Shown here piece by piece: positions 1-64,000 of a stretch of 64,000 nt of DNA; positions within the stretch are counted from its first letter, which is position 1; each line of letters starts with the position of its first letter. The translations under genes were made by a program, and so were the position numbers. Source of the stretch: Acidobacteriota bacterium (GTDB lineage Bacteria; Acidobacteriota; UBA6911); the NCBI GenBank assembly GCA_963664705.1, contig OY761556.1, positions 4,928,001 through 4,992,000 of the forward strand. Reading direction: 5' to 3'. The notes below the pieces were generated by a model. It was not told the origin of the DNA, ran no database searches, and was given only the letters and a program-made list of their open reading frames with translations.

Positions 1-1
1 A

Positions 2-592
2 CCGGGAGAGTACTTGCTCCCGCGCCTGCTCGCTGGATTCAGAAAGGCTTATCCCGATGTATTTCCCACACTCCGGATCGCCGATTCGAATGACATTTAT
101 GAAAGTGTGCTCCGCGGCGAAGTGGATCTGGGCGTCATCGGGAAAGAGGTGAAAGACAAAAACATCATCCTGCAAAAGTATCTGGGCGACGAGATCATTC
201 TTGTCGCACCGGCAACATACAAGCCTTCCAAATTGCATCGAGACGAAGTCAAAACAGTCCCGCTGATCGTCCGGGAGAGTGGCTCCGGCTCTCGGTCTTC
301 GCTGGAAGCCCATCTGCAAAGGATCGGACTGTTGTTGGACAGCCTCAATATTGTCGCGGAAATCGGTTCCACGCAATCGCTGATCCAGGCGGTGAAATTT
401 GGCATGGGATTGGCCTTTACTTCCAGTCTTTCGGTCAAAGATGAGATTGAGCGAGGAACGTTGAAGGCCGTTCAAATAAAAGGAATGGCGATTTTCAGAA
501 ATTTCTATGTCATTACTCACCGGCTGCGCTTCAACTCGCTGATTTGCAGATCCTTCATCGATTTCCTCACGCAGTCCGGCGGGAAAAAATAA
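2..592 (+). CDS. LysR-family regulator, substrate-binding domain (5' end outside window)
   Basis: Frame open from base 2 (PGEYLLPRLL..., DLGVIG, REsGSGsR, VKFGMGLAF) typical of CysL/CbbR-like LTTR substrate-binding domains. Confidence 0.9.
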   Translation, partial: PGEYLLPRLLAGFRKAYPDVFPTLRIADSNDIYESVLRGEVDLGVIGKEVKDKNIILQKYLGDEIILVAPATYKPSKLHRDEVKTVPLIVRESGSGSRSSLEAHLQRIGLLLDSLNIVAEIGSTQSLIQAVKFGMGLAFTSSLSVKDEIERGTLKAVQIKGMAIFRNFYVITHRLRFNSLICRSFIDFLTQSGGKK

Positions 593-609
593 CCAAGGTC
601 TCATCTGCT

Positions 610-624
610 ATAGATATATTCAAT
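610..624. promoter_or_regulatory. Possible LTTR box (ATAG-N7-CAAT) upstream of the porin gene
   Basis: T-N11-A imperfect dyad in the AT-rich gap directly after the LysR gene. Confidence 0.3.
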
Positions 625-694
625 TGGACATATTTAGGATCTAACGGTACTAATGCGGAACTAGTAAAGCCAACGATCCTACGGAGGGACATAC

Positions 695-2182
695 ATGCGA
701 CAGTGGCGGTATTTTTTTTCAGGCGGGGTTTTTTTGTTATCGGTTTTGAGCGCGGCATTGATCCCCGGTAGTGTGCGGGCGGAAACCAAGCTATTTGCGC
801 TAGACAAAAACACCAGTGTTTCGGCCTCCGGTGAAATTACGGCACGAAACACCTATGAAAACTGGTTTGAACCAGCGTCGACGAATTACAAAAACAGTTA
901 CGATTATTTTTTTACGCGCACACGCCTGGCCATTGCCCTTCGCAATCCATACATCCATGCTTATGTGCAGGCCCAGGACGTTCACATGTGGAATCTTCCT
1001 GAAAGCTCTATTGCTCCGGCGCCTCAGGGAGCCCTGGGTAGCGGGGCAACCTATTACTCCCATGCCAAGAGCGATTTCGATCACAGCCTGATAATCCGGC
1101 AAGCCTACCTGGATTTCCCCAAGCTCTTTTTGAAGGGGCTTTCCACAAGGATTGGTCGCTTCGATTATGCGGATGGCCAGGAGGTCACCTATAAGGATAA
1201 TCCCAAGGTGACGTGGCTCAAGAACACGCGCTTGTCTGACCGGATGCTCGGCGCCTTTGACTGGTCTTCTTACAATCGCAGTTTCGACGGGCTTCAGGCC
1301 AAATATGACAGGAAGAATTTCAATCTGTACGTTTCCGTCACCCACCCGACGCAGGGAGGCTATGAGAACAATGCTCAGAAGACGATCTCTTCCATAAACC
1401 TGGGCAACATTACCGGCACGATCAAATATGGCGGATGGCTGAAAAACACTGAAGCGCGCATTTTCTATTATTATTACTTCGATCACAGAAACATTCCGAC
1501 CACACTCGGACAAAGCGGTCTGAAGGATGGACCGATTCGAATCAACACCTTCGGCACCCACTGGCTGCACACTGAAAGCACCAAATCCGGCGTATTCGAT
1601 ATGCTCTTCTGGGGCGCGCTCCAGGATGGGAAATGGGGCGCCGTGGATCACAAAGCATGGGCTGCGGCGATAGAAGGAGGGTTTCAGTTCACAAAGATTC
1701 GCTGGAAGCCCTGGATTCGAGGCGGCTATTTCGCCTCATCCGGCGATTCGGATGCCACGGACGGGAAGCATGAAACCTTTTATCAGATGCTTCCAACGGC
1801 TCGCAAGTATGCGCTTTTTCCATTTTACAATTTGATGAACAATGAAGACCTGTTCATTCAGACCATTTTGAAACCCAAAGAAGCTTTCTCCATTCGAGCG
1901 GATCTTCACAGCCTTAGCCTTCAGAACTCCCATGACCTCTGGTACATGGGGGCGGGCCCGACACAGAGTTCGGGTACCATATTTGGGTATACGGGGCGTC
2001 CCAGCAACAATCAGAGCGGGTTGGCAACAGTCCTGGACATTTCTCCCAGCTATACATTCTCCAAGTACCTGTCGGCAAACCTCTATTATGGTCACGTTTT
2101 TGGACGGGATGTCCTGAAGAGCATCTATCCCAAAAATTCAAATGGCGATCTGTTTTATATAGAGATGAAGACACAATTCTAG
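695..2182 (+). CDS. Outer-membrane beta-barrel protein, alginate export (AlgE-like) family
   Basis: GGAGG RBS, signal peptide (VRA-E), RxxxRQAYL/RIGRF/RSFDG motifs, SGD-x-D loop, aromatic-rich, C-terminal Phe. Confidence 0.8.
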   Translation: MRQWRYFFSGGVFLLSVLSAALIPGSVRAETKLFALDKNTSVSASGEITARNTYENWFEPASTNYKNSYDYFFTRTRLAIALRNPYIHAYVQAQDVHMWNLPESSIAPAPQGALGSGATYYSHAKSDFDHSLIIRQAYLDFPKLFLKGLSTRIGRFDYADGQEVTYKDNPKVTWLKNTRLSDRMLGAFDWSSYNRSFDGLQAKYDRKNFNLYVSVTHPTQGGYENNAQKTISSINLGNITGTIKYGGWLKNTEARIFYYYYFDHRNIPTTLGQSGLKDGPIRINTFGTHWLHTESTKSGVFDMLFWGALQDGKWGAVDHKAWAAAIEGGFQFTKIRWKPWIRGGYFASSGDSDATDGKHETFYQMLPTARKYALFPFYNLMNNEDLFIQTILKPKEAFSIRADLHSLSLQNSHDLWYMGAGPTQSSGTIFGYTGRPSNNQSGLATVLDISPSYTFSKYLSANLYYGHVFGRDVLKSIYPKNSNGDLFYIEMKTQF

Positions 2183-2234
2183 CCGGAAGCAACGACTTGC
2201 CCCGTACCACACATTACCTGTCGACAGAATGACA

Positions 2235-2257
2235 CGGGGCTCCCGGTGGGAGCCCCG
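2235..2257. terminator. GC-rich hairpin after porin gene
   Basis: CGGGGCTCCC-GGT-GGGAGCCCCG perfect 10-bp stem; no U tract. Confidence 0.5.
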
Positions 2258-2320
2258 CCGTCCCGGCCTATGCCGCATATCATTTGTGGAAGCTTGAGGC
2301 GCGATGCGTCTCAGCCCCGG

Positions 2321-2420
2321 AGGGACCCGGAGGGGCGGTCAGAAAGTAGCCGGGGGTGACGCGAATCGAGCCCCGGCAGAGATAAGCCCGAGAAAGGGCC
2401 CTGGCAGGGCGATAGAAACG
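2321..2420 (-). repeat. REP-like palindromic repeat, intact copy
   Basis: Minus strand reads TTTCTATCGCCCTGCCAGGGC...CCGGGGCTCGATTCGCGTCACCCCCGGCTACTTTCTGACCGCCCCTCCGGG, same architecture as the repeat interrupted by the IS at 23645/25188 and the copy at 32026-32122. Confidence 0.8.
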
Positions 2421-2458
2421 GTTAACTCTCGGCCTATCCGTTCCGTTCCATTTGGCTG

Positions 2459-3577
2459 TCAAGCGGGCGCTTTCAGTCCAGTTTCCACCATCCACTCATC
2501 CTCGGTAAGAAAAAAGGAAAATTCAAAGCCTTCATCCATGCTGTAGCCATCCAGATGCCAAAAGCCCGGCCCGCATCTCGCCTTGGCCATCGTCTGGCAG
2601 CAGGGGCAATCGGCCTCCAAGGGGGAGTCTTCTTCAGGCGAAACCCATGGCATCCTTGTGCGTTCGTACTCAATAAGACACGACGGGGTTTGACCCTCGT
2701 ACTCAGGATCGGGTGAGTCCAGCCACTCTGCTTTTAGGCGCTCCAGCCGTGCAATTTCGTTCTCTATGGAGATCATCCTTCTTTTGCTCACCCAATTCCA
2801 GCAGTCGGTAATCAGCATCCGGACCAGATTGTAGTAAATCACGATCTCATGCGTACCGAATCCGGCAAAGCGATACGCATGGGATCCCTTGCTCAGGCAC
2901 GGAGCCGGCTTCTTGAGCCGATTCCACTGTATCTCCCGCGTCTCCATGTCCATATCAATATATTCGCGTTTCATCAAAAGGATTTCTCTCGGTGGCCGGC
3001 CGCCCAATTCATCGCGTGGCGTCACCAGCCATTTCGCGTGAATCTCAGCAACCGGATCTTTCAGATTTGCTTCTCGGGCTGCGCGACATTCATTGGCAAC
3101 AAATTCCGTAATGGCACCGTATAGAACAGGTCGCGCATCGATCGGTTGAATGGCCGCCCGTTTGGCGCGCCGCTCATCGGCGACGGCTTTGTATCCCTCG
3201 ACAGAATCAAGAAAGAGCCAATCACTATGGACCCGGTATGGCAACCATACTTCGGTGAGCTCCCGACCATTGTGAAATTGGACTTCTCCTTCCGGCATCA
3301 AGAAGGAGAAGGACGCTTCCGACGCAAAAACCCGTGCGGCCAGATCCACAAAAACAATCCCCAAATCCCAGGCTGCTTCGTTGACACCATTCAGAAACTG
3401 GTCCAGGTGCGGCTTGCCACCAACCGGCCTGGCAAACCGCGTCATGGCCTCCTCCACTTCTTCGATCGTCTCCGGTTCGGCCGCCAGCCCGGCCAGAATG
3501 GCATCAGCGATCGAGGCGTGAAGGGTTCCATTAACGGCACGGTTCGCATCTAAAATGTTGATTCTTATTTCGCTCAT
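2459..3577 (-). CDS. Hypothetical protein with two DUF2384/Xre-MbcA-like WLxxP..GxxP motifs and C-terminal CPCC
   Basis: 372-aa ORF with GGAGG RBS; motifs WLVTPRDELGGRPPREIL and WLDSPDPEYEGQTPSCLI. Confidence 0.7.
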   Translation of the reverse strand: MSEIRINILDANRAVNGTLHASIADAILAGLAAEPETIEEVEEAMTRFARPVGGKPHLDQFLNGVNEAAWDLGIVFVDLAARVFASEASFSFLMPEGEVQFHNGRELTEVWLPYRVHSDWLFLDSVEGYKAVADERRAKRAAIQPIDARPVLYGAITEFVANECRAAREANLKDPVAEIHAKWLVTPRDELGGRPPREILLMKREYIDMDMETREIQWNRLKKPAPCLSKGSHAYRFAGFGTHEIVIYYNLVRMLITDCWNWVSKRRMISIENEIARLERLKAEWLDSPDPEYEGQTPSCLIEYERTRMPWVSPEEDSPLEADCPCCQTMAKARCGPGFWHLDGYSMDEGFEFSFFLTEDEWMVETGLKAPA

Positions 3578-3952
3578 AAAATCCTCCCCAGGCTGTTACT
3601 CCCATACATTCCCGCTTAAACCATAGCTGCCTTCCAGATATCAGCCCCGTTTCCATATCTAATGGCCTGGCCCCCAATTTGAGCCATTTTATTTTCATCC
3701 CGGGGCAGACCAGTGCAGTGCGCACGAGGGCTTCGCCGAAAACGATTTTGTTTGATCGTGGGAGAGCGCTTCCGATCACATGAGTAGTGAGCGAAAAGAT
3801 AGTCCGGCTTTTCTCGCCGGAAAGATCTGGCCGCTAATCCGCATTGGCCGCTAGTGGTTCAGCAGCCTTCAGTGGATGAGGCATAGGTTTGAAATTCTCT
3901 TCCTGTAGTGGTGAGGGTCATGTATTGCCGTCTTTGGAAACGACATATTGTC

Positions 3953-4630
3953 TCAGTCCGAGGTGTCGGTGTCGCTGCGAGATTGGCGGCTCCGGATCCC
4001 CGCTTCGATATCTGCAGTCAGTAGCTGCCACAATTCCGGCTGCGCTTGCTGCCATTGTATCATCCAGGAACGGATGGCCTCCACCTGCGCCGATGCCAAT
4101 GCCGCGGTTTCCGGTGGCAGGGCATATTTGGACACGCTGAATATTTTCAGCTTCTTTTCCACCCATTTCTGAGCCAGGCCCCGCTGCGCCAGCTGATCCT
4201 TGACCAGATCCATGGCCTTGGCGAACGGATCCGCGTCATCCTCTTTGATGAAAAAGGAGACAACTGCCTTGACGTCATGAGCGGCACGGAGGGTTTGCAA
4301 TTGTTCGGACAGAGACCGGAGCGACGCTTCAAGCGACGGGGCAGGCAATACCGATGGGTTCGCTCCAATTTCGACCATTATCTGCCGCACGGTACGCAAT
4401 CCCATCATCGCCTTCTTGTCGTGAATCTCCAGGCGGATGCTCCCGTATCCGAACTCGCTCAGGAACGCGGCGGCATAGAGCTGGATCGCAAGCTGTCTTT
4501 TGGACACCACTGTGTCCTGGCCGAAAAGTGTATATTTATCGCCCATGCTTCCCTTGGGCACGAACTGGTTTCCTGCAAGGAACACGATTTCGCTCGGAGT
4601 CAGACAAGCATTTTCGGGGATGGGGGGCAT
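3953..4630 (-). CDS. Hypothetical protein
   Basis: 225-aa ORF with AAAGGAAA RBS, protein-like composition; no family recognised with confidence. Confidence 0.65.
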   Translation of the reverse strand: MPPIPENACLTPSEIVFLAGNQFVPKGSMGDKYTLFGQDTVVSKRQLAIQLYAAAFLSEFGYGSIRLEIHDKKAMMGLRTVRQIMVEIGANPSVLPAPSLEASLRSLSEQLQTLRAAHDVKAVVSFFIKEDDADPFAKAMDLVKDQLAQRGLAQKWVEKKLKIFSVSKYALPPETAALASAQVEAIRSWMIQWQQAQPELWQLLTADIEAGIRSRQSRSDTDTSD

Positions 4631-5006
4631 GTCTTGTTTCCTTTCTCTGTACCGATAATCCTATCTCCTGTGGCCGCGACTTCATCCGCAGCCTTCCGGC
4701 CGGCACGAGTTTAATCCAAAGACGGTGCTTTGAGATAATCAATCTGCATGGTTTGAATTTGAATCTTCGGCTGCCGGTGGCACGACATTGGAAACTGCGG
4801 ATATGTCAATATTGCGGGGGAACCAAACTAAGCGAAACGCCTGGTGATTGCAGCGCGGGCTCGGCAGAAAAGCCGAGAACGTTTCACGATACGATTTCTC
4901 AAATGACATAATTTTCGGTTCAGTCGTGCCAGATTACAAATTCCGTTTTGATGATGGATTTGCAATCTGGCACCCGTTCTTCAAAGCATGAATCCGCCAG
5001 CCAGTT

Positions 5007-5372
5007 TCAATAGGCAACGGACGGAGAGCCATTCGCCAGCCACTCTACCAGTGCTGCTCCTCCAGCCGGAGTAGCCCCCTTGATGAGCTGGTCTTCGCCG
5101 ACATTGCGTTTCTTCATGCAGGGAGTACAAACCAGGATCTTCCCCCCTCCCGCAACAAATTTATCCATGAGCTCTTTGAGCGGAGCGAATGGCGGACCCT
5201 CCTTGATTTTTTCCGCCTCTCCTTGTACCGCGCACCAAATGCCGTCACTGCTCAGGAATACCATCGTCTCCTTTTCACTGCCGAGTGCTGCATTGGCGAC
5301 CACGAAACCCAAAGTAGCCTTATCCCCATCCGTACGACAGTGAGTAATGGTTACACAGAATGTACCGGCCAT
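5007..5372 (-). CDS. DsrE/DsrF-like sulfur-relay / peroxiredoxin-like protein
   Basis: AAGGAG RBS before ATG 5372; VFLSSDG, GGKILVCTPC(MKKR) DsrE motif. Confidence 0.85.
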   Translation of the reverse strand: MAGTFCVTITHCRTDGDKATLGFVVANAALGSEKETMVFLSSDGIWCAVQGEAEKIKEGPPFAPLKELMDKFVAGGGKILVCTPCMKKRNVGEDQLIKGATPAGGAALVEWLANGSPSVAY

Positions 5373-5437
5373 CAGTCTTGCTCCTTTCTTCTCGGAATAT
5401 TGTCCATAGTACAGTATTGAACCCCGGTTCAAAAATT

Positions 5438-6484
5438 CTAGTGCACTTCAATTTTTTTAATGCGCTTCACAGAACGTCCGCCGGTGCTGTCTTCCCCTGT
5501 CACCGACATTGCGAATCCATCGGCAGGCGACAGCGGTTTGCCGTCCTTCACTGTGGCAATGACAATCTGGTCGCCCATGCGCGAATTAAAAAGTTCGCCA
5601 AAGGAGTAGGTTGCGCAATAACCATCGTCGCTGGTTATAAGAACATAGCGGTTGTAGGGCGCGGGATCCGATATGGAGATGTATTTCTTCAGGAAAACAG
5701 ATAGCGGAACGCCATCCAGGTCATGGATCCCGTGGAAGCCCTCGCATTCGCCAATCATGACGGCTGCGGGAATGTGGATTTTGGGCAGAGCTTTGAGGTC
5801 CGCAGGATTCACAATGCGCTGAATTTTGCCGATCTGGTCGGTGAGGGAGAATTCGGTGCTGGGAGGACGAACCTTTTTCTTCTCCTGATCATCGTAGGCC
5901 AGGAGCTCAACATCCACACGAGAAACCTTTATCTCTGTCAAATTCGTCATTGTGCGGCCGTCATGAATATCCGTGGCAACAACCAGGGTTGGCGAACAAG
6001 GCAGCTCCTCGCGTTCATACGCTATCAGGACACTGCGCCCAATGCTGGAATAAAAGATCTCTCCAAACGAAAACACGATTTCCCGGTTGTCTCTATTCCG
6101 GATTTGAATGAACGTGCCCGGCTCCCATTTTCGCTTATGCTTCATCCCGGCTTTCCATAGAATGTCCCGCAGGAGGACGCCGCGAAAGGTGGTTTGTGTC
6201 ACCTTTTCCTTATCCTGCCGGTCACGCACCCGCTCCGGAATCACCGGGACATCGCGGATGAGAAATGGCGGCATCGCTTTGAGATCAGCAAGGGATACGG
6301 ACAATTCCTTTTGCAGCTCGCCTCGAACCGCAATTGAAGCCTCCTGGGAAAGGGCTCGCCTGGCCAGGAAGGGAGTGAGCAAAGAACAACACAGGCAGGA
6401 AACCATCCAACAGGCTTTCCCAGCCTTTGCAAAACGCATATTGAACAAGGAGAACATCGGAAGCTCCCTTTGAGAATGCGGCAA
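5438..6484 (-). CDS. Exported protein with two tandem Oxidored_molyb (sulfite-oxidase-fold)-like domains
   Basis: Signal-like N-terminus; twice repeated LADLKAxP...GVxL..IL...DxY/R..xSFGExF...IA pattern; exact start uncertain. Confidence 0.7.
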   Translation of the reverse strand: MPHSQRELPMFSLFNMRFAKAGKACWMVSCLCCSLLTPFLARRALSQEASIAVRGELQKELSVSLADLKAMPPFLIRDVPVIPERVRDRQDKEKVTQTTFRGVLLRDILWKAGMKHKRKWEPGTFIQIRNRDNREIVFSFGEIFYSSIGRSVLIAYEREELPCSPTLVVATDIHDGRTMTNLTEIKVSRVDVELLAYDDQEKKKVRPPSTEFSLTDQIGKIQRIVNPADLKALPKIHIPAAVMIGECEGFHGIHDLDGVPLSVFLKKYISISDPAPYNRYVLITSDDGYCATYSFGELFNSRMGDQIVIATVKDGKPLSPADGFAMSVTGEDSTGGRSVKRIKKIEVH

Positions 6485-6800
6485 TCGCCTCGTTGCCGGC
6501 TCCTCGCGGGAGGTCTAGCAGGATGGTGGATTCCTCTGCAGAGTATTTCCCGGACGGATACGCAATGATGCGATCTGTTTGGTCATCAGCACTTGCACGC
6601 CGTGCAACCAATGCCGGGTTCAGGTTTTTCGTACGTAAATCACCATTTTTTCCTCGGGGGCGGAGTTTAACACAAGGTATTCGATCGCGCAATTTTTGCA
6701 TTCCTGCCCGATGAAGGAGCGCAATACCGGTGCGAACTGCAAAAATATTGAGATATAGGCACTAAAGGGTAAAAAGCCGTTAATGAAAAATATGCAAAAA

Positions 6801-6808
6801 TCCGATAA
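6801..6808 (+). promoter_or_regulatory. Possible sigma28 (FliA) -10 element upstream of cheW
   Basis: TCCGATAA versus GCCGATAA consensus; -35 weak; a similar CCCGATAA lies upstream of the CZB gene. Confidence 0.35.
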
Positions 6809-6882
6809 CACAATCGCTGAAACGGGACGGTGTGGGATCCCGACAGGAACAGCAGCAATAAATCCTATACACAATCGGCGAG

Positions 6883-6963
6883 TGTCTTAACGGGCAGAAT
6901 TTTGGTTTGCAAGTTGAAGGCGCAGCGGGCATACGCGGTTCCAATGCCTGCTGCGCCTTTTTT
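6883..6963 (+). ncRNA. Conserved cis-regulatory leader RNA (riboswitch candidate) with intrinsic terminator, copy 1
   Basis: TGTCTTAACGG-GCAGAATTTTGGTTTGC-AAGTTGAAGGCGCAG, then 16-bp terminator stem 6917-6932/6944-6959 plus U tract, 60 nt before cheW; second copy at 12253-12328. Confidence 0.75.
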
Positions 6964-7023
6964 ATTGCTCAGAGTGACTCCGGATACGGAACACAAATCT
7001 TGAGCGGAATTCAGGGGAAAACG

Positions 7024-7563
7024 ATGTCAACCATGTTGGTTCGGGATGAGCCCGCGATGTATCCGGCCCACTCCAAAACCGCAGCCAATGCTACCGATTT
7101 TGGGGGCAAGTTTCTGACTTTCTTTCTGGCAGAGGAGGAATATGGCATAGCAATCCTGAAGGTGCACGAAATTATCGGGATGATGGCTATCACAAGCGTG
7201 CCGCGAACTCCCGCCTTTACCCGTGGAGTCATCAACCTCAGAGGGAAAGTCATCCCGATTGTTGATCTTCGGCTGAAATTCGAAATGCCGGCGCAGGATC
7301 AAACATCGGAAACCTGCATCATTGTCGTTCATGTTCAAGGCATCGAGATCGGGATTGTCGTAGACAGGGTATCAGAGGTTTTGAATATAGCAGGAAGCGA
7401 TATTGAAGAAGCTCCATCGTTTGGAACGGATGTAAATACCGATTACATCCTGGGGATAGGAAAGTCGCAGGGCAAGGTCAAAATCCTGCTGGATATCGAC
7501 AGGGTCCTGTCGACCCGGGAAGTCCATGAGATTGCGTCCCCCGAAACGGCAAACATCAATTAA
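7024..7563 (+). CDS. cheW: Chemotaxis coupling protein CheW
   Basis: FLTFFLAEEEYGI, GVINLRGKVIPIVDLR, GIVVDRVSEV motifs. Confidence 0.95.
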   Translation: MSTMLVRDEPAMYPAHSKTAANATDFGGKFLTFFLAEEEYGIAILKVHEIIGMMAITSVPRTPAFTRGVINLRGKVIPIVDLRLKFEMPAQDQTSETCIIVVHVQGIEIGIVVDRVSEVLNIAGSDIEEAPSFGTDVNTDYILGIGKSQGKVKILLDIDRVLSTREVHEIASPETANIN

Positions 7564-7594
7564 GCCTTAACCGGCCCATGGTAAGGAGATCAAC

Positions 7595-9859
7595 ATGAAG
7601 TGGTTTTACAATATGAAGATTGCCTCAAAATTGACCTGTTTTGCGCTAATGATGGCTTTCATCGCAGCTGTAATCGGATACGTCGGGATCCGGCAATTGA
7701 AGACACTTCAAAACGCCGATGAGGGGATGTACCAAAACAATGTCATCCCGCTTGAAAAGGTTTCGGAGGTTTCCAAATCTCTCCAGAGATTACGAGTCAA
7801 TGTCAGGGATGCGCTGCTGAGCGAAACCCAAAAGGATAGAAACTACTATCTTGATAGAACGCGAGAGATACTCAAAACGCTCCCGCCGCTCCTAAAGGAA
7901 ATCGAAACCGGCGTAAAGACCCCGGAGGAAAAGGAAACTCTCGAGGCATTATCTGTCAGCCTTAAGCAATATACGACCGACTTTGAGCAATTTGCCACGA
8001 TGGTCAATGCGAACAAAAAGGGAGTGGCACTGGCATATATGCGCGGCCCCTTCCTGAAAACTGCAACCGCAGGGATCAATGCCATCGACAAGCTGGTGCA
8101 AGTCAACGCGGATTTGGCAAAATCCACGGCCGATCAGAATGGGGTTACGGCAACCCATGGCGAACGGCTTGTGCTGGTGATTCTTGGGGTGGGGATTGCC
8201 CTGGCGGTAGGACTCGGGCTATGGATATCGCGAATGATCGCAACACCCCTCAAGCAGGTGGCCGAGCGTGCGGAAAGGCTTCAAAGCATTTGCATCACCA
8301 ACCTGGGGAAAGCCAGTGAAGCTATGGCGCATGGAGAACTCAATGCCAAGATAGTCACCGGCACAGAACCGCTTCAATTGGACAGCAAAGATGAAGTGGG
8401 CGCCCTGGCTCAAAGTGTAAACGGGATCATTACCAAAACACAGGGAACCATCGCGGCCTTCGAGAAGGCAATGGCCAATCTGCGCAGCGTAACGGATGAA
8501 ATCAACGGAATGATCTCGAGCGCGCAGGCAGGCGATCTGGCGAATCGAGGGAAGGCCGAGCGGTTCGAAGGCGGCTATCGCGCTATGGTGTCAGGATTCA
8601 ATGCCACACTGGACGCCGTCGTCGGACCCCTGCAGATGGCCTCCACATACATTGATCGCATCAGCCGCGGCGACATCCCGCCCAAAATCACGGAAAATTA
8701 CAACGGTGATTTCAATAACATTAAAAACAGCCTGAACCTGTGCATCGATAGTTTGCATTCTTTGATTGAAGAAGATGGTGGCGCCGCGCTTCTCGCCGCC
8801 GCCAACAGAGACCTGACAGCCCGGGCCAAAAAGGAATATCAGGGTGCATTTGAAAAGATGAAGACAAACATCAATACCCTGATCCAAAACCTGGATGACG
8901 CTCTTGTCCAGGTTGCCCTTGCATCGGATCAGGTCACTTCAGCGGCCAGTGAGATCTCATCGGGCAGCCAGACTCTTTCTCAGGGAGCTTCCGAGCAGGC
9001 GAGTTCGCTGGAAGAAGTATCGAGCAGTTTGCAGGAAATGTCATCGATGACCAAACGCAATGCGGAAAACGCCAAGGAAGCCCGCAGCCTCTCGGAAGGA
9101 GCGCAGGCGATCGCCGATAGAGGCGTTGAAAGCATGAAACGGCTTTCCGAGGCCATCGCCAAAATCAAAGTCTCCTCGGATTCCACCGCGAAGATCGTCA
9201 AAACAATTGACGAGATTGCCTTCCAGACCAACCTGCTGGCCCTTAACGCAGCGGTAGAAGCGGCGCGCGCCGGGGATGCCGGAAAGGGCTTTGCCGTGGT
9301 TGCAGAAGAAGTGCGCAATCTTGCCATGCGCAGTGCCGAAGCGGCCAAGAATACCGCAAACATGATTGAGGAATCGGTCAAGAATGCCGAAGGCGGCGTT
9401 GCCATCAACCAGGAAGTGCTGAGGAACCTGACCGAAATCAATAGCCAGGTGAATCAGGTCGGTACGGTCATGGCTGAAATAGCCGCAGCCTCGGAGCAGC
9501 AGAGCCAGGGAGTTGAGCAGGTAAATACTGCGGTTGAGCAGATGAACACGGTAACACAGCAGGTTGCTGCGAATGCTGAGGAGTCGGCCAGTGCGGCGGA
9601 AGAACTGTCCGGACAAGCCGAGGAAATGAAAAGCATGGTGGGAACCTTCCAGTTGTCGAGCACGCTGGCCAATAGTTCCCGGCCGACAAACCGGGCACGC
9701 AGGCAGCCCGCCTTCACGCCAGTTCCCAGGGCGGGAAAGATTCTGGCAAAACCGGTTGCCGCAGCGCGTGCCAACGGCGGGCTTCACGGCAAGCCTCTCG
9801 ATCCTTCAAAGCTGATCCCATTTGACAATGATGACCAGTCCATCTTGAAGGACTTCTAA
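7595..9859 (+). CDS. Methyl-accepting chemotaxis protein (4HB sensor, multiple HAMP, C-terminal pentapeptide ILKDF)
   Basis: Two TM helices; [37 protein letters not shown] signalling hairpin. Confidence 0.97.
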
Positions 9860-9865
9860 AACAAG

Positions 9866-9903
9866 GGACGCTCCCCTGCCTTAAGGGGAGCGTCCGCATT
9901 TTC
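9866..9903 (+). terminator. Intrinsic terminator after MCP
   Basis: 12-bp stem GGACGCTCCCCT/AGGGGAGCGTCC followed by GCATTTT. Confidence 0.75.
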
Positions 9904-10045
9904 TGCATCAAAATTCCTTTATCTCAACTCTCCTGATCGTACTACTTGTTTGGGCCCGTATTTTGGCGAAAATAGAGGGAGCAGCCCCACATCCCTGCAG
10001 TTGTCATGCAAATGCAGGCAGCCGGCGGAAGGGAAAGGAATCAGA

Positions 10046-10534
10046 ATGAAAGCTACCGCAAAACAAATGGCATGGATGCAAGCTTTTGGAATAGTGGCAA
10101 TGCTCTGCATAATTTATGTTGCCGGTTGCTCACGCGGGAGGATGAATGAGGCCCCCGCAACCGTGCCGAGCGACGCTCAGACATATGTCATCCGCGGCGA
10201 AGTGATTTCCGTGCCACAAGCGGACAAGCCCGGGACACAGTTCATCGTCAAGCACGAGCCCATCGACAGGTTTCGCGGCGCCGATGGCCAAATCGTTGGT
10301 ATGAGCACCATGGGCATGCCGTTTACGCCCGGTAAAGGGGTGTCTCTGAAGGGAATCCTGCCCGGTGACAAAATCGAGCTGCGGTGGGTTCTGCAGTGGA
10401 GGCCTGAATCAAAGGAATATATTGAGTCCTTGCAAAAGCTGCCGGCAGAGACCCAACTGAGGTTTGGGGAGGCACATCCTCCGGCATTGCCCGTGACGAC
10501 GCCTGCAGGGCATGCCACCGGTGATGGCCATTAG
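10046..10534 (+). CDS. CusF-like Cu(I)/Ag(I)-binding lipoprotein
   Basis: Lipobox VAGC; HEPI...GMSTMGMPF metal motif; PGDKI beta-barrel pattern. Confidence 0.75.
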   Translation: MKATAKQMAWMQAFGIVAMLCIIYVAGCSRGRMNEAPATVPSDAQTYVIRGEVISVPQADKPGTQFIVKHEPIDRFRGADGQIVGMSTMGMPFTPGKGVSLKGILPGDKIELRWVLQWRPESKEYIESLQKLPAETQLRFGEAHPPALPVTTPAGHATGDGH

Positions 10535-10672
10535 CAGCTCCGGCAGTTGCGATGTTTTACATATAATTAAGGAGTCGTTTCTCCTACATTCATGAGTTGG
10601 CAAAAACGGCAGGACTGCTACAATGACTCTCTTTTTGGATGAAGAACGCATTCGATAAAACTCACCCTTTCT

Positions 10673-11626
10673 TTGGAGCGGATTGTGCCTGAAAGAGCCC
10701 GTTTATCGATCTGGAAGAGGACGTCTCCAACACGCAGAGTGATATTGCTATCCATCAGCGCCTCAATTGTAACGATGGCTCTCAAGATTGGAGCTTACGC
10801 GTTCACCGGCTCCGTCAGTTTGCTTTCGGATGCCATGGAATCCAGCGTCAACCTGATCGCGGCTTTAGTAGCCTTCATTGCTTTGACGATTGCTGACCGC
10901 CCGGCCGATCCATCGCATGCTTACGGCCACGATAAAGCGGAGTACTTTTCCAGCGGCGTGGAAGGGGCATTAATCCTGGTTGCGGCGATGCTCATCATCT
11001 ATACTGCGACCCAGAGATTCCTCCATCCAACGCCGCTCACGGATCTGGGCATGGGGTTAGCCATTGCGCTCATTGCGTCCGGCGTAAATTTCGGCGTTTC
11101 CCGATTTATGCTGCGGATGGCCAAACGCTACGACAGTATCTCGTTGGAAGCCGATGCCCAACATTTGATGACGGATGTCTGGACCTCGGTGGGAGTGGTG
11201 GCCGCTCTTGGAGTCGTGTCTTTCACGCCTCCTCAATGGGCTATCCTGGACCCCATTATTGCGGTCATCGTGGGACTGAACATAATTTACACGGGAGTGA
11301 ATCTGATCCGGCGCTCTTTCTCGGGCCTAATGGATAGCAGCCTCGCTGAGGATGAAATCGGACAGGTCAAAGCCGCAATTCATGGAGCCATTGATACGGG
11401 GATATCATTCCACAATCTTCGAACGCGAAAATCCGGATCCAGGCGGTTTGTAGAACTCCACGTTACAGTTCCTGGAAATCTCACAGTTACCGAAGGCCAT
11501 AATTATTGCGAGCGCATTGAGCAGGAAGTTGCAAACCGCCTTCCCAAAACATCCGTTTCCACCCACCTGGAACCGGAGGGAGCCATTGACAGATCTGCGG
11601 AGAAGGCTTCCGTCGTTGGACATTAA
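10673..11626 (+). CDS. Cation diffusion facilitator (FieF-like) transporter
   Basis: SVSLLSDAMES, PADxxHxYGHDKAEY, ADAQHLMTD, HLEP motifs; start approximate. Confidence 0.93.
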   Translation: MERIVPERARLSIWKRTSPTRRVILLSISASIVTMALKIGAYAFTGSVSLLSDAMESSVNLIAALVAFIALTIADRPADPSHAYGHDKAEYFSSGVEGALILVAAMLIIYTATQRFLHPTPLTDLGMGLAIALIASGVNFGVSRFMLRMAKRYDSISLEADAQHLMTDVWTSVGVVAALGVVSFTPPQWAILDPIIAVIVGLNIIYTGVNLIRRSFSGLMDSSLAEDEIGQVKAAIHGAIDTGISFHNLRTRKSGSRRFVELHVTVPGNLTVTEGHNYCERIEQEVANRLPKTSVSTHLEPEGAIDRSAEKASVVGH

Positions 11627-11696
11627 GCCTCTTCCACGGTTGCCTCTCACACAAATCAGTTCCTGAAATGCTATTGGTCTCGCCGATTCACAAATC

Positions 11697-12059
11697 TTAA
11701 CAACTGGATTTCAATTTGGTCAGTTTGCCAATTAGCTCCGTTGAGCATTTGCGGATTTTTGAGCTGTTTTCGACCAGAGCCAGTGCCTCATTCTTCTTGC
11801 CTTTGAGCGCCAGTTCCAAAATGTGTGCTGCTTCTTTATGGAATTCGGCATGAAGGGTTTTGATTTCCGAATACAGGGGAGTGCCTTTTACCTGTGGGGG
11901 AAAGTCGCCATAAAGCCACTTGCCAAAATCACAATTATTATCGGGTCTTACATTCTCGGGACTGAATTGACTGGTCCCTTCATTGATGGCTACACGCAAT
12001 CTGATAAACCAATTGGTATGTGCCGAGATTGCATTGTCAATCTTCTCCGTATTGGACAC
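11697..12059 (-). CDS. Stand-alone CZB (chemoreceptor zinc-binding) domain protein
   Basis: GAGGAG RBS before GTG 12059; AHxxW, CDFGKWLY, HAEFH zinc ligands. Confidence 0.9.
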   Translation of the reverse strand: MSNTEKIDNAISAHTNWFIRLRVAINEGTSQFSPENVRPDNNCDFGKWLYGDFPPQVKGTPLYSEIKTLHAEFHKEAAHILELALKGKKNEALALVENSSKIRKCSTELIGKLTKLKSSC

Positions 12060-12252
12060 GAAATCTCCTCTCTGTTTACAAGTGCCGTGAGTCAAAAGCC
12101 CTTTGCCATTTGGAATCCCTGTTTTAGCGCTTCCGGCGCTTGATCCGTTGGACTCACACTGCCCTAGCTCTATTAGCCAAAGACAACTGACAGGAATCGA
12201 ACGCCGGACAGGATGGAAAGCCCAAAGCCACATCGGTCCTACGGCCCGAAAC

Positions 12253-12328
12253 AAAAAAAGGCGCGGTCACGCCTGATATGCGTGACTGCGCCTTCAACTT
12301 GCAGGCCCTTTGCCTGCCCGCTAAGACA
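12253..12328 (-). ncRNA. Conserved cis-regulatory leader RNA (riboswitch candidate) with intrinsic terminator, copy 2
   Basis: Minus strand TGTCTTAGCGG-GCAGGCAAAGGGCCTGC-AAGTTGAAGGCGCAGTCACGC-ATATCAG-GCGTGACCGCGCCTTTTTTT upstream of the CZB gene. Confidence 0.75.
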
Positions 12329-12355
12329 TAGACTTGTTACAACATGTCCACTACT

Positions 12356-12363
12356 TTATCGGG
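12356..12363 (-). promoter_or_regulatory. Possible sigma28 -10 element upstream of the CZB leader
   Basis: CCCGATAA on minus strand 27 nt before leader copy 2. Confidence 0.35.
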
Positions 12364-12394
12364 AGGCTTGATAGACTAGGTAAATAGTATTTTT

Positions 12395-15202
12395 TCATTT
12401 TCTTTCTGGTTGCAGCCTCGCCGATCGCTCCTTCCATAAGACCAAAAGTGAGCCTGCCACAAATACCGAAGAATATGTGCCGACAACGATACCGGTCAGC
12501 AGGGCAAAGGCAATTCCGTTGAGGACCTCGCCTCCGAGAAAATAGAGAGCCAGGCACGCCAGCAATGTCGGTCCGGCGGTAAGCAGGGTTCGGCTCAACG
12601 TTTGATTGACCGAATCATTCACCAGTTTCAGGAACGAACCTGAGAATCGTCCGGATTGAAGGTTTTCGCGCACACGATCGAACACCACAATCGTGTCATT
12701 CGTCGAATATCCGATAAGCGTCAGCAATGCCGCTACAATGCTCAGGTCAACCTCGCGGCCGGTAAAAGCAAACAGCCCCAGCGTGATAATCACATCATGA
12801 ATCGTGGCCAGGATGGCTGCGACGCCCGAAAGCCATTTGAAGCGAAATGCAATGTAGAGCAGCATGCCTCCCAGGGCTCCCAGGGTCGCCATGGCGGCTC
12901 GCGTTTTCATCTGCTCGCTGGCGCGCGGGCTGACTGCTTCCGCCGAAAGGACGCGGAACTGGCCCGTTCCGCATTCATTTTTGAGAACCCCTAAAAGGTC
13001 AGGACTGATCTGCACAACCGAGGCCAGCGAATCGATTGAGTTGAGATATCCCCCGCTCTGCCTCTCCCTGAAATCCACTATGCTCGTTGCCAGCTCTCGA
13101 ATTTGAGCATCATTTAACGCAATTCCATGAGCAGGGAATGCCTTTTTGAGATGCTCGAAGAGTTCTGAGGGACTGGCCAGATTCAGATCCAGCTTGCCGT
13201 CGCCCTCACCATAGTGCTCGCTGAGAACCTGCTTTATTCGTTCACGCGCGGCAGACAAACCATCCCCTCCGGACAACTCTGTACTGATAATGAATTGAGA
13301 GAAGCCATGTTCTCGATGAGCAGCGCTCAGTTTTCCGGCTTCCTGCACAGACACTTCGCCTTTCAGCTTTGTGGAAAGGGCTTTCCGCACATCTTCGATC
13401 TGCTGCGCTCCTGCAATTTCGACTTTGACGACGGTTCCTCCGCGGAAATCAATGCCCGGTTTCAGGCCGATTCCAACGAGGCCGAGCAGGCTTGCCAGGA
13501 TGGCCGCAACGGAGATTCCAATGGCAAGATATCGCCATTTCATGAAATCGATGGATCTATTGAACAAATGGGTCGTTGGCAATCCGATGCTCAAATGCTT
13601 CGCATTGGGCCGGCGCCATGTCTGAATTTCAAAAATGGCGCGCGAAACAAAAACTGCAGTAAACAGGTTTGCGATCAATCCCAGCACAAGCGTCACGGCA
13701 AAACCTTTGACCGGCCCGGTTCCAAAAACGAACAGGAATGCGCTGGCGGCTACTGTTGTGACATGGGTGTCAATAATGGTGAGCAAAGCTCGTTTGAATC
13801 CGCTGGAAACAGCGCTGGCAACCAGTCGCCCGGATCGCAATTCTTCCTTGATACGCTCGAAAATGAGAACATTGGAATCCACGGCCATTCCGATCGACAA
13901 AACCAATCCGGCAAGGCCTGGCAGCGTCCATGTCCAATTCAGCCAGCTGAGAGCGGCAATTGTCAGGATTGCGTTCAAAACCAATGCGGCGACTGCATTC
14001 AAACCGGCCCCCCGGTAATAGCCAATCATGGAAGCGATCACGAGCATTAGTCCTACCGCGGCGGCGACAAGTCCGCGATGAATTGAATCGGACCCCAGAG
14101 AAGGCCCGACCGTGCTCTCCGCCATTGTCTTGATCCCGGCAGGAAGAGACCCCGCCTTGAGATTCAGTGCCAGATCAGCGGCATCCTGAAACGACCTGGC
14201 GCCGGTGATCCTGCCTTGATCGGATATGGCGGCATCGATACGCGGGACACTTAGAACCGCATTGTCGAGAACAATCGCGAGATGGTTCCCGATATTGGAT
14301 CGAGTGAATTTCTCAAAGCGTTCGGCCGCGGCCGGTTGCAGCATAAAGCCGGTATCCCAGCGTCCCGGGAGTTCGCCCGCTTCTGCGCGTGCATCTCTCA
14401 GGTCGATTCCCGCGATAACGGGCGAGCTGGAAATTAGCCACCAGGTCTTTCCATTGTCAGAAGGAGAGAGCCCGGGAACCATCCTGGCGCCTGCCGGTAA
14501 CGAACCGTTATGCGAACTGATTGCCTCCTCCTGGGAAGCATAGGGCCCACCGATCAGGGGAGACAATTCAAGCTGTGCCTGCGTGCGAATGATCTCCTTC
14601 ACCCGCGCGGGATCATCGACTCCCGGCAGCTGCACCAGGATTTCGGCACTGTCACGGCCTCCGCGCTGTTGCACGACAGTTTCAGCTAAGCCCAGGCTGT
14701 CGATCTTCCTCTGAATCGTGTGCATGCATTGCGTTACCGTATCCTGGCGCAGCCTTCGCGCCCTCTCTTGTCGGATTCCGAGGCGCAGGTCTCCTCCCTC
14801 CTCACCCATCAATTTCCATATCTGTCCCAGCGTCTCTTCCGCAATCCGGCGCATTTCGGTCGCCCGATTGGCCGGGATTCTCCGGACAATGATTTGTATT
14901 TGCTCGGCACTTTCTGCGGAATCTGGATCGCTTCTCTCAAGGATTGTGTCTTGAATCCCGGCCTTCCCCAATGCTTCACGAAGTCGTTCCAACCCCCGGT
15001 CTGCCTCGCTTTTGAAAGCATCCTGTACCTGGATCTGCATCTCCAGATAGGTGCCTCCCTTTAGATCCAAGCCCAGTCGGATACTCTTGTTCCAGTTTTC
15101 TCTCAACTCCTGTTGAGATTTGGGAAACTGGACGAGGCCTGCGATGCAGGCAAAAAGTACAAACGCTATCAAAACCCATTTCCACCGTAATCTGCTCGGC
15201 AT
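12395..15202 (-). CDS. secDF: Fused protein translocase subunit SecDF
   Basis: AGGAG RBS before ATG 15202; LGLDLKGG, VGPSLG, GMAVDSNVLIFERI (SecD) and GIDFRGG, GYSTNDTIVVFDRVRE (SecF). Confidence 0.96.
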   Translation of the reverse strand: MPSRLRWKWVLIAFVLFACIAGLVQFPKSQQELRENWNKSIRLGLDLKGGTYLEMQIQVQDAFKSEADRGLERLREALGKAGIQDTILERSDPDSAESAEQIQIIVRRIPANRATEMRRIAEETLGQIWKLMGEEGGDLRLGIRQERARRLRQDTVTQCMHTIQRKIDSLGLAETVVQQRGGRDSAEILVQLPGVDDPARVKEIIRTQAQLELSPLIGGPYASQEEAISSHNGSLPAGARMVPGLSPSDNGKTWWLISSSPVIAGIDLRDARAEAGELPGRWDTGFMLQPAAAERFEKFTRSNIGNHLAIVLDNAVLSVPRIDAAISDQGRITGARSFQDAADLALNLKAGSLPAGIKTMAESTVGPSLGSDSIHRGLVAAAVGLMLVIASMIGYYRGAGLNAVAALVLNAILTIAALSWLNWTWTLPGLAGLVLSIGMAVDSNVLIFERIKEELRSGRLVASAVSSGFKRALLTIIDTHVTTVAASAFLFVFGTGPVKGFAVTLVLGLIANLFTAVFVSRAIFEIQTWRRPNAKHLSIGLPTTHLFNRSIDFMKWRYLAIGISVAAILASLLGLVGIGLKPGIDFRGGTVVKVEIAGAQQIEDVRKALSTKLKGEVSVQEAGKLSAAHREHGFSQFIISTELSGGDGLSAARERIKQVLSEHYGEGDGKLDLNLASPSELFEHLKKAFPAHGIALNDAQIRELATSIVDFRERQSGGYLNSIDSLASVVQISPDLLGVLKNECGTGQFRVLSAEAVSPRASEQMKTRAAMATLGALGGMLLYIAFRFKWLSGVAAILATIHDVIITLGLFAFTGREVDLSIVAALLTLIGYSTNDTIVVFDRVRENLQSGRFSGSFLKLVNDSVNQTLSRTLLTAGPTLLACLALYFLGGEVLNGIAFALLTGIVVGTYSSVFVAGSLLVLWKERSARLQPERK

Positions 15203-15370
15203 AGTATTTCTCCTGAAGGTACCCGATGCCGGCGAAAGAACTATCGCGGGCATGGATACATGCTCCGGCGGCAGGAGACACCTACCAGCACAGCATTGTC
15301 TGCAAGGCCGGTGCAGGCGTACTCCCGACGCAGATATTAAAAAAAAATCGAAATTGTTGGGGTAAACAAA

Positions 15371-15733
15371 TCAGCTCAGGAGGAAAACCGGAGGAGCGCG
15401 CAGCCGCAAGTGAAACCCGATTCCCCGGGCGGAAATCGAATGAACACTCGCGATGCATTTTCCATAACCGCCCAGAAGATTCGGAGGTATGGACTGAGGA
15501 ATAATGCCCTGTGCAGATGATTGACTGGATCGCGATGTGTTTGAAGCAGCCGGATCCGCATTCTGAATTACTAGTCTCTGTCCGGTATCACCAAGCGCAG
15601 TCTCTCGATGGCTTACCGGTCCAAAGCCTGCAGCATCCGAACCCATGGCCGGAGCAGGTGAAAACGCAGCGGCCGATGCAAGAAGAAAGAGAGCTAACAA
15701 TCCGAGGGTAGCAAGGACTCGATAGCGCTTCAA
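15371..15733 (-). CDS. Secreted upstream ORF ending in RAPP, candidate translation arrest peptide for secDF
   Basis: GGAGG RBS before TTG 15733; Sec signal peptide MKRYRVLATLGLLALFLLASAAA; C-terminus HLRLRAPPVFLLS; 168 nt upstream of secDF. Confidence 0.8.
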   Translation of the reverse strand: MKRYRVLATLGLLALFLLASAAAFSPAPAMGSDAAGFGPVSHRETALGDTGQRLVIQNADPAASNTSRSSQSSAQGIIPQSIPPNLLGGYGKCIASVHSISARGIGFHLRLRAPPVFLLS

Positions 15734-15997
15734 ACCGGTGCCTCCAAATTTCGCGTCCAATGCCGCAAATAACTGGCAGCCTGCAATCATACCTTTATAA
15801 GACTGTTGGCAGCGGTTGACACAAAAAAAATGGAGGAAGGCTTACAAAAATTACCTTTCATTAACATAATGCAGAAAAGCGGCATACAGGAACCATGCAG
15901 CCGTTGTACCTGCCTCGAAGATCCTGTCATCGATCGGATGGATGGCGCGGGATGCGGGCTTCGCATACTTCGAGGTCATAGGTAGCCACGCAGATTT

Positions 15998-17239
15998 TTA
16001 TCCGACAAAATGCCTCGGAATGCGGCATCTTGTTTTTGTATAGATCCATAGCACCAGGCCCGCCAATCCCAGAGTAAACATCATGGCACCAAGAACCATA
16101 ATGCGGTCGACCCATTCGTGAGACACAATCAACATTCCTATGCTGCCGGTTAATACGAAAGTCGCCTGAATCAGTGAAGATGCGGATCCGGTATCCGAAT
16201 CGTGCTGTTCCAGCAGCAGGCTGCTCGAAGGGGGTCGGCTGATGCTTACACATATGTATGCGAAGGCGATCGAGACGGCAAACAGCACCGGTCCGGTTCG
16301 TCCGATCGTAAGCAGCATGAGCCCGCTAAGGATTGCGCCGAAATAGCAAACAGTGATGATGGGCAGCGGTTTGAAGAACCTCTGCAGGAACAGATAGATG
16401 GGTCCGCCCACCACGAACATCATGGCAATTGAGCCAAAGTAGATTCCGAAGGCATCCTCGCTGACGCCGAAATGCTTGATGAAAATAAAGGAAGAAACGC
16501 TGATAAATCCCATAATAGGCATTGAGATTACCGAAAAAACCGCCAGCAGCCTTGAAAAATTCCGATTTTTCAACACAAACACGAGCCTTCGAGCGGTCTG
16601 AAGCATGTTCAGGTTGGAACGCTCGGCGCTGGTTTCTTTTAAAAACAGCGCAAAAACACATATGAGCATGCCAATTAAAGTAAACGCTACGAAAATGCCC
16701 CGCCAGGATGTCAGTTTTAGAATTTGCGCGCCGATCGAGGGCGCGATAACAGGAATTACACCGTTCAGTACGGACACCCAGGCGAGCGTGCCCTCTCTTC
16801 TTCTTCCCGGAAAAACATCCTTAATAATTGCCAGATTCACAGCCATTGCGGCCCCGGCTCCAACCGCCTGGAAAACTCTGGCTGCAATCAACTGGAAGAT
16901 ATTGCCGCTGAAAACACAAAAGGCGCTGGACACAGTATAGAGGATCACGCCGGTCAGCATAATGGGCCGGCGCCCGTATTTGTCCGACAGCGGCCCCCAA
17001 AAAATGGAGCTAAGGCTGAGGCAAATGAAAAAAACGATCAAGGAAAGGTTCACCAGCGGCTCGGAACACTTCAGCTGTTCGCTCATGGTGGGGAGCGCCG
17101 GCAAATAGAGATCGGTCGACAATGGGGGAAAGGAGGCGGTCGCCGCTACCAGAACCATGATCATTCCGTCGGAAAGCTGTTTCGGATGTCTGCGATTTGT
17201 TTCCCGGATCGCCGGTTCGCTATTGTCCATCATGTACAC
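15998..17239 (-). CDS. MFS multidrug efflux transporter, Bcr/CflA family
   Basis: PLSTDLYLPALP, GPLSDKYGRRP motifs; about 12 TM helices. Confidence 0.92.
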   Translation of the reverse strand: MYMMDNSEPAIRETNRRHPKQLSDGMIMVLVAATASFPPLSTDLYLPALPTMSEQLKCSEPLVNLSLIVFFICLSLSSIFWGPLSDKYGRRPIMLTGVILYTVSSAFCVFSGNIFQLIAARVFQAVGAGAAMAVNLAIIKDVFPGRRREGTLAWVSVLNGVIPVIAPSIGAQILKLTSWRGIFVAFTLIGMLICVFALFLKETSAERSNLNMLQTARRLVFVLKNRNFSRLLAVFSVISMPIMGFISVSSFIFIKHFGVSEDAFGIYFGSIAMMFVVGGPIYLFLQRFFKPLPIITVCYFGAILSGLMLLTIGRTGPVLFAVSIAFAYICVSISRPPSSSLLLEQHDSDTGSASSLIQATFVLTGSIGMLIVSHEWVDRIMVLGAMMFTLGLAGLVLWIYTKTRCRIPRHFVG

Positions 17240-17441
17240 TCCATTACAAGCCTTGAGAATGCGGTCACACTCTGAGCCAGCCCTTGGGAGGGCAAGATCC
17301 CCCTAAATGAGGCTTTTGCGCAACCCCTTATAATACAGACCTTAGCTTAATGGTATTTACATTTTCGCCAAGGGCTTGTGAAATCACCCAAAACCGCCGA
17401 TGATGAGAAACCTGATTGACAATTCTCATGGAAGGAAAGCA

Positions 17442-18032
17442 ATGAATTCGAGACTCCAAGCACAACTGGAATTTCTCTTCGAAATCGACCAACTGAAGCA
17501 CATCTTCAGACGAACCAAGCTTCTGAATGGATCAAGGTATGAAAACGATGCGGAACATGCCTGGCACCTCGCAATGATGGCCATGGTACTCGTCGAATAT
17601 TCCAATGAACCGGTCGAGATATTGAAAGTGTTAAAAATGGTCCTGATCCATGACCTTGTTGAAATCGATGCCGGCGATACATTCTTATATGATGAAAAAG
17701 GTTCAAGTCTGAAGGAGGAGGCCGAGAACAGGGCTGCGGCAAGATTGTACGGTTTGCTGCCTGAAGACCAGGGCAGAGAATTCATCGATCTCTGGCGGGA
17801 ATTTGAAAAGAAGGAAACCTCGGAGGCAAAATTTGCCGCAGCGCTTGACAGACTTGAGCCGATTATTCAGAACGTGAAAACTGAAGGACATGCCTGGGTG
17901 AAACACGGAATCACAAAGAACCAGGTGATACAAAAAAATCAGCCACCTCTTATGGGAGGCTCACGGGAATTGTGGGACTACGCCGGGAAGATGATTGCGG
18001 AATGCGCGGACAAGGGCTATTTCAAAGACTGA
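17442..18032 (+). CDS. HD-domain phosphohydrolase (HD_3 / YGK1-like 5'-deoxynucleotidase)
   Basis: ENDAEHAW, IHDLVEIDAGD, EAKFAAALDR motifs. Confidence 0.9.
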   Translation: MNSRLQAQLEFLFEIDQLKHIFRRTKLLNGSRYENDAEHAWHLAMMAMVLVEYSNEPVEILKVLKMVLIHDLVEIDAGDTFLYDEKGSSLKEEAENRAAARLYGLLPEDQGREFIDLWREFEKKETSEAKFAAALDRLEPIIQNVKTEGHAWVKHGITKNQVIQKNQPPLMGGSRELWDYAGKMIAECADKGYFKD

Positions 18033-18354
18033 TTCCGGCAGAAAACTGAACCCTCCCCAGGTATTTCAATACCCTGCGGCGAACACATTGCGCAGTTCTC
18101 CGCTCTTAAGAAAACCTTTCGTGAAATAAATCCACGCTTCGTGAAACATCCTGGATGAGCAGATCAACGTTCGCCTGCTCACGAAACGCAGCCGCGATGT
18201 CAAATCCCAGGGGAACCGAACCGAATTGTTTTTTTCGTCGGTCCAGCCTGAGTTGAGGGATTTTGAGCGCGATTGACGGAGTCCTGCGTTTACGCCATGA
18301 CAGCCATGCCTATTGACAGGCTGAGCTAATCCAAAATGCAAGGGAGGAAAACAA

Positions 18355-19143
18355 GTGAAGGCTGCCCAAATTTCAAACAAACCGATGAACAAAACCGCTC
18401 ATTCAATTATTGTCGATCTCCGGATTCCCGGTCGGTGGTCGCATCCAGAGGACCTGATCAAGTGCCTGCCCCCCGGCTACAAGGTGATGCAGAAAGCGCT
18501 GATCCTGCCGGACGGTGCGAAGGTCGACCTGGGCTTCTTTCCGGCCGATGCAGTGTTCCCCGGAATCTTCCGTTCCACATGCCGGCAGCCGCCGACCGAC
18601 ACAGAACTGGCCACGGTAGAAAGCTACACGGTCAACGTAACGATCAGCGGCGCCGGAGGATCCATGGAATCAGCCCGGACAATCATGCAGGCTGCAGCAG
18701 GGGTGGTGCGGGCCGGCGGAGCGGGTGTATTCATTGATAACAGCGCGCTGGCTCACGGCGGGGAACTCTGGCTCGAAATGACCGAAGACGGCGGCATAGA
18801 CGCCCTGAGTTTCGCGTTTGTCGGCATCGTCCGAGCCAAAGCCGACGTATGGACGGTTGGGATGCATGTATTGGGGCTGCGGGACATCGTGTTGAAGCGG
18901 GCAGATTTTGATAAGGGCTTTGATATCGTGGAGCTGATTCGCTATATGGTCCGCGGTGACAGGCCGGTAGAAAACGGCCATATCCTGGCGGACGCAAATG
19001 GCCCCTGGTTCACCTGTAATGTGGAGGACGGAGATTCAAGGATGATCGCTATTCCCATGCTCAATCCCTTTGGCCGCCTCCGTCTGTCAAAATTGCCGCA
19101 TAAGGCGGGCAGGAACCAGGAGGCACGCTGTGTGATCCACTAA
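18355..19143 (+). CDS. Hypothetical protein, possibly DUF4261-like C-terminus
   Basis: 262-aa ORF; WTVGMHVLGLRD...VENGHIL resembles DUF4261; start uncertain. Confidence 0.6.
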   Translation: MKAAQISNKPMNKTAHSIIVDLRIPGRWSHPEDLIKCLPPGYKVMQKALILPDGAKVDLGFFPADAVFPGIFRSTCRQPPTDTELATVESYTVNVTISGAGGSMESARTIMQAAAGVVRAGGAGVFIDNSALAHGGELWLEMTEDGGIDALSFAFVGIVRAKADVWTVGMHVLGLRDIVLKRADFDKGFDIVELIRYMVRGDRPVENGHILADANGPWFTCNVEDGDSRMIAIPMLNPFGRLRLSKLPHKAGRNQEARCVIH

Positions 19144-19273
19144 TGAGGAACAGGTGACCAAACTGTTGCGCCGGGCATATCCCAAATGTGCTATAAGGGT
19201 CCGAGTATTTTAAGGCTTTGGAATCAACTATGCCTTCGATTATGCCGGGCTCCGGGACCGTAGAGGTATTGCT

Positions 19274-20245
19274 ATGAAAGCACCAAAAAATGGGAATCGG
19301 GAAGATATGCTAGCGCTACTGCGCATGATGATCCGGATCCGTACTTTTGAGGAGACAGCGGCCCGGCTCTTTCTGGATGGCAAGCTGATCGGCTTTCTCC
19401 ATCTGTACAGCGGGGAGGAAGCGATCGCCACCGGAGTCTGTGCCTGCCTGCGGGAGGACGATTGCATCACCAGCACTCACCGTGGGCATGGTCACTGCAT
19501 TGCCAAGGGCGCGGATGTCAATCGAATGATGGCGGAGCTGCATGGCAGGGTGACAGGATATTGCAAGGGCAAGGGTGGCTCCATGCACATTGCCGACATC
19601 TCAAAAGGAATTATCGGCGCCAACGGAATTGTGGGAGCAGGCATCCCCATTGCCGTGGGCACGGCCTATGCTCAGAAATATAGAAACCAGAATGCCGTTT
19701 CTGTCGCTTTTTTTGGCGATGGAGCCACAAACCGCGGGACCTTCCATGAGTCGCTGAATATGGCTGCAGCGTTGAATTTGCCGGTTGTCTTCGTGTGTGA
19801 GAACAACCAGTTCGGCATGTCCACACCCTTTGCCTATCATTCCAAGAACAAAACCATTTCGCAGCGCGCTGCCGCCTATGACATGCCGGGAGTACAGGTG
19901 GATGGCAACGACCCGGTAGCAGTGCGCGAAGCCGCAGCTCCTGCGGTTGCCCGGGCCCGCGAAGGCGGGGGCCCAACCCTGATCGAGTGCCTGACCTGGC
20001 GACATTACGGACACTTTGTGGGCGATTCAGCTCCGTACAAAAAACCAGAGGATGAAAAGGAATGGCGTGCCAAAGACCCGATTCCCATTTTTGAGAAGCG
20101 CCTGTTGGAAAATTGCATTGCGGACGCTTCTGAAATCAAAAGGATTTGGGCTGAAGCCGAAGAGGAAATTCGAGCGGCGGTGAAATTTGCCGAAGAGAGT
20201 CCCTTTCCCAAGGTTGAAGTAATGTACGAAGACCTGGTCTTTTGA
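19274..20245 (+). CDS. TPP-dependent 2-oxoacid/acetoin dehydrogenase E1 alpha subunit
   Basis: GFLHLYSGEEA, STHRGHGH, GKGGSMH, GDGA...CENN TPP motif. Confidence 0.95.
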   Translation: MKAPKNGNREDMLALLRMMIRIRTFEETAARLFLDGKLIGFLHLYSGEEAIATGVCACLREDDCITSTHRGHGHCIAKGADVNRMMAELHGRVTGYCKGKGGSMHIADISKGIIGANGIVGAGIPIAVGTAYAQKYRNQNAVSVAFFGDGATNRGTFHESLNMAAALNLPVVFVCENNQFGMSTPFAYHSKNKTISQRAAAYDMPGVQVDGNDPVAVREAAAPAVARAREGGGPTLIECLTWRHYGHFVGDSAPYKKPEDEKEWRAKDPIPIFEKRLLENCIADASEIKRIWAEAEEEIRAAVKFAEESPFPKVEVMYEDLVF

Positions 20246-20273
20246 TCCGCTGAACACAGGAAGGAGCTACATA

Positions 20274-21248
20274 GTGGCAAGGATACTGACCTATACACAA
20301 GCCATTCGGGAGGCGCAGGACATTGAAATGGCTCGCGATCCCAACGTCTTTATCTGTGGCGAAGATGTAGGCGCTTTTGGCAGCGCCTTCGGACAGACGG
20401 CGGGTCTGCAGAAAAAGTACGGTCCCATGCGGGTACTGGATACGCCCCTGAGCGAGACGGCGATCACCAGCCTTGGTGTCGGCGCTGCCGCCGTGGGCCT
20501 GCGCCCTATCGTAGTCCACGATTTCATGGACTTCATGGGCGTCTGCATGGACGAAATCCTCAACCAGGTTTCCAAACTGGCCTGGATGGTTGCGGGCCAG
20601 ACAAAGCTGTCCATGGTCATACGAGCTCAGGCGGGCGCCGGCATCAACGCCGCGGCTCAACACTCGCAAAGTCTCGAATCATTTTTCACGCACATGCCGG
20701 GCATCAAAGTCGTCGCTTCATCCAATCCTGCGGATATGAAGGGCCTTTTGGAATCAGCCATACGGGACGATAACCCCGTCCTCGTCATTGAAAACAAGAC
20801 CCTCCTGGGTATGGAGGGGGATGTCCCAGAAGGGGAATATCTTGTTCCCATCGGCAAAGCCAATGTGGCTCGCGAAGGCACGGATGTGACCATCGTGTCG
20901 TACGGCATGATGGTGAATAAATGCCTGAGCGCTGCGAAGACGCTGGCTTCCGAAGGCCTTAATGTGGAGGTCATCGATATCCGTAGTCTTATCCCTTTGG
21001 ATAAGGAAACCATTTTCCGCTCTCTGGCCAAGACCAATCGACTTGTAATCGTGCACGAGGCGATCGGCTGCACGGGCTATGGGGCCGAGATTTCCGCGAT
21101 TGTGGCCGAGGAGGCGCTTGATTATCTGGACGCCCCTATCGTGCGCGTCGCCGCGCCTTTTACCCATTGTCCGTTCTCTCCTACGCTGGAACAGGAATTC
21201 GTGCCGAACGAGGCGAAAATCATTCGTGCAGTCAAATCGTTGCTTTAG
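20274..21248 (+). CDS. 2-oxoacid/acetoin dehydrogenase E1 beta subunit
   Basis: GEDVG, DTPLSE, AAAQHSQS, IRDDNPV, EVIDIRSL motifs. Confidence 0.95.
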   Translation: MARILTYTQAIREAQDIEMARDPNVFICGEDVGAFGSAFGQTAGLQKKYGPMRVLDTPLSETAITSLGVGAAAVGLRPIVVHDFMDFMGVCMDEILNQVSKLAWMVAGQTKLSMVIRAQAGAGINAAAQHSQSLESFFTHMPGIKVVASSNPADMKGLLESAIRDDNPVLVIENKTLLGMEGDVPEGEYLVPIGKANVAREGTDVTIVSYGMMVNKCLSAAKTLASEGLNVEVIDIRSLIPLDKETIFRSLAKTNRLVIVHEAIGCTGYGAEISAIVAEEALDYLDAPIVRVAAPFTHCPFSPTLEQEFVPNEAKIIRAVKSLL

Positions 21249-21292
21249 GTCTCAGACCGGCAGATGCAGAAAAGGATAAGGTAGGGATTGAT

Positions 21293-22504
21293 ATGGCTGT
21301 CGAAATATTAATGCCCAAACTCGGGTTAACCATGAAAACCGGTACCGTTCTCAAATGGTTGAAGGAGGAGGGCGATGAAGTTGCTGCGACCGAGCCCGTG
21401 CTCGAAATCGAAACGGAGAAACTCAGCCATCAGATTGAGAGTCCGGCGGACGGCGTCCTTTTAAAGAGAATCGCCATTGAAGGGGAGCGCTATCCCGTTG
21501 CCTTCGTCGTGGGCTATATCGGCCAGCCCGGTGAGCAGATCGCAGCCGGGGTTGCGGCGGATATTTCTATCGGAGCTGCGTCGCCAAATAGGGAAACCGC
21601 GCCGTTGCGTACCCAGGTCCCTAATGCCTCGCAAGGTGGGCGTGTCTTTATTTCTCCTGTGGCCAGAAAGCTGGCCGCTGATCTAGGTCTTGATTACCGA
21701 CAGATCCCGGGTACGGGCCCCAACGGACGCATCGTTAAGGCAGATGTTCAAAAATACGCGGACGCGCAGCAGGCGGCGCGCGCACCGATCGCTCACCCGG
21801 AGCCGGATGAGGCCGATACCGTGATCCCATGCAGCGGGATGCGATGTACCATCGGAACCAATATGCTCCAAGCCTGGACGACCATACCCATGGTCACGCA
21901 TCACGTTATGGCAGATGCAACTGCGCTGCTGGGCTATCGCGAGATGCTCAACCGCGGCGTTACGGATAAAGGTGACCAGGTATCTATCAACGATCTTCTC
22001 CTGAAGTTAACCGCAGTGGCACTGGAGAAAATACCCATCGTCAATTCCTCACTTGCGGGGAACAACATTGTCCTGCACAAGCGTGTACATCTTGGCATGG
22101 CCACGGCTTTGGATAATGGCTTGATCGTCCCGGTCATTCGGGATGCCAACCGGAAAAACCTGCTGGCGCTCAGCCGGGAGGCAAAAGATCTGGCTGCCCG
22201 GGCCAGGAAAGGGAGCCTTGGTCTGGATGAAATTCAGGGCGCGACCTTCACCGTTTCCAATCTGGGCGGCTACGGGTCGGTCGATCTCTTTACTCCTATT
22301 ATCAACCCGCCGCAGGCCGGCATCCTCGGGATCGGTCGCATAATCGAAACCGCCGTGCCCGTGGAGGGGGAAGTTCGGATCCGGCCTCAAATCGGGCTTT
22401 CCTTCACCTACGATCACCGGATCATGGACGGCGCCGTTGCCGCTGAATTTATTCGCAAACTGATGCAACTTCTGGAAAATCCGGCACGCTCCGTGCTTCT
22501 GTAG
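21293..22504 (+). CDS. Dihydrolipoamide acyltransferase E2
   Basis: Lipoyl domain MPKLG...ETEKL, E3-binding SPVARKLA...GTGPNGRI, catalytic DHRIMDG. Confidence 0.95.
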   Translation: MAVEILMPKLGLTMKTGTVLKWLKEEGDEVAATEPVLEIETEKLSHQIESPADGVLLKRIAIEGERYPVAFVVGYIGQPGEQIAAGVAADISIGAASPNRETAPLRTQVPNASQGGRVFISPVARKLAADLGLDYRQIPGTGPNGRIVKADVQKYADAQQAARAPIAHPEPDEADTVIPCSGMRCTIGTNMLQAWTTIPMVTHHVMADATALLGYREMLNRGVTDKGDQVSINDLLLKLTAVALEKIPIVNSSLAGNNIVLHKRVHLGMATALDNGLIVPVIRDANRKNLLALSREAKDLAARARKGSLGLDEIQGATFTVSNLGGYGSVDLFTPIINPPQAGILGIGRIIETAVPVEGEVRIRPQIGLSFTYDHRIMDGAVAAEFIRKLMQLLENPARSVLL

Positions 22505-22538
22505 ACCGGAAGCGCCGACACCAACTGCAGTAGAGGAC

Positions 22539-23528
22539 ATGCGATACATAGAAAGCCCCTCGACCGACCCGGCCTTCAACCTGGCGCTCGAGCAATATCT
22601 GTTTGATACCCTGTCCTGCAATGAAGAGTACTTCATGCTCTGGCAGAACAGGGATTCCGTCATCATTGGCCTGCACCAGAATACGGCAGAAGAGATAAAC
22701 CAGGCCTATATCACTCAACACCACATTCCCGTCATCCGGCGTCTGTCGGGCGGCGGTGCCGTATTTCACGATTTGGGCAATATCAATTACTCTTTTGTTA
22801 CCCCGGCTCCGGATATTGGCAAATTGGACTACAGGTTCTTTTGCCAACCCATTATCGAGGCTCTTGAGGACTTTGGCCTTCGCGCGGAAACCAGCGGTCG
22901 AAACGATATAACCATCGACGGCAAAAAGTTTTCCGGCAATGCCCGGTATCTGCGCGGCGGCCGCCTGATGCACCACGGCACGATCCTGTTTGACACCGAT
23001 TTGGAAAAAATGGCGGAGGCCCTGCGCGTGCCGGAGGACAAGATCTTTTCAAAAGGTATAAAGTCCGTTCGCGCTCGAGTAACCAACCTCCGAGGCTATT
23101 TGCCCCGCAATCTGACTGCGCTGGAATTTCTGGCATTTCTGCACACCAGCATAGCCGGAAAGAGGGACATGTCCGCCTATACCATGACCGGGCAGGATTG
23201 GGATGCCGTGGAAGCGCTGCGACTTCGACGCTATGTGAACTGGGAATGGAACTACGGTCAGTCGCCGGATTACCGTATCAAAAAGCGCCGGCGCCTGCCC
23301 GGCTTCGGAGATATCCGGGTCAGCATGCAGGTGGAAAACGGCAGAATTACAGCTTTCGCAACCGACGGAGATTATTTCGGCTCCAGGCCCTGCGCCGATA
23401 TAGCCGCCGCGTTGATCAACACCAGGCTGGAAGAGAAGGCTTTGCTGGAGGTATTGGCCACTGTTCCGCTGGAGGAATTCTACGAAGGGCTTTCCCGGAA
23501 TGAATTTATCCGCCTCCTTCTCGAATAA
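22539..23528 (+). CDS. lplA: Lipoate-protein ligase A
   Basis: FNLALEQY, RRLSGGGAVFHDLGN, GRND..KKFSGNA, HHGT, WEWNYG. Confidence 0.93.
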   Translation: MRYIESPSTDPAFNLALEQYLFDTLSCNEEYFMLWQNRDSVIIGLHQNTAEEINQAYITQHHIPVIRRLSGGGAVFHDLGNINYSFVTPAPDIGKLDYRFFCQPIIEALEDFGLRAETSGRNDITIDGKKFSGNARYLRGGRLMHHGTILFDTDLEKMAEALRVPEDKIFSKGIKSVRARVTNLRGYLPRNLTALEFLAFLHTSIAGKRDMSAYTMTGQDWDAVEALRLRRYVNWEWNYGQSPDYRIKKRRRLPGFGDIRVSMQVENGRITAFATDGDYFGSRPCADIAAALINTRLEEKALLEVLATVPLEEFYEGLSRNEFIRLLLE

Positions 23529-23570
23529 TCAGTGCGTATGGAAATTCAGTACCGGTTTTGATTCACAGCC

Positions 23571-23645
23571 GCGTTCTTTCGCCCCTGCCGGGGCTCGTTT
23601 ATTCCGTGATCAAGAACCAGGGGTTCGCTTCGCTCACCCCTGGCT
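23571..23645 (+). repeat. REP-like repeat, left half (interrupted by IS; right half 25188-25212)
   Basis: TTCTTTCGCCCCTGCCGGGGC...CCAGGGGTTCGCTTCGCTCACCCCTGGCT rejoins ACTTTCTATCGGGCCTCCGGCCC after IS removal, matching the intact copy at 2321-2420. Confidence 0.85.
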
Positions 23646-23736
23646 GATATGGAGTGATCGGTCAAGTACAATCAATCCGTTCCTTGTTCGTTCATTTTGG
23701 TTTTCTTCGGTTCATAAATAAATCAGCCAGTAAAAA

Positions 23737-23919
23737 GAACAGGGGATCGAGTTGGCAACAGCGACGATAATCAATCTGATATTCGCGGGTCGATAAGCAC
23801 GCATGACAACTGATTCATCGGGAGCGGCCTCACTCTACTTCCGTGGATTCTGGTTTCCCATACCAACATAGCCAGGTCGAGGTTTCTCCTTTCGAAGCCT
23901 GGAACTCGATCTCCTGTTC
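23737..23919 (-). ncRNA. Predicted bridge RNA / seekRNA of the IS1111-type element
   Basis: 17-bp enclosing stem (23737-53/23903-19, one mismatch); segments matching target (23869-76, 23835-42) and circle junction (23775-82). Confidence 0.7.
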
Positions 23920-23991
23920 CGTTCACTAACCGAATGTTTCCGTTATTAATCCATTGAAGAACAAAATAGCTGCAAGAGCTGGTGCCTTATG

Positions 23992-25086
23992 TCATGCAAC
24001 ACGACCGATAGCCCAGATAAATCCTGCCAATTCTCGACTTACCGCAACCGCGATCTTTTGTCTTTCTTTCCCTCGGTTGAGCATGCGTCGGAATTTTTGA
24101 TTCAATCGCTTATCGCAACGTTGTGCAATCTCGATAACTTCTGCCGGCAAACACTCTCGTCGTTTCTTGAGAGTCTTGCCAGCTACTGAAGAATGACGGT
24201 AGTGCCAGGCGCTTTCGATCAGCACCCTACGTAGGTGGCTGTTTCCCGTTTTGGTTATCCTTCCCCGTCTTTCAAGTTCACCTGAGCTGCTTTCCGAAGG
24301 CACCACCCCAATAGCGGCCATAAACGAAGGCGCATCGACGAACCGTCTTAAATCGAGCGCTTCTGCGATAATCGTCATCGCCGTCAGAACCTGAACACCT
24401 TTTAGCGCCATCAAATAGCTGACTCGCTTTTGATAGTTCGGCTGTTTTGCAACTTCCTCGATTTTTCCCTGGAATGTTTTCAACCGCTCCGTCTGTTGCT
24501 CAAGCGCCTGTCGATATTCCTCCAGTACTGTTTGATCCCCATCATCCTCAAACACAAGGCTCTAAATCCACTTTAGGTGCCCAAGCGACCAGTTCTTGCC
24601 CTGCGGATATTTCAATCCACGTCGCATCAGAAACCGTGCTAATCGATGCCGTGCTCGCTGCTGGTCTTCCAATGCGTCTTCTCGCGCACGCACCAGATCT
24701 CGCAGACTTTCCTGTTCTTTTTGCGGGATCACAATACATGTTAGTTCTCCCGCTCGGTACAATTTGCCCAAGGCTTTCGCATCCAGCTTATCCGTTTTTA
24801 CTTTTTTCCCCGCTCGTCTCGGAGTCAACGAAGGGGCCGCAACCTCACAAGAAATCCCATGTTTGGCCAAATAGCGCTGCAAATAGTATCCATTAACGCC
24901 CGCTTCGTAGACGCACCGTACATCATCTTCAAATGCCCTTAGCTTTTTCGCTAACCGACCCAGCCCCGTACTGTCGTTTGATACAACAAGTTCTTCTCGA
25001 GGGTTACTTTCCTGCCCGCGAAAAATTGCGACGTTTATCTTTTTTGCTGAATCATCCATCCCTACCCAAGTGATACAATCTGCCAT
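23992..25086 (-). pseudogene. IS110 DEDD transposase/recombinase with in-frame TAG at 24562-24564 (codon 175)
   Basis: VGMD, YEAG, KTDKLDA RuvC residues; GVVPSESSSG and GRITKTGNSHLR Tnp20 motifs; both ORF halves in the same frame. Confidence 0.9.
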
Positions 25087-25394
25087 GATCGGTCTCCTCA
25101 TGTTTTATGGCTCTGCAGCTTCGTCACCACGACTTCAGCTGTAACCCACGATATTACATGCTAGAGACCGATCACTCCATTATGTCTACTTTCTATCGGG
25201 CCTCCGGCCCTTGCAAATCGCAGCCATTTCTGGGCGATTTTAGACGGGTCTGACTTTCTGAGGTTGCCTCCCCGGCTGAGGGACCTAAAACAGGCCACAT
25301 ATTTCGGATCGTGCCGCGACCGGGTCCTCTATTTATCAGCATTGCTGGAGTTCGCTTGGCATTTCTCCCAAATCGATAAAGTCAACGCATGCCC

Positions 25395-25435
25395 AGCGCC
25401 GAAGGCGCGCCAGAAAGTAGACATAATGGAGTGAT
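25395..25435 (+). mobile_element. Half REP plus orphan left-end remnant of a second IS copy
   Basis: AGAAAGT-AGACATA-ATGGAGTGAT (25412-25435) is the exact 24-nt reverse complement of 25171-25194, preceded by REP hairpin AGCGCCGAAGGCGCGCC. Confidence 0.75.
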
Positions 25436-25492
25436 TCAGGACATCCACAGAGCCGCGGATGCCTCTAATGGACACAGGGGCAAAGGAGATGG

Positions 25493-27223
25493 TTACCTGT
25501 TTCTTTTCCGGTCCTTCTTTTTAACTTTCCTGGCTATCTTTTTTGCGTCTGGATGCATCTCTTCTCTGGCGTATTCCAGACGTGATATTTCCAATTGTCG
25601 TCCGGACACCCAGACTTTTTTCAGCATATTAAAAATATCTTTGGGCATTCCTTTCGGCAGGTCAACCGTGCTGTATTCGTCGTAGATTTTGATCTGGCCT
25701 ATGTGCTTATTGGACAAGCCCGCTTCATTTGCAATCGCGCCGACAATGTTGGCCGGTTTCACGCCATGAATATGTCCGACCTCAATGCAAAATCGTTCCA
25801 TTCCGGCTTCGACAGTGTCTCTTGGCGAGTTTCGCCTGGCGCGAGGCTTATTCTCGTGGGATTTGTCTTCGGAAGCCGGTTCATGTTTTCTGGGCTTGTC
25901 TGCCAGCAATAGGGGTTTGTCTCCCTGCAGCATTCTGGCCAGCGCAGCCGCGGTATCCAGTGGAGACACATCGTGGTCTCGGCAATACTGGTCGAGAAGA
26001 CTGGAAAAAAAATCGGTATCGCCGGCCGCCAGCGTATCGGTAATGGCCTGTTTGAAGCGGGCGATGCGCTGATTGTTGATTGCTTCTGTAGACGGCAGCT
26101 TCATCATATCGATTTTCTGGCGCGTTGCTTTCTCGATCGCCTTCAGCATGAACTTTTCACGGGGACCCACAAAAAGTATCGCATCTCCACTGCGGCCAGC
26201 CCGACCCGTGCGGCCCACGCGATGCACATAGGATTCCGCATCATAGGGAATGTCGTAATTGATCACATGGCTGATGCGGTCTACGTCAAGCCCGCGGGCG
26301 GCCACATCCGTCGCCACCAGTATGTCCACTTTGCCTGATTTCAGCTGAGCGATTGTCCGCTCGCGCGTATTTTGAGCAATATCGCCATTGAGCGGCGCAC
26401 AGGTATACCCTCTTGCCTCCAACTTCTCCGCCAGCTCGACGGTAGCTGTTTTTGTCCGCACGAAAATGATGATTCCCTCAAACGGCTCCGATTCAAGTAT
26501 TCGTGTCAATGCATCAAGCTTATGCATGCCATCAACCAGCCAGAACCGGTGCCGGATGGTGTCCGCCGTTATCGTGCGGACCTTGATCGTCACTTCAACC
26601 GGGTCCTTCAAATACTTCTGCGCGATACGCTTAATAGCCGAGGGAATCGTTGCGGAGAACAGCGTGATCTGCCGGTCCCCGGGGGTCTGCCCCAAAATCC
26701 ACTCCACGTCATCGATAAATCCCATGCGCAGCATTTCATCGGCCTCATCAAGCACAAGACACGTGAGGGCCTGCAGATTCAAAGTCCCGCGGCGCATGTG
26801 ATCCATGATACGGCCGGGTGTTCCCACAATAACGTGCACCCCTCGTCTGAGCTGCCTGAGCTGAACGTCGTAGCTCTGCCCGCCATAGACCGGCAGGACG
26901 TGAAATGCTTTCAGGTGAGAGGCATACCGTTGGAACGCCTCAGCCACCTGGATTGCCAATTCGCGCGTGGGAGTAAGCACCAGCACTTGCGGCTCAATTC
27001 TTTTCAGGTCGATGCGCGACAGCAGCGGCAAAGCAAATGCGGCGGTTTTGCCCGTACCGGTCTGCGCCTGCCCCAGAACATCCTTGCCCGAAAGCAAAAG
27101 CGGAATTATCTGCGACTGGATTGGAGTGGGTATTTCATAGCCCACGTCTCCAAGCGCCTTCAGCACAGGATTGATAAGGCCAAATTCCTGAAAACTCATT
27201 TGAGGCAGCGTCGCATCGGACAT
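25493..27223 (-). CDS. deaD: DEAD-box RNA helicase DeaD/CsdA
   Basis: AQTGTGKT, PTRELA, DEAD, SAT, ARGLD, HRVGRTGRAG, C-terminal DbpA RNA-binding domain. Confidence 0.95.
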   Translation of the reverse strand: MSDATLPQMSFQEFGLINPVLKALGDVGYEIPTPIQSQIIPLLLSGKDVLGQAQTGTGKTAAFALPLLSRIDLKRIEPQVLVLTPTRELAIQVAEAFQRYASHLKAFHVLPVYGGQSYDVQLRQLRRGVHVIVGTPGRIMDHMRRGTLNLQALTCLVLDEADEMLRMGFIDDVEWILGQTPGDRQITLFSATIPSAIKRIAQKYLKDPVEVTIKVRTITADTIRHRFWLVDGMHKLDALTRILESEPFEGIIIFVRTKTATVELAEKLEARGYTCAPLNGDIAQNTRERTIAQLKSGKVDILVATDVAARGLDVDRISHVINYDIPYDAESYVHRVGRTGRAGRSGDAILFVGPREKFMLKAIEKATRQKIDMMKLPSTEAINNQRIARFKQAITDTLAAGDTDFFSSLLDQYCRDHDVSPLDTAAALARMLQGDKPLLLADKPRKHEPASEDKSHENKPRARRNSPRDTVEAGMERFCIEVGHIHGVKPANIVGAIANEAGLSNKHIGQIKIYDEYSTVDLPKGMPKDIFNMLKKVWVSGRQLEISRLEYAREEMHPDAKKIARKVKKKDRKRNR

Positions 27224-27395
27224 AAATACTCCCAGATCCCCAGCATAATTTTGCATTTTCGGGTAGCCCGAATCAATTTCAGCAAAGCAGCCCCTGGATC
27301 GCTTGCGAATACTCATCGCGGGGGTGGCGGCGCTGGATCGCTAGTCAATAGGGTGCTCTAAAGAAAACAAGTGGCGCCCACAATTCGGGCAATAG

Positions 27396-28853
27396 TTACC
27401 CATCCTGCTTGCCGAGATACCTCAAGGCGTTCTTCCCCGCGAGACGCCCCGAGTTCATGGCGAAGCAGGAGGAAAGCCCGGTAGAAGACCGGATACTGTA
27501 GCTGTCGCCGTACATCCCTCCGGCGTCAAAGCCGCCCGCGTAAAGTCCGGGCACAATCTGGTCTTCCTTGTCCACAACTTCGGTTTTTTCGTTTATCTTG
27601 ATCCCCCCCATGGTCCCCAAAAAAACAGTCTGGGTTTTAACGGCGTAAAACCGTGGACCACGAATGGGTCTCAAGTAACGCGGGTTCTTGGCAAAGAGCT
27701 CGTCATGTCCCTGGTCGCAATAGCGGTTGTATTGCTCCACCGTGGCTTGCAGCTTGACGGGGTCGACTTGTATGAGAGCAGCGAGACCGGCAATGGAATC
27801 TGCCTGATAGACATCGTCGGGACGGGTCGTGGGCGCTTCCTCGAGTTCCCTGGCAAGGTTGGTCAGGCGCGATCCGGGTGGAAAATCTAGCGCCATTGCC
27901 TTATCAATGCCCCTTTCAGCGAGCTGCCGGACGATTGAGGTATCGAAGATGCTATAGCCACAGCCCTTGTTCTGTTTAATGGAAGCATTTCCCATTGACG
28001 TGTCGTCGAATGTGACCGTCTCATCACAGAACCTTTCGCCCCGAGTGTTGATCCACAGATCGGGTTGGACTACGGCAAACCCGACTTCGGTCATGGTACC
28101 GGGACGATCCCGGCTGGTTCTGAGCATCTCGATGACGGTGATCCCTTCCGAGGCCGCACCGATATCGTGAGCCATGCGGATGCCATCGCCCATTTTTTCC
28201 TCGTTTCCGACCGGAAATAGATTCACTTCGAGATCAAGGCCTGTGTACCTTTTAATCCATTCGGCGTTGTTGGCATAGCCGCCGCTGGCCACGAAAACCA
28301 CCCGGGCGTCTACACGCACCTCTTCGCCGTTTTCCTCCACGATAATTCCTGCGACGCGGCCGCTTTCCACTATGATTTTCTTGACGGGGGTTGACGTCTT
28401 GATCGTAACCCCTTTTCCAACCGCATGGGCACTCAAGGCCTTAACCACATCTTCGCCGGAGTTTTTAACCAGGTGATAGGTTTGCGGAGCGCCGGGGATA
28501 TTGGTTACTACATCGGTGAAGACAACGCCTCTCTCCTGCAGCCAGGGGATGGTGTTGGCCGATTCATTTACAATAGCTCTCACGAGACGCGCGTTGGCGA
28601 GCCAATGGCTGTATTCCATAATATTCTGAAAGGCTTCATCCCGGCTGTAAGCAATGCATTTTCTCCGCTGCATCTCGCTTTCTGCCGCAAAGGTCCCCCT
28701 AAAGTTGAAGGAAGTGCCTCCAATGGTTGGCCTCTTTTCGAAAACCGCCACTTTCGCACCTGCTTCGGCGAGGGTTACTGCGGCTGTGAGCGCGCAGGCG
28801 CCCGAGCCGATCGTCACTGCATCGTATTCGCTTATGCGTTTCATCCTCTTCAC
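27396..28853 (-). CDS. FAD-dependent oxidoreductase, FAD_binding_2 (fumarate reductase flavoprotein / KstD-like)
   Basis: IGSGxxxLTAA Rossmann motif, ASGGY, GDGI, TMGG, PGLYAGG. Confidence 0.88.
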   Translation of the reverse strand: MKRMKRISEYDAVTIGSGACALTAAVTLAEAGAKVAVFEKRPTIGGTSFNFRGTFAAESEMQRRKCIAYSRDEAFQNIMEYSHWLANARLVRAIVNESANTIPWLQERGVVFTDVVTNIPGAPQTYHLVKNSGEDVVKALSAHAVGKGVTIKTSTPVKKIIVESGRVAGIIVEENGEEVRVDARVVFVASGGYANNAEWIKRYTGLDLEVNLFPVGNEEKMGDGIRMAHDIGAASEGITVIEMLRTSRDRPGTMTEVGFAVVQPDLWINTRGERFCDETVTFDDTSMGNASIKQNKGCGYSIFDTSIVRQLAERGIDKAMALDFPPGSRLTNLARELEEAPTTRPDDVYQADSIAGLAALIQVDPVKLQATVEQYNRYCDQGHDELFAKNPRYLRPIRGPRFYAVKTQTVFLGTMGGIKINEKTEVVDKEDQIVPGLYAGGFDAGGMYGDSYSIRSSTGLSSCFAMNSGRLAGKNALRYLGKQDG

Positions 28854-29013
28854 CTCTCAGCATATTTTGCCCGCACGGATTTGGGCATAATGGAATTATG
28901 ACTGCAGTATATAAGGCCTATTCGACACGGAAATCAACTAATGTAGTAAGTCAGAAGTCCTTTATCATTCGGAAATCATGTTTTAGCCGCGGAGGCGCTC
29001 ATCCTCGCCAGGA

Positions 29014-30489
29014 TTATTTATGCACTATCGCAAAGTCGATCCATCCATTGGGTACGCTCACCTCTACCAGCCTGGCTCGGCAGCGATCTCCGACGTCGAG
29101 TCCCTGCTCTCCCCGTACCACCTTTCCTTCCACCGGCGGTCGCATAATCCGAATCCAGGTTCCCTTATCCGAAGCTCCTGTGACAATCGCATCAAAGGTT
29201 TCTCCGATATGTTTTGAAAGCAGTGCCGCACCGGCAGATTTGCGCACCTGCCGCTCCACCTTATCTGCTTCGTTCTCTCGTTCGGTACAATGGGATGCAA
29301 GTGCCTCCAAATCTCCAACTGGAGGAGGTGCCGCACCGGAAAGAGCGGCCTTGAGCAGCCTATGGGTAACAAGGTCGGGATAGCGGCGATTGGGGGCTGT
29401 GGAATGACTGTAATCACGCACGGCCAGACCAAAATGTCCCAACGGAGCTTGCCCCGGTGTTTCCAGCATATACTCGCCTCGGCCCAGCAGCTTCACGACG
29501 GTTAATGACAGATCCGGAAATCTCAATGGATCCCTGGCCTTTTCTTTTGCCAAGAACCGATTGAGCGCCCTTGCGTCAGGTTCAGCCGGCAGGTCGCTTC
29601 CCAGGTTTTCGGCAGTGGCGACAATGCGCTGCCATCTTTCCGGAGAACGCACCACGCGACGGAATGTGGGAAATCCTTTCTTCATCAGGTAGCGCGCAGT
29701 GACTCCGTTGGCTGCGACCATGAGATCTTCAATCAGTTCCTGCGCGCGGTTTTGTGACTCTGCAACAAGATCCACCACCACTTCATTTTCCATGACCGCG
29801 CGAGACTGCATTGTTTCGAGGTCCAGCGCACCATGCTCATGTCTTGCCATTCGAAGTCGCTGGGCGGCGGCATCCTGTGTCCGGAGCTGGGCATCCAATC
29901 CCGCCACCCTGGCTGCCTCCGGAGGCAACGGCGCTTTCCCTTCCAACCAGGCTGCCACGGCGTTGTAGGTGAGTTTGGCCTTATTCCGAACCCACGCCTG
30001 GTAAACGCGGGGTTCTCCGACAGAGCCGTCGGGCCCGACGACGAATTCAAAGACGAAGGCTTGGCGGTCTTCGTTGGCATTCAGCGAAGTCAGATCCCAG
30101 GAAAGACGCTCGGGAAACATAGGGAAGATGCGTACGCCTGTATAAACGGAGGTGGTGTTGTAGCGCGCGTGGCGGTCCAGTGGCGTATCTCTTTGTACCA
30201 GAGCGTCCACGTCAGCCACCCCGACCAATATCTTCGTTCGCCCGTCAGGCAGATCCTCCGAAACAGTGACCTGGTCCAGATCCCGCGAATCATCGTTGTC
30301 AATGGAACACCAGGGAAGATCCGTCAAGTCATCAAGCCGGTCGGAGCGGTTTTTGACCGGTTCACGCATTGAGGCCGCTTGCTCAAAAGCCGCTTTGGGA
30401 AAATTTGCTTCGAATCCATGTGATGCCATGGCTTCGATGGCGATTTGCTGGAGGTTGTAGGTTCTGTCCGAGTGATTATGATTATTCAT
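29014..30489 (-). CDS. RNB-domain ribonuclease (RNase II/R family)
   Basis: SIDNDDSRDLDQ, HFGL...YSHSTAPNRRYPDL motifs. Confidence 0.92.
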   Translation of the reverse strand: MNNHNHSDRTYNLQQIAIEAMASHGFEANFPKAAFEQAASMREPVKNRSDRLDDLTDLPWCSIDNDDSRDLDQVTVSEDLPDGRTKILVGVADVDALVQRDTPLDRHARYNTTSVYTGVRIFPMFPERLSWDLTSLNANEDRQAFVFEFVVGPDGSVGEPRVYQAWVRNKAKLTYNAVAAWLEGKAPLPPEAARVAGLDAQLRTQDAAAQRLRMARHEHGALDLETMQSRAVMENEVVVDLVAESQNRAQELIEDLMVAANGVTARYLMKKGFPTFRRVVRSPERWQRIVATAENLGSDLPAEPDARALNRFLAKEKARDPLRFPDLSLTVVKLLGRGEYMLETPGQAPLGHFGLAVRDYSHSTAPNRRYPDLVTHRLLKAALSGAAPPPVGDLEALASHCTERENEADKVERQVRKSAGAALLSKHIGETFDAIVTGASDKGTWIRIMRPPVEGKVVRGEQGLDVGDRCRARLVEVSVPNGWIDFAIVHK

Positions 30490-30584
30490 TAGATGCTGCT
30501 TTCGAGATATGAACTCATGGATTCCGGTACTCGATGCAAGGCCTAAAGGCGCAACATTAAGTGAGACACGGAGGTATCCCGCTG

Positions 30585-31307
30585 TTAATACCCGACGAAA
30601 TCCTCGCTGTTAATCTCGTCTTCGTCAACGCCGGCTTCGCCAAGCATCTCCTTTACGGCCGCCACAAGGGCTGGAGGTCCGGCCGTGTAGTAAATCGGCT
30701 CTCTCAAGTCGTCGACGAATTTCGTCAACATCTCTTTGTTGATATATCCCCTTTCGCCTGTCCAGGCGATCTTGGATTGGCTCAGATCGGTCATGGTGGG
30801 AATAAGAGCGAAAGTTGAATTCCTCTGCGCGAGTTCTTGCAGTTCGCCCAGAAAAGCCGCATCCTCCGGACGACGATTCGAATAAAAAAGAAGAATGCGA
30901 TGCCCGGTTCCGGCTTGCGCGGCCTGCAGCAGCATGCTGCGGAACGGCGTAATGCCGATTCCGCCGGCGAGTATGACCGCCGGCCGGCTGACCTTACGAT
31001 GCAGCGTCATGGATCCGAACGGACCTTCTATTTGAAGCTCCGATCCGAACGCCATGCTTCGGAGAACCCGTTTGAAGGCAGTATCGCGCTGACGAGTGGC
31101 AACCATAATCCAAGGCTCGTGTGGAGCGCTCGCAATCGAGAACGATCGCTTGTCTCCTTCCGCGTCGGTTTCGGGCGGGTTGATGAGCGTCAAATCAATC
31201 GATTGCCCTCCTGCAAACGCAAATCCGTCCGGCTTGTCGAGGAAATAAGCCATGGTGCCCTCGGCTATCTGTTGACGGTCTTTCAGCCTCACCGTGTAAA
31301 TGCCCAT
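30585..31307 (-). CDS. Ferredoxin-NADP reductase-like FAD/NAD(P) oxidoreductase
   Basis: RSFSIAS, GPFG, AGGIGITPF, YTAGP, EDF C-terminus. Confidence 0.9.
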   Translation of the reverse strand: MGIYTVRLKDRQQIAEGTMAYFLDKPDGFAFAGGQSIDLTLINPPETDAEGDKRSFSIASAPHEPWIMVATRQRDTAFKRVLRSMAFGSELQIEGPFGSMTLHRKVSRPAVILAGGIGITPFRSMLLQAAQAGTGHRILLFYSNRRPEDAAFLGELQELAQRNSTFALIPTMTDLSQSKIAWTGERGYINKEMLTKFVDDLREPIYYTAGPPALVAAVKEMLGEAGVDEDEINSEDFVGY

Positions 31308-31371
31308 AGATCGGTTCCCTTCCAATAGGATCAGCGGGAGGAATGCTGAGACAATTCCTCCCGGTTGCCAG

Positions 31372-31869
31372 CTACACCTGCATGAACTTTTCTGCTTTCG
31401 TGCCGCAGATCGGACAGGAAGCGGGCGGCGCCCCCATTTCGATATGGCCGCAGACCGGGCACAAATAGAAATTGGTTTCGCTCAAATCCTTGCCGGCTTT
31501 CACGGCTTCGAGTGCCATTTTGTAGAGTTTTGCATGAACAGCCTCCGCCTTCATGGCAAACCCGAACATCCGCTTGGCGCGGTGATCCTCTTCAATCGCC
31601 TGCTGCAACATCGGGGGATACATCTCAACATGCTCCTGCGTCTCACCGGCCACGGCCGCGCTCAGATTCTCGGCCGTCGATCCAATCCCGTCCATGGCAC
31701 CAAAATGCCCGAGCGCATGGATGGTCTCGGCTTCCGCTGCGGTACGGAACAGCCGCGCCACATTTGTGAAACCTTCCTGTTCAGCCTTCTTTGCAAACGC
31801 CAGGTATTTCCGGTTTGCCTGGCTTTCGCCGGCAAATGCTTCCTTGAGATTACTTTCAGTAGTAGCCAT
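31372..31869 (-). CDS. rbr: Rubrerythrin
   Basis: AFAGESQANRKY, ETIHA, EAVHA diiron ligands; CPVC...CPIC rubredoxin domain. Confidence 0.95.
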   Translation of the reverse strand: MATTESNLKEAFAGESQANRKYLAFAKKAEQEGFTNVARLFRTAAEAETIHALGHFGAMDGIGSTAENLSAAVAGETQEHVEMYPPMLQQAIEEDHRAKRMFGFAMKAEAVHAKLYKMALEAVKAGKDLSETNFYLCPVCGHIEMGAPPASCPICGTKAEKFMQV

Positions 31870-32025
31870 GATATTTCGTCTCCATAAACATCGTGAATTC
31901 CAATTCTTGCCTATGCAGGATAAAACAAACCGAAGCCTTACGGCTAAATTTATTCATATCTGCTGTGGATGACTTACAAAGGTATTCCACATATTCAGCG
32001 AACAACTTTTGTTTTGAGCGATCAG

Positions 32026-32122
32026 TTCTCTCGCCCCTTATAGGTACTACGTTTTTCCTGATCTTATTCCAGGGGTTCGCTGCGCTCACTCCTGTCCATT
32101 TTCTGGCACGCCTTCGGCGCTT
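32026..32122 (+). repeat. REP-like repeat, degenerate copy
   Basis: CCAGGGGTTCGCTGCGCTCACTCCTG...TTTCTGGCACGCCTTCGGCGC resembles copies at 23571 and 2321. Confidence 0.7.
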
Positions 32123-32186
32123 GGCTTTCGTTGGCTTTATCGATTTGGGAGAAATACCAGGAATACCGCGGAACCCCGATCGATCA

Positions 32187-33776
32187 TCACGATGGCATTG
32201 GAGAATGCGATAACGCTACTTTTTCCCGATATTTTTCTGCGAAGTGCTCCATGATAAAATCGCTGGAGAATAGGATAACCCGCCGGTCACAATCATCAAA
32301 AGCAATCGCGGAATTGTAGGGCAGAATCTCAGTCAGCAGATCATCGCTGAGATCACTGTGGACCCACCTGAGGACAGTCCATGTCATTGTTTCAATTTCC
32401 GAATCCGCGCCATATTCGCTTTTTAGCCGGTATTTAAGAACATCGAATTGCAGCAGTCCTACCGCACCCAAAAGTGTTTTGTTCTGATGCATTACCGAAT
32501 TGAAGTGGAATGCCTGGATGATATTCTCCGAAAGCAGATGTTCCAGCCCTTTGCGGAAAGGCTTGTAATTGGAGGGGGTGGGATTGTTGATGAATCCGAA
32601 GTATTCCGGGGCAAATCGTGGGATCTCATCGAAAACCACGGAAGGGTCGCTGCTCAGCGTATCGCCCACTTTGAGGTCTTGCCTGGAGACAAGCCCTACG
32701 ATATCTCCCGGATACGCTTCGTCAACGATCTCACGGCTTTGACCAAAATGGGTGTGGGAATCCGAGAGGCGTATTTTTTTCCCCGTCCTGGACAGATAGG
32801 CATGCATATCTCTGCTGAATTTTCCTGAACAGACACGCATGAAGGCGATCCGATCCCGATGCAGAGGGTTCATGTTGGTCTGCAACTTGAAAATAAAACC
32901 GGAGAATATGGGATTTTCCATAGCCATCATGCCACGATTCGATTTTCTTGGGAGCGGCGGCGAAGAATACCGCACGAACCCTTCCAGAAGAAGCTCAACG
33001 CCAAAGTTGTTCACCGCGCTGCCGAAATATACAGGAACGGTTTCGCCATCAATAACGGATGCGGCATCAAAACTGCCATGCACATGATCGAGGATTTCAA
33101 TCTCCTCGATTGCCTGGCCGAATCCTTGTCCCCCCAACTCGCGCGCAAGTGCCGGATCGGAAGCATCGCGGACTGAAACTGGAGCCTTAAACGCGCCGCC
33201 GGCGACTCGCTCATAAAGATGAGCTTCCTTCTGAAGCCGGTCGTATACTCCTTTGAAGTCGCTCCCGCTGCCCAACGGCCAGTTGACGGGGTAGGCATGG
33301 ACCTTGAGAACGGTTTCCAGCTCGTCTATCAATTCCAGGGGGGCTTTCCCGGGACGATCCATCTTGTTCATAAACGCGAAGATGGGAATTCTCCGTTCCC
33401 TGCATATCTCGAAAAGCTTGCGCGTCTGGCTCTCAATTCCCTTGCCGGCATCAATGACCATCACGACACTGTCCACCGCCATCAGGACACGGTAGGTGTC
33501 TTCGGAAAAGTCCTTGTGGCCGGGAGTATCGAGCAAATTCATGCGCCAGCCGCGATAATCAAACTGCAGCAGGGTAGAGCTGACCGATATGCCGCGTTGT
33601 TTTTCGAGTTCCATCCAATCGGAAGCCGTTTCGCGTTGACGCTTTCGGGCGGTTACGGATCCGGCCAGCTGCAGAGCGCCACCGTAGAGCAGGAATTTCT
33701 CGGTTAGAGTTGTTTTCCCTGCATCGGGATGCGAAATAATCGCAAAAGTTCGCCTCTTATTTATCTCGTCGATCAT
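32187..33776 (-). CDS. prfC: Peptide chain release factor 3
   Basis: RRTFAIISHPDAGKTTLTEK, SDWMELEKQRGIS, DTPGHKDFSEDTYR, HRDRIAF. Confidence 0.97.
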   Translation of the reverse strand: MIDEINKRRTFAIISHPDAGKTTLTEKFLLYGGALQLAGSVTARKRQRETASDWMELEKQRGISVSSTLLQFDYRGWRMNLLDTPGHKDFSEDTYRVLMAVDSVVMVIDAGKGIESQTRKLFEICRERRIPIFAFMNKMDRPGKAPLELIDELETVLKVHAYPVNWPLGSGSDFKGVYDRLQKEAHLYERVAGGAFKAPVSVRDASDPALARELGGQGFGQAIEEIEILDHVHGSFDAASVIDGETVPVYFGSAVNNFGVELLLEGFVRYSSPPLPRKSNRGMMAMENPIFSGFIFKLQTNMNPLHRDRIAFMRVCSGKFSRDMHAYLSRTGKKIRLSDSHTHFGQSREIVDEAYPGDIVGLVSRQDLKVGDTLSSDPSVVFDEIPRFAPEYFGFINNPTPSNYKPFRKGLEHLLSENIIQAFHFNSVMHQNKTLLGAVGLLQFDVLKYRLKSEYGADSEIETMTWTVLRWVHSDLSDDLLTEILPYNSAIAFDDCDRRVILFSSDFIMEHFAEKYREKVALSHSPMPS

Positions 33777-34047
33777 TCTGAAGCCCAGGTAATCCCGGCC
33801 AAAGCACCGTCTGGCCGTGGCAGCCGATTTCGGCCTGCCTTAGCAAAAACCTCTATCGGACCATTATTTATTTGTACAGATTCAATATCTGTCAGAACCT
33901 CAAATCTGCGTGTCGTATATTAGCAGGCGGTGGCGAAAGTACAATGACCAGCCTGTCGTGTTTCATCCGGCATTTGCGACCAGGTTTTTGCCGGTATTGG
34001 ATGTCTCCCAATCGGACGACTGACGCGTGCAGGAAGACCATTCGGCT

Positions 34048-36057
34048 TCATTGCTTACGCACGTCGATCCGGTTGTCATAGAAGGTGCTTCCGTTCCCAC
34101 GATCTGTAAGCCGTTGGGAAGTGAGGGCGTTGACGGAGCGGTTTCCGGGCGTGAACTCCAGCCACCAGACTCCTTCCGCCACTGCCGTCCCAAGAGGGAT
34201 TCCCGGGTCTGTCTGAAGAATGAAAACCACTTCGCCCAGACCGTTGAAAGCCACAGCAGTGTCTCCATCGGAGAGTCCGCGTTTGGCTGCCTCCGCCGGA
34301 TTGATACTCAGCCGCATATTCCCTTGTTTTTGCCGCAAGTCGTTCCTCTCATAAAACGAGGAGTTGAGAGCGTAGACGCTTGGAGCGGCCATCAGCCAAA
34401 GAGGATAACGGCCCTCCTCTTCGTGAGTGCGGAGAAATCGTGGCAGCGGTTCCTCATCCGAGTCATTCAGGATCTCCAGTCGTCCGGACCGAGTGGCAAA
34501 GCTTTCGGGCGGCCAGATCGGGGCTTGCAGTTCGACTCCTTTGCCCTCCACCAGCGCGTCCGTGTCGATACCATCCCGCAACGGCGCGGGCGTTGAGAGA
34601 AGCAGATCGATAAGGTCATCCGCGGAATGCCGGAAGAAGGGATCGTCGAATCCGAACTCAGCGGCCAGCGCTGAAAAAACGTCCCAGTTGGCGCGGCTTT
34701 CTCCGACCGGCGGGATTGCTGCGGCGGCCCGCTGGATGCAGTACGAACCATAAGCCCGGTAGAGGTCGGCATGTTCCAACGAAGACGTCGCCGGAAGAAC
34801 AATGTCGGCGTAGCGGGTGCTGTCGGTGTCGAACCTTTCATGGACCACCGTGAAGAGATCTTCACGGGATAGTCCTTGCAGAACTGCATTTTGGTCTGGA
34901 GCGACTAATGCCGGATTTGCACTGTACACATAAAGCGCCATGATCCGTGGATTATCTATTTCGCGGAGGGCATGTCCCAGGCGATTCATGTTGATGATCC
35001 GCGTCGGAGTTGCCATAAAGTCTTCCCGGATGATTTTCGCCATCGCAAAAGCAGAGCCTGTGGATGTCGAACCGAACAGTCCGGCATGCCGCTTGCCATA
35101 ACCGCCGACGAAAGCGGGGAGGACGGCAATGGTCCGCACGGTCATGGCGCCATTTCCGTAACGGGATAGGCCGCTTCCAAGGCGGATCATCGGGGCTTTG
35201 GCCGCGGCGTACTCTCGAGCCATCCTGAGCAAGGTCGCAACCGGAATCCCAGTCAGCTCGCTTGTGCGCTCCGGTGTGTACCCGGGCAACACTTCCGCCG
35301 CGAGCGCTTCGTAGCCGATGGTTCGCTCCCGGAGGAAGACCCGATCGGATAATCCCTCTTTGTCCAGCAGGTGCATCAATCCCAGTGCAAGCGCACCGTC
35401 GCTCCCGGGCCGAACAGGAAAAAACTCGTCCGCGGATCTGGCGGTGGGAGTTGCATAGGTATCAATGACCCAAAGTCTGGCCCCGTTCTTGCGGGCCTGG
35501 TTCACCCGCTGCAAGTAATGGATGCTGGTTGCGGCCGCATTGATTCCCCAAAGAATGATCAAATCGCTGCCGGACAGCTCGTCCGGATGAGGAGCCGGCG
35601 TGTCGCCCAAAACGGCTTTCAGGCCTGCCTCCTTGGCGGGAGAACAGATTGTCCGGTCCAGCCGGGATGCACCCAGCCGGTGAAAAAACGCGTGACCGGC
35701 ATTCCGCTGCACCATACCCATTGTTCCTGCATACGAGTAGGGCAGGATCGATTCCGGACCGTGAGCGGTGATAATCGCGCGCCAGCGGTCGGCAATCAAC
35801 CGCAGGGCCTCTTCCCAAGTCGTTTCTCGGAACTGGCCGGTCCCCTTGGGGCCGGTTCGGATCAGCGGTTTCTGCAGTCGCCGAGGGGAATGGACGGTTC
35901 GCTCGTAGTGCGTCATTTTCGTGCAGAGCGTTCCGCGGGAATACGGATGCTCCGGATCACCAGCCACCCTGACGGCACGACCGTTCTCAACCGATACCAA
36001 AAGACCGCATGCATCGGGACAGTCATAAGGGCAGACGGACCGCTTAATTTCAGTCAT
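34048..36057 (-). CDS. Molybdopterin (bis-MGD) oxidoreductase with N-terminal 4Fe-4S, MopB superfamily
   Basis: CPYDCPDAC...LC cluster, YAGTMG, TICS, ADIVLPA, dinucleotide-binding C-terminus. Confidence 0.92.
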   Translation of the reverse strand: MTEIKRSVCPYDCPDACGLLVSVENGRAVRVAGDPEHPYSRGTLCTKMTHYERTVHSPRRLQKPLIRTGPKGTGQFRETTWEEALRLIADRWRAIITAHGPESILPYSYAGTMGMVQRNAGHAFFHRLGASRLDRTICSPAKEAGLKAVLGDTPAPHPDELSGSDLIILWGINAAATSIHYLQRVNQARKNGARLWVIDTYATPTARSADEFFPVRPGSDGALALGLMHLLDKEGLSDRVFLRERTIGYEALAAEVLPGYTPERTSELTGIPVATLLRMAREYAAAKAPMIRLGSGLSRYGNGAMTVRTIAVLPAFVGGYGKRHAGLFGSTSTGSAFAMAKIIREDFMATPTRIINMNRLGHALREIDNPRIMALYVYSANPALVAPDQNAVLQGLSREDLFTVVHERFDTDSTRYADIVLPATSSLEHADLYRAYGSYCIQRAAAAIPPVGESRANWDVFSALAAEFGFDDPFFRHSADDLIDLLLSTPAPLRDGIDTDALVEGKGVELQAPIWPPESFATRSGRLEILNDSDEEPLPRFLRTHEEEGRYPLWLMAAPSVYALNSSFYERNDLRQKQGNMRLSINPAEAAKRGLSDGDTAVAFNGLGEVVFILQTDPGIPLGTAVAEGVWWLEFTPGNRSVNALTSQRLTDRGNGSTFYDNRIDVRKQ

Positions 36058-36369
36058 AATGCTCCTGCAGGAAAGCCGAATATGGCAATCCTTTCCGCTG
36101 GTTTTGGTTTATAGATGCTTAACGCATCCTGGCGCAAACACCGTGCCTGTCATTCTTCTCTTCACCTCAGCTATGCAGTACTTTCTGAAAGATAGACCAC
36201 ATGGCTTCCCAATTGCCATCGGAATCACCTCCTTTTTGTTTGATGTGCAGGGAATTTGCTTCCCGGTGTGCAGCATTCCAGACCGCAGGATTCATACACG
36301 GCCGATGACGCAATCGGGACAATTGCATACGGCCGCGAAAGAGCCCAAAGGGGTATAAGAAGCAAAATT

Positions 36370-37809
36370 CTATTCCCGAGCCAGCCGCGTTGGCGCAAGT
36401 TCGGTGTCCTGCTTCAAGAACCGCATCCCTGCCAACCAGAAGGCGCCCGCCACCAGGAACATTGCACCCACTGCCGAGAATGCGGTGGTCATGCCGTAGC
36501 GGTCGCTCAGGATGCCGATTATAACGGGCGAGATTACGTCACCCAGCAGATGAATGACAAAGATGTTCAAGGCAAATGCGGCCGAGCGGATGCTCGGAGG
36601 CGTCACATTCACCAGGATTGTGTTTGTCGGACCGGTGTTGAAAAACAGACAGAAGCTGGCCACAAACAACCAAATCCATATAGTCGGAAATGGCGCGTGC
36701 AGCGTCAGCAGCATAAACGGAAATCCGATCAGCATGGCAACGCCCGAGACCAGGAAGTAGGAGCCGGAGAAACGCGTCCGGAGTTTGTCGCCGACCAGGC
36801 CGCCCAGCAGGGTTGCGGCGAAGCCGGTGACAACTGTGATGGCGCCGAAGATCATTTTCACCGCGACCGGTGCGCCCATTTTTTGCTTGAGGTAGTAGGC
36901 CATCCAGAAGGAGATTCCGCCTATAGCAAAGGTCATCGCTGTCATTCCCAACGTGCAGAGGATATAAGACGGCGTGTGCAGCAGCACCCCATAATCGCGC
37001 CACTGGACCTTGTGCGTACGCATGCCTTTGCCCAAATCCGCCTGGCCGCGCGGCGGCTCCTTCATGAAAAAGCTCCAGATGCCGAGCAGCAATCCGGGCA
37101 CAACCACGACGTAGAACGCCCAGCGCCAACTCTCTGCGTGAATGCCGAGTGCCTGTTCGCCCCAAGCGCCGATGCCGGACCTCGCCACGGCATCGCCGAT
37201 GACGAAGCCCAGCGCGCCGGCCACCGGTATGGCCATGTAAAACCACGCCAGCGCCTGGCCACGCACTTTTACCGGATAAAAATCCGAGATCAGTGTCGGA
37301 GCCACGGGTCCATAGGCCGCTTCGCCGATACCGACGAAACAACGGGTCAGAAGCAGTGCGACAAAGCCGCCCGCCAGGCCCGACGCCCCAGTGGCCAGGC
37401 TCCACAGGATCACGCCCACGCCGACCAGCGCCCAACGCGACCAGCGGTCAGCCAATCGGCCGAAAATCGGCGCGCCGATCGTGTAGACCACCATGAATGC
37501 AGTGCCCAGCACACCAATAAGTGCCAGTTCAGGTTTAAAGCCCAGATGCCCCGCGCACCATTCCTGAAACTGCCGGAGCGCTGGTGAGAGCGCATCGGCG
37601 TTGCCTTTTGGGAAGAAGCTCGCCTGGATGAACTCGACGACGGCGGCCAGCACGTAGCGATCGATGTAGTTGAACATGTTGATCAACAGGAGCAGTATCA
37701 GCGCAGCTCTTGCGCCGGGGAATGGCGTTTTGCGGTCGGCGCCTGAGACTTCCGCCGTGTGTGGGAAAGCAGCCTCCGAATACTCCGCCCCTATATCGTC
37801 GCTCACCAT
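36370..37809 (-). CDS. MFS transporter, Spinster-like
   Basis: INMFNYIDRY, GRLADRWSR, VGIGEAAYGPVAPTLISD, IHLLGD motifs. Confidence 0.9.
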   Translation of the reverse strand: MVSDDIGAEYSEAAFPHTAEVSGADRKTPFPGARAALILLLLINMFNYIDRYVLAAVVEFIQASFFPKGNADALSPALRQFQEWCAGHLGFKPELALIGVLGTAFMVVYTIGAPIFGRLADRWSRWALVGVGVILWSLATGASGLAGGFVALLLTRCFVGIGEAAYGPVAPTLISDFYPVKVRGQALAWFYMAIPVAGALGFVIGDAVARSGIGAWGEQALGIHAESWRWAFYVVVVPGLLLGIWSFFMKEPPRGQADLGKGMRTHKVQWRDYGVLLHTPSYILCTLGMTAMTFAIGGISFWMAYYLKQKMGAPVAVKMIFGAITVVTGFAATLLGGLVGDKLRTRFSGSYFLVSGVAMLIGFPFMLLTLHAPFPTIWIWLFVASFCLFFNTGPTNTILVNVTPPSIRSAAFALNIFVIHLLGDVISPVIIGILSDRYGMTTAFSAVGAMFLVAGAFWLAGMRFLKQDTELAPTRLARE

Positions 37810-38160
37810 GCTCTCCTTTCAACAGGAAGAAGCCGCGCATCAAGGTTCATGTCCATCATGGGCCGGTTGTCGAATATGTCTCAACGGGAATCGAAACGCC
37901 ACAATCTGTTTTACACTAAGATGCTGCTTTAGTTAAGGGCAGCAACTCTGATGCCCCCTTATTTTCGTCGGGCGAGGGACGGATCAAGGTCCTCGGGGAA
38001 ATCATTTTCCAATACTATGGGGGATGACCCTGCCGGACGCTGTTGGCTTTTTAGCGATTTCCTTTGGTGCCGACACGCTTTATGATGAGTGATCAGAAAA
38101 GCAAAAAGCAACGCCCCAGATAATTTGGCCAACCATCACCAAGTCCATAAGGAGAAGAGA

Positions 38161-39108
38161 ATGCTGGTGGATAGAAGGAAGTTCTGCAGGAGCGTGGCCG
38201 CGCTCGGGCTTTTGCCCGGCATCGCATGCGGACAATCGCAGGAGAAGCAAAGTGTCGCGCCGCGAAGTAGCGAAGGGATACGGGCCCGCAGGATCACCGC
38301 AAGGGGGTTCACCTTCGATGCACTGGAGTGCGGATCCGGCGGCGAGCCGGTCCTGTTGCTGCACGGGTTTCCCGAAACCTCCCTGATGTGGTCCGGCCTG
38401 ATGCCGGTATTGGCGGCGAACGGTTACCATTGCCTTGCACCGGATCAGCGCGGGTACAGTCCCAGCGCACGCCCGACGCAAGTTGACGCTTACCGGTATG
38501 AAGAACTCGTCGCGGATACGCTTGCATTCGGCCGCACGCTCGGCAAACGCTTTCACCTGATCGGCCACGATTGGGGCGCGGTTGTGGGGTGGCTTACACT
38601 TGCAACGGATCCTTCGTCGATCGCCTCCTTTACCGCGATATCCATACCGCACTACACGGCCTGGTCGCGCTCGGTCTACGACGACGAAAAAATGGCAGGC
38701 TATCGTTCAATGCTCGAAACCTGGATGACGGAGGGCAAGGGAGAAGCTTCGTGGACACCGGAACTGCTGAGGCGCATCTGGAAAGTGAAGCCGGCGGACC
38801 AGGTCGAGAAACTCATCGCAAAGATGACGGAACCGGGAGCCATGACGGCGGCGCTGAACTGGTACCGTGCATCGCGAGGCCACAAACGCGTGCTCGAGGA
38901 TTTCACCATCCCGAAGGTGAATGTGCCCACGCTGCTCATCTTTGGCCGCACCGACATTGGACAACGCTCGGTGGCTGATTCGGCGGCCCTCATGACGGGC
39001 AGCTACCGCGTCGTCCAGCCCGACGGCGGTCACTTCATCGTCGATGAGCAGCCGAAGGTTGTAGCAGAGGAAACGCTCGCGCACTTACGAGCGCATCCCA
39101 TAAAATAG
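38161..39108 (+). CDS. Alpha/beta hydrolase (epoxide hydrolase family) with Tat-like signal
   Basis: DRRKF signal; LLHGFPE, DQRGY, GHDWG nucleophile elbow, LNWYRA, GHF. Confidence 0.88.
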   Translation: MLVDRRKFCRSVAALGLLPGIACGQSQEKQSVAPRSSEGIRARRITARGFTFDALECGSGGEPVLLLHGFPETSLMWSGLMPVLAANGYHCLAPDQRGYSPSARPTQVDAYRYEELVADTLAFGRTLGKRFHLIGHDWGAVVGWLTLATDPSSIASFTAISIPHYTAWSRSVYDDEKMAGYRSMLETWMTEGKGEASWTPELLRRIWKVKPADQVEKLIAKMTEPGAMTAALNWYRASRGHKRVLEDFTIPKVNVPTLLIFGRTDIGQRSVADSAALMTGSYRVVQPDGGHFIVDEQPKVVAEETLAHLRAHPIK

Positions 39109-39275
39109 AATCCATCCATCGCGCCCTCAGAGAAAAATAACCAAAGGCTGCCTGCAATAACAGGGAGTCTATGGCTGCTCTAAAAGAAAGCATCGCCGCA
39201 GGCTTTACGCTTGCGGCTATGCTCAGTCCGGGTATCGCAAACAGCCGAATGACAAATTTCCAGGACAATAACTAT

Positions 39276-39319
39276 TTGACAATATGGTTGCTAGATACAA
39301 TACTTGCATTATGCAACTA
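39276..39319 (+). promoter_or_regulatory. Promoter and probable MarR operator of the marR-hgcAB-arsM operon
   Basis: TTGACA (39276) N17 AATACT, overlapped by palindrome TTGCAT-T-ATGCAA (39304-39316). Confidence 0.6.
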
Positions 39320-39336
39320 TATTGAAAGGGGCAAAT

Positions 39337-39822
39337 GTGGAGGCCAAGACAATCGAGCAGTTCCGAGCAAAGCTTCGTGAGATAGAGCGAGCCGTTTGGA
39401 TGCAAACCAAAAGCGAGGCGCTCTGCTGTGGCGTCACCATGGCTCAGTGTCATGCGATCCTCGAGATCAGCTCCGCCGGAGAAGTGAATTTAAAAGACCT
39501 GGCGGCCCGATTGGGCCTCGACAACAGCACACTTAGCCGGACAGTCGAAAGCCTCGTACAAGATGGATTGGTCGAGAGAACTTCAAGTAAGGAAGACCGG
39601 CGAGCCACTGTCATCAAGTTAAGTGAAAAGGGGCGCGCCGCCCGCGACCGCATCAACAAAACCTGGAACCAGATCTGCCGGGACATGTTTCGGAATATTC
39701 CCCACGAAAAACACGAGCAGCTCATCGAATCAGTGGCAATTCTGTCGGACCTGCTGACCGGTTGTTGCCGCAACCAGTGTTCCCCGAACGGAAGCACGGC
39801 CAAGCGGAGGACCAATGTCTAA
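39337..39822 (+). CDS. Cys-rich MarR-family transcriptional regulator
   Basis: wHTH LAARLGLDNSTLSRTVESLVQDGLVER..EDRR; CCGVTMAQC and GCCRNQC. Confidence 0.9.
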   Translation: MEAKTIEQFRAKLREIERAVWMQTKSEALCCGVTMAQCHAILEISSAGEVNLKDLAARLGLDNSTLSRTVESLVQDGLVERTSSKEDRRATVIKLSEKGRAARDRINKTWNQICRDMFRNIPHEKHEQLIESVAILSDLLTGCCRNQCSPNGSTAKRRTNV

Positions 39823-40861
39823 CTCATGCTGCTGTTCAACTCCGCAAAGCTCAAACCTTGTCCCGCTGGCTGATTTTAAGGAGTGCGCCGGGAAAGCGGC
39901 CAAGGTTACCTCGAGACTAAACAGGCGGGATCGACTGGGGATGTTCAAGTTCCGCTGGGGTATACGCCGCATGAGCTATGTGGTTGCTCCAGGCTTGTAT
40001 CAAATAGGAAGTCCCAACGAACACTCCCCGGTTCTGGTCACGGCAAATTTCAAAATGACTTTTGATATGGTCCGAAGCCAGCTGGACGGCATCAGTGCAT
40101 GGATTCTTGTGCTGAACACGCGCGGAATCAATGTTTGGTGCGCAGCCGGCAAGAGTACGTTCGGAACAGACGAACTCGTTCAACAGATTGAGAAGACAAA
40201 CCTTAAATCAGTGGTAACGCACCGGGAGATCATTCTTCCGCAGCTTGGCGCTCCTGGAGTTGCCGCGCATGAAGTCAGAAAGCGCGCGGGATTCTCAGTA
40301 ATCTATGGACCTGTTTATGCCCGAGATATCCGTGCTTTTCTGGCCGCCGGAAACCGCGCCACACCTGAAATGCGCAGGGTTCGATTTCATCTGAGAGACC
40401 GGATTGGTCTAATCCCCATGGAATTGATACCGGCGCTGAAGTGGGTTCCGGTGCTCGTCGCCTTGATCCTGATCATGAGGCTGGCGGATGGATCCGGCTT
40501 CCATGACGGTTTGCAGCGGGATCTGCTTGCATATCTGGGGACCATCGGGATAGGAGCGGCGGCGGTCCAGGTAGTACTGCCCTGGATTCCAGGGCGATCG
40601 TTTGTTTTAAAAGGCTGGCTTATGGGAATCCTATGGGCTGTATCTGTTTCGCTCTGGTTGAAGCCGAACCCCTGGATAGCGGTCTCCAATATTCTGGTCC
40701 TCCCCGTAATCCCGGCATACCTGGCATTGAACTTCACTGGGTCCACGACATTCACGTCATTATCCGGCGTGCAGAAGGAGATTCGCCTGGCAACTCCGGT
40801 CATGTTGGCGTCGGCCTGGATTGGAATAGTCCTGAGAATCGGACTGAGGCTGTGGAGCTGA
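39815..40861 (+). CDS. hgcA: Mercury methylation corrinoid protein HgcA
   Basis: Cap-helix GINVWCAAGK, PVLVTANFKMTFD, ILPQLGAPGV, GPV; C-terminal TM helices with NFTGSTTFTSLSGV. Confidence 0.95.
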   Translation: MSNSCCCSTPQSSNLVPLADFKECAGKAAKVTSRLNRRDRLGMFKFRWGIRRMSYVVAPGLYQIGSPNEHSPVLVTANFKMTFDMVRSQLDGISAWILVLNTRGINVWCAAGKSTFGTDELVQQIEKTNLKSVVTHREIILPQLGAPGVAAHEVRKRAGFSVIYGPVYARDIRAFLAAGNRATPEMRRVRFHLRDRIGLIPMELIPALKWVPVLVALILIMRLADGSGFHDGLQRDLLAYLGTIGIGAAAVQVVLPWIPGRSFVLKGWLMGILWAVSVSLWLKPNPWIAVSNILVLPVIPAYLALNFTGSTTFTSLSGVQKEIRLATPVMLASAWIGIVLRIGLRLWS

Positions 40862-40873
40862 AAGGAAAAACCT

Positions 40874-41164
40874 GTGAGCTTGATATATCTGAAAAATGTC
40901 TCGACCTTGAGAATGGATCCCTTCCGCTGCGGCGGTTGCGGAATGTGCGCGGCGGTATGCCCTCATGCGGTATTCCAGATTGAGAACCACAAAGCTCGAA
41001 TTGCAAACCCGGATTTCTGCATGGAGTGCGGTGCGTGCGCGAAAAACTGTGCCGCAAACGCCTTGACCGTTCGTGCTGGAGTAGGTTGCGCAGACGCGGT
41101 CATTCGCGGAAAACTCAGAGGAACGGAGCCCGTCTGCGGTTGTTCTCAGCAAGATTGTGGGTAA
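40874..41164 (+). CDS. hgcB: Mercury methylation ferredoxin HgcB
   Basis: CGGCGMC..VCPHAVF and CMECGACAKNC; GVGCA; Cys-rich tail; directly after hgcA. Confidence 0.93.
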   Translation: MSLIYLKNVSTLRMDPFRCGGCGMCAAVCPHAVFQIENHKARIANPDFCMECGACAKNCAANALTVRAGVGCADAVIRGKLRGTEPVCGCSQQDCG

Positions 41165-41191
41165 GCCCATCAAAACCGGAAGGACAAAAAA

Positions 41192-42058
41192 ATGGAAACA
41201 GCTGAGCTGGATGTAAAAAAACTGGTTAAAGAAAGGTATGGACTGGCGGCCACCCAGGCGCAGTCCGGTAGTCGCAGCTGCTGCGGGCCCTCGCCCAGCT
41301 GCTGTGGCGACAGCAGCGGAGTAGACCCCATTGTAAAAGATCTCTACAGTCTGAACGAAATGGCCGAGCTTCCGGAAAAGGCTGTCCTGGCTTCGCTTGG
41401 ATGCGGCAATCCCACGGCTTTGGCGGAGCTGAGTCCCGGCGAGATTGTACTCGATCTTGGTTCAGGCGGCGGGATTGACGTCCTTCTTTCCGCAAAGCGT
41501 GTGGGAAAGGAAGGCAGAGCATACGGACTGGACATGACCGATGAGATGCTCTCATTGGCTCGCGAAAATCAGCTCAAAGCCGGTGTACAGAATGCTGAAT
41601 TTCTTAAGGGTGAGATCGAGAATATTCCCCTGCCGGACAACTCGGTAGACGTGATTATCTCCAATTGCGTCATAAATCTCTCCGCAGATAAGGATCGTGT
41701 GGTAAAGGAAGCATTCCGGGTTTTGAAGCCGGGCGGCCGGTTTGCCGTTTCAGATGTTGTAGTGCTTGGTGATGTTCCGGCGGATATCCGGAGGAGCGTC
41801 GAACTTTGGGCCGGTTGCGTTGCAGGAGCGCTGCATCAGCAGGAATACTGTTCCAAGCTCGATAGTGCCGGATTCGAGGAGGTGCGGATTGAACCGACGC
41901 GCATTTATCATGGGCAGGAGGTCAGGGATCTTCTTTCCGGAACCGACCTCGGTACAGAAGCGATAATCGCCCAAATAGATGGTAAGTTCGCCAGCGCTTT
42001 CATTCGCGCTCGAAAACCCGCATCTTCATGCTGCAGCACCGGTTGCTGTAAAGGATAA
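41192..42058 (+). CDS. arsM: Arsenite S-adenosylmethionine methyltransferase
   Basis: SLGCGNP, LDLGSGGGID, GLDMTDEM, ISNCVINL, WAGCVAGAL; CC pairs at both termini. Confidence 0.95.
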   Translation: METAELDVKKLVKERYGLAATQAQSGSRSCCGPSPSCCGDSSGVDPIVKDLYSLNEMAELPEKAVLASLGCGNPTALAELSPGEIVLDLGSGGGIDVLLSAKRVGKEGRAYGLDMTDEMLSLARENQLKAGVQNAEFLKGEIENIPLPDNSVDVIISNCVINLSADKDRVVKEAFRVLKPGGRFAVSDVVVLGDVPADIRRSVELWAGCVAGALHQQEYCSKLDSAGFEEVRIEPTRIYHGQEVRDLLSGTDLGTEAIIAQIDGKFASAFIRARKPASSCCSTGCCKG

Positions 42059-42064
42059 TTGCAG

Positions 42065-42105
42065 AATTGCAGGCAGGTTCCTGTTATCGGGAACTTGCCT
42101 GAATT
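42065..42105. terminator. Hairpin between the two convergent operons, possible bidirectional terminator
   Basis: CAGGCAGGTTCC/GGAACTTGCCTG 12-bp stem flanked by AATT. Confidence 0.6.
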
Positions 42106-42107
42106 AT

Positions 42108-42794
42108 TCACTTCTCCTCAATAAATCTTCTATAGGCCGACAACAGCGACGCGCTATACTGCGTTTCTTCTTCCGGCAGAATTCGATGATAAATCCTGAC
42201 TGAATCAAGCAAGGCTTTGCCGCCTGATTCCTCAGCAGGGATGGACCGTTTAACGCATTGTTCGAAAATTTGCGTGAGCCCGGGTATTGTTACCTCCTCC
42301 CCTCCAATAACCACCGTTCCGCCAGGAACCGGGCGAGAACATGCACAGGCAGTTCCGGAATTGTGCTGCGCCTCAGGAAAAGTCTCGATGCTCAATAAGA
42401 CTTCATCAATCCGGGCCGATATTTGTTCTGCAACCGTCCAGACAGCCTCCTGATCCGGCTTCGATGCGCTGCGAGATGAACGGCTGCATCCGGTTGCTGC
42501 CGTGCCAAGTATTTCCGATACAATAAGCGCGGCGCTTACAGGGCCGCTATTCTGTTCCGTTCCATACCGGGCACACTGCCTGGGACAGCCGTCAATTGTG
42601 ATTGTCGGATGGTTTTTTGCAAAATTCTGTTCTCCTTCGTTGCCTGCAATGAACAAGGGCAGACAGATGGTCACAGTCTTGTCGGGCCGGAGCAACTCAA
42701 GAACTCTCCTTGTAGCCAGCCTGGCAATCGTGCCCTCTGCGATGGATTCGCCACTGCAGGAGACTATCCCAACTTTTGTTATTTCCGCGCTCAT
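42108..42794 (-). CDS. DGC-domain putative zinc-binding protein with C-terminal CAC extension
   Basis: SCSG, ICL, IDGCPRQCA motifs. Confidence 0.8.
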   Translation of the reverse strand: MSAEITKVGIVSCSGESIAEGTIARLATRRVLELLRPDKTVTICLPLFIAGNEGEQNFAKNHPTITIDGCPRQCARYGTEQNSGPVSAALIVSEILGTAATGCSRSSRSASKPDQEAVWTVAEQISARIDEVLLSIETFPEAQHNSGTACACSRPVPGGTVVIGGEEVTIPGLTQIFEQCVKRSIPAEESGGKALLDSVRIYHRILPEEETQYSASLLSAYRRFIEEK

Positions 42795-42796
42795 CT

Positions 42797-43234
42797 CTAC
42801 ACCGCCTTGTCCAACCGCATTGCCTCAGCAGCAACGGTTTTGGCAACATCCTTTGTTATTGCCCACCCTTCTTCGCTCAGGTCTGTTGCAGTTCCGGGTT
42901 TTGCGCCCCGATATTTCTTGAAGGCTTCCGAGACCTGAGCGGCACAGGCAACCTTACCGCCTGCCATCTCAACATTCTTTTTAGCGCATGCCTTTGGACA
43001 TCCGTCGATCGTAATACAGGGTTGTGTTTTGATCGCCGAAACAGCTTCTGCGTCTTTTATGACCAGCAAGCCCAGGCACAATGTGTCGGTTTGGCCGGGA
43101 GCTAATTCATCGGTTACCAGATACGTCGCTTCCCGGCTGATCAACCCGTGCACTTTCCCAATGCCGCTGCACGGTATTACAAGCACAGGCTTTTTGTTAA
43201 TCATCGGTTTCTCCACAGTTTGCTTCAATGTCAT
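42797..43234 (-). CDS. DGC-domain putative zinc-binding protein
   Basis: PCSG, LCL, IDGCPKACA motifs. Confidence 0.85.
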   Translation of the reverse strand: MTLKQTVEKPMINKKPVLVIPCSGIGKVHGLISREATYLVTDELAPGQTDTLCLGLLVIKDAEAVSAIKTQPCITIDGCPKACAKKNVEMAGGKVACAAQVSEAFKKYRGAKPGTATDLSEEGWAITKDVAKTVAAEAMRLDKAV

Positions 43235-43473
43235 TCCTCGTTGGCCGCGATCAGCTGTTTTATTTCATCCGTTGATGGGACTCTGCCGGCAACTTTGAGA
43301 ACACCATTGATGACCAGTCCTGGTGTCATAAGAATTTCAAATTTCAGAATGTCTTGAATTGCGGTTACCTTCTCGATTTCAGCATTCAAGCCAAGTTCCT
43401 TAACAGCTTTTTCCGCGTTTAATGCCAGCGTTTTGCATCTTGGGCACCCGGTCCCCAGTATCTGAATTTTCAA
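43231..43473 (-). CDS. Small thioredoxin-like redox protein, MTH895/ArsE family
   Basis: TTG start after AGGGAGA; KIQILGTGCPRC, TPGLVING. Confidence 0.88.
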   Translation of the reverse strand: MKIQILGTGCPRCKTLALNAEKAVKELGLNAEIEKVTAIQDILKFEILMTPGLVINGVLKVAGRVPSTDEIKQLIAANEE

Positions 43474-43493
43474 GCATCTCTCCCTTCTGCTGT

Positions 43494-43949
43494 TCAGTCG
43501 CACACTGTGCTGATTTCAGGCTCGAGAACCAATTCCGATTTGATTGAGTTCGCCACAAGGCTGTATTTAACAGCGCTGTCCAAAGCTCGCTGCAATCTCT
43601 TGAGAGTGTTATTGTGATTTGAGGCATCGGTCCGCAAAACAATACGTGGCCGCAGCAGGACCTGCGTGAATGTTTCAGTCCGATCGAGTTCAATCTGCTT
43701 TCTGCCCTCGGCATTGCATTGGTAGCTGACCAGATCCAGCTTGTATCTCTTAGCCGACCAGATGAACATCATCATCACGCACATGTTGACTGCGGCCACA
43801 AATGCATCCTCCGGTGTGAGCACTCCTTCGTGTCCATGAGCATCTGGAGGTGCGGAAAAATCCATTTCAGGGCCATTCCCCATTCGGATACGTCCCCAGT
43901 GTTCGCCTTTCCATTCCACCGTTGTGTTATAAACTGCGGTTTGTGACAT
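43494..43949 (-). CDS. OsmC-family protein
   Basis: SAPP...TPEDAFVAAVNMC; second Cys position reads KYSLVANS. Confidence 0.82.
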   Translation of the reverse strand: MSQTAVYNTTVEWKGEHWGRIRMGNGPEMDFSAPPDAHGHEGVLTPEDAFVAAVNMCVMMMFIWSAKRYKLDLVSYQCNAEGRKQIELDRTETFTQVLLRPRIVLRTDASNHNNTLKRLQRALDSAVKYSLVANSIKSELVLEPEISTVCD

Positions 43950-43974
43950 TGGTATTCCCCGAAACTGGTTTTGA

Positions 43975-44433
43975 TCAGGCCTGCAGCTCCGCCTCAGCCT
44001 GCTGCTTTGCAATTTTTGCGTATTCGCCGGCATCCAGGAGCTTGTTCATTTCGTGCTCAAGCTTTTCGACCTCCAGGATCGCCATCCAACCGCTGCCATA
44101 TGGATCTCCATTGATCAGTTCCGGCGATTCCTCGAGCGCCGGGTTGATTTCGACAACTTTCCCTTTCATTGGGGAAGGAAGACTTATATTTACCTTTACA
44201 GTCTCGATACTGGCGATTTCGTCACCGGCTTCCAGCCGACGGCCCAATTCCGGTAGATTTGCGAATGCAATATCTCCATTCCTTTGCTGGGCAAAGTCGG
44301 CTAAACCCAGGCGAGCCAAATCACCCTCCTGTTTGATCCACATGCCCGAATCGCTGTACTTCAATCCCGCAGGAAATTTAAATATGAATTTATCAACGGT
44401 GATACTGATGATGTCATTTGCATTACCCGGCAT
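43975..44433 (-). CDS. Glycine cleavage H-like lipoyl carrier protein (orphan)
   Basis: RLGLADFAQ..GDI, IETVKV lipoyl-Lys, SPMKG, PELINGDPYGSGW. Confidence 0.88.
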   Translation of the reverse strand: MPGNANDIISITVDKFIFKFPAGLKYSDSGMWIKQEGDLARLGLADFAQQRNGDIAFANLPELGRRLEAGDEIASIETVKVNISLPSPMKGKVVEINPALEESPELINGDPYGSGWMAILEVEKLEHEMNKLLDAGEYAKIAKQQAEAELQA

Positions 44434-44471
44434 ATTCGCTACCTCGCTTCAAAAAACGGGATGTGGACTTC

Positions 44472-44957
44472 CTACTTGGCAATCTTCTGCTTCACCATCG
44501 AGTATCCCTTCTCGTCCCAAAGGATCAGCCCGCCCTCCAGAACCTTCACATTCTCACTTCTATATCCCAGTTGCCTGAATTCCAGTGCCATTTTTGCGCT
44601 GTCGGTTCCCTCTTCGCACAAGCAGTAGATCACTATCGGCTTGTCCATTGGCAATCCCATCATAGAAAGCTGTCTTTGAGCGGGATCGGCCATGGCATCG
44701 TAAGTAATGTTGATCGACGAAGGTATGTGCCACATTTCGTATCCCTCCGCCGATTGGGTATCCACAATGATGATGTCCGCCTTTTTCTTTAACAGCTGAA
44801 CAAGTACTTTGGCAGGCATCCTCGGAACCTCGGGATGGGCGAGCTTGGCTTTGGTTTCCGCCTTCTGAACGACGGCGCTCTTATTCTGGGAAAAAGAAAT
44901 CAGGCAACAACCGGCCATTATCAAAGCAAGCATTGCCGGTATCTTCCGGTTCTTCAT
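44472..44957 (-). CDS. Exported single-domain rhodanese
   Basis: Signal peptide; WHIPSSINI, YCLCEEGTDS loop, VKVLEGGL..W. Confidence 0.85.
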   Translation of the reverse strand: MKNRKIPAMLALIMAGCCLISFSQNKSAVVQKAETKAKLAHPEVPRMPAKVLVQLLKKKADIIIVDTQSAEGYEMWHIPSSINITYDAMADPAQRQLSMMGLPMDKPIVIYCLCEEGTDSAKMALEFRQLGYRSENVKVLEGGLILWDEKGYSMVKQKIAK

Positions 44958-44974
44958 TTATTGGCTCCTTCGGG

Positions 44975-45472
44975 CTACTCAGATATCTTCTCTTTATACA
45001 TTGGATAGCCTTTTTCATCCCATTTCGTCAGGCCGCCTTCTAATACCTTCACATTCTTCCAGGCATGCCCCAGGCGTCTTAATTCCAATGCTTCCTCGGA
45101 ACTGTCCACTCCTTCCTCACATAGGCAATAGAGCACGACCAATTTTCCGACAGGTATCTTCTTCAGTTTTCTATCCCGGCTGGCACCACCATCCAACGAG
45201 TTATACGGGATGTTGATTGCGGATAGAATATGCCAGGAATCGAAGAAGTCTTTGGGATTAACGTCGATCAGCACGAGATCCGCTTTTTTCGCAAGCAGGT
45301 CCTTTAATTCATTAGCGGGTATCCGCTGCACCTCAGGGTGAAATATTTTCGGTTTTCCAGGATTCGGAGTAGTTCGCTCCTGTGCGGCGCAAATGCTTTC
45401 CTCAACACCAAAACAAATCGCAAAGAAAAGAAAAATCCTCAGAAATTGATAGTTGGTGAATACCCTCTTCAT
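44975..45472 (-). CDS. Exported single-domain rhodanese (paralog)
   Basis: Signal peptide; WHILSAINIP, YCLCEEGVDS loop, VKVLEGGL..W. Confidence 0.85.
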   Translation of the reverse strand: MKRVFTNYQFLRIFLFFAICFGVEESICAAQERTTPNPGKPKIFHPEVQRIPANELKDLLAKKADLVLIDVNPKDFFDSWHILSAINIPYNSLDGGASRDRKLKKIPVGKLVVLYCLCEEGVDSSEEALELRRLGHAWKNVKVLEGGLTKWDEKGYPMYKEKISE

Positions 45473-45488
45473 GATTGCAATTTCCTTT

Positions 45489-46757
45489 CTATGGGCATTG
45501 GATAATTCCTTGAGCCCACAGACAGCCTCCGCAGGTTGGGAATGTACTCCCCATGCAATCCTGTTCATTTTCTGCAAAAAGCCCGCAACCGCCACAGTAG
45601 GTGCAGGGCGCAAAATCAAAGCTCTGGACGCGCTCACGAAATTGCAGATATTCCAACTCATTCCAAAGGGCCATAATTGGACGTTCGTTTACATTTCCGA
45701 CTGCATATTGCCGCGAGAATCGCTCGATGCCATCGACATGGTTTCTGTGACTATGAAGAAGAGGAAGGCAGGGACTGAGAGCTCCATCCCACCGGATGGC
45801 ACAGGCTCCGCTTTCGATGAACGGGCAGTAGTCATTGCCTTCACCAAAATGATTGCGAGCAAAGGTCAATCCGTGTCCGGCATGTAGGGATGAATAAAGT
45901 GAGCCCTTCGTCACTTCGTCTACATCGATTTTCGGAAGATCGAGCCTGTAAACGGAAGAGTGATAAAGCACGTTCCGCAGAGCTTTTGAATACAGGATTT
46001 CCTTCTCCATCTCTCCACTGTAAGGAATGACATTGGTTACCATCACAGTTCCAACTCCCAGTTTTTGGGCGAGCGGAAGCAGCAGAGGAAGATCATGAAA
46101 ATTCCTCTTCATTGCCACAAATACAATTCCAATCTCGGGTCTCACATGATATTTGGAGAAAGGAGAGGGTGACGGTGCGCGGACGAATATCCGTGTGTTA
46201 TGAAAGACCTTGAGGTTTTCGATCACATCAGGCAATAAAGCGCCCAAACGTATGTCGCCATAGGATTCTGGGTTTGCACCATCCAGAGATACCCACAGAC
46301 GGTCCAGCCCGGCTTCAATCAGTCCTTCAGACATCTGCTTTGTCAGCAATGTGCCATTGGTGATCAATTCCACCGTGGAACCTAGGGCCTTTGCCTTTGC
46401 AACCATCTCGATGATATCTGGATGAGAAAGCGGTTCGCCGAGCCCGCCGAAAAAGACGCTGGGTGGCGTGGGAGATTCCTTCAGCCCCTCCATTATCCTC
46501 GAAAAAGAGCCGTTGCTCATGGTGCCCATGGGCTCATTCCAGGCATTTCTCATGCAGGTTCGGCATTCAAGATTGCATCGGTTTGTCGGCTCTATATATA
46601 ACTTTTTCAGAAGTGTAACCGGCAAGCGAAGCCGTAATCCCTTGGCGGTTTCCTCCACGCACACATGTGCTCCAGCCATAAGCCCATACTTGCGTACGAA
46701 TTCCTCCGGGAATACCAGCTCTCCATTTTTGTTTACCAGGGCCAGATACCTATCCAT
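45489..46757 (-). CDS. Radical SAM/SPASM enzyme with N-terminal AbrB-like domain (resembles tungsten-oxidoreductase maturase family)
   Basis: CNLECRTC, GGLGEP, CPF..WDG..SPC, CTYCGGC..DC..CGGCLWAQGIIQCP. Confidence 0.9.
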   Translation of the reverse strand: MDRYLALVNKNGELVFPEEFVRKYGLMAGAHVCVEETAKGLRLRLPVTLLKKLYIEPTNRCNLECRTCMRNAWNEPMGTMSNGSFSRIMEGLKESPTPPSVFFGGLGEPLSHPDIIEMVAKAKALGSTVELITNGTLLTKQMSEGLIEAGLDRLWVSLDGANPESYGDIRLGALLPDVIENLKVFHNTRIFVRAPSPSPFSKYHVRPEIGIVFVAMKRNFHDLPLLLPLAQKLGVGTVMVTNVIPYSGEMEKEILYSKALRNVLYHSSVYRLDLPKIDVDEVTKGSLYSSLHAGHGLTFARNHFGEGNDYCPFIESGACAIRWDGALSPCLPLLHSHRNHVDGIERFSRQYAVGNVNERPIMALWNELEYLQFRERVQSFDFAPCTYCGGCGLFAENEQDCMGSTFPTCGGCLWAQGIIQCP

Positions 46758-46777
46758 CTCGTTTCCCTGCTGAAAAT

Positions 46778-48055
46778 CTACGGACACCTTACTATGCCTT
46801 GAGCCCACAAACAGCCTCCGCAGGCCGGGATCGGACTTCCTATGCAATCTTCCTGGTTGGATTCAAACAACTCGCACCCGCCGCAAAGAATGCATGGAGA
46901 GAAATTGAATTCCTGGACGCGTCTGCGCAACGTGAGGTAGTCGGGCTTATTCCAAATATCCCATAGGCTCTGGGCCAGCACATTTCCAAATACGTGGCGC
47001 TTTAGTGAGCGTTCATATTTGTGCAGATACGCTTTGTGGTCGTGCAGGAGTGCAAGGCAGGGGCTTACATCGCCATCCCACCGGATTGCCAGAGATCCTC
47101 TCTCAACAAACGGGCAGGAATTATTTCGTTCTCCCAATCCGGCGCCTGAAATGCTCAAGTAATGATTACCCCGCATTGCATGATAAATGGCTTCCCTGGT
47201 TATCGGGCTGACATCCATTTTGGGGAAATCCAGCGAGCGCAATAACGGCGCCGACGTATAAATGGCATCTGAAATCGCTCGGGAATACAGGATTTCGTTT
47301 TCCATTTCAGGCAGGTAGGGAATTATATTTGTTACCAGAAACTGCAGGGAGCCCAGCTGATTCGCCAGGCTGAACATAGCGGGAAGATCCCCGATATTTC
47401 GCCTCATTGCCACAAAAACAACCCCCAACTGCGGTTTCAGAAACTGGTCAAAGCCGCCAAAATCCATCATGGGGGAATAACGGATACGCCGGAACTGCTG
47501 CAGATTGGAAATGACCTCCGGCAGCGCTGCTCCCAGTCGAACGTCTTTGTAGCTCTCGGGAGTCGCTCCATCGAGCGATACCCACAGCATGTCGAGTCCT
47601 GCTTCAATCAGCTGTTTGGACAGGTTTTGTGTCAACAGTGTTGCGTTTGTAATCAGTTCGACATAGGATCCGCTCGATTTCAGTTCTCTCACCATCTCCA
47701 CGATATGCGGGTGCGAAAGCGGTTCTCCGAGGCCTCCTAAAAAGACACTTGGCGGTGCCGGCAGGTTCTTGATGCCTTTGACGATATTGGAGAAGACGCT
47801 TGAAGGCATTTCCCCAAGCGGCTCATCCCAGCTGCGGCGTATGCAGGTAACACAATCCAGATTGCAGCGATTCGTGGGCTCTATATAGACGCGGGCCAGG
47901 TGGGTCACGGGACGCAGCAGGTGCATCCCGTTCGCGTTGTTTTCGAGGCGGACCCGTGTTCCCGGCTTCAGGTCATATCTCTTTACAAGTGCTTCCGGGA
48001 GTACCAGGCGTCCCGATTCATCCACGGTTGCGTCAAAGCCGTCCTCAATCTTCAA
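46778..48055 (-). CDS. Radical SAM/SPASM enzyme with N-terminal AbrB-like domain (paralog)
   Basis: TVDESGRLVLPEALVKRYDLKPG AbrB motif; CNLDCVTC; CILCGGC..CGGCLWAQGIVRCP. Confidence 0.9.
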   Translation of the reverse strand: MKIEDGFDATVDESGRLVLPEALVKRYDLKPGTRVRLENNANGMHLLRPVTHLARVYIEPTNRCNLDCVTCIRRSWDEPLGEMPSSVFSNIVKGIKNLPAPPSVFLGGLGEPLSHPHIVEMVRELKSSGSYVELITNATLLTQNLSKQLIEAGLDMLWVSLDGATPESYKDVRLGAALPEVISNLQQFRRIRYSPMMDFGGFDQFLKPQLGVVFVAMRRNIGDLPAMFSLANQLGSLQFLVTNIIPYLPEMENEILYSRAISDAIYTSAPLLRSLDFPKMDVSPITREAIYHAMRGNHYLSISGAGLGERNNSCPFVERGSLAIRWDGDVSPCLALLHDHKAYLHKYERSLKRHVFGNVLAQSLWDIWNKPDYLTLRRRVQEFNFSPCILCGGCELFESNQEDCIGSPIPACGGCLWAQGIVRCP

Positions 48056-48067
48056 CTGCCACCCTCT

Positions 48068-48763
48068 TTAAAATCCCGTGAAACCGAAAATGCTTTTAAG
48101 CAATAGATACAGGCCCGCAGCAATAAACACATACGCGGTTGCCTTGCGCACCCACTTTTCGATTTGGGTTAGCCGGTCAAAAAACCTTCCAAGCGATTTC
48201 ATGCCGAATGCCATTACGATGGCAAAACCAATCACAGGCAGCGCCGTTCCCAGACCATAGACCGAAGGCATCAGGACCGCGGACTTGCCGTCTACTGCAA
48301 GAGGAATAAGGCTTCCAAAATACAGGGCGGCCGAGAGTGGGCAAAAAGTTAGGGCAAACACTATACCCAGCAATCCGGAACCCCAGAGCCCTAAGCGACC
48401 GGCCCGGTCTTGGACCGAAGAGCTGAAAACCGATGCGGAAAAGGATATCGGCAGCACTTCAAGCAGGACAATTCCCACAATGATCAGGAGCGGCCCGATT
48501 ACTTTGTGCATGTTTGTTTCGAGGAAGAATGAAACTTCCGGAAGCGAGAGCAGACTTGCCACGGCCAAAACCGCGATCACAATATAGACCAGCATTCTTC
48601 CTATCGAGTAAATGACTCCGCTCCAAAACACTTTTTGCGACGACCCCATGCTCCTGGCCACGAATGATATCGCTGCAACATTGGTGGCGAGCGGACACGG
48701 ACTGATTGACGTCAGAACTCCCAACCAAAATGCCGAAAATACGTTCAGGTACCAGCTTTCCAT
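48068..48763 (-). CDS. DsbD/CcdA-like membrane protein, ArsG family
   Basis: SISPCPLATN and FALTFCPxSAALYFG; about 6 TM helices. Confidence 0.82.
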   Translation of the reverse strand: MESWYLNVFSAFWLGVLTSISPCPLATNVAAISFVARSMGSSQKVFWSGVIYSIGRMLVYIVIAVLAVASLLSLPEVSFFLETNMHKVIGPLLIIVGIVLLEVLPISFSASVFSSSVQDRAGRLGLWGSGLLGIVFALTFCPLSAALYFGSLIPLAVDGKSAVLMPSVYGLGTALPVIGFAIVMAFGMKSLGRFFDRLTQIEKWVRKATAYVFIAAGLYLLLKSIFGFTGF

Positions 48764-48772
48764 GGATATCCC

Positions 48773-49219
48773 CTACATGCCGGCCAGATAGCCGCGGACT
48801 TCCTTGCGAACATAATTGAGGAAAGCCTCTTTGTGGCCGGTCAGTTGCCATACCATCTTTAGATTCGTCCATTTGGTTTGTTTGCCGTTCACCATGCTCA
48901 CCAGAACGAGCGACTTGGAAACGAGCTTGTAATCCTGAATAAAATGCCGGTTCATGGGATCCTCATAATTGACAACCCTCATTTCCAGAGTTCCATTTTT
49001 CAGCTCATTCGGAAAGCCCTGTTCTATTGCCTCATGAGAGAACTGCTCTATTTTCACGCAGGTGCTGCACCGCGTATTGGTGTGGAAGTAATAGGCTATA
49101 ACCTTGTGCTGGCCGGTGTTTGTTTCAGGTTGCCGCGCTTCGGCAAACAATCCGGAGGCCAATAGCACAATTGTTGCAACCGAGAAAAGCAATAGAATCA
49201 GTCTTATGTTTCTGGTCAT
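48773..49219 (-). CDS. Exported thioredoxin-fold protein, ArsF family
   Basis: Signal peptide; YYFHTNTRCSTCVKIE. Confidence 0.8.
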   Translation of the reverse strand: MTRNIRLILLLFSVATIVLLASGLFAEARQPETNTGQHKVIAYYFHTNTRCSTCVKIEQFSHEAIEQGFPNELKNGTLEMRVVNYEDPMNRHFIQDYKLVSKSLVLVSMVNGKQTKWTNLKMVWQLTGHKEAFLNYVRKEVRGYLAGM

Positions 49220-49231
49220 GGTATTGCCTCA

Positions 49232-49657
49232 TCATTCCTGGCTTAAGTAAGTTCCCTCCGCCAACGAACCATCCATCAAGGCGGGATATTCCCGTTCTGG
49301 AGGATAGGGATCCAGTCTGCAGGCGCCATTCCGAACCGCTTCCTTCAGTCGAACCAGATCCTCTTTCATGACTTGGTCCTTGGGACAGCATTTGTCCAAC
49401 AGCTCAAAGAGAGCCTCTATTTGAGCTGTGCCTGGAGGCACAAGGGAATAGATGATCCGGCTTCCGCTCCGGCAATCTTCTACAAGTCCTGAATGCCTCA
49501 AGGCAGCGAGATGGCGGGACGCCATCGTTTGTGAAATCCTGAGTACCGCATGCAGTTCACATACACAGATGCTCCCCAATCTAAGCAGGTTGAGCAGTCG
49601 GAGCCTTGTCGGATCCGATACGGCCTTGAACAACTGGTCAAGCGGTTGTTGTCTCAT
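49232..49657 (-). CDS. arsR: ArsR/SmtB-family repressor
   Basis: [27 protein letters not shown]. Confidence 0.92.
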   Translation of the reverse strand: MRQQPLDQLFKAVSDPTRLRLLNLLRLGSICVCELHAVLRISQTMASRHLAALRHSGLVEDCRSGSRIIYSLVPPGTAQIEALFELLDKCCPKDQVMKEDLVRLKEAVRNGACRLDPYPPEREYPALMDGSLAEGTYLSQE

Positions 49658-49668
49658 CGATCTATTCC

Positions 49669-49690
49669 TATATGCGCTTATGCGAATATA
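49669..49690. promoter_or_regulatory. Probable ArsR operator 1
   Basis: TATATGCGC-TTAT-GCGAATATA, 8/9 inverted repeat just upstream of the leftward arsR. Confidence 0.65.
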
Positions 49691-49769
49691 ACGATATCCC
49701 TGCGGGAAGTACGATTACAAGAGCATTTTAATGTTTCTGGAGAACTCCCTTCGAAGTTCCCAATTCACC

Positions 49770-49798
49770 TTGACTGCATTCGTTAAACCGCATATACA
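49770..49798 (+). promoter_or_regulatory. Promoter of arsR-acr3 with probable ArsR operator 2
   Basis: TTGACT-N17-TATACA; ATTCG..AA.CGCATATA matches operator 1 reverse complement. Confidence 0.6.
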
Positions 49799-49821
49799 CA
49801 TATTATCAACAGGGAGATGAA

Positions 49822-50253
49822 ATGAAGAATGCAGCTCGGTTTTTCAAAGCACTGTCGGACGAATCGCGGCTGAAAATGCTTTGGCTTCTGCTGAACCATC
49901 GGGAACTCTGTGTTTGCGATATCATGGCCGTTCTCGAGATTACGCAATCGAAAGCCTCCAGGCACCTCGCCGCCCTTCGGCATATCGGAATTGCCACGGA
50001 CCGGAGAGAAGGATTGTGGGCTTATTATTCGCTCCGCCCGGCGGACAATGATCTTGCGCAAGAACATCTGAAACTGCTCCGCAGAACCCTAGCAAAGCTG
50101 CCGGATGCGAAACCGCTTCTGGAAAAACTCGATTCATGGCTCAAGGCAAAAAGCGGCGGCGAAACCTGCATAAACACCAATGGAAACGTGACCTTGAAAA
50201 ACAAAGCCAAAAAGGGTTCCAACAGAGCCTCTCTCACAGGAGTATCTCGATGA
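49822..50253 (+). CDS. arsR: ArsR/SmtB-family repressor
   Basis: [17 protein letters not shown] As(III) site, SRHLAALR. Confidence 0.93.
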
Positions 50254-51341
50254 GCAAACCATCAACCGCAGCGATCCACAGCGCCAAACACGCTGGAATA
50301 GCCAGTAAACTTTCATTTCTTGATCGATACCTGACGCTCTGGATTTTTCTCGCCATGGCCGTGGGAGTCGGCGCCGGATATCTGTTCCCTGACATCGTTC
50401 CCTTCCTGAACAGGTTTAACGCTGGAACCACCTCTGTACCGATCGCCGTTGGGCTAATCCTCATGATGTATCCCCCCCTGGCGAAAGTGCGCTATGAGGA
50501 AATGGGGCCGGTTTTCCGAAATTTCAAGGTGCTGGGGCTTTCGCTTGCACAGAACTGGATAGTCGGACCTATCCTGATGTTTGCTCTGGCCGTACTCTTC
50601 CTGCGCGACAAGCCGGAGTACATGGTCGGCCTGATCATGATCGGGCTGGCCCGCTGTATCGCCATGGTGATCGTGTGGAATGAATTGGCAAAGGGCGATA
50701 CCGAATATTGTGCGGGTCTGGTGGCCTTCAATTCCATATTCCAGGTGCTTCTCTATTCAGTTTACGCATATGTCTTCATAACGGTTCTTCCGACCTGGCT
50801 GGGATTGAAAGGTGTTGCGGTGAACATCACCATTGGTGAGATTGCCAAAAGCGTATTCATTTACCTTGGGATTCCATTCCTGGCAGGAGTGATCACACGC
50901 TTCTCCCTAATATCGGCGCAGGGCAAAGAGTGGTACCACTCGAAATTCATTCCCAAGATCAGCCCGATTACCCTTATCGCACTTTTGTTCACGATCATTG
51001 TCATGTTCTCCCTGAAGGGTGAAATGATCGTACAGCTTCCGTTCGACGTGATCCGCATCGCGATCCCGCTGCTCATATATTTTATCCTGATGTTCTTTGT
51101 ATCCTTCTTCATGAGCAAGAAGGTGGGAGCCACCTACGGCCAGTCTGCGACTTTGTCATTTACGGCTGCTTCCAATAATTTCGAGCTCGCCATTGCGGTT
51201 GCAGTCGCCACGTTCGGAATCCAGCACGGCGGCGCTTTTGCCGCGGTCATCGGTCCGCTTGTGGAAGTGCCGGCTCTCATCGCGCTTGTAAATGTCTCTC
51301 TCTGGCTCGGGCGCAAATACTACGGCATGAAAGAGGCCTAG
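50250..51341 (+). CDS. acr3: Arsenite efflux transporter Acr3
   Basis: [49 protein letters not shown]. Confidence 0.96.
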
Positions 51342-51468
51342 GTTAAAGGTATGCGCTTTTGTGCGTAGCCAAATCGCCAAAGGAATCGCGCTTTCCATTG
51401 CGCAATCAGTTCAAACGATACAGCCATTGTCATAGGCAGTTTTCCAGGCGGAGAAGGATTATAGCGAG

Positions 51469-52767
51469 ATGAAAGAAAGAAATACGGATGCACCGGGGAT
51501 AACGACATTACCGGACCAACCCGCCGATCCATTGACCAAGGTTTATGTTGAACCAACCAACCGCTGCAACCTAAGCTGTGTTACCTGTATCCGTCACTCC
51601 TGGGATGAATCCTATGAGGATCTGGCGTGGCCAGCTTATGAAGCTCTGATTAACGGATTGGCCGATTTTCCTGAAGCCAAAACCATCGCCTTTGCCGGCT
51701 TCGGTGAACCCCTTCTACATCCGCGCTTTACCGAAATGGTCCGTCTTGCTCACGAAAAAGGATTACGCACGGAAATGACCAGCAATGCCATGCTTCTCAC
51801 CTCATCAATGGCAGAGCAACTGGTTGACGCCGGGCTGGATCAATTCACGGTCTCTATTGACGGAACCTCGAATGAATCTCACGGAACCGTCCGGCCAGGC
51901 GCCTCCCTGGAAGAAATCACAGACAATGTGCGCAGGCTATATTCGTGGAGCCAAAAGAAATGCATTGCTCAACTGGATATCGAACCGGCCCTTAAAGAAG
52001 AAATGCTCAAACACCTGCTGGATTCAGGCGGAACGCTTTATGGGCTTCTCGATATGATGAGTTACAAAGTTCCTATCGAAGGCGCTTTGGATCAGGCGCC
52101 TCCGGCCCCGCTCAAGATCGGGATCGAGTTTGTGGCAATGAAGAGCAACATTCACGAACTGCCGGCCCTTCAAAAGATCGCGAAGCATGTCCGGGCCTCT
52201 TTTATTCTTGTTTCGAACGTGCTGCCGTATACCCCCGAGCTTCAGGATGAGATCCTTTACAGCCTGGAAACAACCAGCTACGAGGGTGAGGGGGATGATC
52301 GTAATCCGCACTGGATTTTCCCAAAAATGGATCGTATTTGGGATAAGGTGAACTCTATATCAACCGCTCCCGGTCAGCAGCCAAGTCTCAGCTATCTGGA
52401 TATCAACTTGAATCAGCGAAATAACTACTGCCCCTTTATAAGACCGGGAAGCCTGGCGCTATCCTGTCATGGGAGCGTGAGCCCGTGTCCTCCATTGCTG
52501 CATTCGTATACCTGTTATGTAAGAGACTGGAAGAAATTCTTCCGTCATTGTGAATGGGGAAGTCTAAAGGAACGATCCCTGAAATCAATTTGGCAACAGC
52601 CTGATTATGCCGCCTTTAGGGATCGGGTTAGGCGATTCGATTTTGCTCCCTGTACGGATTGCGGTGGCTGTGAATACTCTGAAAAGAACGAGGAGGATTG
52701 CCAGGGCAATCCTTTCCCCGTCTGTGGCGATTGCCTGTGGGCCAGAGGCATTCTGCGCTGTGCGTAA
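51469..52767 (+). CDS. Radical SAM/SPASM enzyme, third paralog, no AbrB domain
   Basis: CNLSCVTC, GFGEP, CPF, CTDCGGC..CGDCLWARGILRCA. Confidence 0.9.
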   Translation: MKERNTDAPGITTLPDQPADPLTKVYVEPTNRCNLSCVTCIRHSWDESYEDLAWPAYEALINGLADFPEAKTIAFAGFGEPLLHPRFTEMVRLAHEKGLRTEMTSNAMLLTSSMAEQLVDAGLDQFTVSIDGTSNESHGTVRPGASLEEITDNVRRLYSWSQKKCIAQLDIEPALKEEMLKHLLDSGGTLYGLLDMMSYKVPIEGALDQAPPAPLKIGIEFVAMKSNIHELPALQKIAKHVRASFILVSNVLPYTPELQDEILYSLETTSYEGEGDDRNPHWIFPKMDRIWDKVNSISTAPGQQPSLSYLDINLNQRNNYCPFIRPGSLALSCHGSVSPCPPLLHSYTCYVRDWKKFFRHCEWGSLKERSLKSIWQQPDYAAFRDRVRRFDFAPCTDCGGCEYSEKNEEDCQGNPFPVCGDCLWARGILRCA

Positions 52768-53023
52768 ATTATCCGAATCTGATCTACATGTTCTTCTTTG
52801 GCGGCTACTATCAGATTTGCTTTTCGGGCAACGCCGCATCATTGGCCAGGCACATTGAACTCGGGATCCGACTCCGCAGCGTTTAAAGCTATCGCCACGC
52901 TCATAGACGCATATGATTGCGTTGAAATGTTTCCGTGCTGGCACTGTTTTCCTGATGGTCAAAAACACGGCTCACCTCTATACTGGCGCTATCTATCAAA
53001 CAAACACCGAGGGAGGACAGTGC

Positions 53024-54313
53024 ATGTCGGACGTTGTTGCCGCGGAGTCTGATTTTTCCCTGCGTAAAATGAAAATTGCCGGTATCTGCCTGATGGGGCA
53101 GCTATTCTGCAGCAGCATGCTGATCATCGGCCCTATGTCGATGCTTATGCTGCCTATGATCGAACGGTTCGGATGGAGCAGGTCCCAGTTTTCTTTCTCG
53201 ACCGCTGCCGTCATGTGGGCCGGGGCATTGGCTGCGCCCATTTTAGGCCGTCTCATCGATCGCCGGGGCGTACGTCCGGTGGTTCTGACCGGCGCCTTCT
53301 TGGTAGGCATTATCGAACTGGCGCTTGGATTTCAGACGGCAAGCCTTTGGCTCTTTTATCTGCTTTTTGCACTGCTGGGAATTGTTGGTGCCATTGGGGC
53401 CGGCTACGGGAAGGTCATGGGTTCCCTGTTCATAAAACACCGGGGCAAAGCCATGGGCTTTGTAGCTGCCTTCTCTCCCCTCATCGCCTCCGTGTTTCCG
53501 CAGTACTCGAATCAGCTGCTTTTGGCATTCGGCTGGCGCGGTGTTTTCTGGGGATGGGGCGCCGTCACCCTCATCACCTGGATTATCCTCTACTTTTTTC
53601 TTGAGGAACCGAACAGTAGCCCCACTGCGGCAATGCCCGCAAATTCCGCGCAGCCGGTGCTGGAAGGCATGACCACCGCAGAGGCCCTGCGCAGCAGACC
53701 GCTCTGGATTATGATTGCGGCAGCTCTCGTTTCAGGAATTTTGGGCGGCGGCTGGGCTACGCATTCGTTCGCCTATCAACTTGGCCGAGGCTTCAGCCAG
53801 CAGACAGCAGTCAATGCCGTCAGCGTGTCCGTGCTCATCGCTATCGTGGGCCCTCTGCTCGGAGGCTGGCTGTTGGATAAAGTGCCGTCAGCAAGAATCC
53901 ATATTCCGTTTAGCCTTATGGCCGCATTGAGTGTCTATCTCCAGAGTATTATGTGGGCAAACTATGGAGGCACTCCCCTGTTATTTACGGCGGTCGCCTT
54001 GAGTGCCGTTTCTATGAATGCGACAATGCCGATGCTCGGCTACTTTTATACCCGTTTCTTTGGGCTGAAAGCTTATGGAGAGATTGCTGGAATCAATATG
54101 GCTGTTCTCTCGCTCGTTATGGGCTTTTCGGCGCCCCTGGTTGGCTTGATCTATGACCACACGGGATCCTACAGTCCGGCTTTGTACGGTATGATTGTGG
54201 GGTCGGTACTGGCCGGTTTATTGTATCTGTTTATCGGGCGTTATCGCTACACGACCGATTTCAAACTCATGGTCGAGCTGCAGAAAATGGAGCCGGAGAA
54301 AATACCGACATAA
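53024..54313 (+). CDS. MFS transporter (OFA/MCT-like)
   Basis: GGAGG RBS; GRLIDRRGVR, HRGKAMG, FFGLKAYGEI, IYDHTGSY. Confidence 0.88.
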   Translation: MSDVVAAESDFSLRKMKIAGICLMGQLFCSSMLIIGPMSMLMLPMIERFGWSRSQFSFSTAAVMWAGALAAPILGRLIDRRGVRPVVLTGAFLVGIIELALGFQTASLWLFYLLFALLGIVGAIGAGYGKVMGSLFIKHRGKAMGFVAAFSPLIASVFPQYSNQLLLAFGWRGVFWGWGAVTLITWIILYFFLEEPNSSPTAAMPANSAQPVLEGMTTAEALRSRPLWIMIAAALVSGILGGGWATHSFAYQLGRGFSQQTAVNAVSVSVLIAIVGPLLGGWLLDKVPSARIHIPFSLMAALSVYLQSIMWANYGGTPLLFTAVALSAVSMNATMPMLGYFYTRFFGLKAYGEIAGINMAVLSLVMGFSAPLVGLIYDHTGSYSPALYGMIVGSVLAGLLYLFIGRYRYTTDFKLMVELQKMEPEKIPT

Positions 54314-54879
54314 CGGCCCACCAGGCTTTAGCATAAAGGCACAGCATTTAAGCGGGCTACGCGGCATTTGGGGGATCCTTAAGCAGACGCGTTTTATGTA
54401 TCATCAGCACAATGGAGCTGACCACAAATACGCCTATCGCTGCCCTCCCATTGACAACCGCTAAATGGAGAAATTGGATCGCAACGCCCCGAACGAAGCC
54501 AATCCGCGGTCGACACATCTCAATTGGCACAATGTTCAGCGGGGCGTTGGGACCTTACTCAACGCAACATCGGATTCCACCTGGATGGCAGTATACGTAT
54601 GTATGATCATAGGAGTGGAGGATGACACATGGCTACGAACCTATTCCTTTTGGCACGATCGAGGTTCATTTGGCCCAGCTGTGTTTACGCATTGCCAGAC
54701 ACGCTCCATTGGCTTTGATAGAAGATTAATCCGGCAAATTCCTTCCACAGCAGCGGCGCCCCAGCTCATTATCCAGGTTGGAGTGGCTGTTGACGCGCAA
54801 TTCCCTATTCCCTATACTCGGCTCACTGCCGATAGGCGACTTGTCATCACAAACCTGGATCTGCGAAAGGAGGCACAAA

Positions 54880-56538
54880 TTGGCCGCAAGACTACGTTCC
54901 GCATTGTTCATGCTTATTCTCATGGCTGTTTGTTCCACGGCATATTCTGCCGAAAAAGTCAGGGTGTTGAACCCAACGCCACCGAACCACATGGTCGATC
55001 GCATACCGCTTGTCCCGAGGCTCAATTCCCTGGACGGAAAGACTATATTCCTGGTGGATATTGGCTGGGGAGGAGAGAATGCCGCCCCAAGCATTTATGA
55101 TGAAATGAAGGCATGGTTTGCCAAGAACATGCCGAGCGTAAAAATAGAAGTCAGAAAAATCAAAGGCTTCTATATGCAGGATCAGCCGGAACTCCTGAAA
55201 GAAATATCCGAAAAGGGAGACGCGGCAATGTTCGGAATAGCCGGTTGAGACAGCTGCACATCGGCCGTCGGCCGAAACTGCAAACAGCTGGAACAGCAAT
55301 ACAAAATTCCCACTGTCGGGGGCATTGCATCCAACATCATCAAGTATGCCCAGGGACACGACTTCGAATATACGAACGGTTCGCCCATTCGATATATCTC
55401 ATTTCCTTTTCCTGTAGCAGGGCAGCCTCAATCGGTTCATCACCGCTATATATTTGAAAGCAAGGATGTGGTGAGCGGAAAACCGATGATGCAGGCATTC
55501 GTCGATGCCCTGACCCTCCCGTTGACCAGCAGCGAAAAATACAAAGGACCGGCCCCGGATCCCAATCCGGCGGAATCCCGCTTTCTTGGACCCGACACGG
55601 AAGCAAACCTGCAGCGCCTGTTCAAAGACAATGACTGGACGGACTATCTTCCAATTGCCCTTCCGACCGAAGAGCGTGTGGCAGACATGCTGAAAGGCAC
55701 GTCTCATAAACCGACCGAAGTCATCAAAGTATTGGACTGGCCGGGAGGCAGGCGTGAAGTGACGGTGGAAAGGGTAGCAATTTGTGCGGTCATGGCCGGC
55801 GCCAAGCGGGAATATCTTCCGGTGATCCTCGCTCTGGCCAATCACATTCCTTTTGGAAACTCCACATCCTCCATGGCCAACATGATCCTGGTCAACGGAC
55901 CCATTCGCGATGAAATTGGCATGAATTACGGCCACAATGTCATGGGACCGCATAATGAAGCCAATGCAGTGATCGGCCGTGCGTACACACTAATGTCGAA
56001 GACAATCGGCGGTCTGCATAGCAAAAAAACGACCTGGAGCACCCTCGGAAGCTCTCTGCAATACAACAATGTATGCATCGCGGAGAACGAGGAGGCGCTG
56101 CCCGGAGGGTGGAAGCCCTTTCATGTGCAGGCGGGGTTCAAACCTGGCGAAAGTGTCATTACCGTGGCAACCGGCTGGTCCTACATTTCCAGCGTAACGG
56201 AAGCCAAGAGAGAATATCCCGTTCATATGTGGATGGGCGAGTATATGAAGGCTCTCACGATGGGATCGGCCACGGTCATTATGGATCCTTCCGTTGCCAG
56301 TCTTCTGAAGGATGCCTACGGTTTCCAGACCAAGGACCAGTTGGCCAAATGGTTTGCGGAAAACGTCGAAAAGACCGAGTTTGCTTCCGGACAGAAGGTA
56401 AAACCGTTCCGGGAAGCCTCCGTCAATGTGGTCGTTACCGGGGGCGGGGGCCAGACAACATGGTTCGTAACCGATTTCGGGATGAGCCGGAACATGGTTC
56501 TCGCGGGAGGAAGTACGCGCATCGACGACTGGCGCTAG
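54880..56538 (+). CDS. Probable exported selenoprotein of the UGSC family (UxxC, in-frame UGA at 55246-55248)
   Basis: AAGGAGG RBS before TTG; signal peptide; ORFs 54778-55248 and 55468-56538 join in frame through one TGA giving GIAG-U-DSC; SECIS-like hairpin follows; WTDxLPIxxPTEERV and NAVIGRA motifs. Confidence 0.8.
55251..55290 (+). promoter_or_regulatory. Candidate bacterial SECIS element
   Basis: TCGGCC-GTC-GGCCGA hairpin with loop G 19 nt after UGA, enclosed by CAGCTG/CAGCTG. Confidence 0.6.
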
Positions 56539-56769
56539 TTTCTTGTAACAATTGAAATGCTGGTGATGATAGCCACTACCCAAAAGCAACTGGCATTTGA
56601 AGCCATGCCACGGAAGCTTATACGGAGAACACGGAAAAAGCCTCTCTTGATGTACTCCGCAAAAGCTTCCATGGCATGCCGGTTCTTAAGCACTTAATTC
56701 GTGTCTGGAAGCCCTTGAGGCTGCCAGAAGCAAACGAACCTTACAGGCTCAAACAAAGACTCTCCGGAT

Positions 56770-57531
56770 CTATCCCGCCGTTGTGCTCTCGACGAGCTCA
56801 CGATAAGCTTTTTTCTCAGCCTCCAGCCACTCTTCACGTCCCATGGCATACCCGAAGGGGACCCATTTCATTTCCTTCATGCTCTGCACGATCGTCGGTA
56901 TCCAGTTGAAAGGGATGGAAATTTGCACCAGTCCTTCCGGGTAGACCTTCCGTGCCTTCATGCCGAAATGTAGCCCGGTCATTGTGTAGTTGATCTTCCC
57001 CGTCTCGAAGGGATACACCAGAAGCCATGAACAGCCGAGTACGGACGTGAATTTCGGAGCCCAAATCTCTCCGGTGGAATACGATATCGCGCGCAGGACG
57101 ATTTCCGCCTGCGATGGTTTCCCAATCACATACAGCAGGTCCGGATCGAAGGCCAGCTTGTCCAGCCGCGAAAAGGCGACATAATTCACGAGTCCCGGCT
57201 TGAACAGGTAGAATTCCTTGAATAGCCGCCTGTTGGCCCGTGCATCCTGGAAGATCTCAAGCTTCTCACCAATCATTCCTGCTTCAGCATAGGCGGGCAT
57301 ATCCATCCAGCCCATAGGCAGCTTCCCCGTGCAGTTTTCGTTCTCCTTTGAGATGTAGAATGGTTCATCCCGTTCCTGCGCCTCACGGAACATCTCGCAA
57401 AGACCGAGCTGCTTGTCCAGCTGCGGGAGGCCCTCCGGCCTGCTATATAGAAATTTGATCCCGACGGGCTGACGTTCAAGGTTCAGCTTCTGGAAGATGG
57501 ACAGGTCCTGCGCCAGTGGTTTCAGCTCCAT
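56770..57531 (-). CDS. DUF169-family protein
   Basis: PVGIKF, LCEM, C..G...G, DPDL, GCS and PF patterns. Confidence 0.8.
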   Translation of the reverse strand: MELKPLAQDLSIFQKLNLERQPVGIKFLYSRPEGLPQLDKQLGLCEMFREAQERDEPFYISKENENCTGKLPMGWMDMPAYAEAGMIGEKLEIFQDARANRRLFKEFYLFKPGLVNYVAFSRLDKLAFDPDLLYVIGKPSQAEIVLRAISYSTGEIWAPKFTSVLGCSWLLVYPFETGKINYTMTGLHFGMKARKVYPEGLVQISIPFNWIPTIVQSMKEMKWVPFGYAMGREEWLEAEKKAYRELVESTTAG

Positions 57532-57872
57532 ATTTCCTCCTCCGCAATTACAGAGATCTCATTGTGCTGCAAAAAGCAGAGACGCTACGCTAACAGATCT
57601 TACCCTATTTTGTTCGATGGCCTATCTAATGCGTCGTGGCCATAGTATTTGCAATGGGAGGGACTCCCAACCAATTGATTTCGAACAGCATGGCCGCTAG
57701 GCGTTAATCCTCCCTGGAATCTCACGTAGGATCGTGATTGAGGATTTTCGCCGGAAGAGGCGGCAACAATCAAACTCAAGATAAGTCTTCATGCTGAAAT
57801 CCTCCTGATAGCCGCGAAGCGGCAACTTTAGCCCCGGCAATTGTAAAAACTTTTAGATCAACCACAGCCAGT

Positions 57873-58505
57873 TTACGATTTGTCCAGTACCGCATTGAGA
57901 TAGAGCCGAAGCAAATCGGATGAGCCTTTGGGCGTAATCATCAGGTTTCCATACAAAATCTCGTGCAATGCCAATCCCTGGGCAAGCGAATAGAACCCGA
58001 TTCCTACACTCGACAAAGAAGTATCTGTGTTTAGATCGGCACCCCGATAGATCTCTTCAAATACCTGTTTGATACCGTCGTTGATCTGCTCATTCAGCGA
58101 TGCGAGATGTCTCCTCATCCGAGGATGTCTGAACACAAAAAGACTGAATTCCATCATAAGCATGCCCAGGCTTCTTGCTTCCGGCATGGTTTCAGTAAAC
58201 TGCTGCAGAAAGATCTGGATCTTCGACTTAGGGTCAGATTTCGAAAGAACTCTGTTCAAAGCATTGGATATGTGGCCTTCAATCTGCTGCCCGGCAACGG
58301 CCACAAACAATTCCTCTTTGTTTTTGAACCTCTTATAAAATGCACCGCGCGTGTAGCCCGCCGCAGATGCAATTTCCTCCAGTTTGGAAGCTTCAAATCC
58401 GTCACGAACGAAAATCCTGTGAGCCGAAGCCAATATTTTCTCGCGAGTCAATGCGGCTCGTTCCTTTTGGGTGCGAACTGGTCTTGCCGTGGTTTTGGTT
58501 TTCAT
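57873..58505 (-). CDS. TetR-family regulator
   Basis: TREKILASA..F.RDGF..SKLEEIA..AGYTRGAFY..FKNKEELF. Confidence 0.93.
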   Translation of the reverse strand: MKTKTTARPVRTQKERAALTREKILASAHRIFVRDGFEASKLEEIASAAGYTRGAFYKRFKNKEELFVAVAGQQIEGHISNALNRVLSKSDPKSKIQIFLQQFTETMPEARSLGMLMMEFSLFVFRHPRMRRHLASLNEQINDGIKQVFEEIYRGADLNTDTSLSSVGIGFYSLAQGLALHEILYGNLMITPKGSSDLLRLYLNAVLDKS

Positions 58506-58533
58506 GGAGTCATTATCCTAAAAAACTTTCCCT

Positions 58534-58595
58534 TTGACAAGATAGATACACGCATGTATCTTTGTACCCCACATTAGATACGCATGTGTATCTAA
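58534..58595. promoter_or_regulatory. Two TetR operator palindromes overlapping the pump promoter
   Basis: TTGACA at 58534; AGATACA-CGCA-TGTATCT (58544-58561) and TTAGATAC-GCATGT-GTATCTAA (58574-58595). Confidence 0.8.
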
Positions 58596-58623
58596 TACGT
58601 ATCGCGGCTGGAATGGAGGGAAA

Positions 58624-60009
58624 ATGCTCTATCGAGGTTTTAGCGGTGGGCGGCGGTTAAGCTTCATCGCCCTATTCTTTTTAGGTCTACCTATTGTTTT
58701 GGCCCGCCCCGTATCGGTCGTCCAGGCGCAAGCGCCTGAACCAGATCAGACCGTTTCTTTGAGTCTGGCCAAAGCCAAAGAGCTGGCGCTAAAAAATAAT
58801 CTCCAAGCCGTCATCGCCAAGGAGGGTATTGCACAAGCAAAAGGACAGAAGGGGATAAGCCTTTCTGCTCTTTTGCCCAGCATTGGAGCAGCTGCCTATC
58901 AAAGCAGCCTGACATCCAACTTGGCTGCATCCGGATTGCCGGTCGAGTCATTTGGATTTCCGGCATTTATCGGCCCATTCAACCGCTTTGACGCGCGTTT
59001 CCAGATGGTTCAGAGTGTCTTTAATCTCGGCGCAATCCGACGCTATCAGGCCGCCGACTATAGCCTTGAATTGGCAAGGCAAAGGCAGCGTTTGGCTGCG
59101 CAGCAGATCACTGCAGCAACCGTCATATCCTATCTGACAACACTGGAAGCTGAACAGGCAGTTCATGCGGCCAAGGCTAATGTGCAGCTTGCCGAAACGC
59201 TCCTCTCTTTGGCTATCCATCAAAAGGAGACGGGGGTAGCCGCCGGTATTGACGTCGCCCGGGCCGAAACCCGTCTCGCCAATCAGCGTGTTCAACTTGC
59301 ACAAGTACAAAGTGCTCTCGATACCGCACGGCTGGATCTTCTTCGAATTGTAAATGGTGTCAGTGGCGAATCCTTATCGGGCCTGCCGGTCTTGGGCGAC
59401 CAGATGACTTTAACTCCCGAACCGAGTCGCGATGCGGATAAAACCGTACAACAGGCGCTTATCGATCGAGTCGAGGTTTCGATAGCGGAACAGGAATTGA
59501 AAATTGCAGAGGTTCAACGAAAGGCTGCGAAATCGGATCTATTCCCTTCCATCTCAGTATTCGGCGATTACGGAAGCAGCGGACTCAAGCCCACTGAGGC
59601 TAATTACCCTACCCGCAGCATTGGCGTTCGACTTGATATACCAGTCTTTAGCGGTGGCCGTACTCAGGCTGAAATTCAAATCGCATCCAGCCGAATGCGT
59701 GAATCGGAAGCTCAGCTTAAGGACATTCGTGCCGCCGTAGAAAGGGATGTTCGACAGTCCCTGCTAGAGGTCAAAACCCGCGCCGAGCAGGTGCGTTCGG
59801 CAGAATTGGCGGTTTCGCTTGCAAATCGGGAACTGGTGCTTGCACAGGACCGGTTTAATAACGGTGTTGCAGACAATGTGGAAGTCGTTACCGCGCAAAC
59901 TGCTCTCGAGAATGCACGGAGATCCCTGGTTTCAAGTCTATATCAATTCAACCTTGCAAGGCTGAACTTGGCTTCTGCATTGGGACACGTGGAAGATTTT
60001 CGGCTGTAG
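58624..60009 (+). CDS. TolC-family outer-membrane efflux protein
   Basis: Signal peptide; two OEP repeats (LLPSI, LFPSI, IPVFSGG, RFNNGV). Confidence 0.92.
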   Translation: MLYRGFSGGRRLSFIALFFLGLPIVLARPVSVVQAQAPEPDQTVSLSLAKAKELALKNNLQAVIAKEGIAQAKGQKGISLSALLPSIGAAAYQSSLTSNLAASGLPVESFGFPAFIGPFNRFDARFQMVQSVFNLGAIRRYQAADYSLELARQRQRLAAQQITAATVISYLTTLEAEQAVHAAKANVQLAETLLSLAIHQKETGVAAGIDVARAETRLANQRVQLAQVQSALDTARLDLLRIVNGVSGESLSGLPVLGDQMTLTPEPSRDADKTVQQALIDRVEVSIAEQELKIAEVQRKAAKSDLFPSISVFGDYGSSGLKPTEANYPTRSIGVRLDIPVFSGGRTQAEIQIASSRMRESEAQLKDIRAAVERDVRQSLLEVKTRAEQVRSAELAVSLANRELVLAQDRFNNGVADNVEVVTAQTALENARRSLVSSLYQFNLARLNLASALGHVEDFRL

Positions 60010-60039
60010 CCGAATCAGAAAGGTCAGGCGGAGTGCGAC

Positions 60040-61332
60040 ATGAATCAAGAAACTAATTCCAATATGAAATCGCCGGCATCCTCGAATTCAGGCAAATGGA
60101 CCAGACGATTGGTGCTTCCGGTGGCAATAGTAGCCCTTGCAGTGGGTACATGGTACTACGTTCACTCTCGTACTTTTGAATCTACCGATAACGCTTTCAT
60201 TGACGGCGGTATTGTCCAGGTCAGCCCAAGAGTTTCCGGGCAGGTTGTGCGCGTGTATGTCACCGATAACCAGCGGGTAACAGCCGGCGATCTGCTGATC
60301 GAAATTGATCAGAGAGACTATGCGTTGAGAGTAGCTGAAGCTAAAGCCCAATTGGCCAATGCCGAGGCACGCTTTTCCAGCGCTCAAACTGGTGTTGGCT
60401 TGACTGCGGATATTACCGGTGCCGGGCTGAGCCAGGCCAGGGCTGCGTACGATGCCGCCGGCAACCAAACCGAAGCGCTGTTAGATAATCTCAATCAGCA
60501 GGATGCGGATATCCAGGCGGCGGCCGCGACTTTGCGCCAGACCGAAGCTGGAAAACTCGCTGCGGAAGCGGTTGCACAGCGGGCACGAGCCGACGCCTTT
60601 CGGTATCGAAATCTCTTTGCGAAGGATGAAGTCTCCAAACAGGCATTGGATCGAAGCGAAGCCGAGGCAAAGACATCCGAAGCATCCCTTGAAGCTGCTA
60701 CGCATGCAGTGGTCAGCGCACAGGCCAGGCTTGAGCAGTCCAGAGCCGCGCGAGCCTCCTCACAGTCGCTATTTAAGCAATCGGAAAACCTGGTGAAACA
60801 GGCTTCAGGCAAACTCCAGGAAGCACGCGCAAGCTCATCGCAGGTGCGCATCCGCCAGGCCGAGGTGAAGTCAGCTCAAGCGCAAATAGCACAGCTTGCA
60901 TCAATGATCCAGCAGGCGGAATTAAGTCTCTCCTATACCAAGGTATATGCAACCGAAGCTGGTGTCATTACGCGCAAATCAATAGAGCCCGGCAACTATG
61001 TTCAGGTAGGGCAATCCTTGATGGCGATTGTCACGGACCGGTTGTGGGTAATTGCCAATTTCAAGGAAACCCAGCTCACATACATGCAACCCGGACAGTC
61101 TGTAGACATCCATGTCGACGCTTATCCGCAGCATTCAATCAAAGGCAAGGTGGATAGCATCCAGAGCGGTACCGGAGCCCGATTCAGCCTGCTGCCTGCT
61201 GAAAACGCCACCGGGAATTATGTAAAGGTCATACAACGGATGCCGGTCAAAATCACATTTATTGATCAGCCTCCGACTGAAATCCGTCTTGGGCCGGGAA
61301 TGTCTGTTATCCCGACGGTGAGGGTGCGATGA
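60040..61332 (+). CDS. emrA: EmrA/HlyD membrane fusion protein
   Basis: STDNA, ANFKETQL, FSLLPAENATGNYVKVIQR. Confidence 0.92.
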   Translation: MNQETNSNMKSPASSNSGKWTRRLVLPVAIVALAVGTWYYVHSRTFESTDNAFIDGGIVQVSPRVSGQVVRVYVTDNQRVTAGDLLIEIDQRDYALRVAEAKAQLANAEARFSSAQTGVGLTADITGAGLSQARAAYDAAGNQTEALLDNLNQQDADIQAAAATLRQTEAGKLAAEAVAQRARADAFRYRNLFAKDEVSKQALDRSEAEAKTSEASLEAATHAVVSAQARLEQSRAARASSQSLFKQSENLVKQASGKLQEARASSSQVRIRQAEVKSAQAQIAQLASMIQQAELSLSYTKVYATEAGVITRKSIEPGNYVQVGQSLMAIVTDRLWVIANFKETQLTYMQPGQSVDIHVDAYPQHSIKGKVDSIQSGTGARFSLLPAENATGNYVKVIQRMPVKITFIDQPPTEIRLGPGMSVIPTVRVR

Positions 61333-62897
61333 GTGATACAAATTGGGACAATGAATGGCGCCCAAGTGTAAACCCATGGATCATCGCGGTATCGGTGATG
61401 CTGGCCACTTTTTTGGAGGCGCTGGATACAACGGTTGTCTCGGTTGCGCTTCCAAACATGGCCGGCGGCCTGGCCTCCACGAATGAGGAAGCCACCTGGG
61501 TTTTGACGAGCTATCTGGTGGCTAACGCAATTGTTTTGCCCGCAAGCAGCTGGTTTTCTCTGCGCTTTGGGCGAAAACGATTTCTACTGATCTGCACGGT
61601 GCTGTTTACGATCGGCTCCTTCCTTTGCGGCATTGCTCCTTCCATGCCAATCTTGATTATAGCTCGCCTGATGCAGGGAGCGGGTGGCGGAGCATTGCTG
61701 CCTCTTTCGCAAGCTATCCTGCTGGAAAGCTTCCCGCGAGAAAAGCATGGGATGGCGATGGCTGCCTTTGGAGTAGGAGTAATCGTGGCTCCTGTCATAG
61801 GCCCCGTCCTCGGCGGATGGCTGACCGACAACTATTCCTGGCGTTGGATGTTCTTTATCAACCTTCCCGTCGGAGCCCTTGCTCTATACATGATGTCTCG
61901 TTTTGTGGAGGATCCGCCTTACATAAAAAACGCTAAGCCTGGAAATATTGACGCCATCGGATTTTCGCTTTTGACAATCTGGCTGGCTACCTTTCAGATT
62001 GTCCTGGATAAAGGGCAGCAGGAAGACTGGTTTTCCAGCACCTGGATATCCTGGTTTACGCTCATTTCTGTTGCCGGGATGATCGCTTTGGTTATCCGGG
62101 AGATGAAATGTCCGGAACCTATAGTGGACTTGAGTGTCTTCAAGGATCTTAATTTCGCTATCTCGAATCTATTGTCGGCAGTAATTATGGCTGTAATGTA
62201 CAGCGCCATCGCCATGGTGCCCCTTTTTGTCCAGACCCTTCTCGGCTATACATCGCTTTCCTCCGGAATCGCCACTGCACCGAGAGGCCTGGGTGCCATG
62301 CTTGCAATGCCGGCTGTCGGCAAATTGATGTCGCATGTTGAAGGAAAGTGGTTGGTTATGGTGGGCGTGGTTTTAACCATTGTCTCCACATTCATGTTTG
62401 GCGGCATCAATCTCGATGTGGCGATGATTAGTTTGGTGTTACCCAATGTTCTACAAGGTTTTGGAATGGGGTTTGTGATGGTTCCGTTAATGGCTATGTC
62501 AGTGGGTACTCTTCCACAGGCAAAGATCGGAAATGCCAGCGGAATTTTCAACCTGAGCCGCAATCTGGCCGGAAGCATAGGAATTTCAATATCCACGACG
62601 GCGCTGGCGAGGTTATCCCAGGTAAACCAGGCAGAAATGGTAAGTCACTTGTCTCCGTATGAACCGGCCTTTCGGGAAAGACTTGGAGCCATGCAGGCCG
62701 GGCTGGCTTCCGTTACTGGTGCTCCACAGGCGCAAACTCAGGCTTATGCGGTACTCAATGGCATTCTGCTCCAGCAATCGACCCTGAAGGCCTTCATCGA
62801 CGTTTTCTCGTGGACTGCACTAATAACGGTGATCTGTATACCCGGGACGCTGTTGCTGAAAAAGTCGATCGCCAAGGAGAATATTTCGTTTCACTGA
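61329..62897 (+). CDS. emrB: EmrB/QacA DHA2 MFS efflux permease
   Basis: LDTTVVSVALP, WVLTSYL, GPVLGGWLTDNYSWRW, KGQQEDWF. Confidence 0.93.
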   Translation: MSDTNWDNEWRPSVNPWIIAVSVMLATFLEALDTTVVSVALPNMAGGLASTNEEATWVLTSYLVANAIVLPASSWFSLRFGRKRFLLICTVLFTIGSFLCGIAPSMPILIIARLMQGAGGGALLPLSQAILLESFPREKHGMAMAAFGVGVIVAPVIGPVLGGWLTDNYSWRWMFFINLPVGALALYMMSRFVEDPPYIKNAKPGNIDAIGFSLLTIWLATFQIVLDKGQQEDWFSSTWISWFTLISVAGMIALVIREMKCPEPIVDLSVFKDLNFAISNLLSAVIMAVMYSAIAMVPLFVQTLLGYTSLSSGIATAPRGLGAMLAMPAVGKLMSHVEGKWLVMVGVVLTIVSTFMFGGINLDVAMISLVLPNVLQGFGMGFVMVPLMAMSVGTLPQAKIGNASGIFNLSRNLAGSIGISISTTALARLSQVNQAEMVSHLSPYEPAFRERLGAMQAGLASVTGAPQAQTQAYAVLNGILLQQSTLKAFIDVFSWTALITVICIPGTLLLKKSIAKENISFH

Positions 62898-62920
62898 ACT
62901 AATCTGGCTCAGCATAACAT

Positions 62921-63030
62921 TCACTTCCTTTGCAGTATTGGATAGAGCACTCCCTCTTCGACGCGCAGAACCTTGCTGGACAAACCATGGATTCTTTGGG
63001 AGATGGCATAGCCGTCAGCGTGCTGAAGCG
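62921..63030 (-). pseudogene. PadR-family regulator remnant
   Basis: GYAISQRIHGLSSKVLRVEEGVLYPILQR then stop; lacks normal N- and C-termini. Confidence 0.65.
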
Positions 63031-63121
63031 CAGAACAATTAACTAAACGGTATCGAACGGCGTATAGACTTCGCCCAGGCTCGACCGCATGATCGCAAGC
63101 GTTGCGGCTTTCATACCCCAT

Positions 63122-64000
63122 TTAACGTGCTGGAAAATTCTTCCGTTCGATGGTCCACCTCTCATCCGTGCACAGGCCGCATCGGTCTCCGACAAAGCGG
63201 GCAGCGGCCTTGGCATCACCGCGCAATTGCCAGTTCAGCCAGTCCACCGCCACCTGCGCAGCAGCACCACCATTGGGCTCGTGATAGGTGCCCCCATGAC
63301 CTACAGGCAGGTTAGCCACCGCGACGGGAACATGGTCGATCAACTGGAAGTCTTCCATGCCATTTTTGTAGGCAACGTCGGTCGGCCCACCCAGTATGTA
63401 GAGAACGGGCGTGTGATAGGTCTTCACGGTCGACTTGGGCACCTTGAGGCCGGGCATAGTGGCGCGCTCACCGTCATAGGTGCCCGTGTTCTGCATGATC
63501 AAGGTCTTCACGCGCGGGTCCCCGGCGACCAGAGCCGCCTGCAGGCCTCCGCAACTGAAGCCCGAGACGGCCACCTGCCGCGGATCAATGCGCCCGAAAT
63601 ACGGGCTGCCCTGACGGGTGTTCTCGTTCAGCGCCCAGTCGATGGCTTTGGTGAGATCCGATGTTTCGGTGCGCGGGAAAGGCTTTTGCTCGGCGGCAGC
63701 TGCGTGTGCGCCCGGGCCGCTGAGTATGCGACCCGAGGCAATCACCAGATAACCGTGGGACGCCAGCTCGAGCAGATGAAAGCGGGTGCTGGCCGCATCA
63801 TCCGAACAGCCGCCGTTTCCCCACGCGACCACTCCCAGCTTTAGCGAACCCATCGCCGCCAAGTTGGCCGGTCGATACACCACATGCCGTGAGAGCGCGG
63901 GAATCTCCTCCTTCATCGCCGGGTAGGCGCCGGTTCCCGGGGTGTCTGGACTGTTGTTCTGCCCCGCTCCCGGCGGGCCCATCGCTGCCCGATTGGCCCC
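63122..64000 (-). CDS. Alpha/beta hydrolase (chlorophyllase/cutinase-like), 5' end may lie outside window
   Basis: WGNGGC, GFSCGG nucleophile elbow, GPTD, GHGGT. Confidence 0.85.
   Translation of the reverse strand, partial: GANRAAMGPPGAGQNNSPDTPGTGAYPAMKEEIPALSRHVVYRPANLAAMGSLKLGVVAWGNGGCSDDAASTRFHLLELASHGYLVIASGRILSGPGAHAAAAEQKPFPRTETSDLTKAIDWALNENTRQGSPYFGRIDPRQVAVSGFSCGGLQAALVAGDPRVKTLIMQNTGTYDGERATMPGLKVPKSTVKTYHTPVLYILGGPTDVAYKNGMEDFQLIDHVPVAVANLPVGHGGTYHEPNGGAAAQVAVDWLNWQLRGDAKAAARFVGDRCGLCTDERWTIERKNFPAR

Follow-up and report, generated by a model that had tools for sequence, protein, structure and literature searches.

CAT, ANTAR and HutP are named as RNA-binding antiterminators, with ANTAR providing an RNA-binding output for two-component systems (PMC12591593). 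The ANTAR regulators EutV, AmiR and NasR consist of a receiver joined by a long helix to a small, helical output domain, and their target RNA, a pair of hexaloop hairpins, overlaps an intrinsic terminator and recurs in a multi-copy regulon (PMC3369931, PMC12591593). In the CAT/RAT systems of BglG, LicT and SacY, a single hairpin overlapping the 5' arm of the terminator is held by protein (PMC12591593). Short ON-switch leaders that work against a terminator are also found in the Na+-I (RF03071) and Li+-I (nhaA-I) riboswitches, which have conserved blocks of their own, a two-stem aptamer and ion-transport targets (PMC9337991, PMC9646797). In the Na+-I constructs presented in PMC9337991, P1 opens 5' with GGUUG(A/G) and ends in UUCAAGA, and it is a second hairpin, P2, with a GGGU-containing loop, that competes with the terminator.

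The leader described here lies at positions 6883–6963 of the window, the whole stretch of 64,000 nucleotides that was analysed, in the genome of an Acidobacteriota bacterium (G000). It has in common with Na+-I and Li+-I a short ON-switch leader set against a terminator, and the DUF1646 motif was, like the present one, reported or named from Acidobacteria; here, however, it is P1 that works against the terminator, and the conserved blocks, aptamer architecture and targets all differ. Its proposed partner, a response regulator, has the receiver, long helix and small helical output domain of the ANTAR proteins, and the RNA likewise overlaps an intrinsic terminator (82 of 103 members) and forms a multi-copy regulon. 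Unlike the ANTAR targets, which belong to nitrogen genes and consist of two hexaloop hairpins, this RNA is one long bulged hairpin with an internal loop, standing before chemotaxis and signalling genes. The single hairpin overlapping the 5' terminator arm recalls CAT/RAT, where RAT hairpins also have internal loops, but there is neither a CAT_RBD nor a PRD, the control domain, where there is one, is a receiver, the RNAs are unrelated in sequence and the target genes are not for sugar use. The system is best read as showing ANTAR-like logic with an unrelated protein and RNA. No description of the RNA or of the domain was found in the literature searched: the main text of PMC11109978 contains none of six keywords, and its supplements or subscription papers may describe the motif.

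Two leaders with competing hairpins

An earlier sequence-only reading had pointed to two leaders in the window, at 6883–6963 on the + strand and 12328–12253 on the − strand, and each indeed contains a hairpin and a terminator. The features are as follows.

6781–6808, + strand: predicted sigma-28-like promoter, TAAT-N16-TCCGATAA (from the sequence, the count of CCGATA boxes and the presence of a FliA gene)
6883–6924, + strand: antiterminator hairpin, copy 1, with a YCUU/AAGG stem, a bulged G and a 3-bp middle stem
6917–6963, + strand: intrinsic terminator, copy 1, whose 5' arm AAGGCGCA is the 3' arm of the hairpin
7024–7563, + strand: cheW (Pfam CheW)
7595–9859, + strand: methyl-accepting chemotaxis protein, 4HB-HAMP-MCPsignal (domain search)
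11697–12059, − strand: stand-alone CZB (chemoreceptor zinc-binding) domain gene (domain search)
12253–12294, − strand: intrinsic terminator, copy 2 (folding)
12287–12328, − strand: antiterminator hairpin, copy 2 (sequence, covariance model and folding)
12356–12363, − strand: predicted sigma-28-like −10 box CCCGATAA, copy 2 (sequence)

The copy 1 hairpin also has a GK/AA internal loop and a variable upper stem-loop. Folded alone, the hairpins reach −15.7 (copy 1) and −19.9 kcal/mol (copy 2), with z-scores of −3.8 and −2.9, and the terminators −30.0 and −24.7 kcal/mol (z −5.2 and −6.5). In computed folds of the whole leader the terminator comes out lowest in energy, at the expense of the hairpin. 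The antiterminator or ON-switch layout that had been proposed is supported, the 3' arm of the hairpin being the 5' arm of a terminator that is predicted to form by default. The companion proposal, that the 5' strand pairs with the terminator arm, needs one refinement: pairing in the lower stem is good only over YCUU/AAGG, the outer G-C pair being disrupted in 32 of the 100 homologues. A fuzzy version of the motif matched twice in the window and once overall in 675 Markov simulations; chance is excluded for the window pair, because none of the simulated windows had two matches.

The CZB gene is assigned a GTG start because of an AGAGGAG upstream of it. It is adjoined by a cation-efflux gene (10673–11626), and the window also holds a fused secDF (12395–15253) and a cluster for 2-oxoacid dehydrogenase E1/E2 with lipoate ligase (19274–23528), all three of them ordinary.

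Both window copies are real, yet they are not the only two, since pattern and covariance searches found eight in the genome, at 43–60 bits with the next match at 15 bits. Behind them lie four chemoreceptor genes, two cheW genes, one CZB gene and one gene for a multi-PAS protein. Boxes were assigned by the sigma-28 promoter consensus, and CCGATA occurs within 130 nt upstream of seven of the eight copies as against 4% of random windows, which puts the motif downstream of a promoter-like box. As FliA is also encoded in this genome, the motif probably resides in sigma-28 leaders.

Homologues and covariation of the RNA

Roughly 100 homologues were recovered, from metagenomes and from at least five phyla (Acidobacteriota, Nitrospirota, Nitrospinota, Latescibacterota and Armatimonadota). 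A pattern scan of GTDB gave 28 matches, sorted by eye into 20 due to chance and eight judged real, the latter from Holophagae, Nitrospirota, Nitrospinota and Latescibacterota. In metagenomes, 20 of 64 parts yielded at least 125 loci (about 390 estimated) with 106 distinct cores. A lower-stem filter kept 103 of the 121 distinct cores from metagenome and genome copies together and excluded 18; a terminator follows 82 of the 103 kept cores against three of the 18 excluded. L111, L135 and L177 were excluded by the filter, carry terminators and are probably real. The exact pattern of six copies was too tight and found nothing in 60 relatives, viral contigs searched for the motif gave no match, the sequencing runs listed included no holder of the RNA, and covariance hits of 20–27 bits in 18 other genomes of the host phylum were set aside as noise because most were without the core.

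The consensus reads NRYCUU-D-N-C-GK-GYAR-(stem-loop)-YUGC-AA-G-U-Y-G-AAGG-CRYAA and forms a hairpin of about 42 nt, with its conservation inflated because the search pattern fixed many columns. Among 100 aligned members, which are related to one another, 94.5% of pairing cells are paired and there are 64 double changes against 20.5 +/- 7.4 in shuffled alignments. The covariation claimed from the two window copies is supported; the three top pairs by corrected mutual information are predicted base pairs. Of the downstream ORFs, 78 were scanned and 44 had a Pfam match, 35 of these being signalling or chemotaxis proteins (receiver, kinase, PAS, MCP/HAMP, CheW, CZB, PilZ and LuxR proteins) and none an ion transporter.

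The Rfam search that had been recommended, with DUF1646 and c-di-GMP-I/II included, returned no gathering-score match for Rfam 15 in the window, and only sub-threshold chance matches for both leaders (E<=10) and 20 homologous loci (E<=5). No c-di-GMP-I was found in G000, and the control genomes likewise gave no match. Between a known class and a new motif, the two options initially left standing, it is the second that holds: the motif is a real, uncatalogued cis-regulatory RNA.

Some members depart from the common layout. Certain Holophagae and Armatimonadota copies are without a U-tailed terminator. In the Holophagae type represented by L012, L031, L220 and L105 a sigma-70-like promoter precedes the motif, and it is followed by a conserved CCUGGAG with no U-tract. 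At L286:1951–2002, L302 and L303, copies directly before fliM are devoid of a terminator and cover a GGAG close to the start codon, an arrangement suggestive of translational control; these loci have a second motif copy upstream of the regulator gene. At L121, L147 and L154 a downstream ACAACTTGCAG is complementary to the 3' arm of the motif, an alternative pairing that replaces the terminator. The ten bases preceding the motif at L163 resemble the 3' end of another copy, and two tandem copies may overlap there. Less usual neighbours downstream of motif copies are a receiver domain fused to a thioredoxin-like 2Fe-2S domain of the NuoE type (L068:2308–3150) and an IS200-like transposase gene (L078:2232–2900, and likewise L213).

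A response regulator with an unannotated domain

Clustering of ORFs over 129 motif loci brought out a response regulator of about 250 residues with an unannotated C-terminal domain, referred to here as FKSK after its signature, CxxxxC followed by LExTKxxFKSKxLxxLR. The domain is helical and basic, with net charge averaging +3.0 to +3.6 over a 22-residue FKSK window, and the receiver residues D23, D24, D67, T95 and K117 are conserved. The family comprises 1329 clusters at 50% identity. Pfam and NCBIfam searches with the regulator gave receiver-domain matches only, leaving FKSK without a convincing match; a PDB sequence search gave no match, and the ESM Atlas returned only unnamed clusters, at 0.75 and 0.88–0.89.

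In the AlphaFold2 model of the regulator (pLDDT 84) the receiver is followed by two long helices, the first of 45 residues, and by three short ones. The Foldseek matches of this model are driven by the receiver, with the EutV-RNA structure 6ww6 at rank 37 (TMq 0.50), and a model of the C-terminal domain (pTM 0.47) found only generic helical matches, mostly over residues 1–75.

In G000 the regulator is a single-copy gene (C1:665334–666122, minus strand) inside a contiguous same-strand che run with the motif copy at 681004 at its head. The run begins with cheW, mcp, a PAS kinase, cheA, a cheR-sized ORF, cheD and a cheY-like gene, and continues with cheX, cheB, HDOD, cheX, REC-REC, the regulator and PAS-HisKA. 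Where the gene upstream of a regulator was tested, it encoded a histidine kinase in all four cases, three of them with PAS.

Co-occurrence of RNA and regulator

The end of a REC+FKSK gene lies within 400 nt upstream of 19 of the 36 metagenome copies whose upstream DNA spans 1 kb or more, and of 26 of the 79 with 300 nt or more, counts made with a regulator profile built in part from these same metagenome loci. In a sample of 151 Nitrospirota genomes that includes the seed G103, the RNA is present in nine of 13 genomes with the protein and in none of 138 without it, and in all nine it stands directly behind the regulator gene. In the host phylum (151 genomes) the protein occurs only in G000 and G234, and RNA matches above 40 bits only in the same two; both protein copies of G234 have a motif after them. 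The phylum of G403 (Zipacnadia), which we take to be Armatimonadota, was sampled with 251 genomes, of which five have the protein; the RNA search covered these five and found it in four, three with the motif on both sides of the gene. In G616 the motif lies 2.1 kb downstream of the regulator gene. No positive result draws on G109 or G046, and G046 enters the tallies as a negative only. The Fisher P of 8e-12 for co-occurrence overstates the association, because kin are not independent.

Of 58 regulators placed on a tree, 40 have an adjacent motif, and these are scattered over most of the deep branches. The Nitrospirota clade of L275, L276, L278, L280, L282 and L283 has FRSK instead of FKSK and, in its RNA, CCUGUCAG or CCUGUUAG instead of CCUGCAAG; on the tree this counts as one event. 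In G297 (L284) the tail of the protein reads FPSK and the conserved R is lost, and the adjacent RNA is degenerate and without a terminator. This degenerate RNA lies about 270 nt past the regulator stop and keeps a promoter-like box.

The association is not complete. Within the host genus (29 genomes) the FKSK domain occurs in 10 and the main motif only in G012 and G024; REC+FKSK stands without a detected motif in five of the six same-genus carriers (G007, G011, G016, G025 and G026) and also in G303, G381 and G821, while G375 has one weak match. Conversely, the 2.7 Mb draft G107 has five RNA matches, three of them strong, and the regulator was not found, and in G012 (89% complete), which has the main motif, only a stand-alone FKSK domain was found. 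RNA distance correlates with receiver distance (rho 0.44) more than with FKSK-domain distance (0.26), and this argues for co-inheritance rather than a special co-evolution with the proposed binding domain.

The FKSK domain on its own

Six loci (L251–L255 and L299) encode the FKSK domain alone, in about 90 residues with no receiver domain, and F-K-S and R are invariant across the stand-alone and REC-fused forms. Where neighbours can be annotated, the stand-alone genes have feoB or dtxR-feoA ahead of them and porin or TonB-receptor genes behind. In five of the six, a variant hairpin (YCYU-AC-GG-stem-AA-GU-G-ARGG, with no match in G000) begins 16–24 nt past the stop codon and is overlapped by a terminator. 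As the stand-alone form carries the variant hairpin at these five loci, the RNA appears to track the FKSK domain rather than the receiver. That one RNA core recurs with one domain amid unrelated genes speaks most strongly for FKSK as the partner of the RNA. The stand-alone protein is a candidate metal-responsive antiterminator, and from the gene context we would guess that metal is sensed through its Cys/His residues.

Competing explanations

From co-occurrence with a single protein family, we favour a protein-bound antiterminator over a small-molecule aptamer. A new riboswitch for a small molecule or ion, such as a second messenger, with the regulator as passenger of a mobile signalling cassette, would fit the short, highly conserved bulge and internal loop, the ON-switch terminator and the signalling bias of the downstream genes. 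The regulons of c-di-GMP riboswitches have a similar set of signalling and chemotaxis targets, and the detection of RNA but no REC+FKSK gene in G107 and G012 would follow naturally. We nevertheless consider this unlikely, given that protein-negative genomes are without the RNA in Nitrospirota and without a strong match in the host phylum (0 of 149), that protein and RNA have decayed jointly in G297, that the stand-alone FKSK protein has the variant RNA in an unrelated iron-uptake context, and that seven of the eight G000 copies are distant from the regulator gene.

The FKSK protein might instead bind the RNA and promote termination, or mainly control translation. The Armatimonadota copies before fliM, with no terminator and with the motif extending over a GGAG some 12 nt from the ATG, and the Holophagae copies L012, L031 and L220 with no U-tract lean this way. 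In most copies, however, the hairpin competes with a terminator that is already the default fold, so that a hairpin binder can only favour read-through there, and this reading is very unlikely.

Most response regulators bind DNA, and the motif is quasi-palindromic, as a DNA operator recognized by the regulator could be. Against this, the pairs tolerate G-U swaps (27 U-G beside 73 C-G at one pair among 100 members), the motif keeps one strand orientation, lies past the promoter box and is fused to a terminator, and the regulator convincingly matched no helix-turn-helix family; we regard this reading as highly improbable.

A divergent ANTAR or CAT/RAT target is scarcely credible. One can draw a small alternative hairpin across the terminator arm, with AAGGCR as its loop (A1, G4), but its pairs do not covary and one of them is C-A in 27 of 102 members, whereas the covariation describes one long hairpin; dual hexaloop hairpins of the ANTAR kind are rejected on the same grounds. 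The ANTAR domain (PF03861) has no match in G000 and occurs in one of five other motif-bearing genomes (G366), and CAT_RBD (PF03123) has none in G000, while matching in four of 14 control genomes. ANTAR is also absent among the best 25 of 29 weak families matched by the partner protein, and hhalign of that protein against one ANTAR sequence gave a probability of 0.3%.

The Na+-I (DUF1646) riboswitch, which the leader had been said to resemble, can practically be dismissed: the pentamer GUUGA and the ON-switch layout are shared, but RF03071 (threshold 40.5 bits) matches no copy, its best score in the genome being 15.5 bits elsewhere, the order of conserved blocks differs, P2 and the GGUUG(A/G), UUCAAGA and GGGU-loop elements of the constructs in PMC9337991 are absent, and none of the 44 annotated downstream ORFs encodes an ion transporter.

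Proposed mechanism and significance

We think it likely that the leader, a hairpin overlapping a terminator, is the binding site of the REC+FKSK regulator and acts by protein-dependent antitermination, the binding itself being inferred from co-occurrence. A sigma-28-type promoter is predicted to start the leader transcript, in which, by computed folding, the terminator would form without the partner and leave expression off by default. Judging by gene order and the conserved receiver residues, phosphorylation of the receiver would come from a histidine kinase, often a PAS kinase whose gene lies just upstream. The basic C-terminal helices (FKSKxLxxLR) would then bind at the bulge and the internal loop, so that AAGG stays paired with YCUU; the regulator, probably once phosphorylated, would in this way hold the hairpin shut and allow read-through into cheW-mcp. 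With the regulator gene near the end of a motif-headed che run, positive feedback over eight dispersed targets may result.

More tentatively, and at somewhat less than an even chance, FKSK may be an antitermination module of a new RNA-binding kind, related to neither ANTAR nor CAT, that exists in two forms. In one, a two-component output would add a checkpoint after initiation to the sigma-28 chemotaxis regulon; in the other, a 90-residue Cys/His protein would sense iron or another metal and, by way of the variant hairpin, open porin and TonB-receptor genes.

Should the RNA prove to be a riboswitch instead, its class would still be uncatalogued, with about 100 members aligned. If protein-dependent antitermination is correct, an unnamed domain found in 1329 clusters at 50% identity would gain a function and a defined 42-nt target, and chemotaxis genes would be gated after initiation by a two-component system. 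The result would be a compact RNA switch, controlled by phosphorylation or by metal, that is easy to test.

Follow-up and report, generated by a model that had tools for sequence, protein, structure and literature searches.

Do the twelve genes that stand behind an arsR gene in an Acidobacteriota genome form one arsenic-sulfur pathway, as a sequence-only reading had proposed, or do they combine units that occur separately elsewhere? The genes lie in a 64,000-nt stretch of DNA, hereafter the window, and were evaluated by profile searches, by an operator matrix scan, and by comparison with related loci.

Operon layout and predicted ArsR control

ORF calling and profile searches showed that 42108-49657 is filled by twelve co-directional ORFs on the minus strand, the same ArsR-led genes in the same order as had been read from the sequence. 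With the chosen starts, the gaps between neighbours were 0, 9, 12, 20, 16, 17, 38, 25, 17, -4, and 2 nt, so all spacings are at most 38 nt, as claimed. The flanks were likewise borne out, with marR-hgcA-hgcB-arsM converging on the operon from the left and arsR-acr3 diverging from it on the right, all at profile scores above cut-off (bits/cut-off: HgcA 424.9/275, HgcB 120.5/99, ArsM 362.2/263, and Acr3 454.7/282.8). Excluding ArsM-like methyltransferases, ars markers occurred in only 2 of the 344 20-kb tiles of this genome, therefore the arsenic surroundings of the operon are not due to chance; the number rose to 19 of 344 when these methyltransferases were included. A functional link to hgcAB was considered and rejected, as hgcA was found in none of the related loci (0/160 OsmC-anchored, 0/35 GcvH-anchored, and 0/20 radical-SAM-anchored), hence the position next to hgcAB is local, and relatives carry marR-arsM without hgcAB.

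The first gene (49232..49657, minus strand) encodes an ArsR/SmtB repressor (NF033788, 84.9 bits, cut-off 55) with Cys31/Cys33 in a CVC motif and the Cys90/Cys91 pair. Using a matrix built from 11 distinct boxes of the arsR-acr3 promoters of relatives, a predicted ArsR operator, an imperfect palindrome of 19.6 bits, was located 11 nt before the operon's first start codon (49669..49689, minus strand). It ranked joint second in the whole genome, tied with one unrelated site, while the best site of the genome (30.0 bits; 49776..49796, plus strand) was the predicted operator of the divergent arsR-acr3 unit. The two boxes showed a 79% inverted match, and the acr3 box was kept in 16 of 16 aligned promoters. 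Thus, a head repressor with Cys ligands and an acr3-like predicted box point to an ArsR-controlled operon. A scan for sigma-70 promoters and terminators gave a chance-level result.

Three blocks that occur separately

The conservation of the gene set was evaluated in 160 OsmC-anchored loci, 80 of them genome loci (66 with more than 2.5 kb upstream of OsmC), and in 35 GcvH-anchored and 20 radical-SAM-anchored loci. The whole twelve-gene set was not found in this order at any of them; one locus, L028, carried all ten families, but divided over two strands. The twelve genes are a patchwork of three separately occurring blocks, not one pathway.

The first block, arsR-arsF-arsG plus arsE, comprises the named ArsEFG families, each scoring above its cut-off. 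ArsF (48773..49219, minus strand; NF040494 115.9/60) has a hydrophobic N-terminus and a CxxC and is predicted to be exported, ArsG (48068..48763, minus strand; NF040495 282.9/200; PF13386, DsbD_2) is a CcdA/DsbD-type membrane protein with the two membrane cysteines Cys23 and Cys141, and ArsE (43231..43476, minus strand; TIGR00412 101.6/62) is a mini-thioredoxin of the ArsE/MTH895 type with a CxxC. These sequence features support the proposed trans-envelope thiol relay. The Shewanella ArsEFG, said to have been described by Chen, Zhang and Rosen in 2019, reportedly confers resistance to nitro-aromatic arsenicals. The three genes here are likewise under ArsR and beside acr3 and arsM, whereas six genes separate arsE from arsFG. 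In Pseudodesulfovibrio ND132, a DGC gene is already known within an ars operon, DND132_2311-2314 (arsR-arsP-arsE-DGC), which is As-induced (10.1101/2022.10.17.512643). Compared with both the ArsEFG and the ND132 operons, the present one adds a lipoyl carrier, an altered OsmC, and a distinct type of DGC pair, as well as two radical SAM enzymes and two rhodaneses.

The latter four genes make up the second block. The radical SAM/SPASM enzymes (46778..48055 and 45489..46757, minus strand) share 51% identity and match PF04055 and PF13186, with an N-terminal AbrB domain (PF04014 24.3/24.7 for the first enzyme). TIGR04317, the tungsten-cofactor AOR maturase family, was the best family match of both, with an identical SPASM Cys pattern, but the AbrB domain sets the pair apart from these maturases; the assignment was rejected at scores of 285.9 and 288.8 against a cut-off of 380. 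Further, no AOR was found beside the enzyme in the 20 loci anchored on it, and a quick tree placed the pair in a clade separate from 11 AOR-linked copies. For ArsL, ArsS, and LipS1/LipS2, no match appeared in the best 25 of the 38 and of the 45 families that the two enzymes hit. Elsewhere in the genome, 25 AFOR_C matches were found, and a radical SAM paralogue is located behind AOR-moaD.

The rhodanese-fold proteins (44975..45472 and 44472..44957, minus strand; PF00581 53/22.2, with an active-site Cys) are also 51% identical to each other. Their export, claimed earlier, is predicted from N-terminal hydrophobic stretches, for which the best 11-residue Kyte-Doolittle mean was 2.8-2.9, comparable to 2.9 for ArsF; in seven other soluble proteins tested it reached at most 1.72. 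Sulfurtransferase rhodaneses have a basic active-site loop, CRxGxR/T, and Acr2/Cdc25-type arsenate reductases the motif HCX5R. On inspection, the basic loop was absent from both proteins, which instead carry the acidic CxC loop YCLCEEGxDS, as do 10 of 12 matches in relatives (the other two are fragments); an Acr2/Cdc25-type identity was rejected because neither Cys is preceded by His or followed by Arg six residues later.

That all twelve genes make or process thio- or methyl-arsenicals, or build a cofactor, through rhodaneses, radical SAM enzymes, and lipoyl carrier together is a very improbable reading. The genes are tightly packed behind a single box, the radical SAM clade recurs within ars loci of two phyla (with an ars marker in 15 of its 20 anchored loci), and cysteine desulfurase (5/80) and TauE (17/80) genes lie near the remaining block in OsmC-anchored genome loci. 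However, of 80 loci with that block only 18 had a radical SAM gene and only 3 a rhodanese gene (62 and 77 lacked them, respectively), and gcvH accompanied the radical SAM enzyme in 4 of 20 loci and was absent from 16. In L230 and L232 a second arsR even stands between the rhodanese and the third block, and the rhodaneses are predicted to be extracytoplasmic, apart from the GcvH and the radical SAM enzymes. The claim of a single pathway was thus not supported, while the radical SAM pair is arsenic-linked yet separable.

The lipoyl carrier and DGC core

The third block, gcvH-osmC-arsE-DGC1-DGC2, forms a recurrent core. The GcvH (43975..44433, minus strand; TIGR00527 123/115.85) is a second, Cys-less paralogue with 35% identity to the other GcvH of the genome, which is preceded by an ORF read by eye as GcvT. 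Lys80, the lipoyl lysine, and Glu77 and Thr78 were invariant in all 64 full GcvH relatives aligned there, which supports the lipoyl-dithiol role suggested from the sequence. No gcvT or gcvP was found near the gene here or among the recurring neighbour families of related loci. The core OsmC (43494..43949, minus strand; PF02566) has the expected fold (Foldseek 2onf, E 1.7e-13, and 2d7v) and a peroxidatic cysteine, Cys57, kept in 81 of 81 aligned proteins, plus Cys78. In contrast, the resolving-Cys position of 2d7v and 2onf, in the C-terminal helix, is occupied by Ser130 in the alignment and by Ser in 77 of the 81 (the four with Cys are a second paralogue), therefore this protein is not the usual lipoyl acceptor.

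The DGC proteins (DGC1, 42797..43234, and DGC2, 42108..42794, minus strand; PF08859 56.7 and 52.3/27) have three (Cys22, 79, 83) and four (Cys13, 44, 70, 74) invariant cysteines, respectively, in the alignment of relatives. Zn has been proposed as the metal bound by the DGC domain, and an Fe-S centre or As may also be considered. The structure model of DGC2 (pLDDT 87) placed a CxC (Cys150, Cys152) on a flexible linker and added a C-terminal domain, stand-alone copies of which, with a CC pair, exist. The model had no Foldseek match at E 0.001 and reached at best a VIA Z of 8.4, with general alpha/beta folds, the ESM Atlas gave no usable match for the C-terminal domain or a stand-alone copy, and a sequence search found no solved-structure relative of the DGC proteins. 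A predicted complex of DGC1, DGC2(1-140), and GcvH scored 0.00, which weighs neither way.

Among the 66 OsmC-anchored loci with enough flank, gcvH was present in 65, DGC1 and DGC2 in 63 each, trx in 60, arsR in 59, and an ars marker in 50; GcvH and both DGC proteins accompanied this OsmC type in 63. The order gcvH-DGC1-DGC2-osmC was seen in 59 and gcvH-osmC in 6 of the same loci. In the reverse test, loci anchored on the module-type GcvH had both DGC proteins in 35 of 35, arsR in 34, OsmC in 32, and an ars marker in 22, while none of eight ordinary GcvH loci had a DGC, OsmC, or arsR gene; this test is not fully independent because the GcvH profile came from the OsmC-anchored loci, and the loci are mutually related.

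The claimed arsenic linkage was upheld by the common type of operator box and by ars neighbours in most related loci. An ArsR that senses another soft metal or sulfane sulfur, with the module having merely drifted into ars islands, is highly unlikely. The ArsR/SmtB family is broad, TauE is a frequent neighbour, and 13 of 35 GcvH-anchored loci showed no ars marker beyond arsR within the fetched 5.9-19.9 kb. Against this, ars markers were present in 29 of 33 OsmC-anchored loci with full flanks, the repressor has the CVC and CC motifs, and the box before the core resembles the acr3 box here and likewise in L230, L238, and L046.

A possible lipoyl-dithiol relay

Taken together, we read these genes as an accessory operon, headed by ArsR, within an arsenic island, and its core may well be an arsenite-induced lipoyl-dithiol redox relay, a reading to which we give slightly less than even confidence. 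In such a relay, As(III) would free ArsR from the operator box, host LipA/LplA would lipoylate Lys80 of GcvH, and NADH-linked Lpd would reduce the lipoyl arm. From the arm, electrons would go to the OsmC-fold and ArsE dithiols and into DGC1/DGC2, at the Cys clusters that would also bind the arsenical. Pentavalent (methyl)arsenicals, or disulfides from arsenic handling, would thereby be reduced, feeding Acr3 efflux and ArsM. On the far side of the membrane, ArsF and both CxC rhodaneses may receive electrons through ArsE-ArsG-ArsF.

LipA, LplA, and Lpd are encoded in the host genome. In 8 of 80 genome loci, not here, an Lpd gene (TIGR01350 515/408.8) begins 9-127 bp ahead of gcvH, and 6 of 160 loci have a second OsmC with both Cys immediately before gcvH; both arrangements favour redox use of the arm. 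That Lpd adjoins gcvH in only a tenth of the loci counts against the relay, as do the missing resolving Cys of the OsmC and the lack of a clear structural match for the DGC model. In a natural and common variant, found for example at locus L191, DGC and GcvH are fused; both Pfams were present in all 120 fusion relatives among the matches listed, with the Lys and four Cys invariant, which favours DGC-lipoyl coupling, and OsmC is missing. An orphan GcvH-type carrier adjoining OsmC, sometimes with Lpd directly upstream, also recalls the lipoyl-dependent Ohr/OsmC systems, namely the Trichomonas L-protein/H-protein/OsmC chain and the Hyphomicrobium GcvH_1-OsmC pair, in which a GcvH-like protein is the proposed donor for OsmC (10.64898/2026.10.01.755906). 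Unlike these peroxidases, the core OsmC lacks a resolving Cys and has an additional conserved Cys78; the core is also set apart by its obligate DGC pair, by ArsR control, and by the existence of a fused form without OsmC. Service outside glycine cleavage is shared with the sHdr-LbpA carriers of sulfur oxidisers, from which this GcvH differs in being acidic (pI 4.05-4.92, median 4.44), as GcvH-type acceptors are; no sHdr or lipoate ligase cluster was among the neighbour families found in at least 3 of 80 loci.

A general thiol or peroxide repair chain of L-protein, H-protein, and OsmC, switched by ArsR owing to arsenite thiol stress and performing no arsenic chemistry, is unlikely. Lipoylated proteins do reduce Ohr/OsmC, which act as lipoyl-dependent peroxidases (PMC5384416), AhpD-like genes occur in 10 of 80 OsmC-anchored genome loci, and at some Anaerolineae loci the arsR-core operon stands alone, with no ars pumps. 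However, Ser replaces the resolving Cys in nearly all aligned OsmC proteins, the constant partner of GcvH is the DGC pair rather than OsmC, and three distant OsmC loci (18-20 kb fetched) had neither GcvH nor DGC.

Somewhat less doubtful is a decoy, in which reduced lipoyl-GcvH captures As(III)/MAs(III) and the DGC Cys clusters take over the arsenic for delivery to Acr3, ArsM, or ArsD/ArsA. The 2-oxoacid dehydrogenases would thereby be spared, and Lpd would merely keep the arm reduced; we still consider this rather unlikely. Lipoic acid is the classic As(III) target (PMC11154318, PMC12608789), as its dihydrolipoyl form is in particular (PMC11154318), so that, as a point against the relay, it would be a strange choice for moving electrons when arsenite is present. 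Three- and four-Cys sets in the DGC proteins, the CxC on a flexible linker, the stand-alone CC domains, the loss of the OsmC resolving Cys, and the mostly non-adjacent Lpd all suit a decoy. Also weighing against the relay, the host encodes thioredoxin reductase and 30 of 66 loci have an ordinary ArsC beside the core, which leaves no evident need for another source of reductant. Nevertheless, the ferredoxin, AhpD-like, and Cys-rich partners that recur beside the core, together with Lpd and the two-Cys OsmC, fit net electron flow better than binding alone. The module was also considered as a missing ArsC, since in this genome PF01451 matched nothing and PF03960 gave a single weak hit, and rejected given the same 30 loci.

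More specifically, GcvH-DGC1-DGC2 could be a new class of arsenic enzyme system in anaerobes with lipoic acid as the working cofactor, a proposal that we put forward tentatively and with some doubt. Its swinging dithiol arm would be recharged by NADH/Lpd in the OsmC variant, as here, or by ferredoxin in the DGC-GcvH fusion variant, and would reduce methylarsenate or strip trivalent arsenic from poisoned dithiols; the radical SAM clade of the arsenic islands might take part in some cases. The literature searched, which covered few subscription papers, gave no description of the operon or its core, nothing on gcvH in ars operons with arsenite or on TIGR04317, and PF08859 only in the ND132 work. 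To our knowledge, the enzymes of anaerobic organoarsenical cycling are poorly known, and the core would bear on this cycling if methylated arsenic is indeed reduced or removed. It also gives the DGC domains, a family without a solved structure, a candidate partner.

The distribution of the core was assayed as well. Viral contigs and plasmids yielded nothing beyond ordinary GcvH, a search of 401 Chloroflexota genomes at E 1e-55 detected no DGC-GcvH fusion, and DGC2 matched 1 of 301 genomes in the phylum of genome G342. In one Chloroflexota class, GcvH matched in 45 of 251 genomes, and 29 of 37 fetched copies were of the module type. At least 463 OsmC relatives were confirmed in a species-genome scan, and the core recurs across phyla, commonly among uncultured bacteria of sediment and sludge.

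The twelve-gene set is a mosaic of blocks

The twelve minus-strand genes at 42108..49657, arsR-arsF-arsG, two radical SAM (rSAM) genes, two rhodanese genes and gcvH-osmC-arsE-DGC1-DGC2, were confirmed in number and order as the sequence-only reading had given them, with its gene names all supported by Pfam/NCBIfam and intergenic gaps of -4 to 38 nt; four starts (rSAM2 46757, rhodanese 1 45472, osmC 43949, and arsE 43476) were moved so that each start codon follows a purine-rich stretch. In the host genome (6.9 Mb, one contig), the operon GC of 48–52% is like that of its flanks. An OsmC profile scan of species genomes yielded at least 463 confirmed relatives, among which the nearest with a named phylum are Acidobacteriota (74–82% identity), which makes the same phylum likely for the host. 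The best 80 were taken as genome loci (Acidobacteriota, Chloroflexota, two Planctomycetaceae, and one Acidimicrobiia), and a further 80 OsmC-anchored loci were drawn from metagenomes.

Most of the 80 genome loci carried the core genes gcvH (69), DGC1 (71), DGC2 (75), and a thioredoxin gene (72). The ars genes were arsR (62), acr3 (36), arsC (32), arsG (24), arsF (18), and arsM (12); rSAM (18), lpd (8), and rhodanese (3) genes also occurred, and hgcA was found in 0/80. When 14 loci with <2.5 kb upstream were excluded, gcvH, DGC1, and DGC2 occurred together in 63/66 loci and an ars marker in 50/66; the values were 32/33 and 29/33 for loci with 9 kb on either side, and the ars-marker background in the host genome was 2/344 tiles (19/344 counting ArsM-like methyltransferases). 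The usual order was gcvH-DGC1-DGC2-osmC (59/66), the gcvH-osmC order of the window being a minority (6). The twelve-gene set is thus a mosaic of blocks, and the single arsenic-sulfur pathway proposed earlier for all twelve genes, given rSAM in 18/80 and rhodanese in 3/80 loci, is not borne out and appears very improbable.

A reverse test from GcvH, biased toward the proposed module because its profile was derived from OsmC-anchored loci, matched 8/301 genomes of the host's phylum and 45/251 of a Chloroflexota class. Loci were fetched for 6/7 foreign phylum matches and 37/45 class matches (the centre genome was set aside, as were seven others, mainly matches close to contig starts) and were split by sequence into 35 module-type GcvHs (score ≥156, or an N-terminal DKF/DKY motif) vs. 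8 ordinary ESVK copies. Both DGC genes were present in 35/35 module-type loci, with OsmC in 32, arsR in 34, an ars marker in 22, rSAM in 7, and rhodanese in 1, whereas DGC, OsmC, and arsR were all 0/8 at the ordinary copies, 2/8 of which had an ArsA-like ATPase nearby. Four of the 35 duplicated OsmC-anchored loci; the remaining 31 retained both DGC genes in 31, OsmC in 28, arsR in 30, and an ars marker in 20.

In a fusion variant (L191:8661-10163 and loci L192, L230, L232, and L238), OsmC is replaced by a 125-aa Cys-rich protein with no Pfam/family match, a ferredoxin, and a DGC-GcvH fusion, alongside DGC1 and DGC2. The fusion had 1163 protein matches at E 1e-50, with both domains in 120/120 of those listed. 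As L230 joins the same arsR-arsF-arsG-rSAM-rhodanese head to a second arsR and this variant, the blocks are exchangeable.

ArsEFG is already known. DGC genes inside ars operons are also on record (10.1101/2022.10.17.512643). No account of the lipoyl-DGC core was found in the open-access literature. The window contributes a predicted operator shared by the two arsR units, the division of its twelve genes into blocks, and a clade of radical SAM enzymes that belongs, together with the rhodaneses, to arsenic islands.

Radical SAM enzymes and rhodaneses

Matches to rSAM1 were found in 21/29 genomes of the genus. Among 20 rSAM-anchored loci, fetched from 38 listed places, 15 had an ars marker, 12 the enzyme directly 3′ of arsG, 7 a rhodanese, 4 gcvH, and 0/20 AOR. 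In a quick tree of 67 sequences, whose rows from outside the genus were picked via OsmC, both window enzymes grouped with proteins that come from ars loci of two phyla and mostly bear an AbrB domain, in a clade separate from 11 AOR-linked copies. A third radical SAM behind acr3 (51469-52767, +) nests in the AOR-linked clade and is 69% identical to a copy that follows AOR-moaD at another place in the genome; its ars position is shared by a relative in L230. The host genome also has 25 aldehyde ferredoxin oxidoreductase C-terminal family matches, an unusually large set.

Of 29 genus genomes, 28 have a member of the rhodanese family, in most cases a distant copy, and close copies come after rSAM. 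Both window proteins carry the acidic loop CLCEEGxDS, unlike the usual sulfurtransferase loop, and both have hydrophobic N-termini; for these reasons a role as predicted exported dithiols that ArsG/ArsF would serve fits them better than sulfur donation, and the sulfur-transfer role suggested by the earlier reading is not favoured.

Predicted operator boxes and probable arsenic control

The two divergent arsR genes are 164 nt apart, and the gap contains two related boxes. The arsR-acr3 box is kept in 16/16 aligned promoters. With an operator matrix built from 11 distinct boxes of relatives, the window's own being left out, this box was the top-ranked site genome-wide (30.0 bits), and a predicted operator 11 nt before the twelve-gene operon (19.6 bits) tied second with one unrelated site. 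Like boxes precede arsR-arsF-arsG-rSAM (L230), arsR-rSAM (L238), and arsR-gcvH (L046). In Pseudodesulfovibrio ND132, arsenic up-regulates an arsR-arsP-arsE-DGC operon (10.1101/2022.10.17.512643). These related boxes and the ND132 operon suggest that the twelve-gene operon is likely under arsenic control. A non-arsenic signal is about as improbable as the single pathway. In its favour, an ars marker is absent from 13/35 module-type GcvH loci, several being stand-alone arsR-core operons.

On the left flank, marR-hgcA-hgcB-arsM (39304-42058, +) forms a tightly packed run with hgcAB between marR and arsM, and relatives have marR-arsM without hgcAB; the host is likely a mercury-methylating Acidobacteriota. 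An inverted repeat with 21-nt arms (39280-39324) overlaps the marR start.

Core proteins and a possible thiol relay

GcvH is acidic, contains zero Cys, and keeps Lys80, Glu77, and Thr78 in 64/64 relatives. The host encodes LipA, Lpd, and LplA, the last 19 kb off inside the window. Lpd starts 9–127 bp ahead of gcvH in 8/80 genome and 2/80 metagenome loci. DGC1 and DGC2, for which sequence and fold searches found no solved relative, have three and four invariant Cys, respectively, and DGC2 is modelled with a CxC within a low-confidence linker and then a small extra domain. This C-terminal domain also stands alone at L043:12541-12876 and L197:12120-12413, in copies whose N-terminus bears a CC pair; the L043 copy had zero matches in Pfam, NCBIfam, and Atlas.

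We tentatively favour, at somewhat below even probability, an arsenite-induced relay: arsenite would switch it on, electrons would pass from NADH via Lpd and lipoyl-GcvH to the thiols of DGC/OsmC/ArsE, and the output may be arsenic reduction or thiol recycling. Ohr/OsmC enzymes receive electrons from lipoylated proteins (PMC5384416), and a GcvH-like donor has been proposed for OsmC in Hyphomicrobium (10.64898/2026.10.01.755906). Against the relay, the host has TrxB, ArsC is often present, Lpd is mostly not adjoining, and the lipoyl arm is itself arsenite-sensitive. A search for a glutathione synthetase gave no match above cut-off. Lipoic acid is among the main targets of trivalent arsenic (PMC11154318, PMC12608789), and the core acting as a decoy that hands arsenic off ranks next, as a rather doubtful possibility. 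General thiol or peroxide repair, ranked after the decoy, seems unlikely: Ohr/OsmC enzymes require both a peroxidatic and a resolving Cys (PMC5384416), and the window's OsmC, which has the family fold, Cys57, and an additional conserved Cys78, carries Ser where solved relatives have their resolving Cys.

In L036, L040, L041, L044, L132, and L134, gcvH is directly preceded by another OsmC gene, whose product has both catalytic Cys. Between arsR and gcvH, 8/80 loci have a 65–70 aa Cys-rich micro-ORF (CxC, CxxC, and C-terminal Cys; e.g. L069:661-867) with zero family matches. Despite acr3 and two arsM copies, the host genome has zero matches to PF01451 (thioredoxin-type ArsC); PF03960 has one weak match. 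Elsewhere in the window, a UGSC-family-like ORF (54778-56538, +; PF24696, slightly below cut-off) is followed by a 356-aa ORF with zero Pfam/NCBIfam matches, 2-oxoacid dehydrogenase E1 alpha, E1 beta, and E2 genes stand with a lipoate-protein ligase and without Lpd (19274-23528, +), and an IS110-family transposase is split into two ORFs (23992-25101, -).
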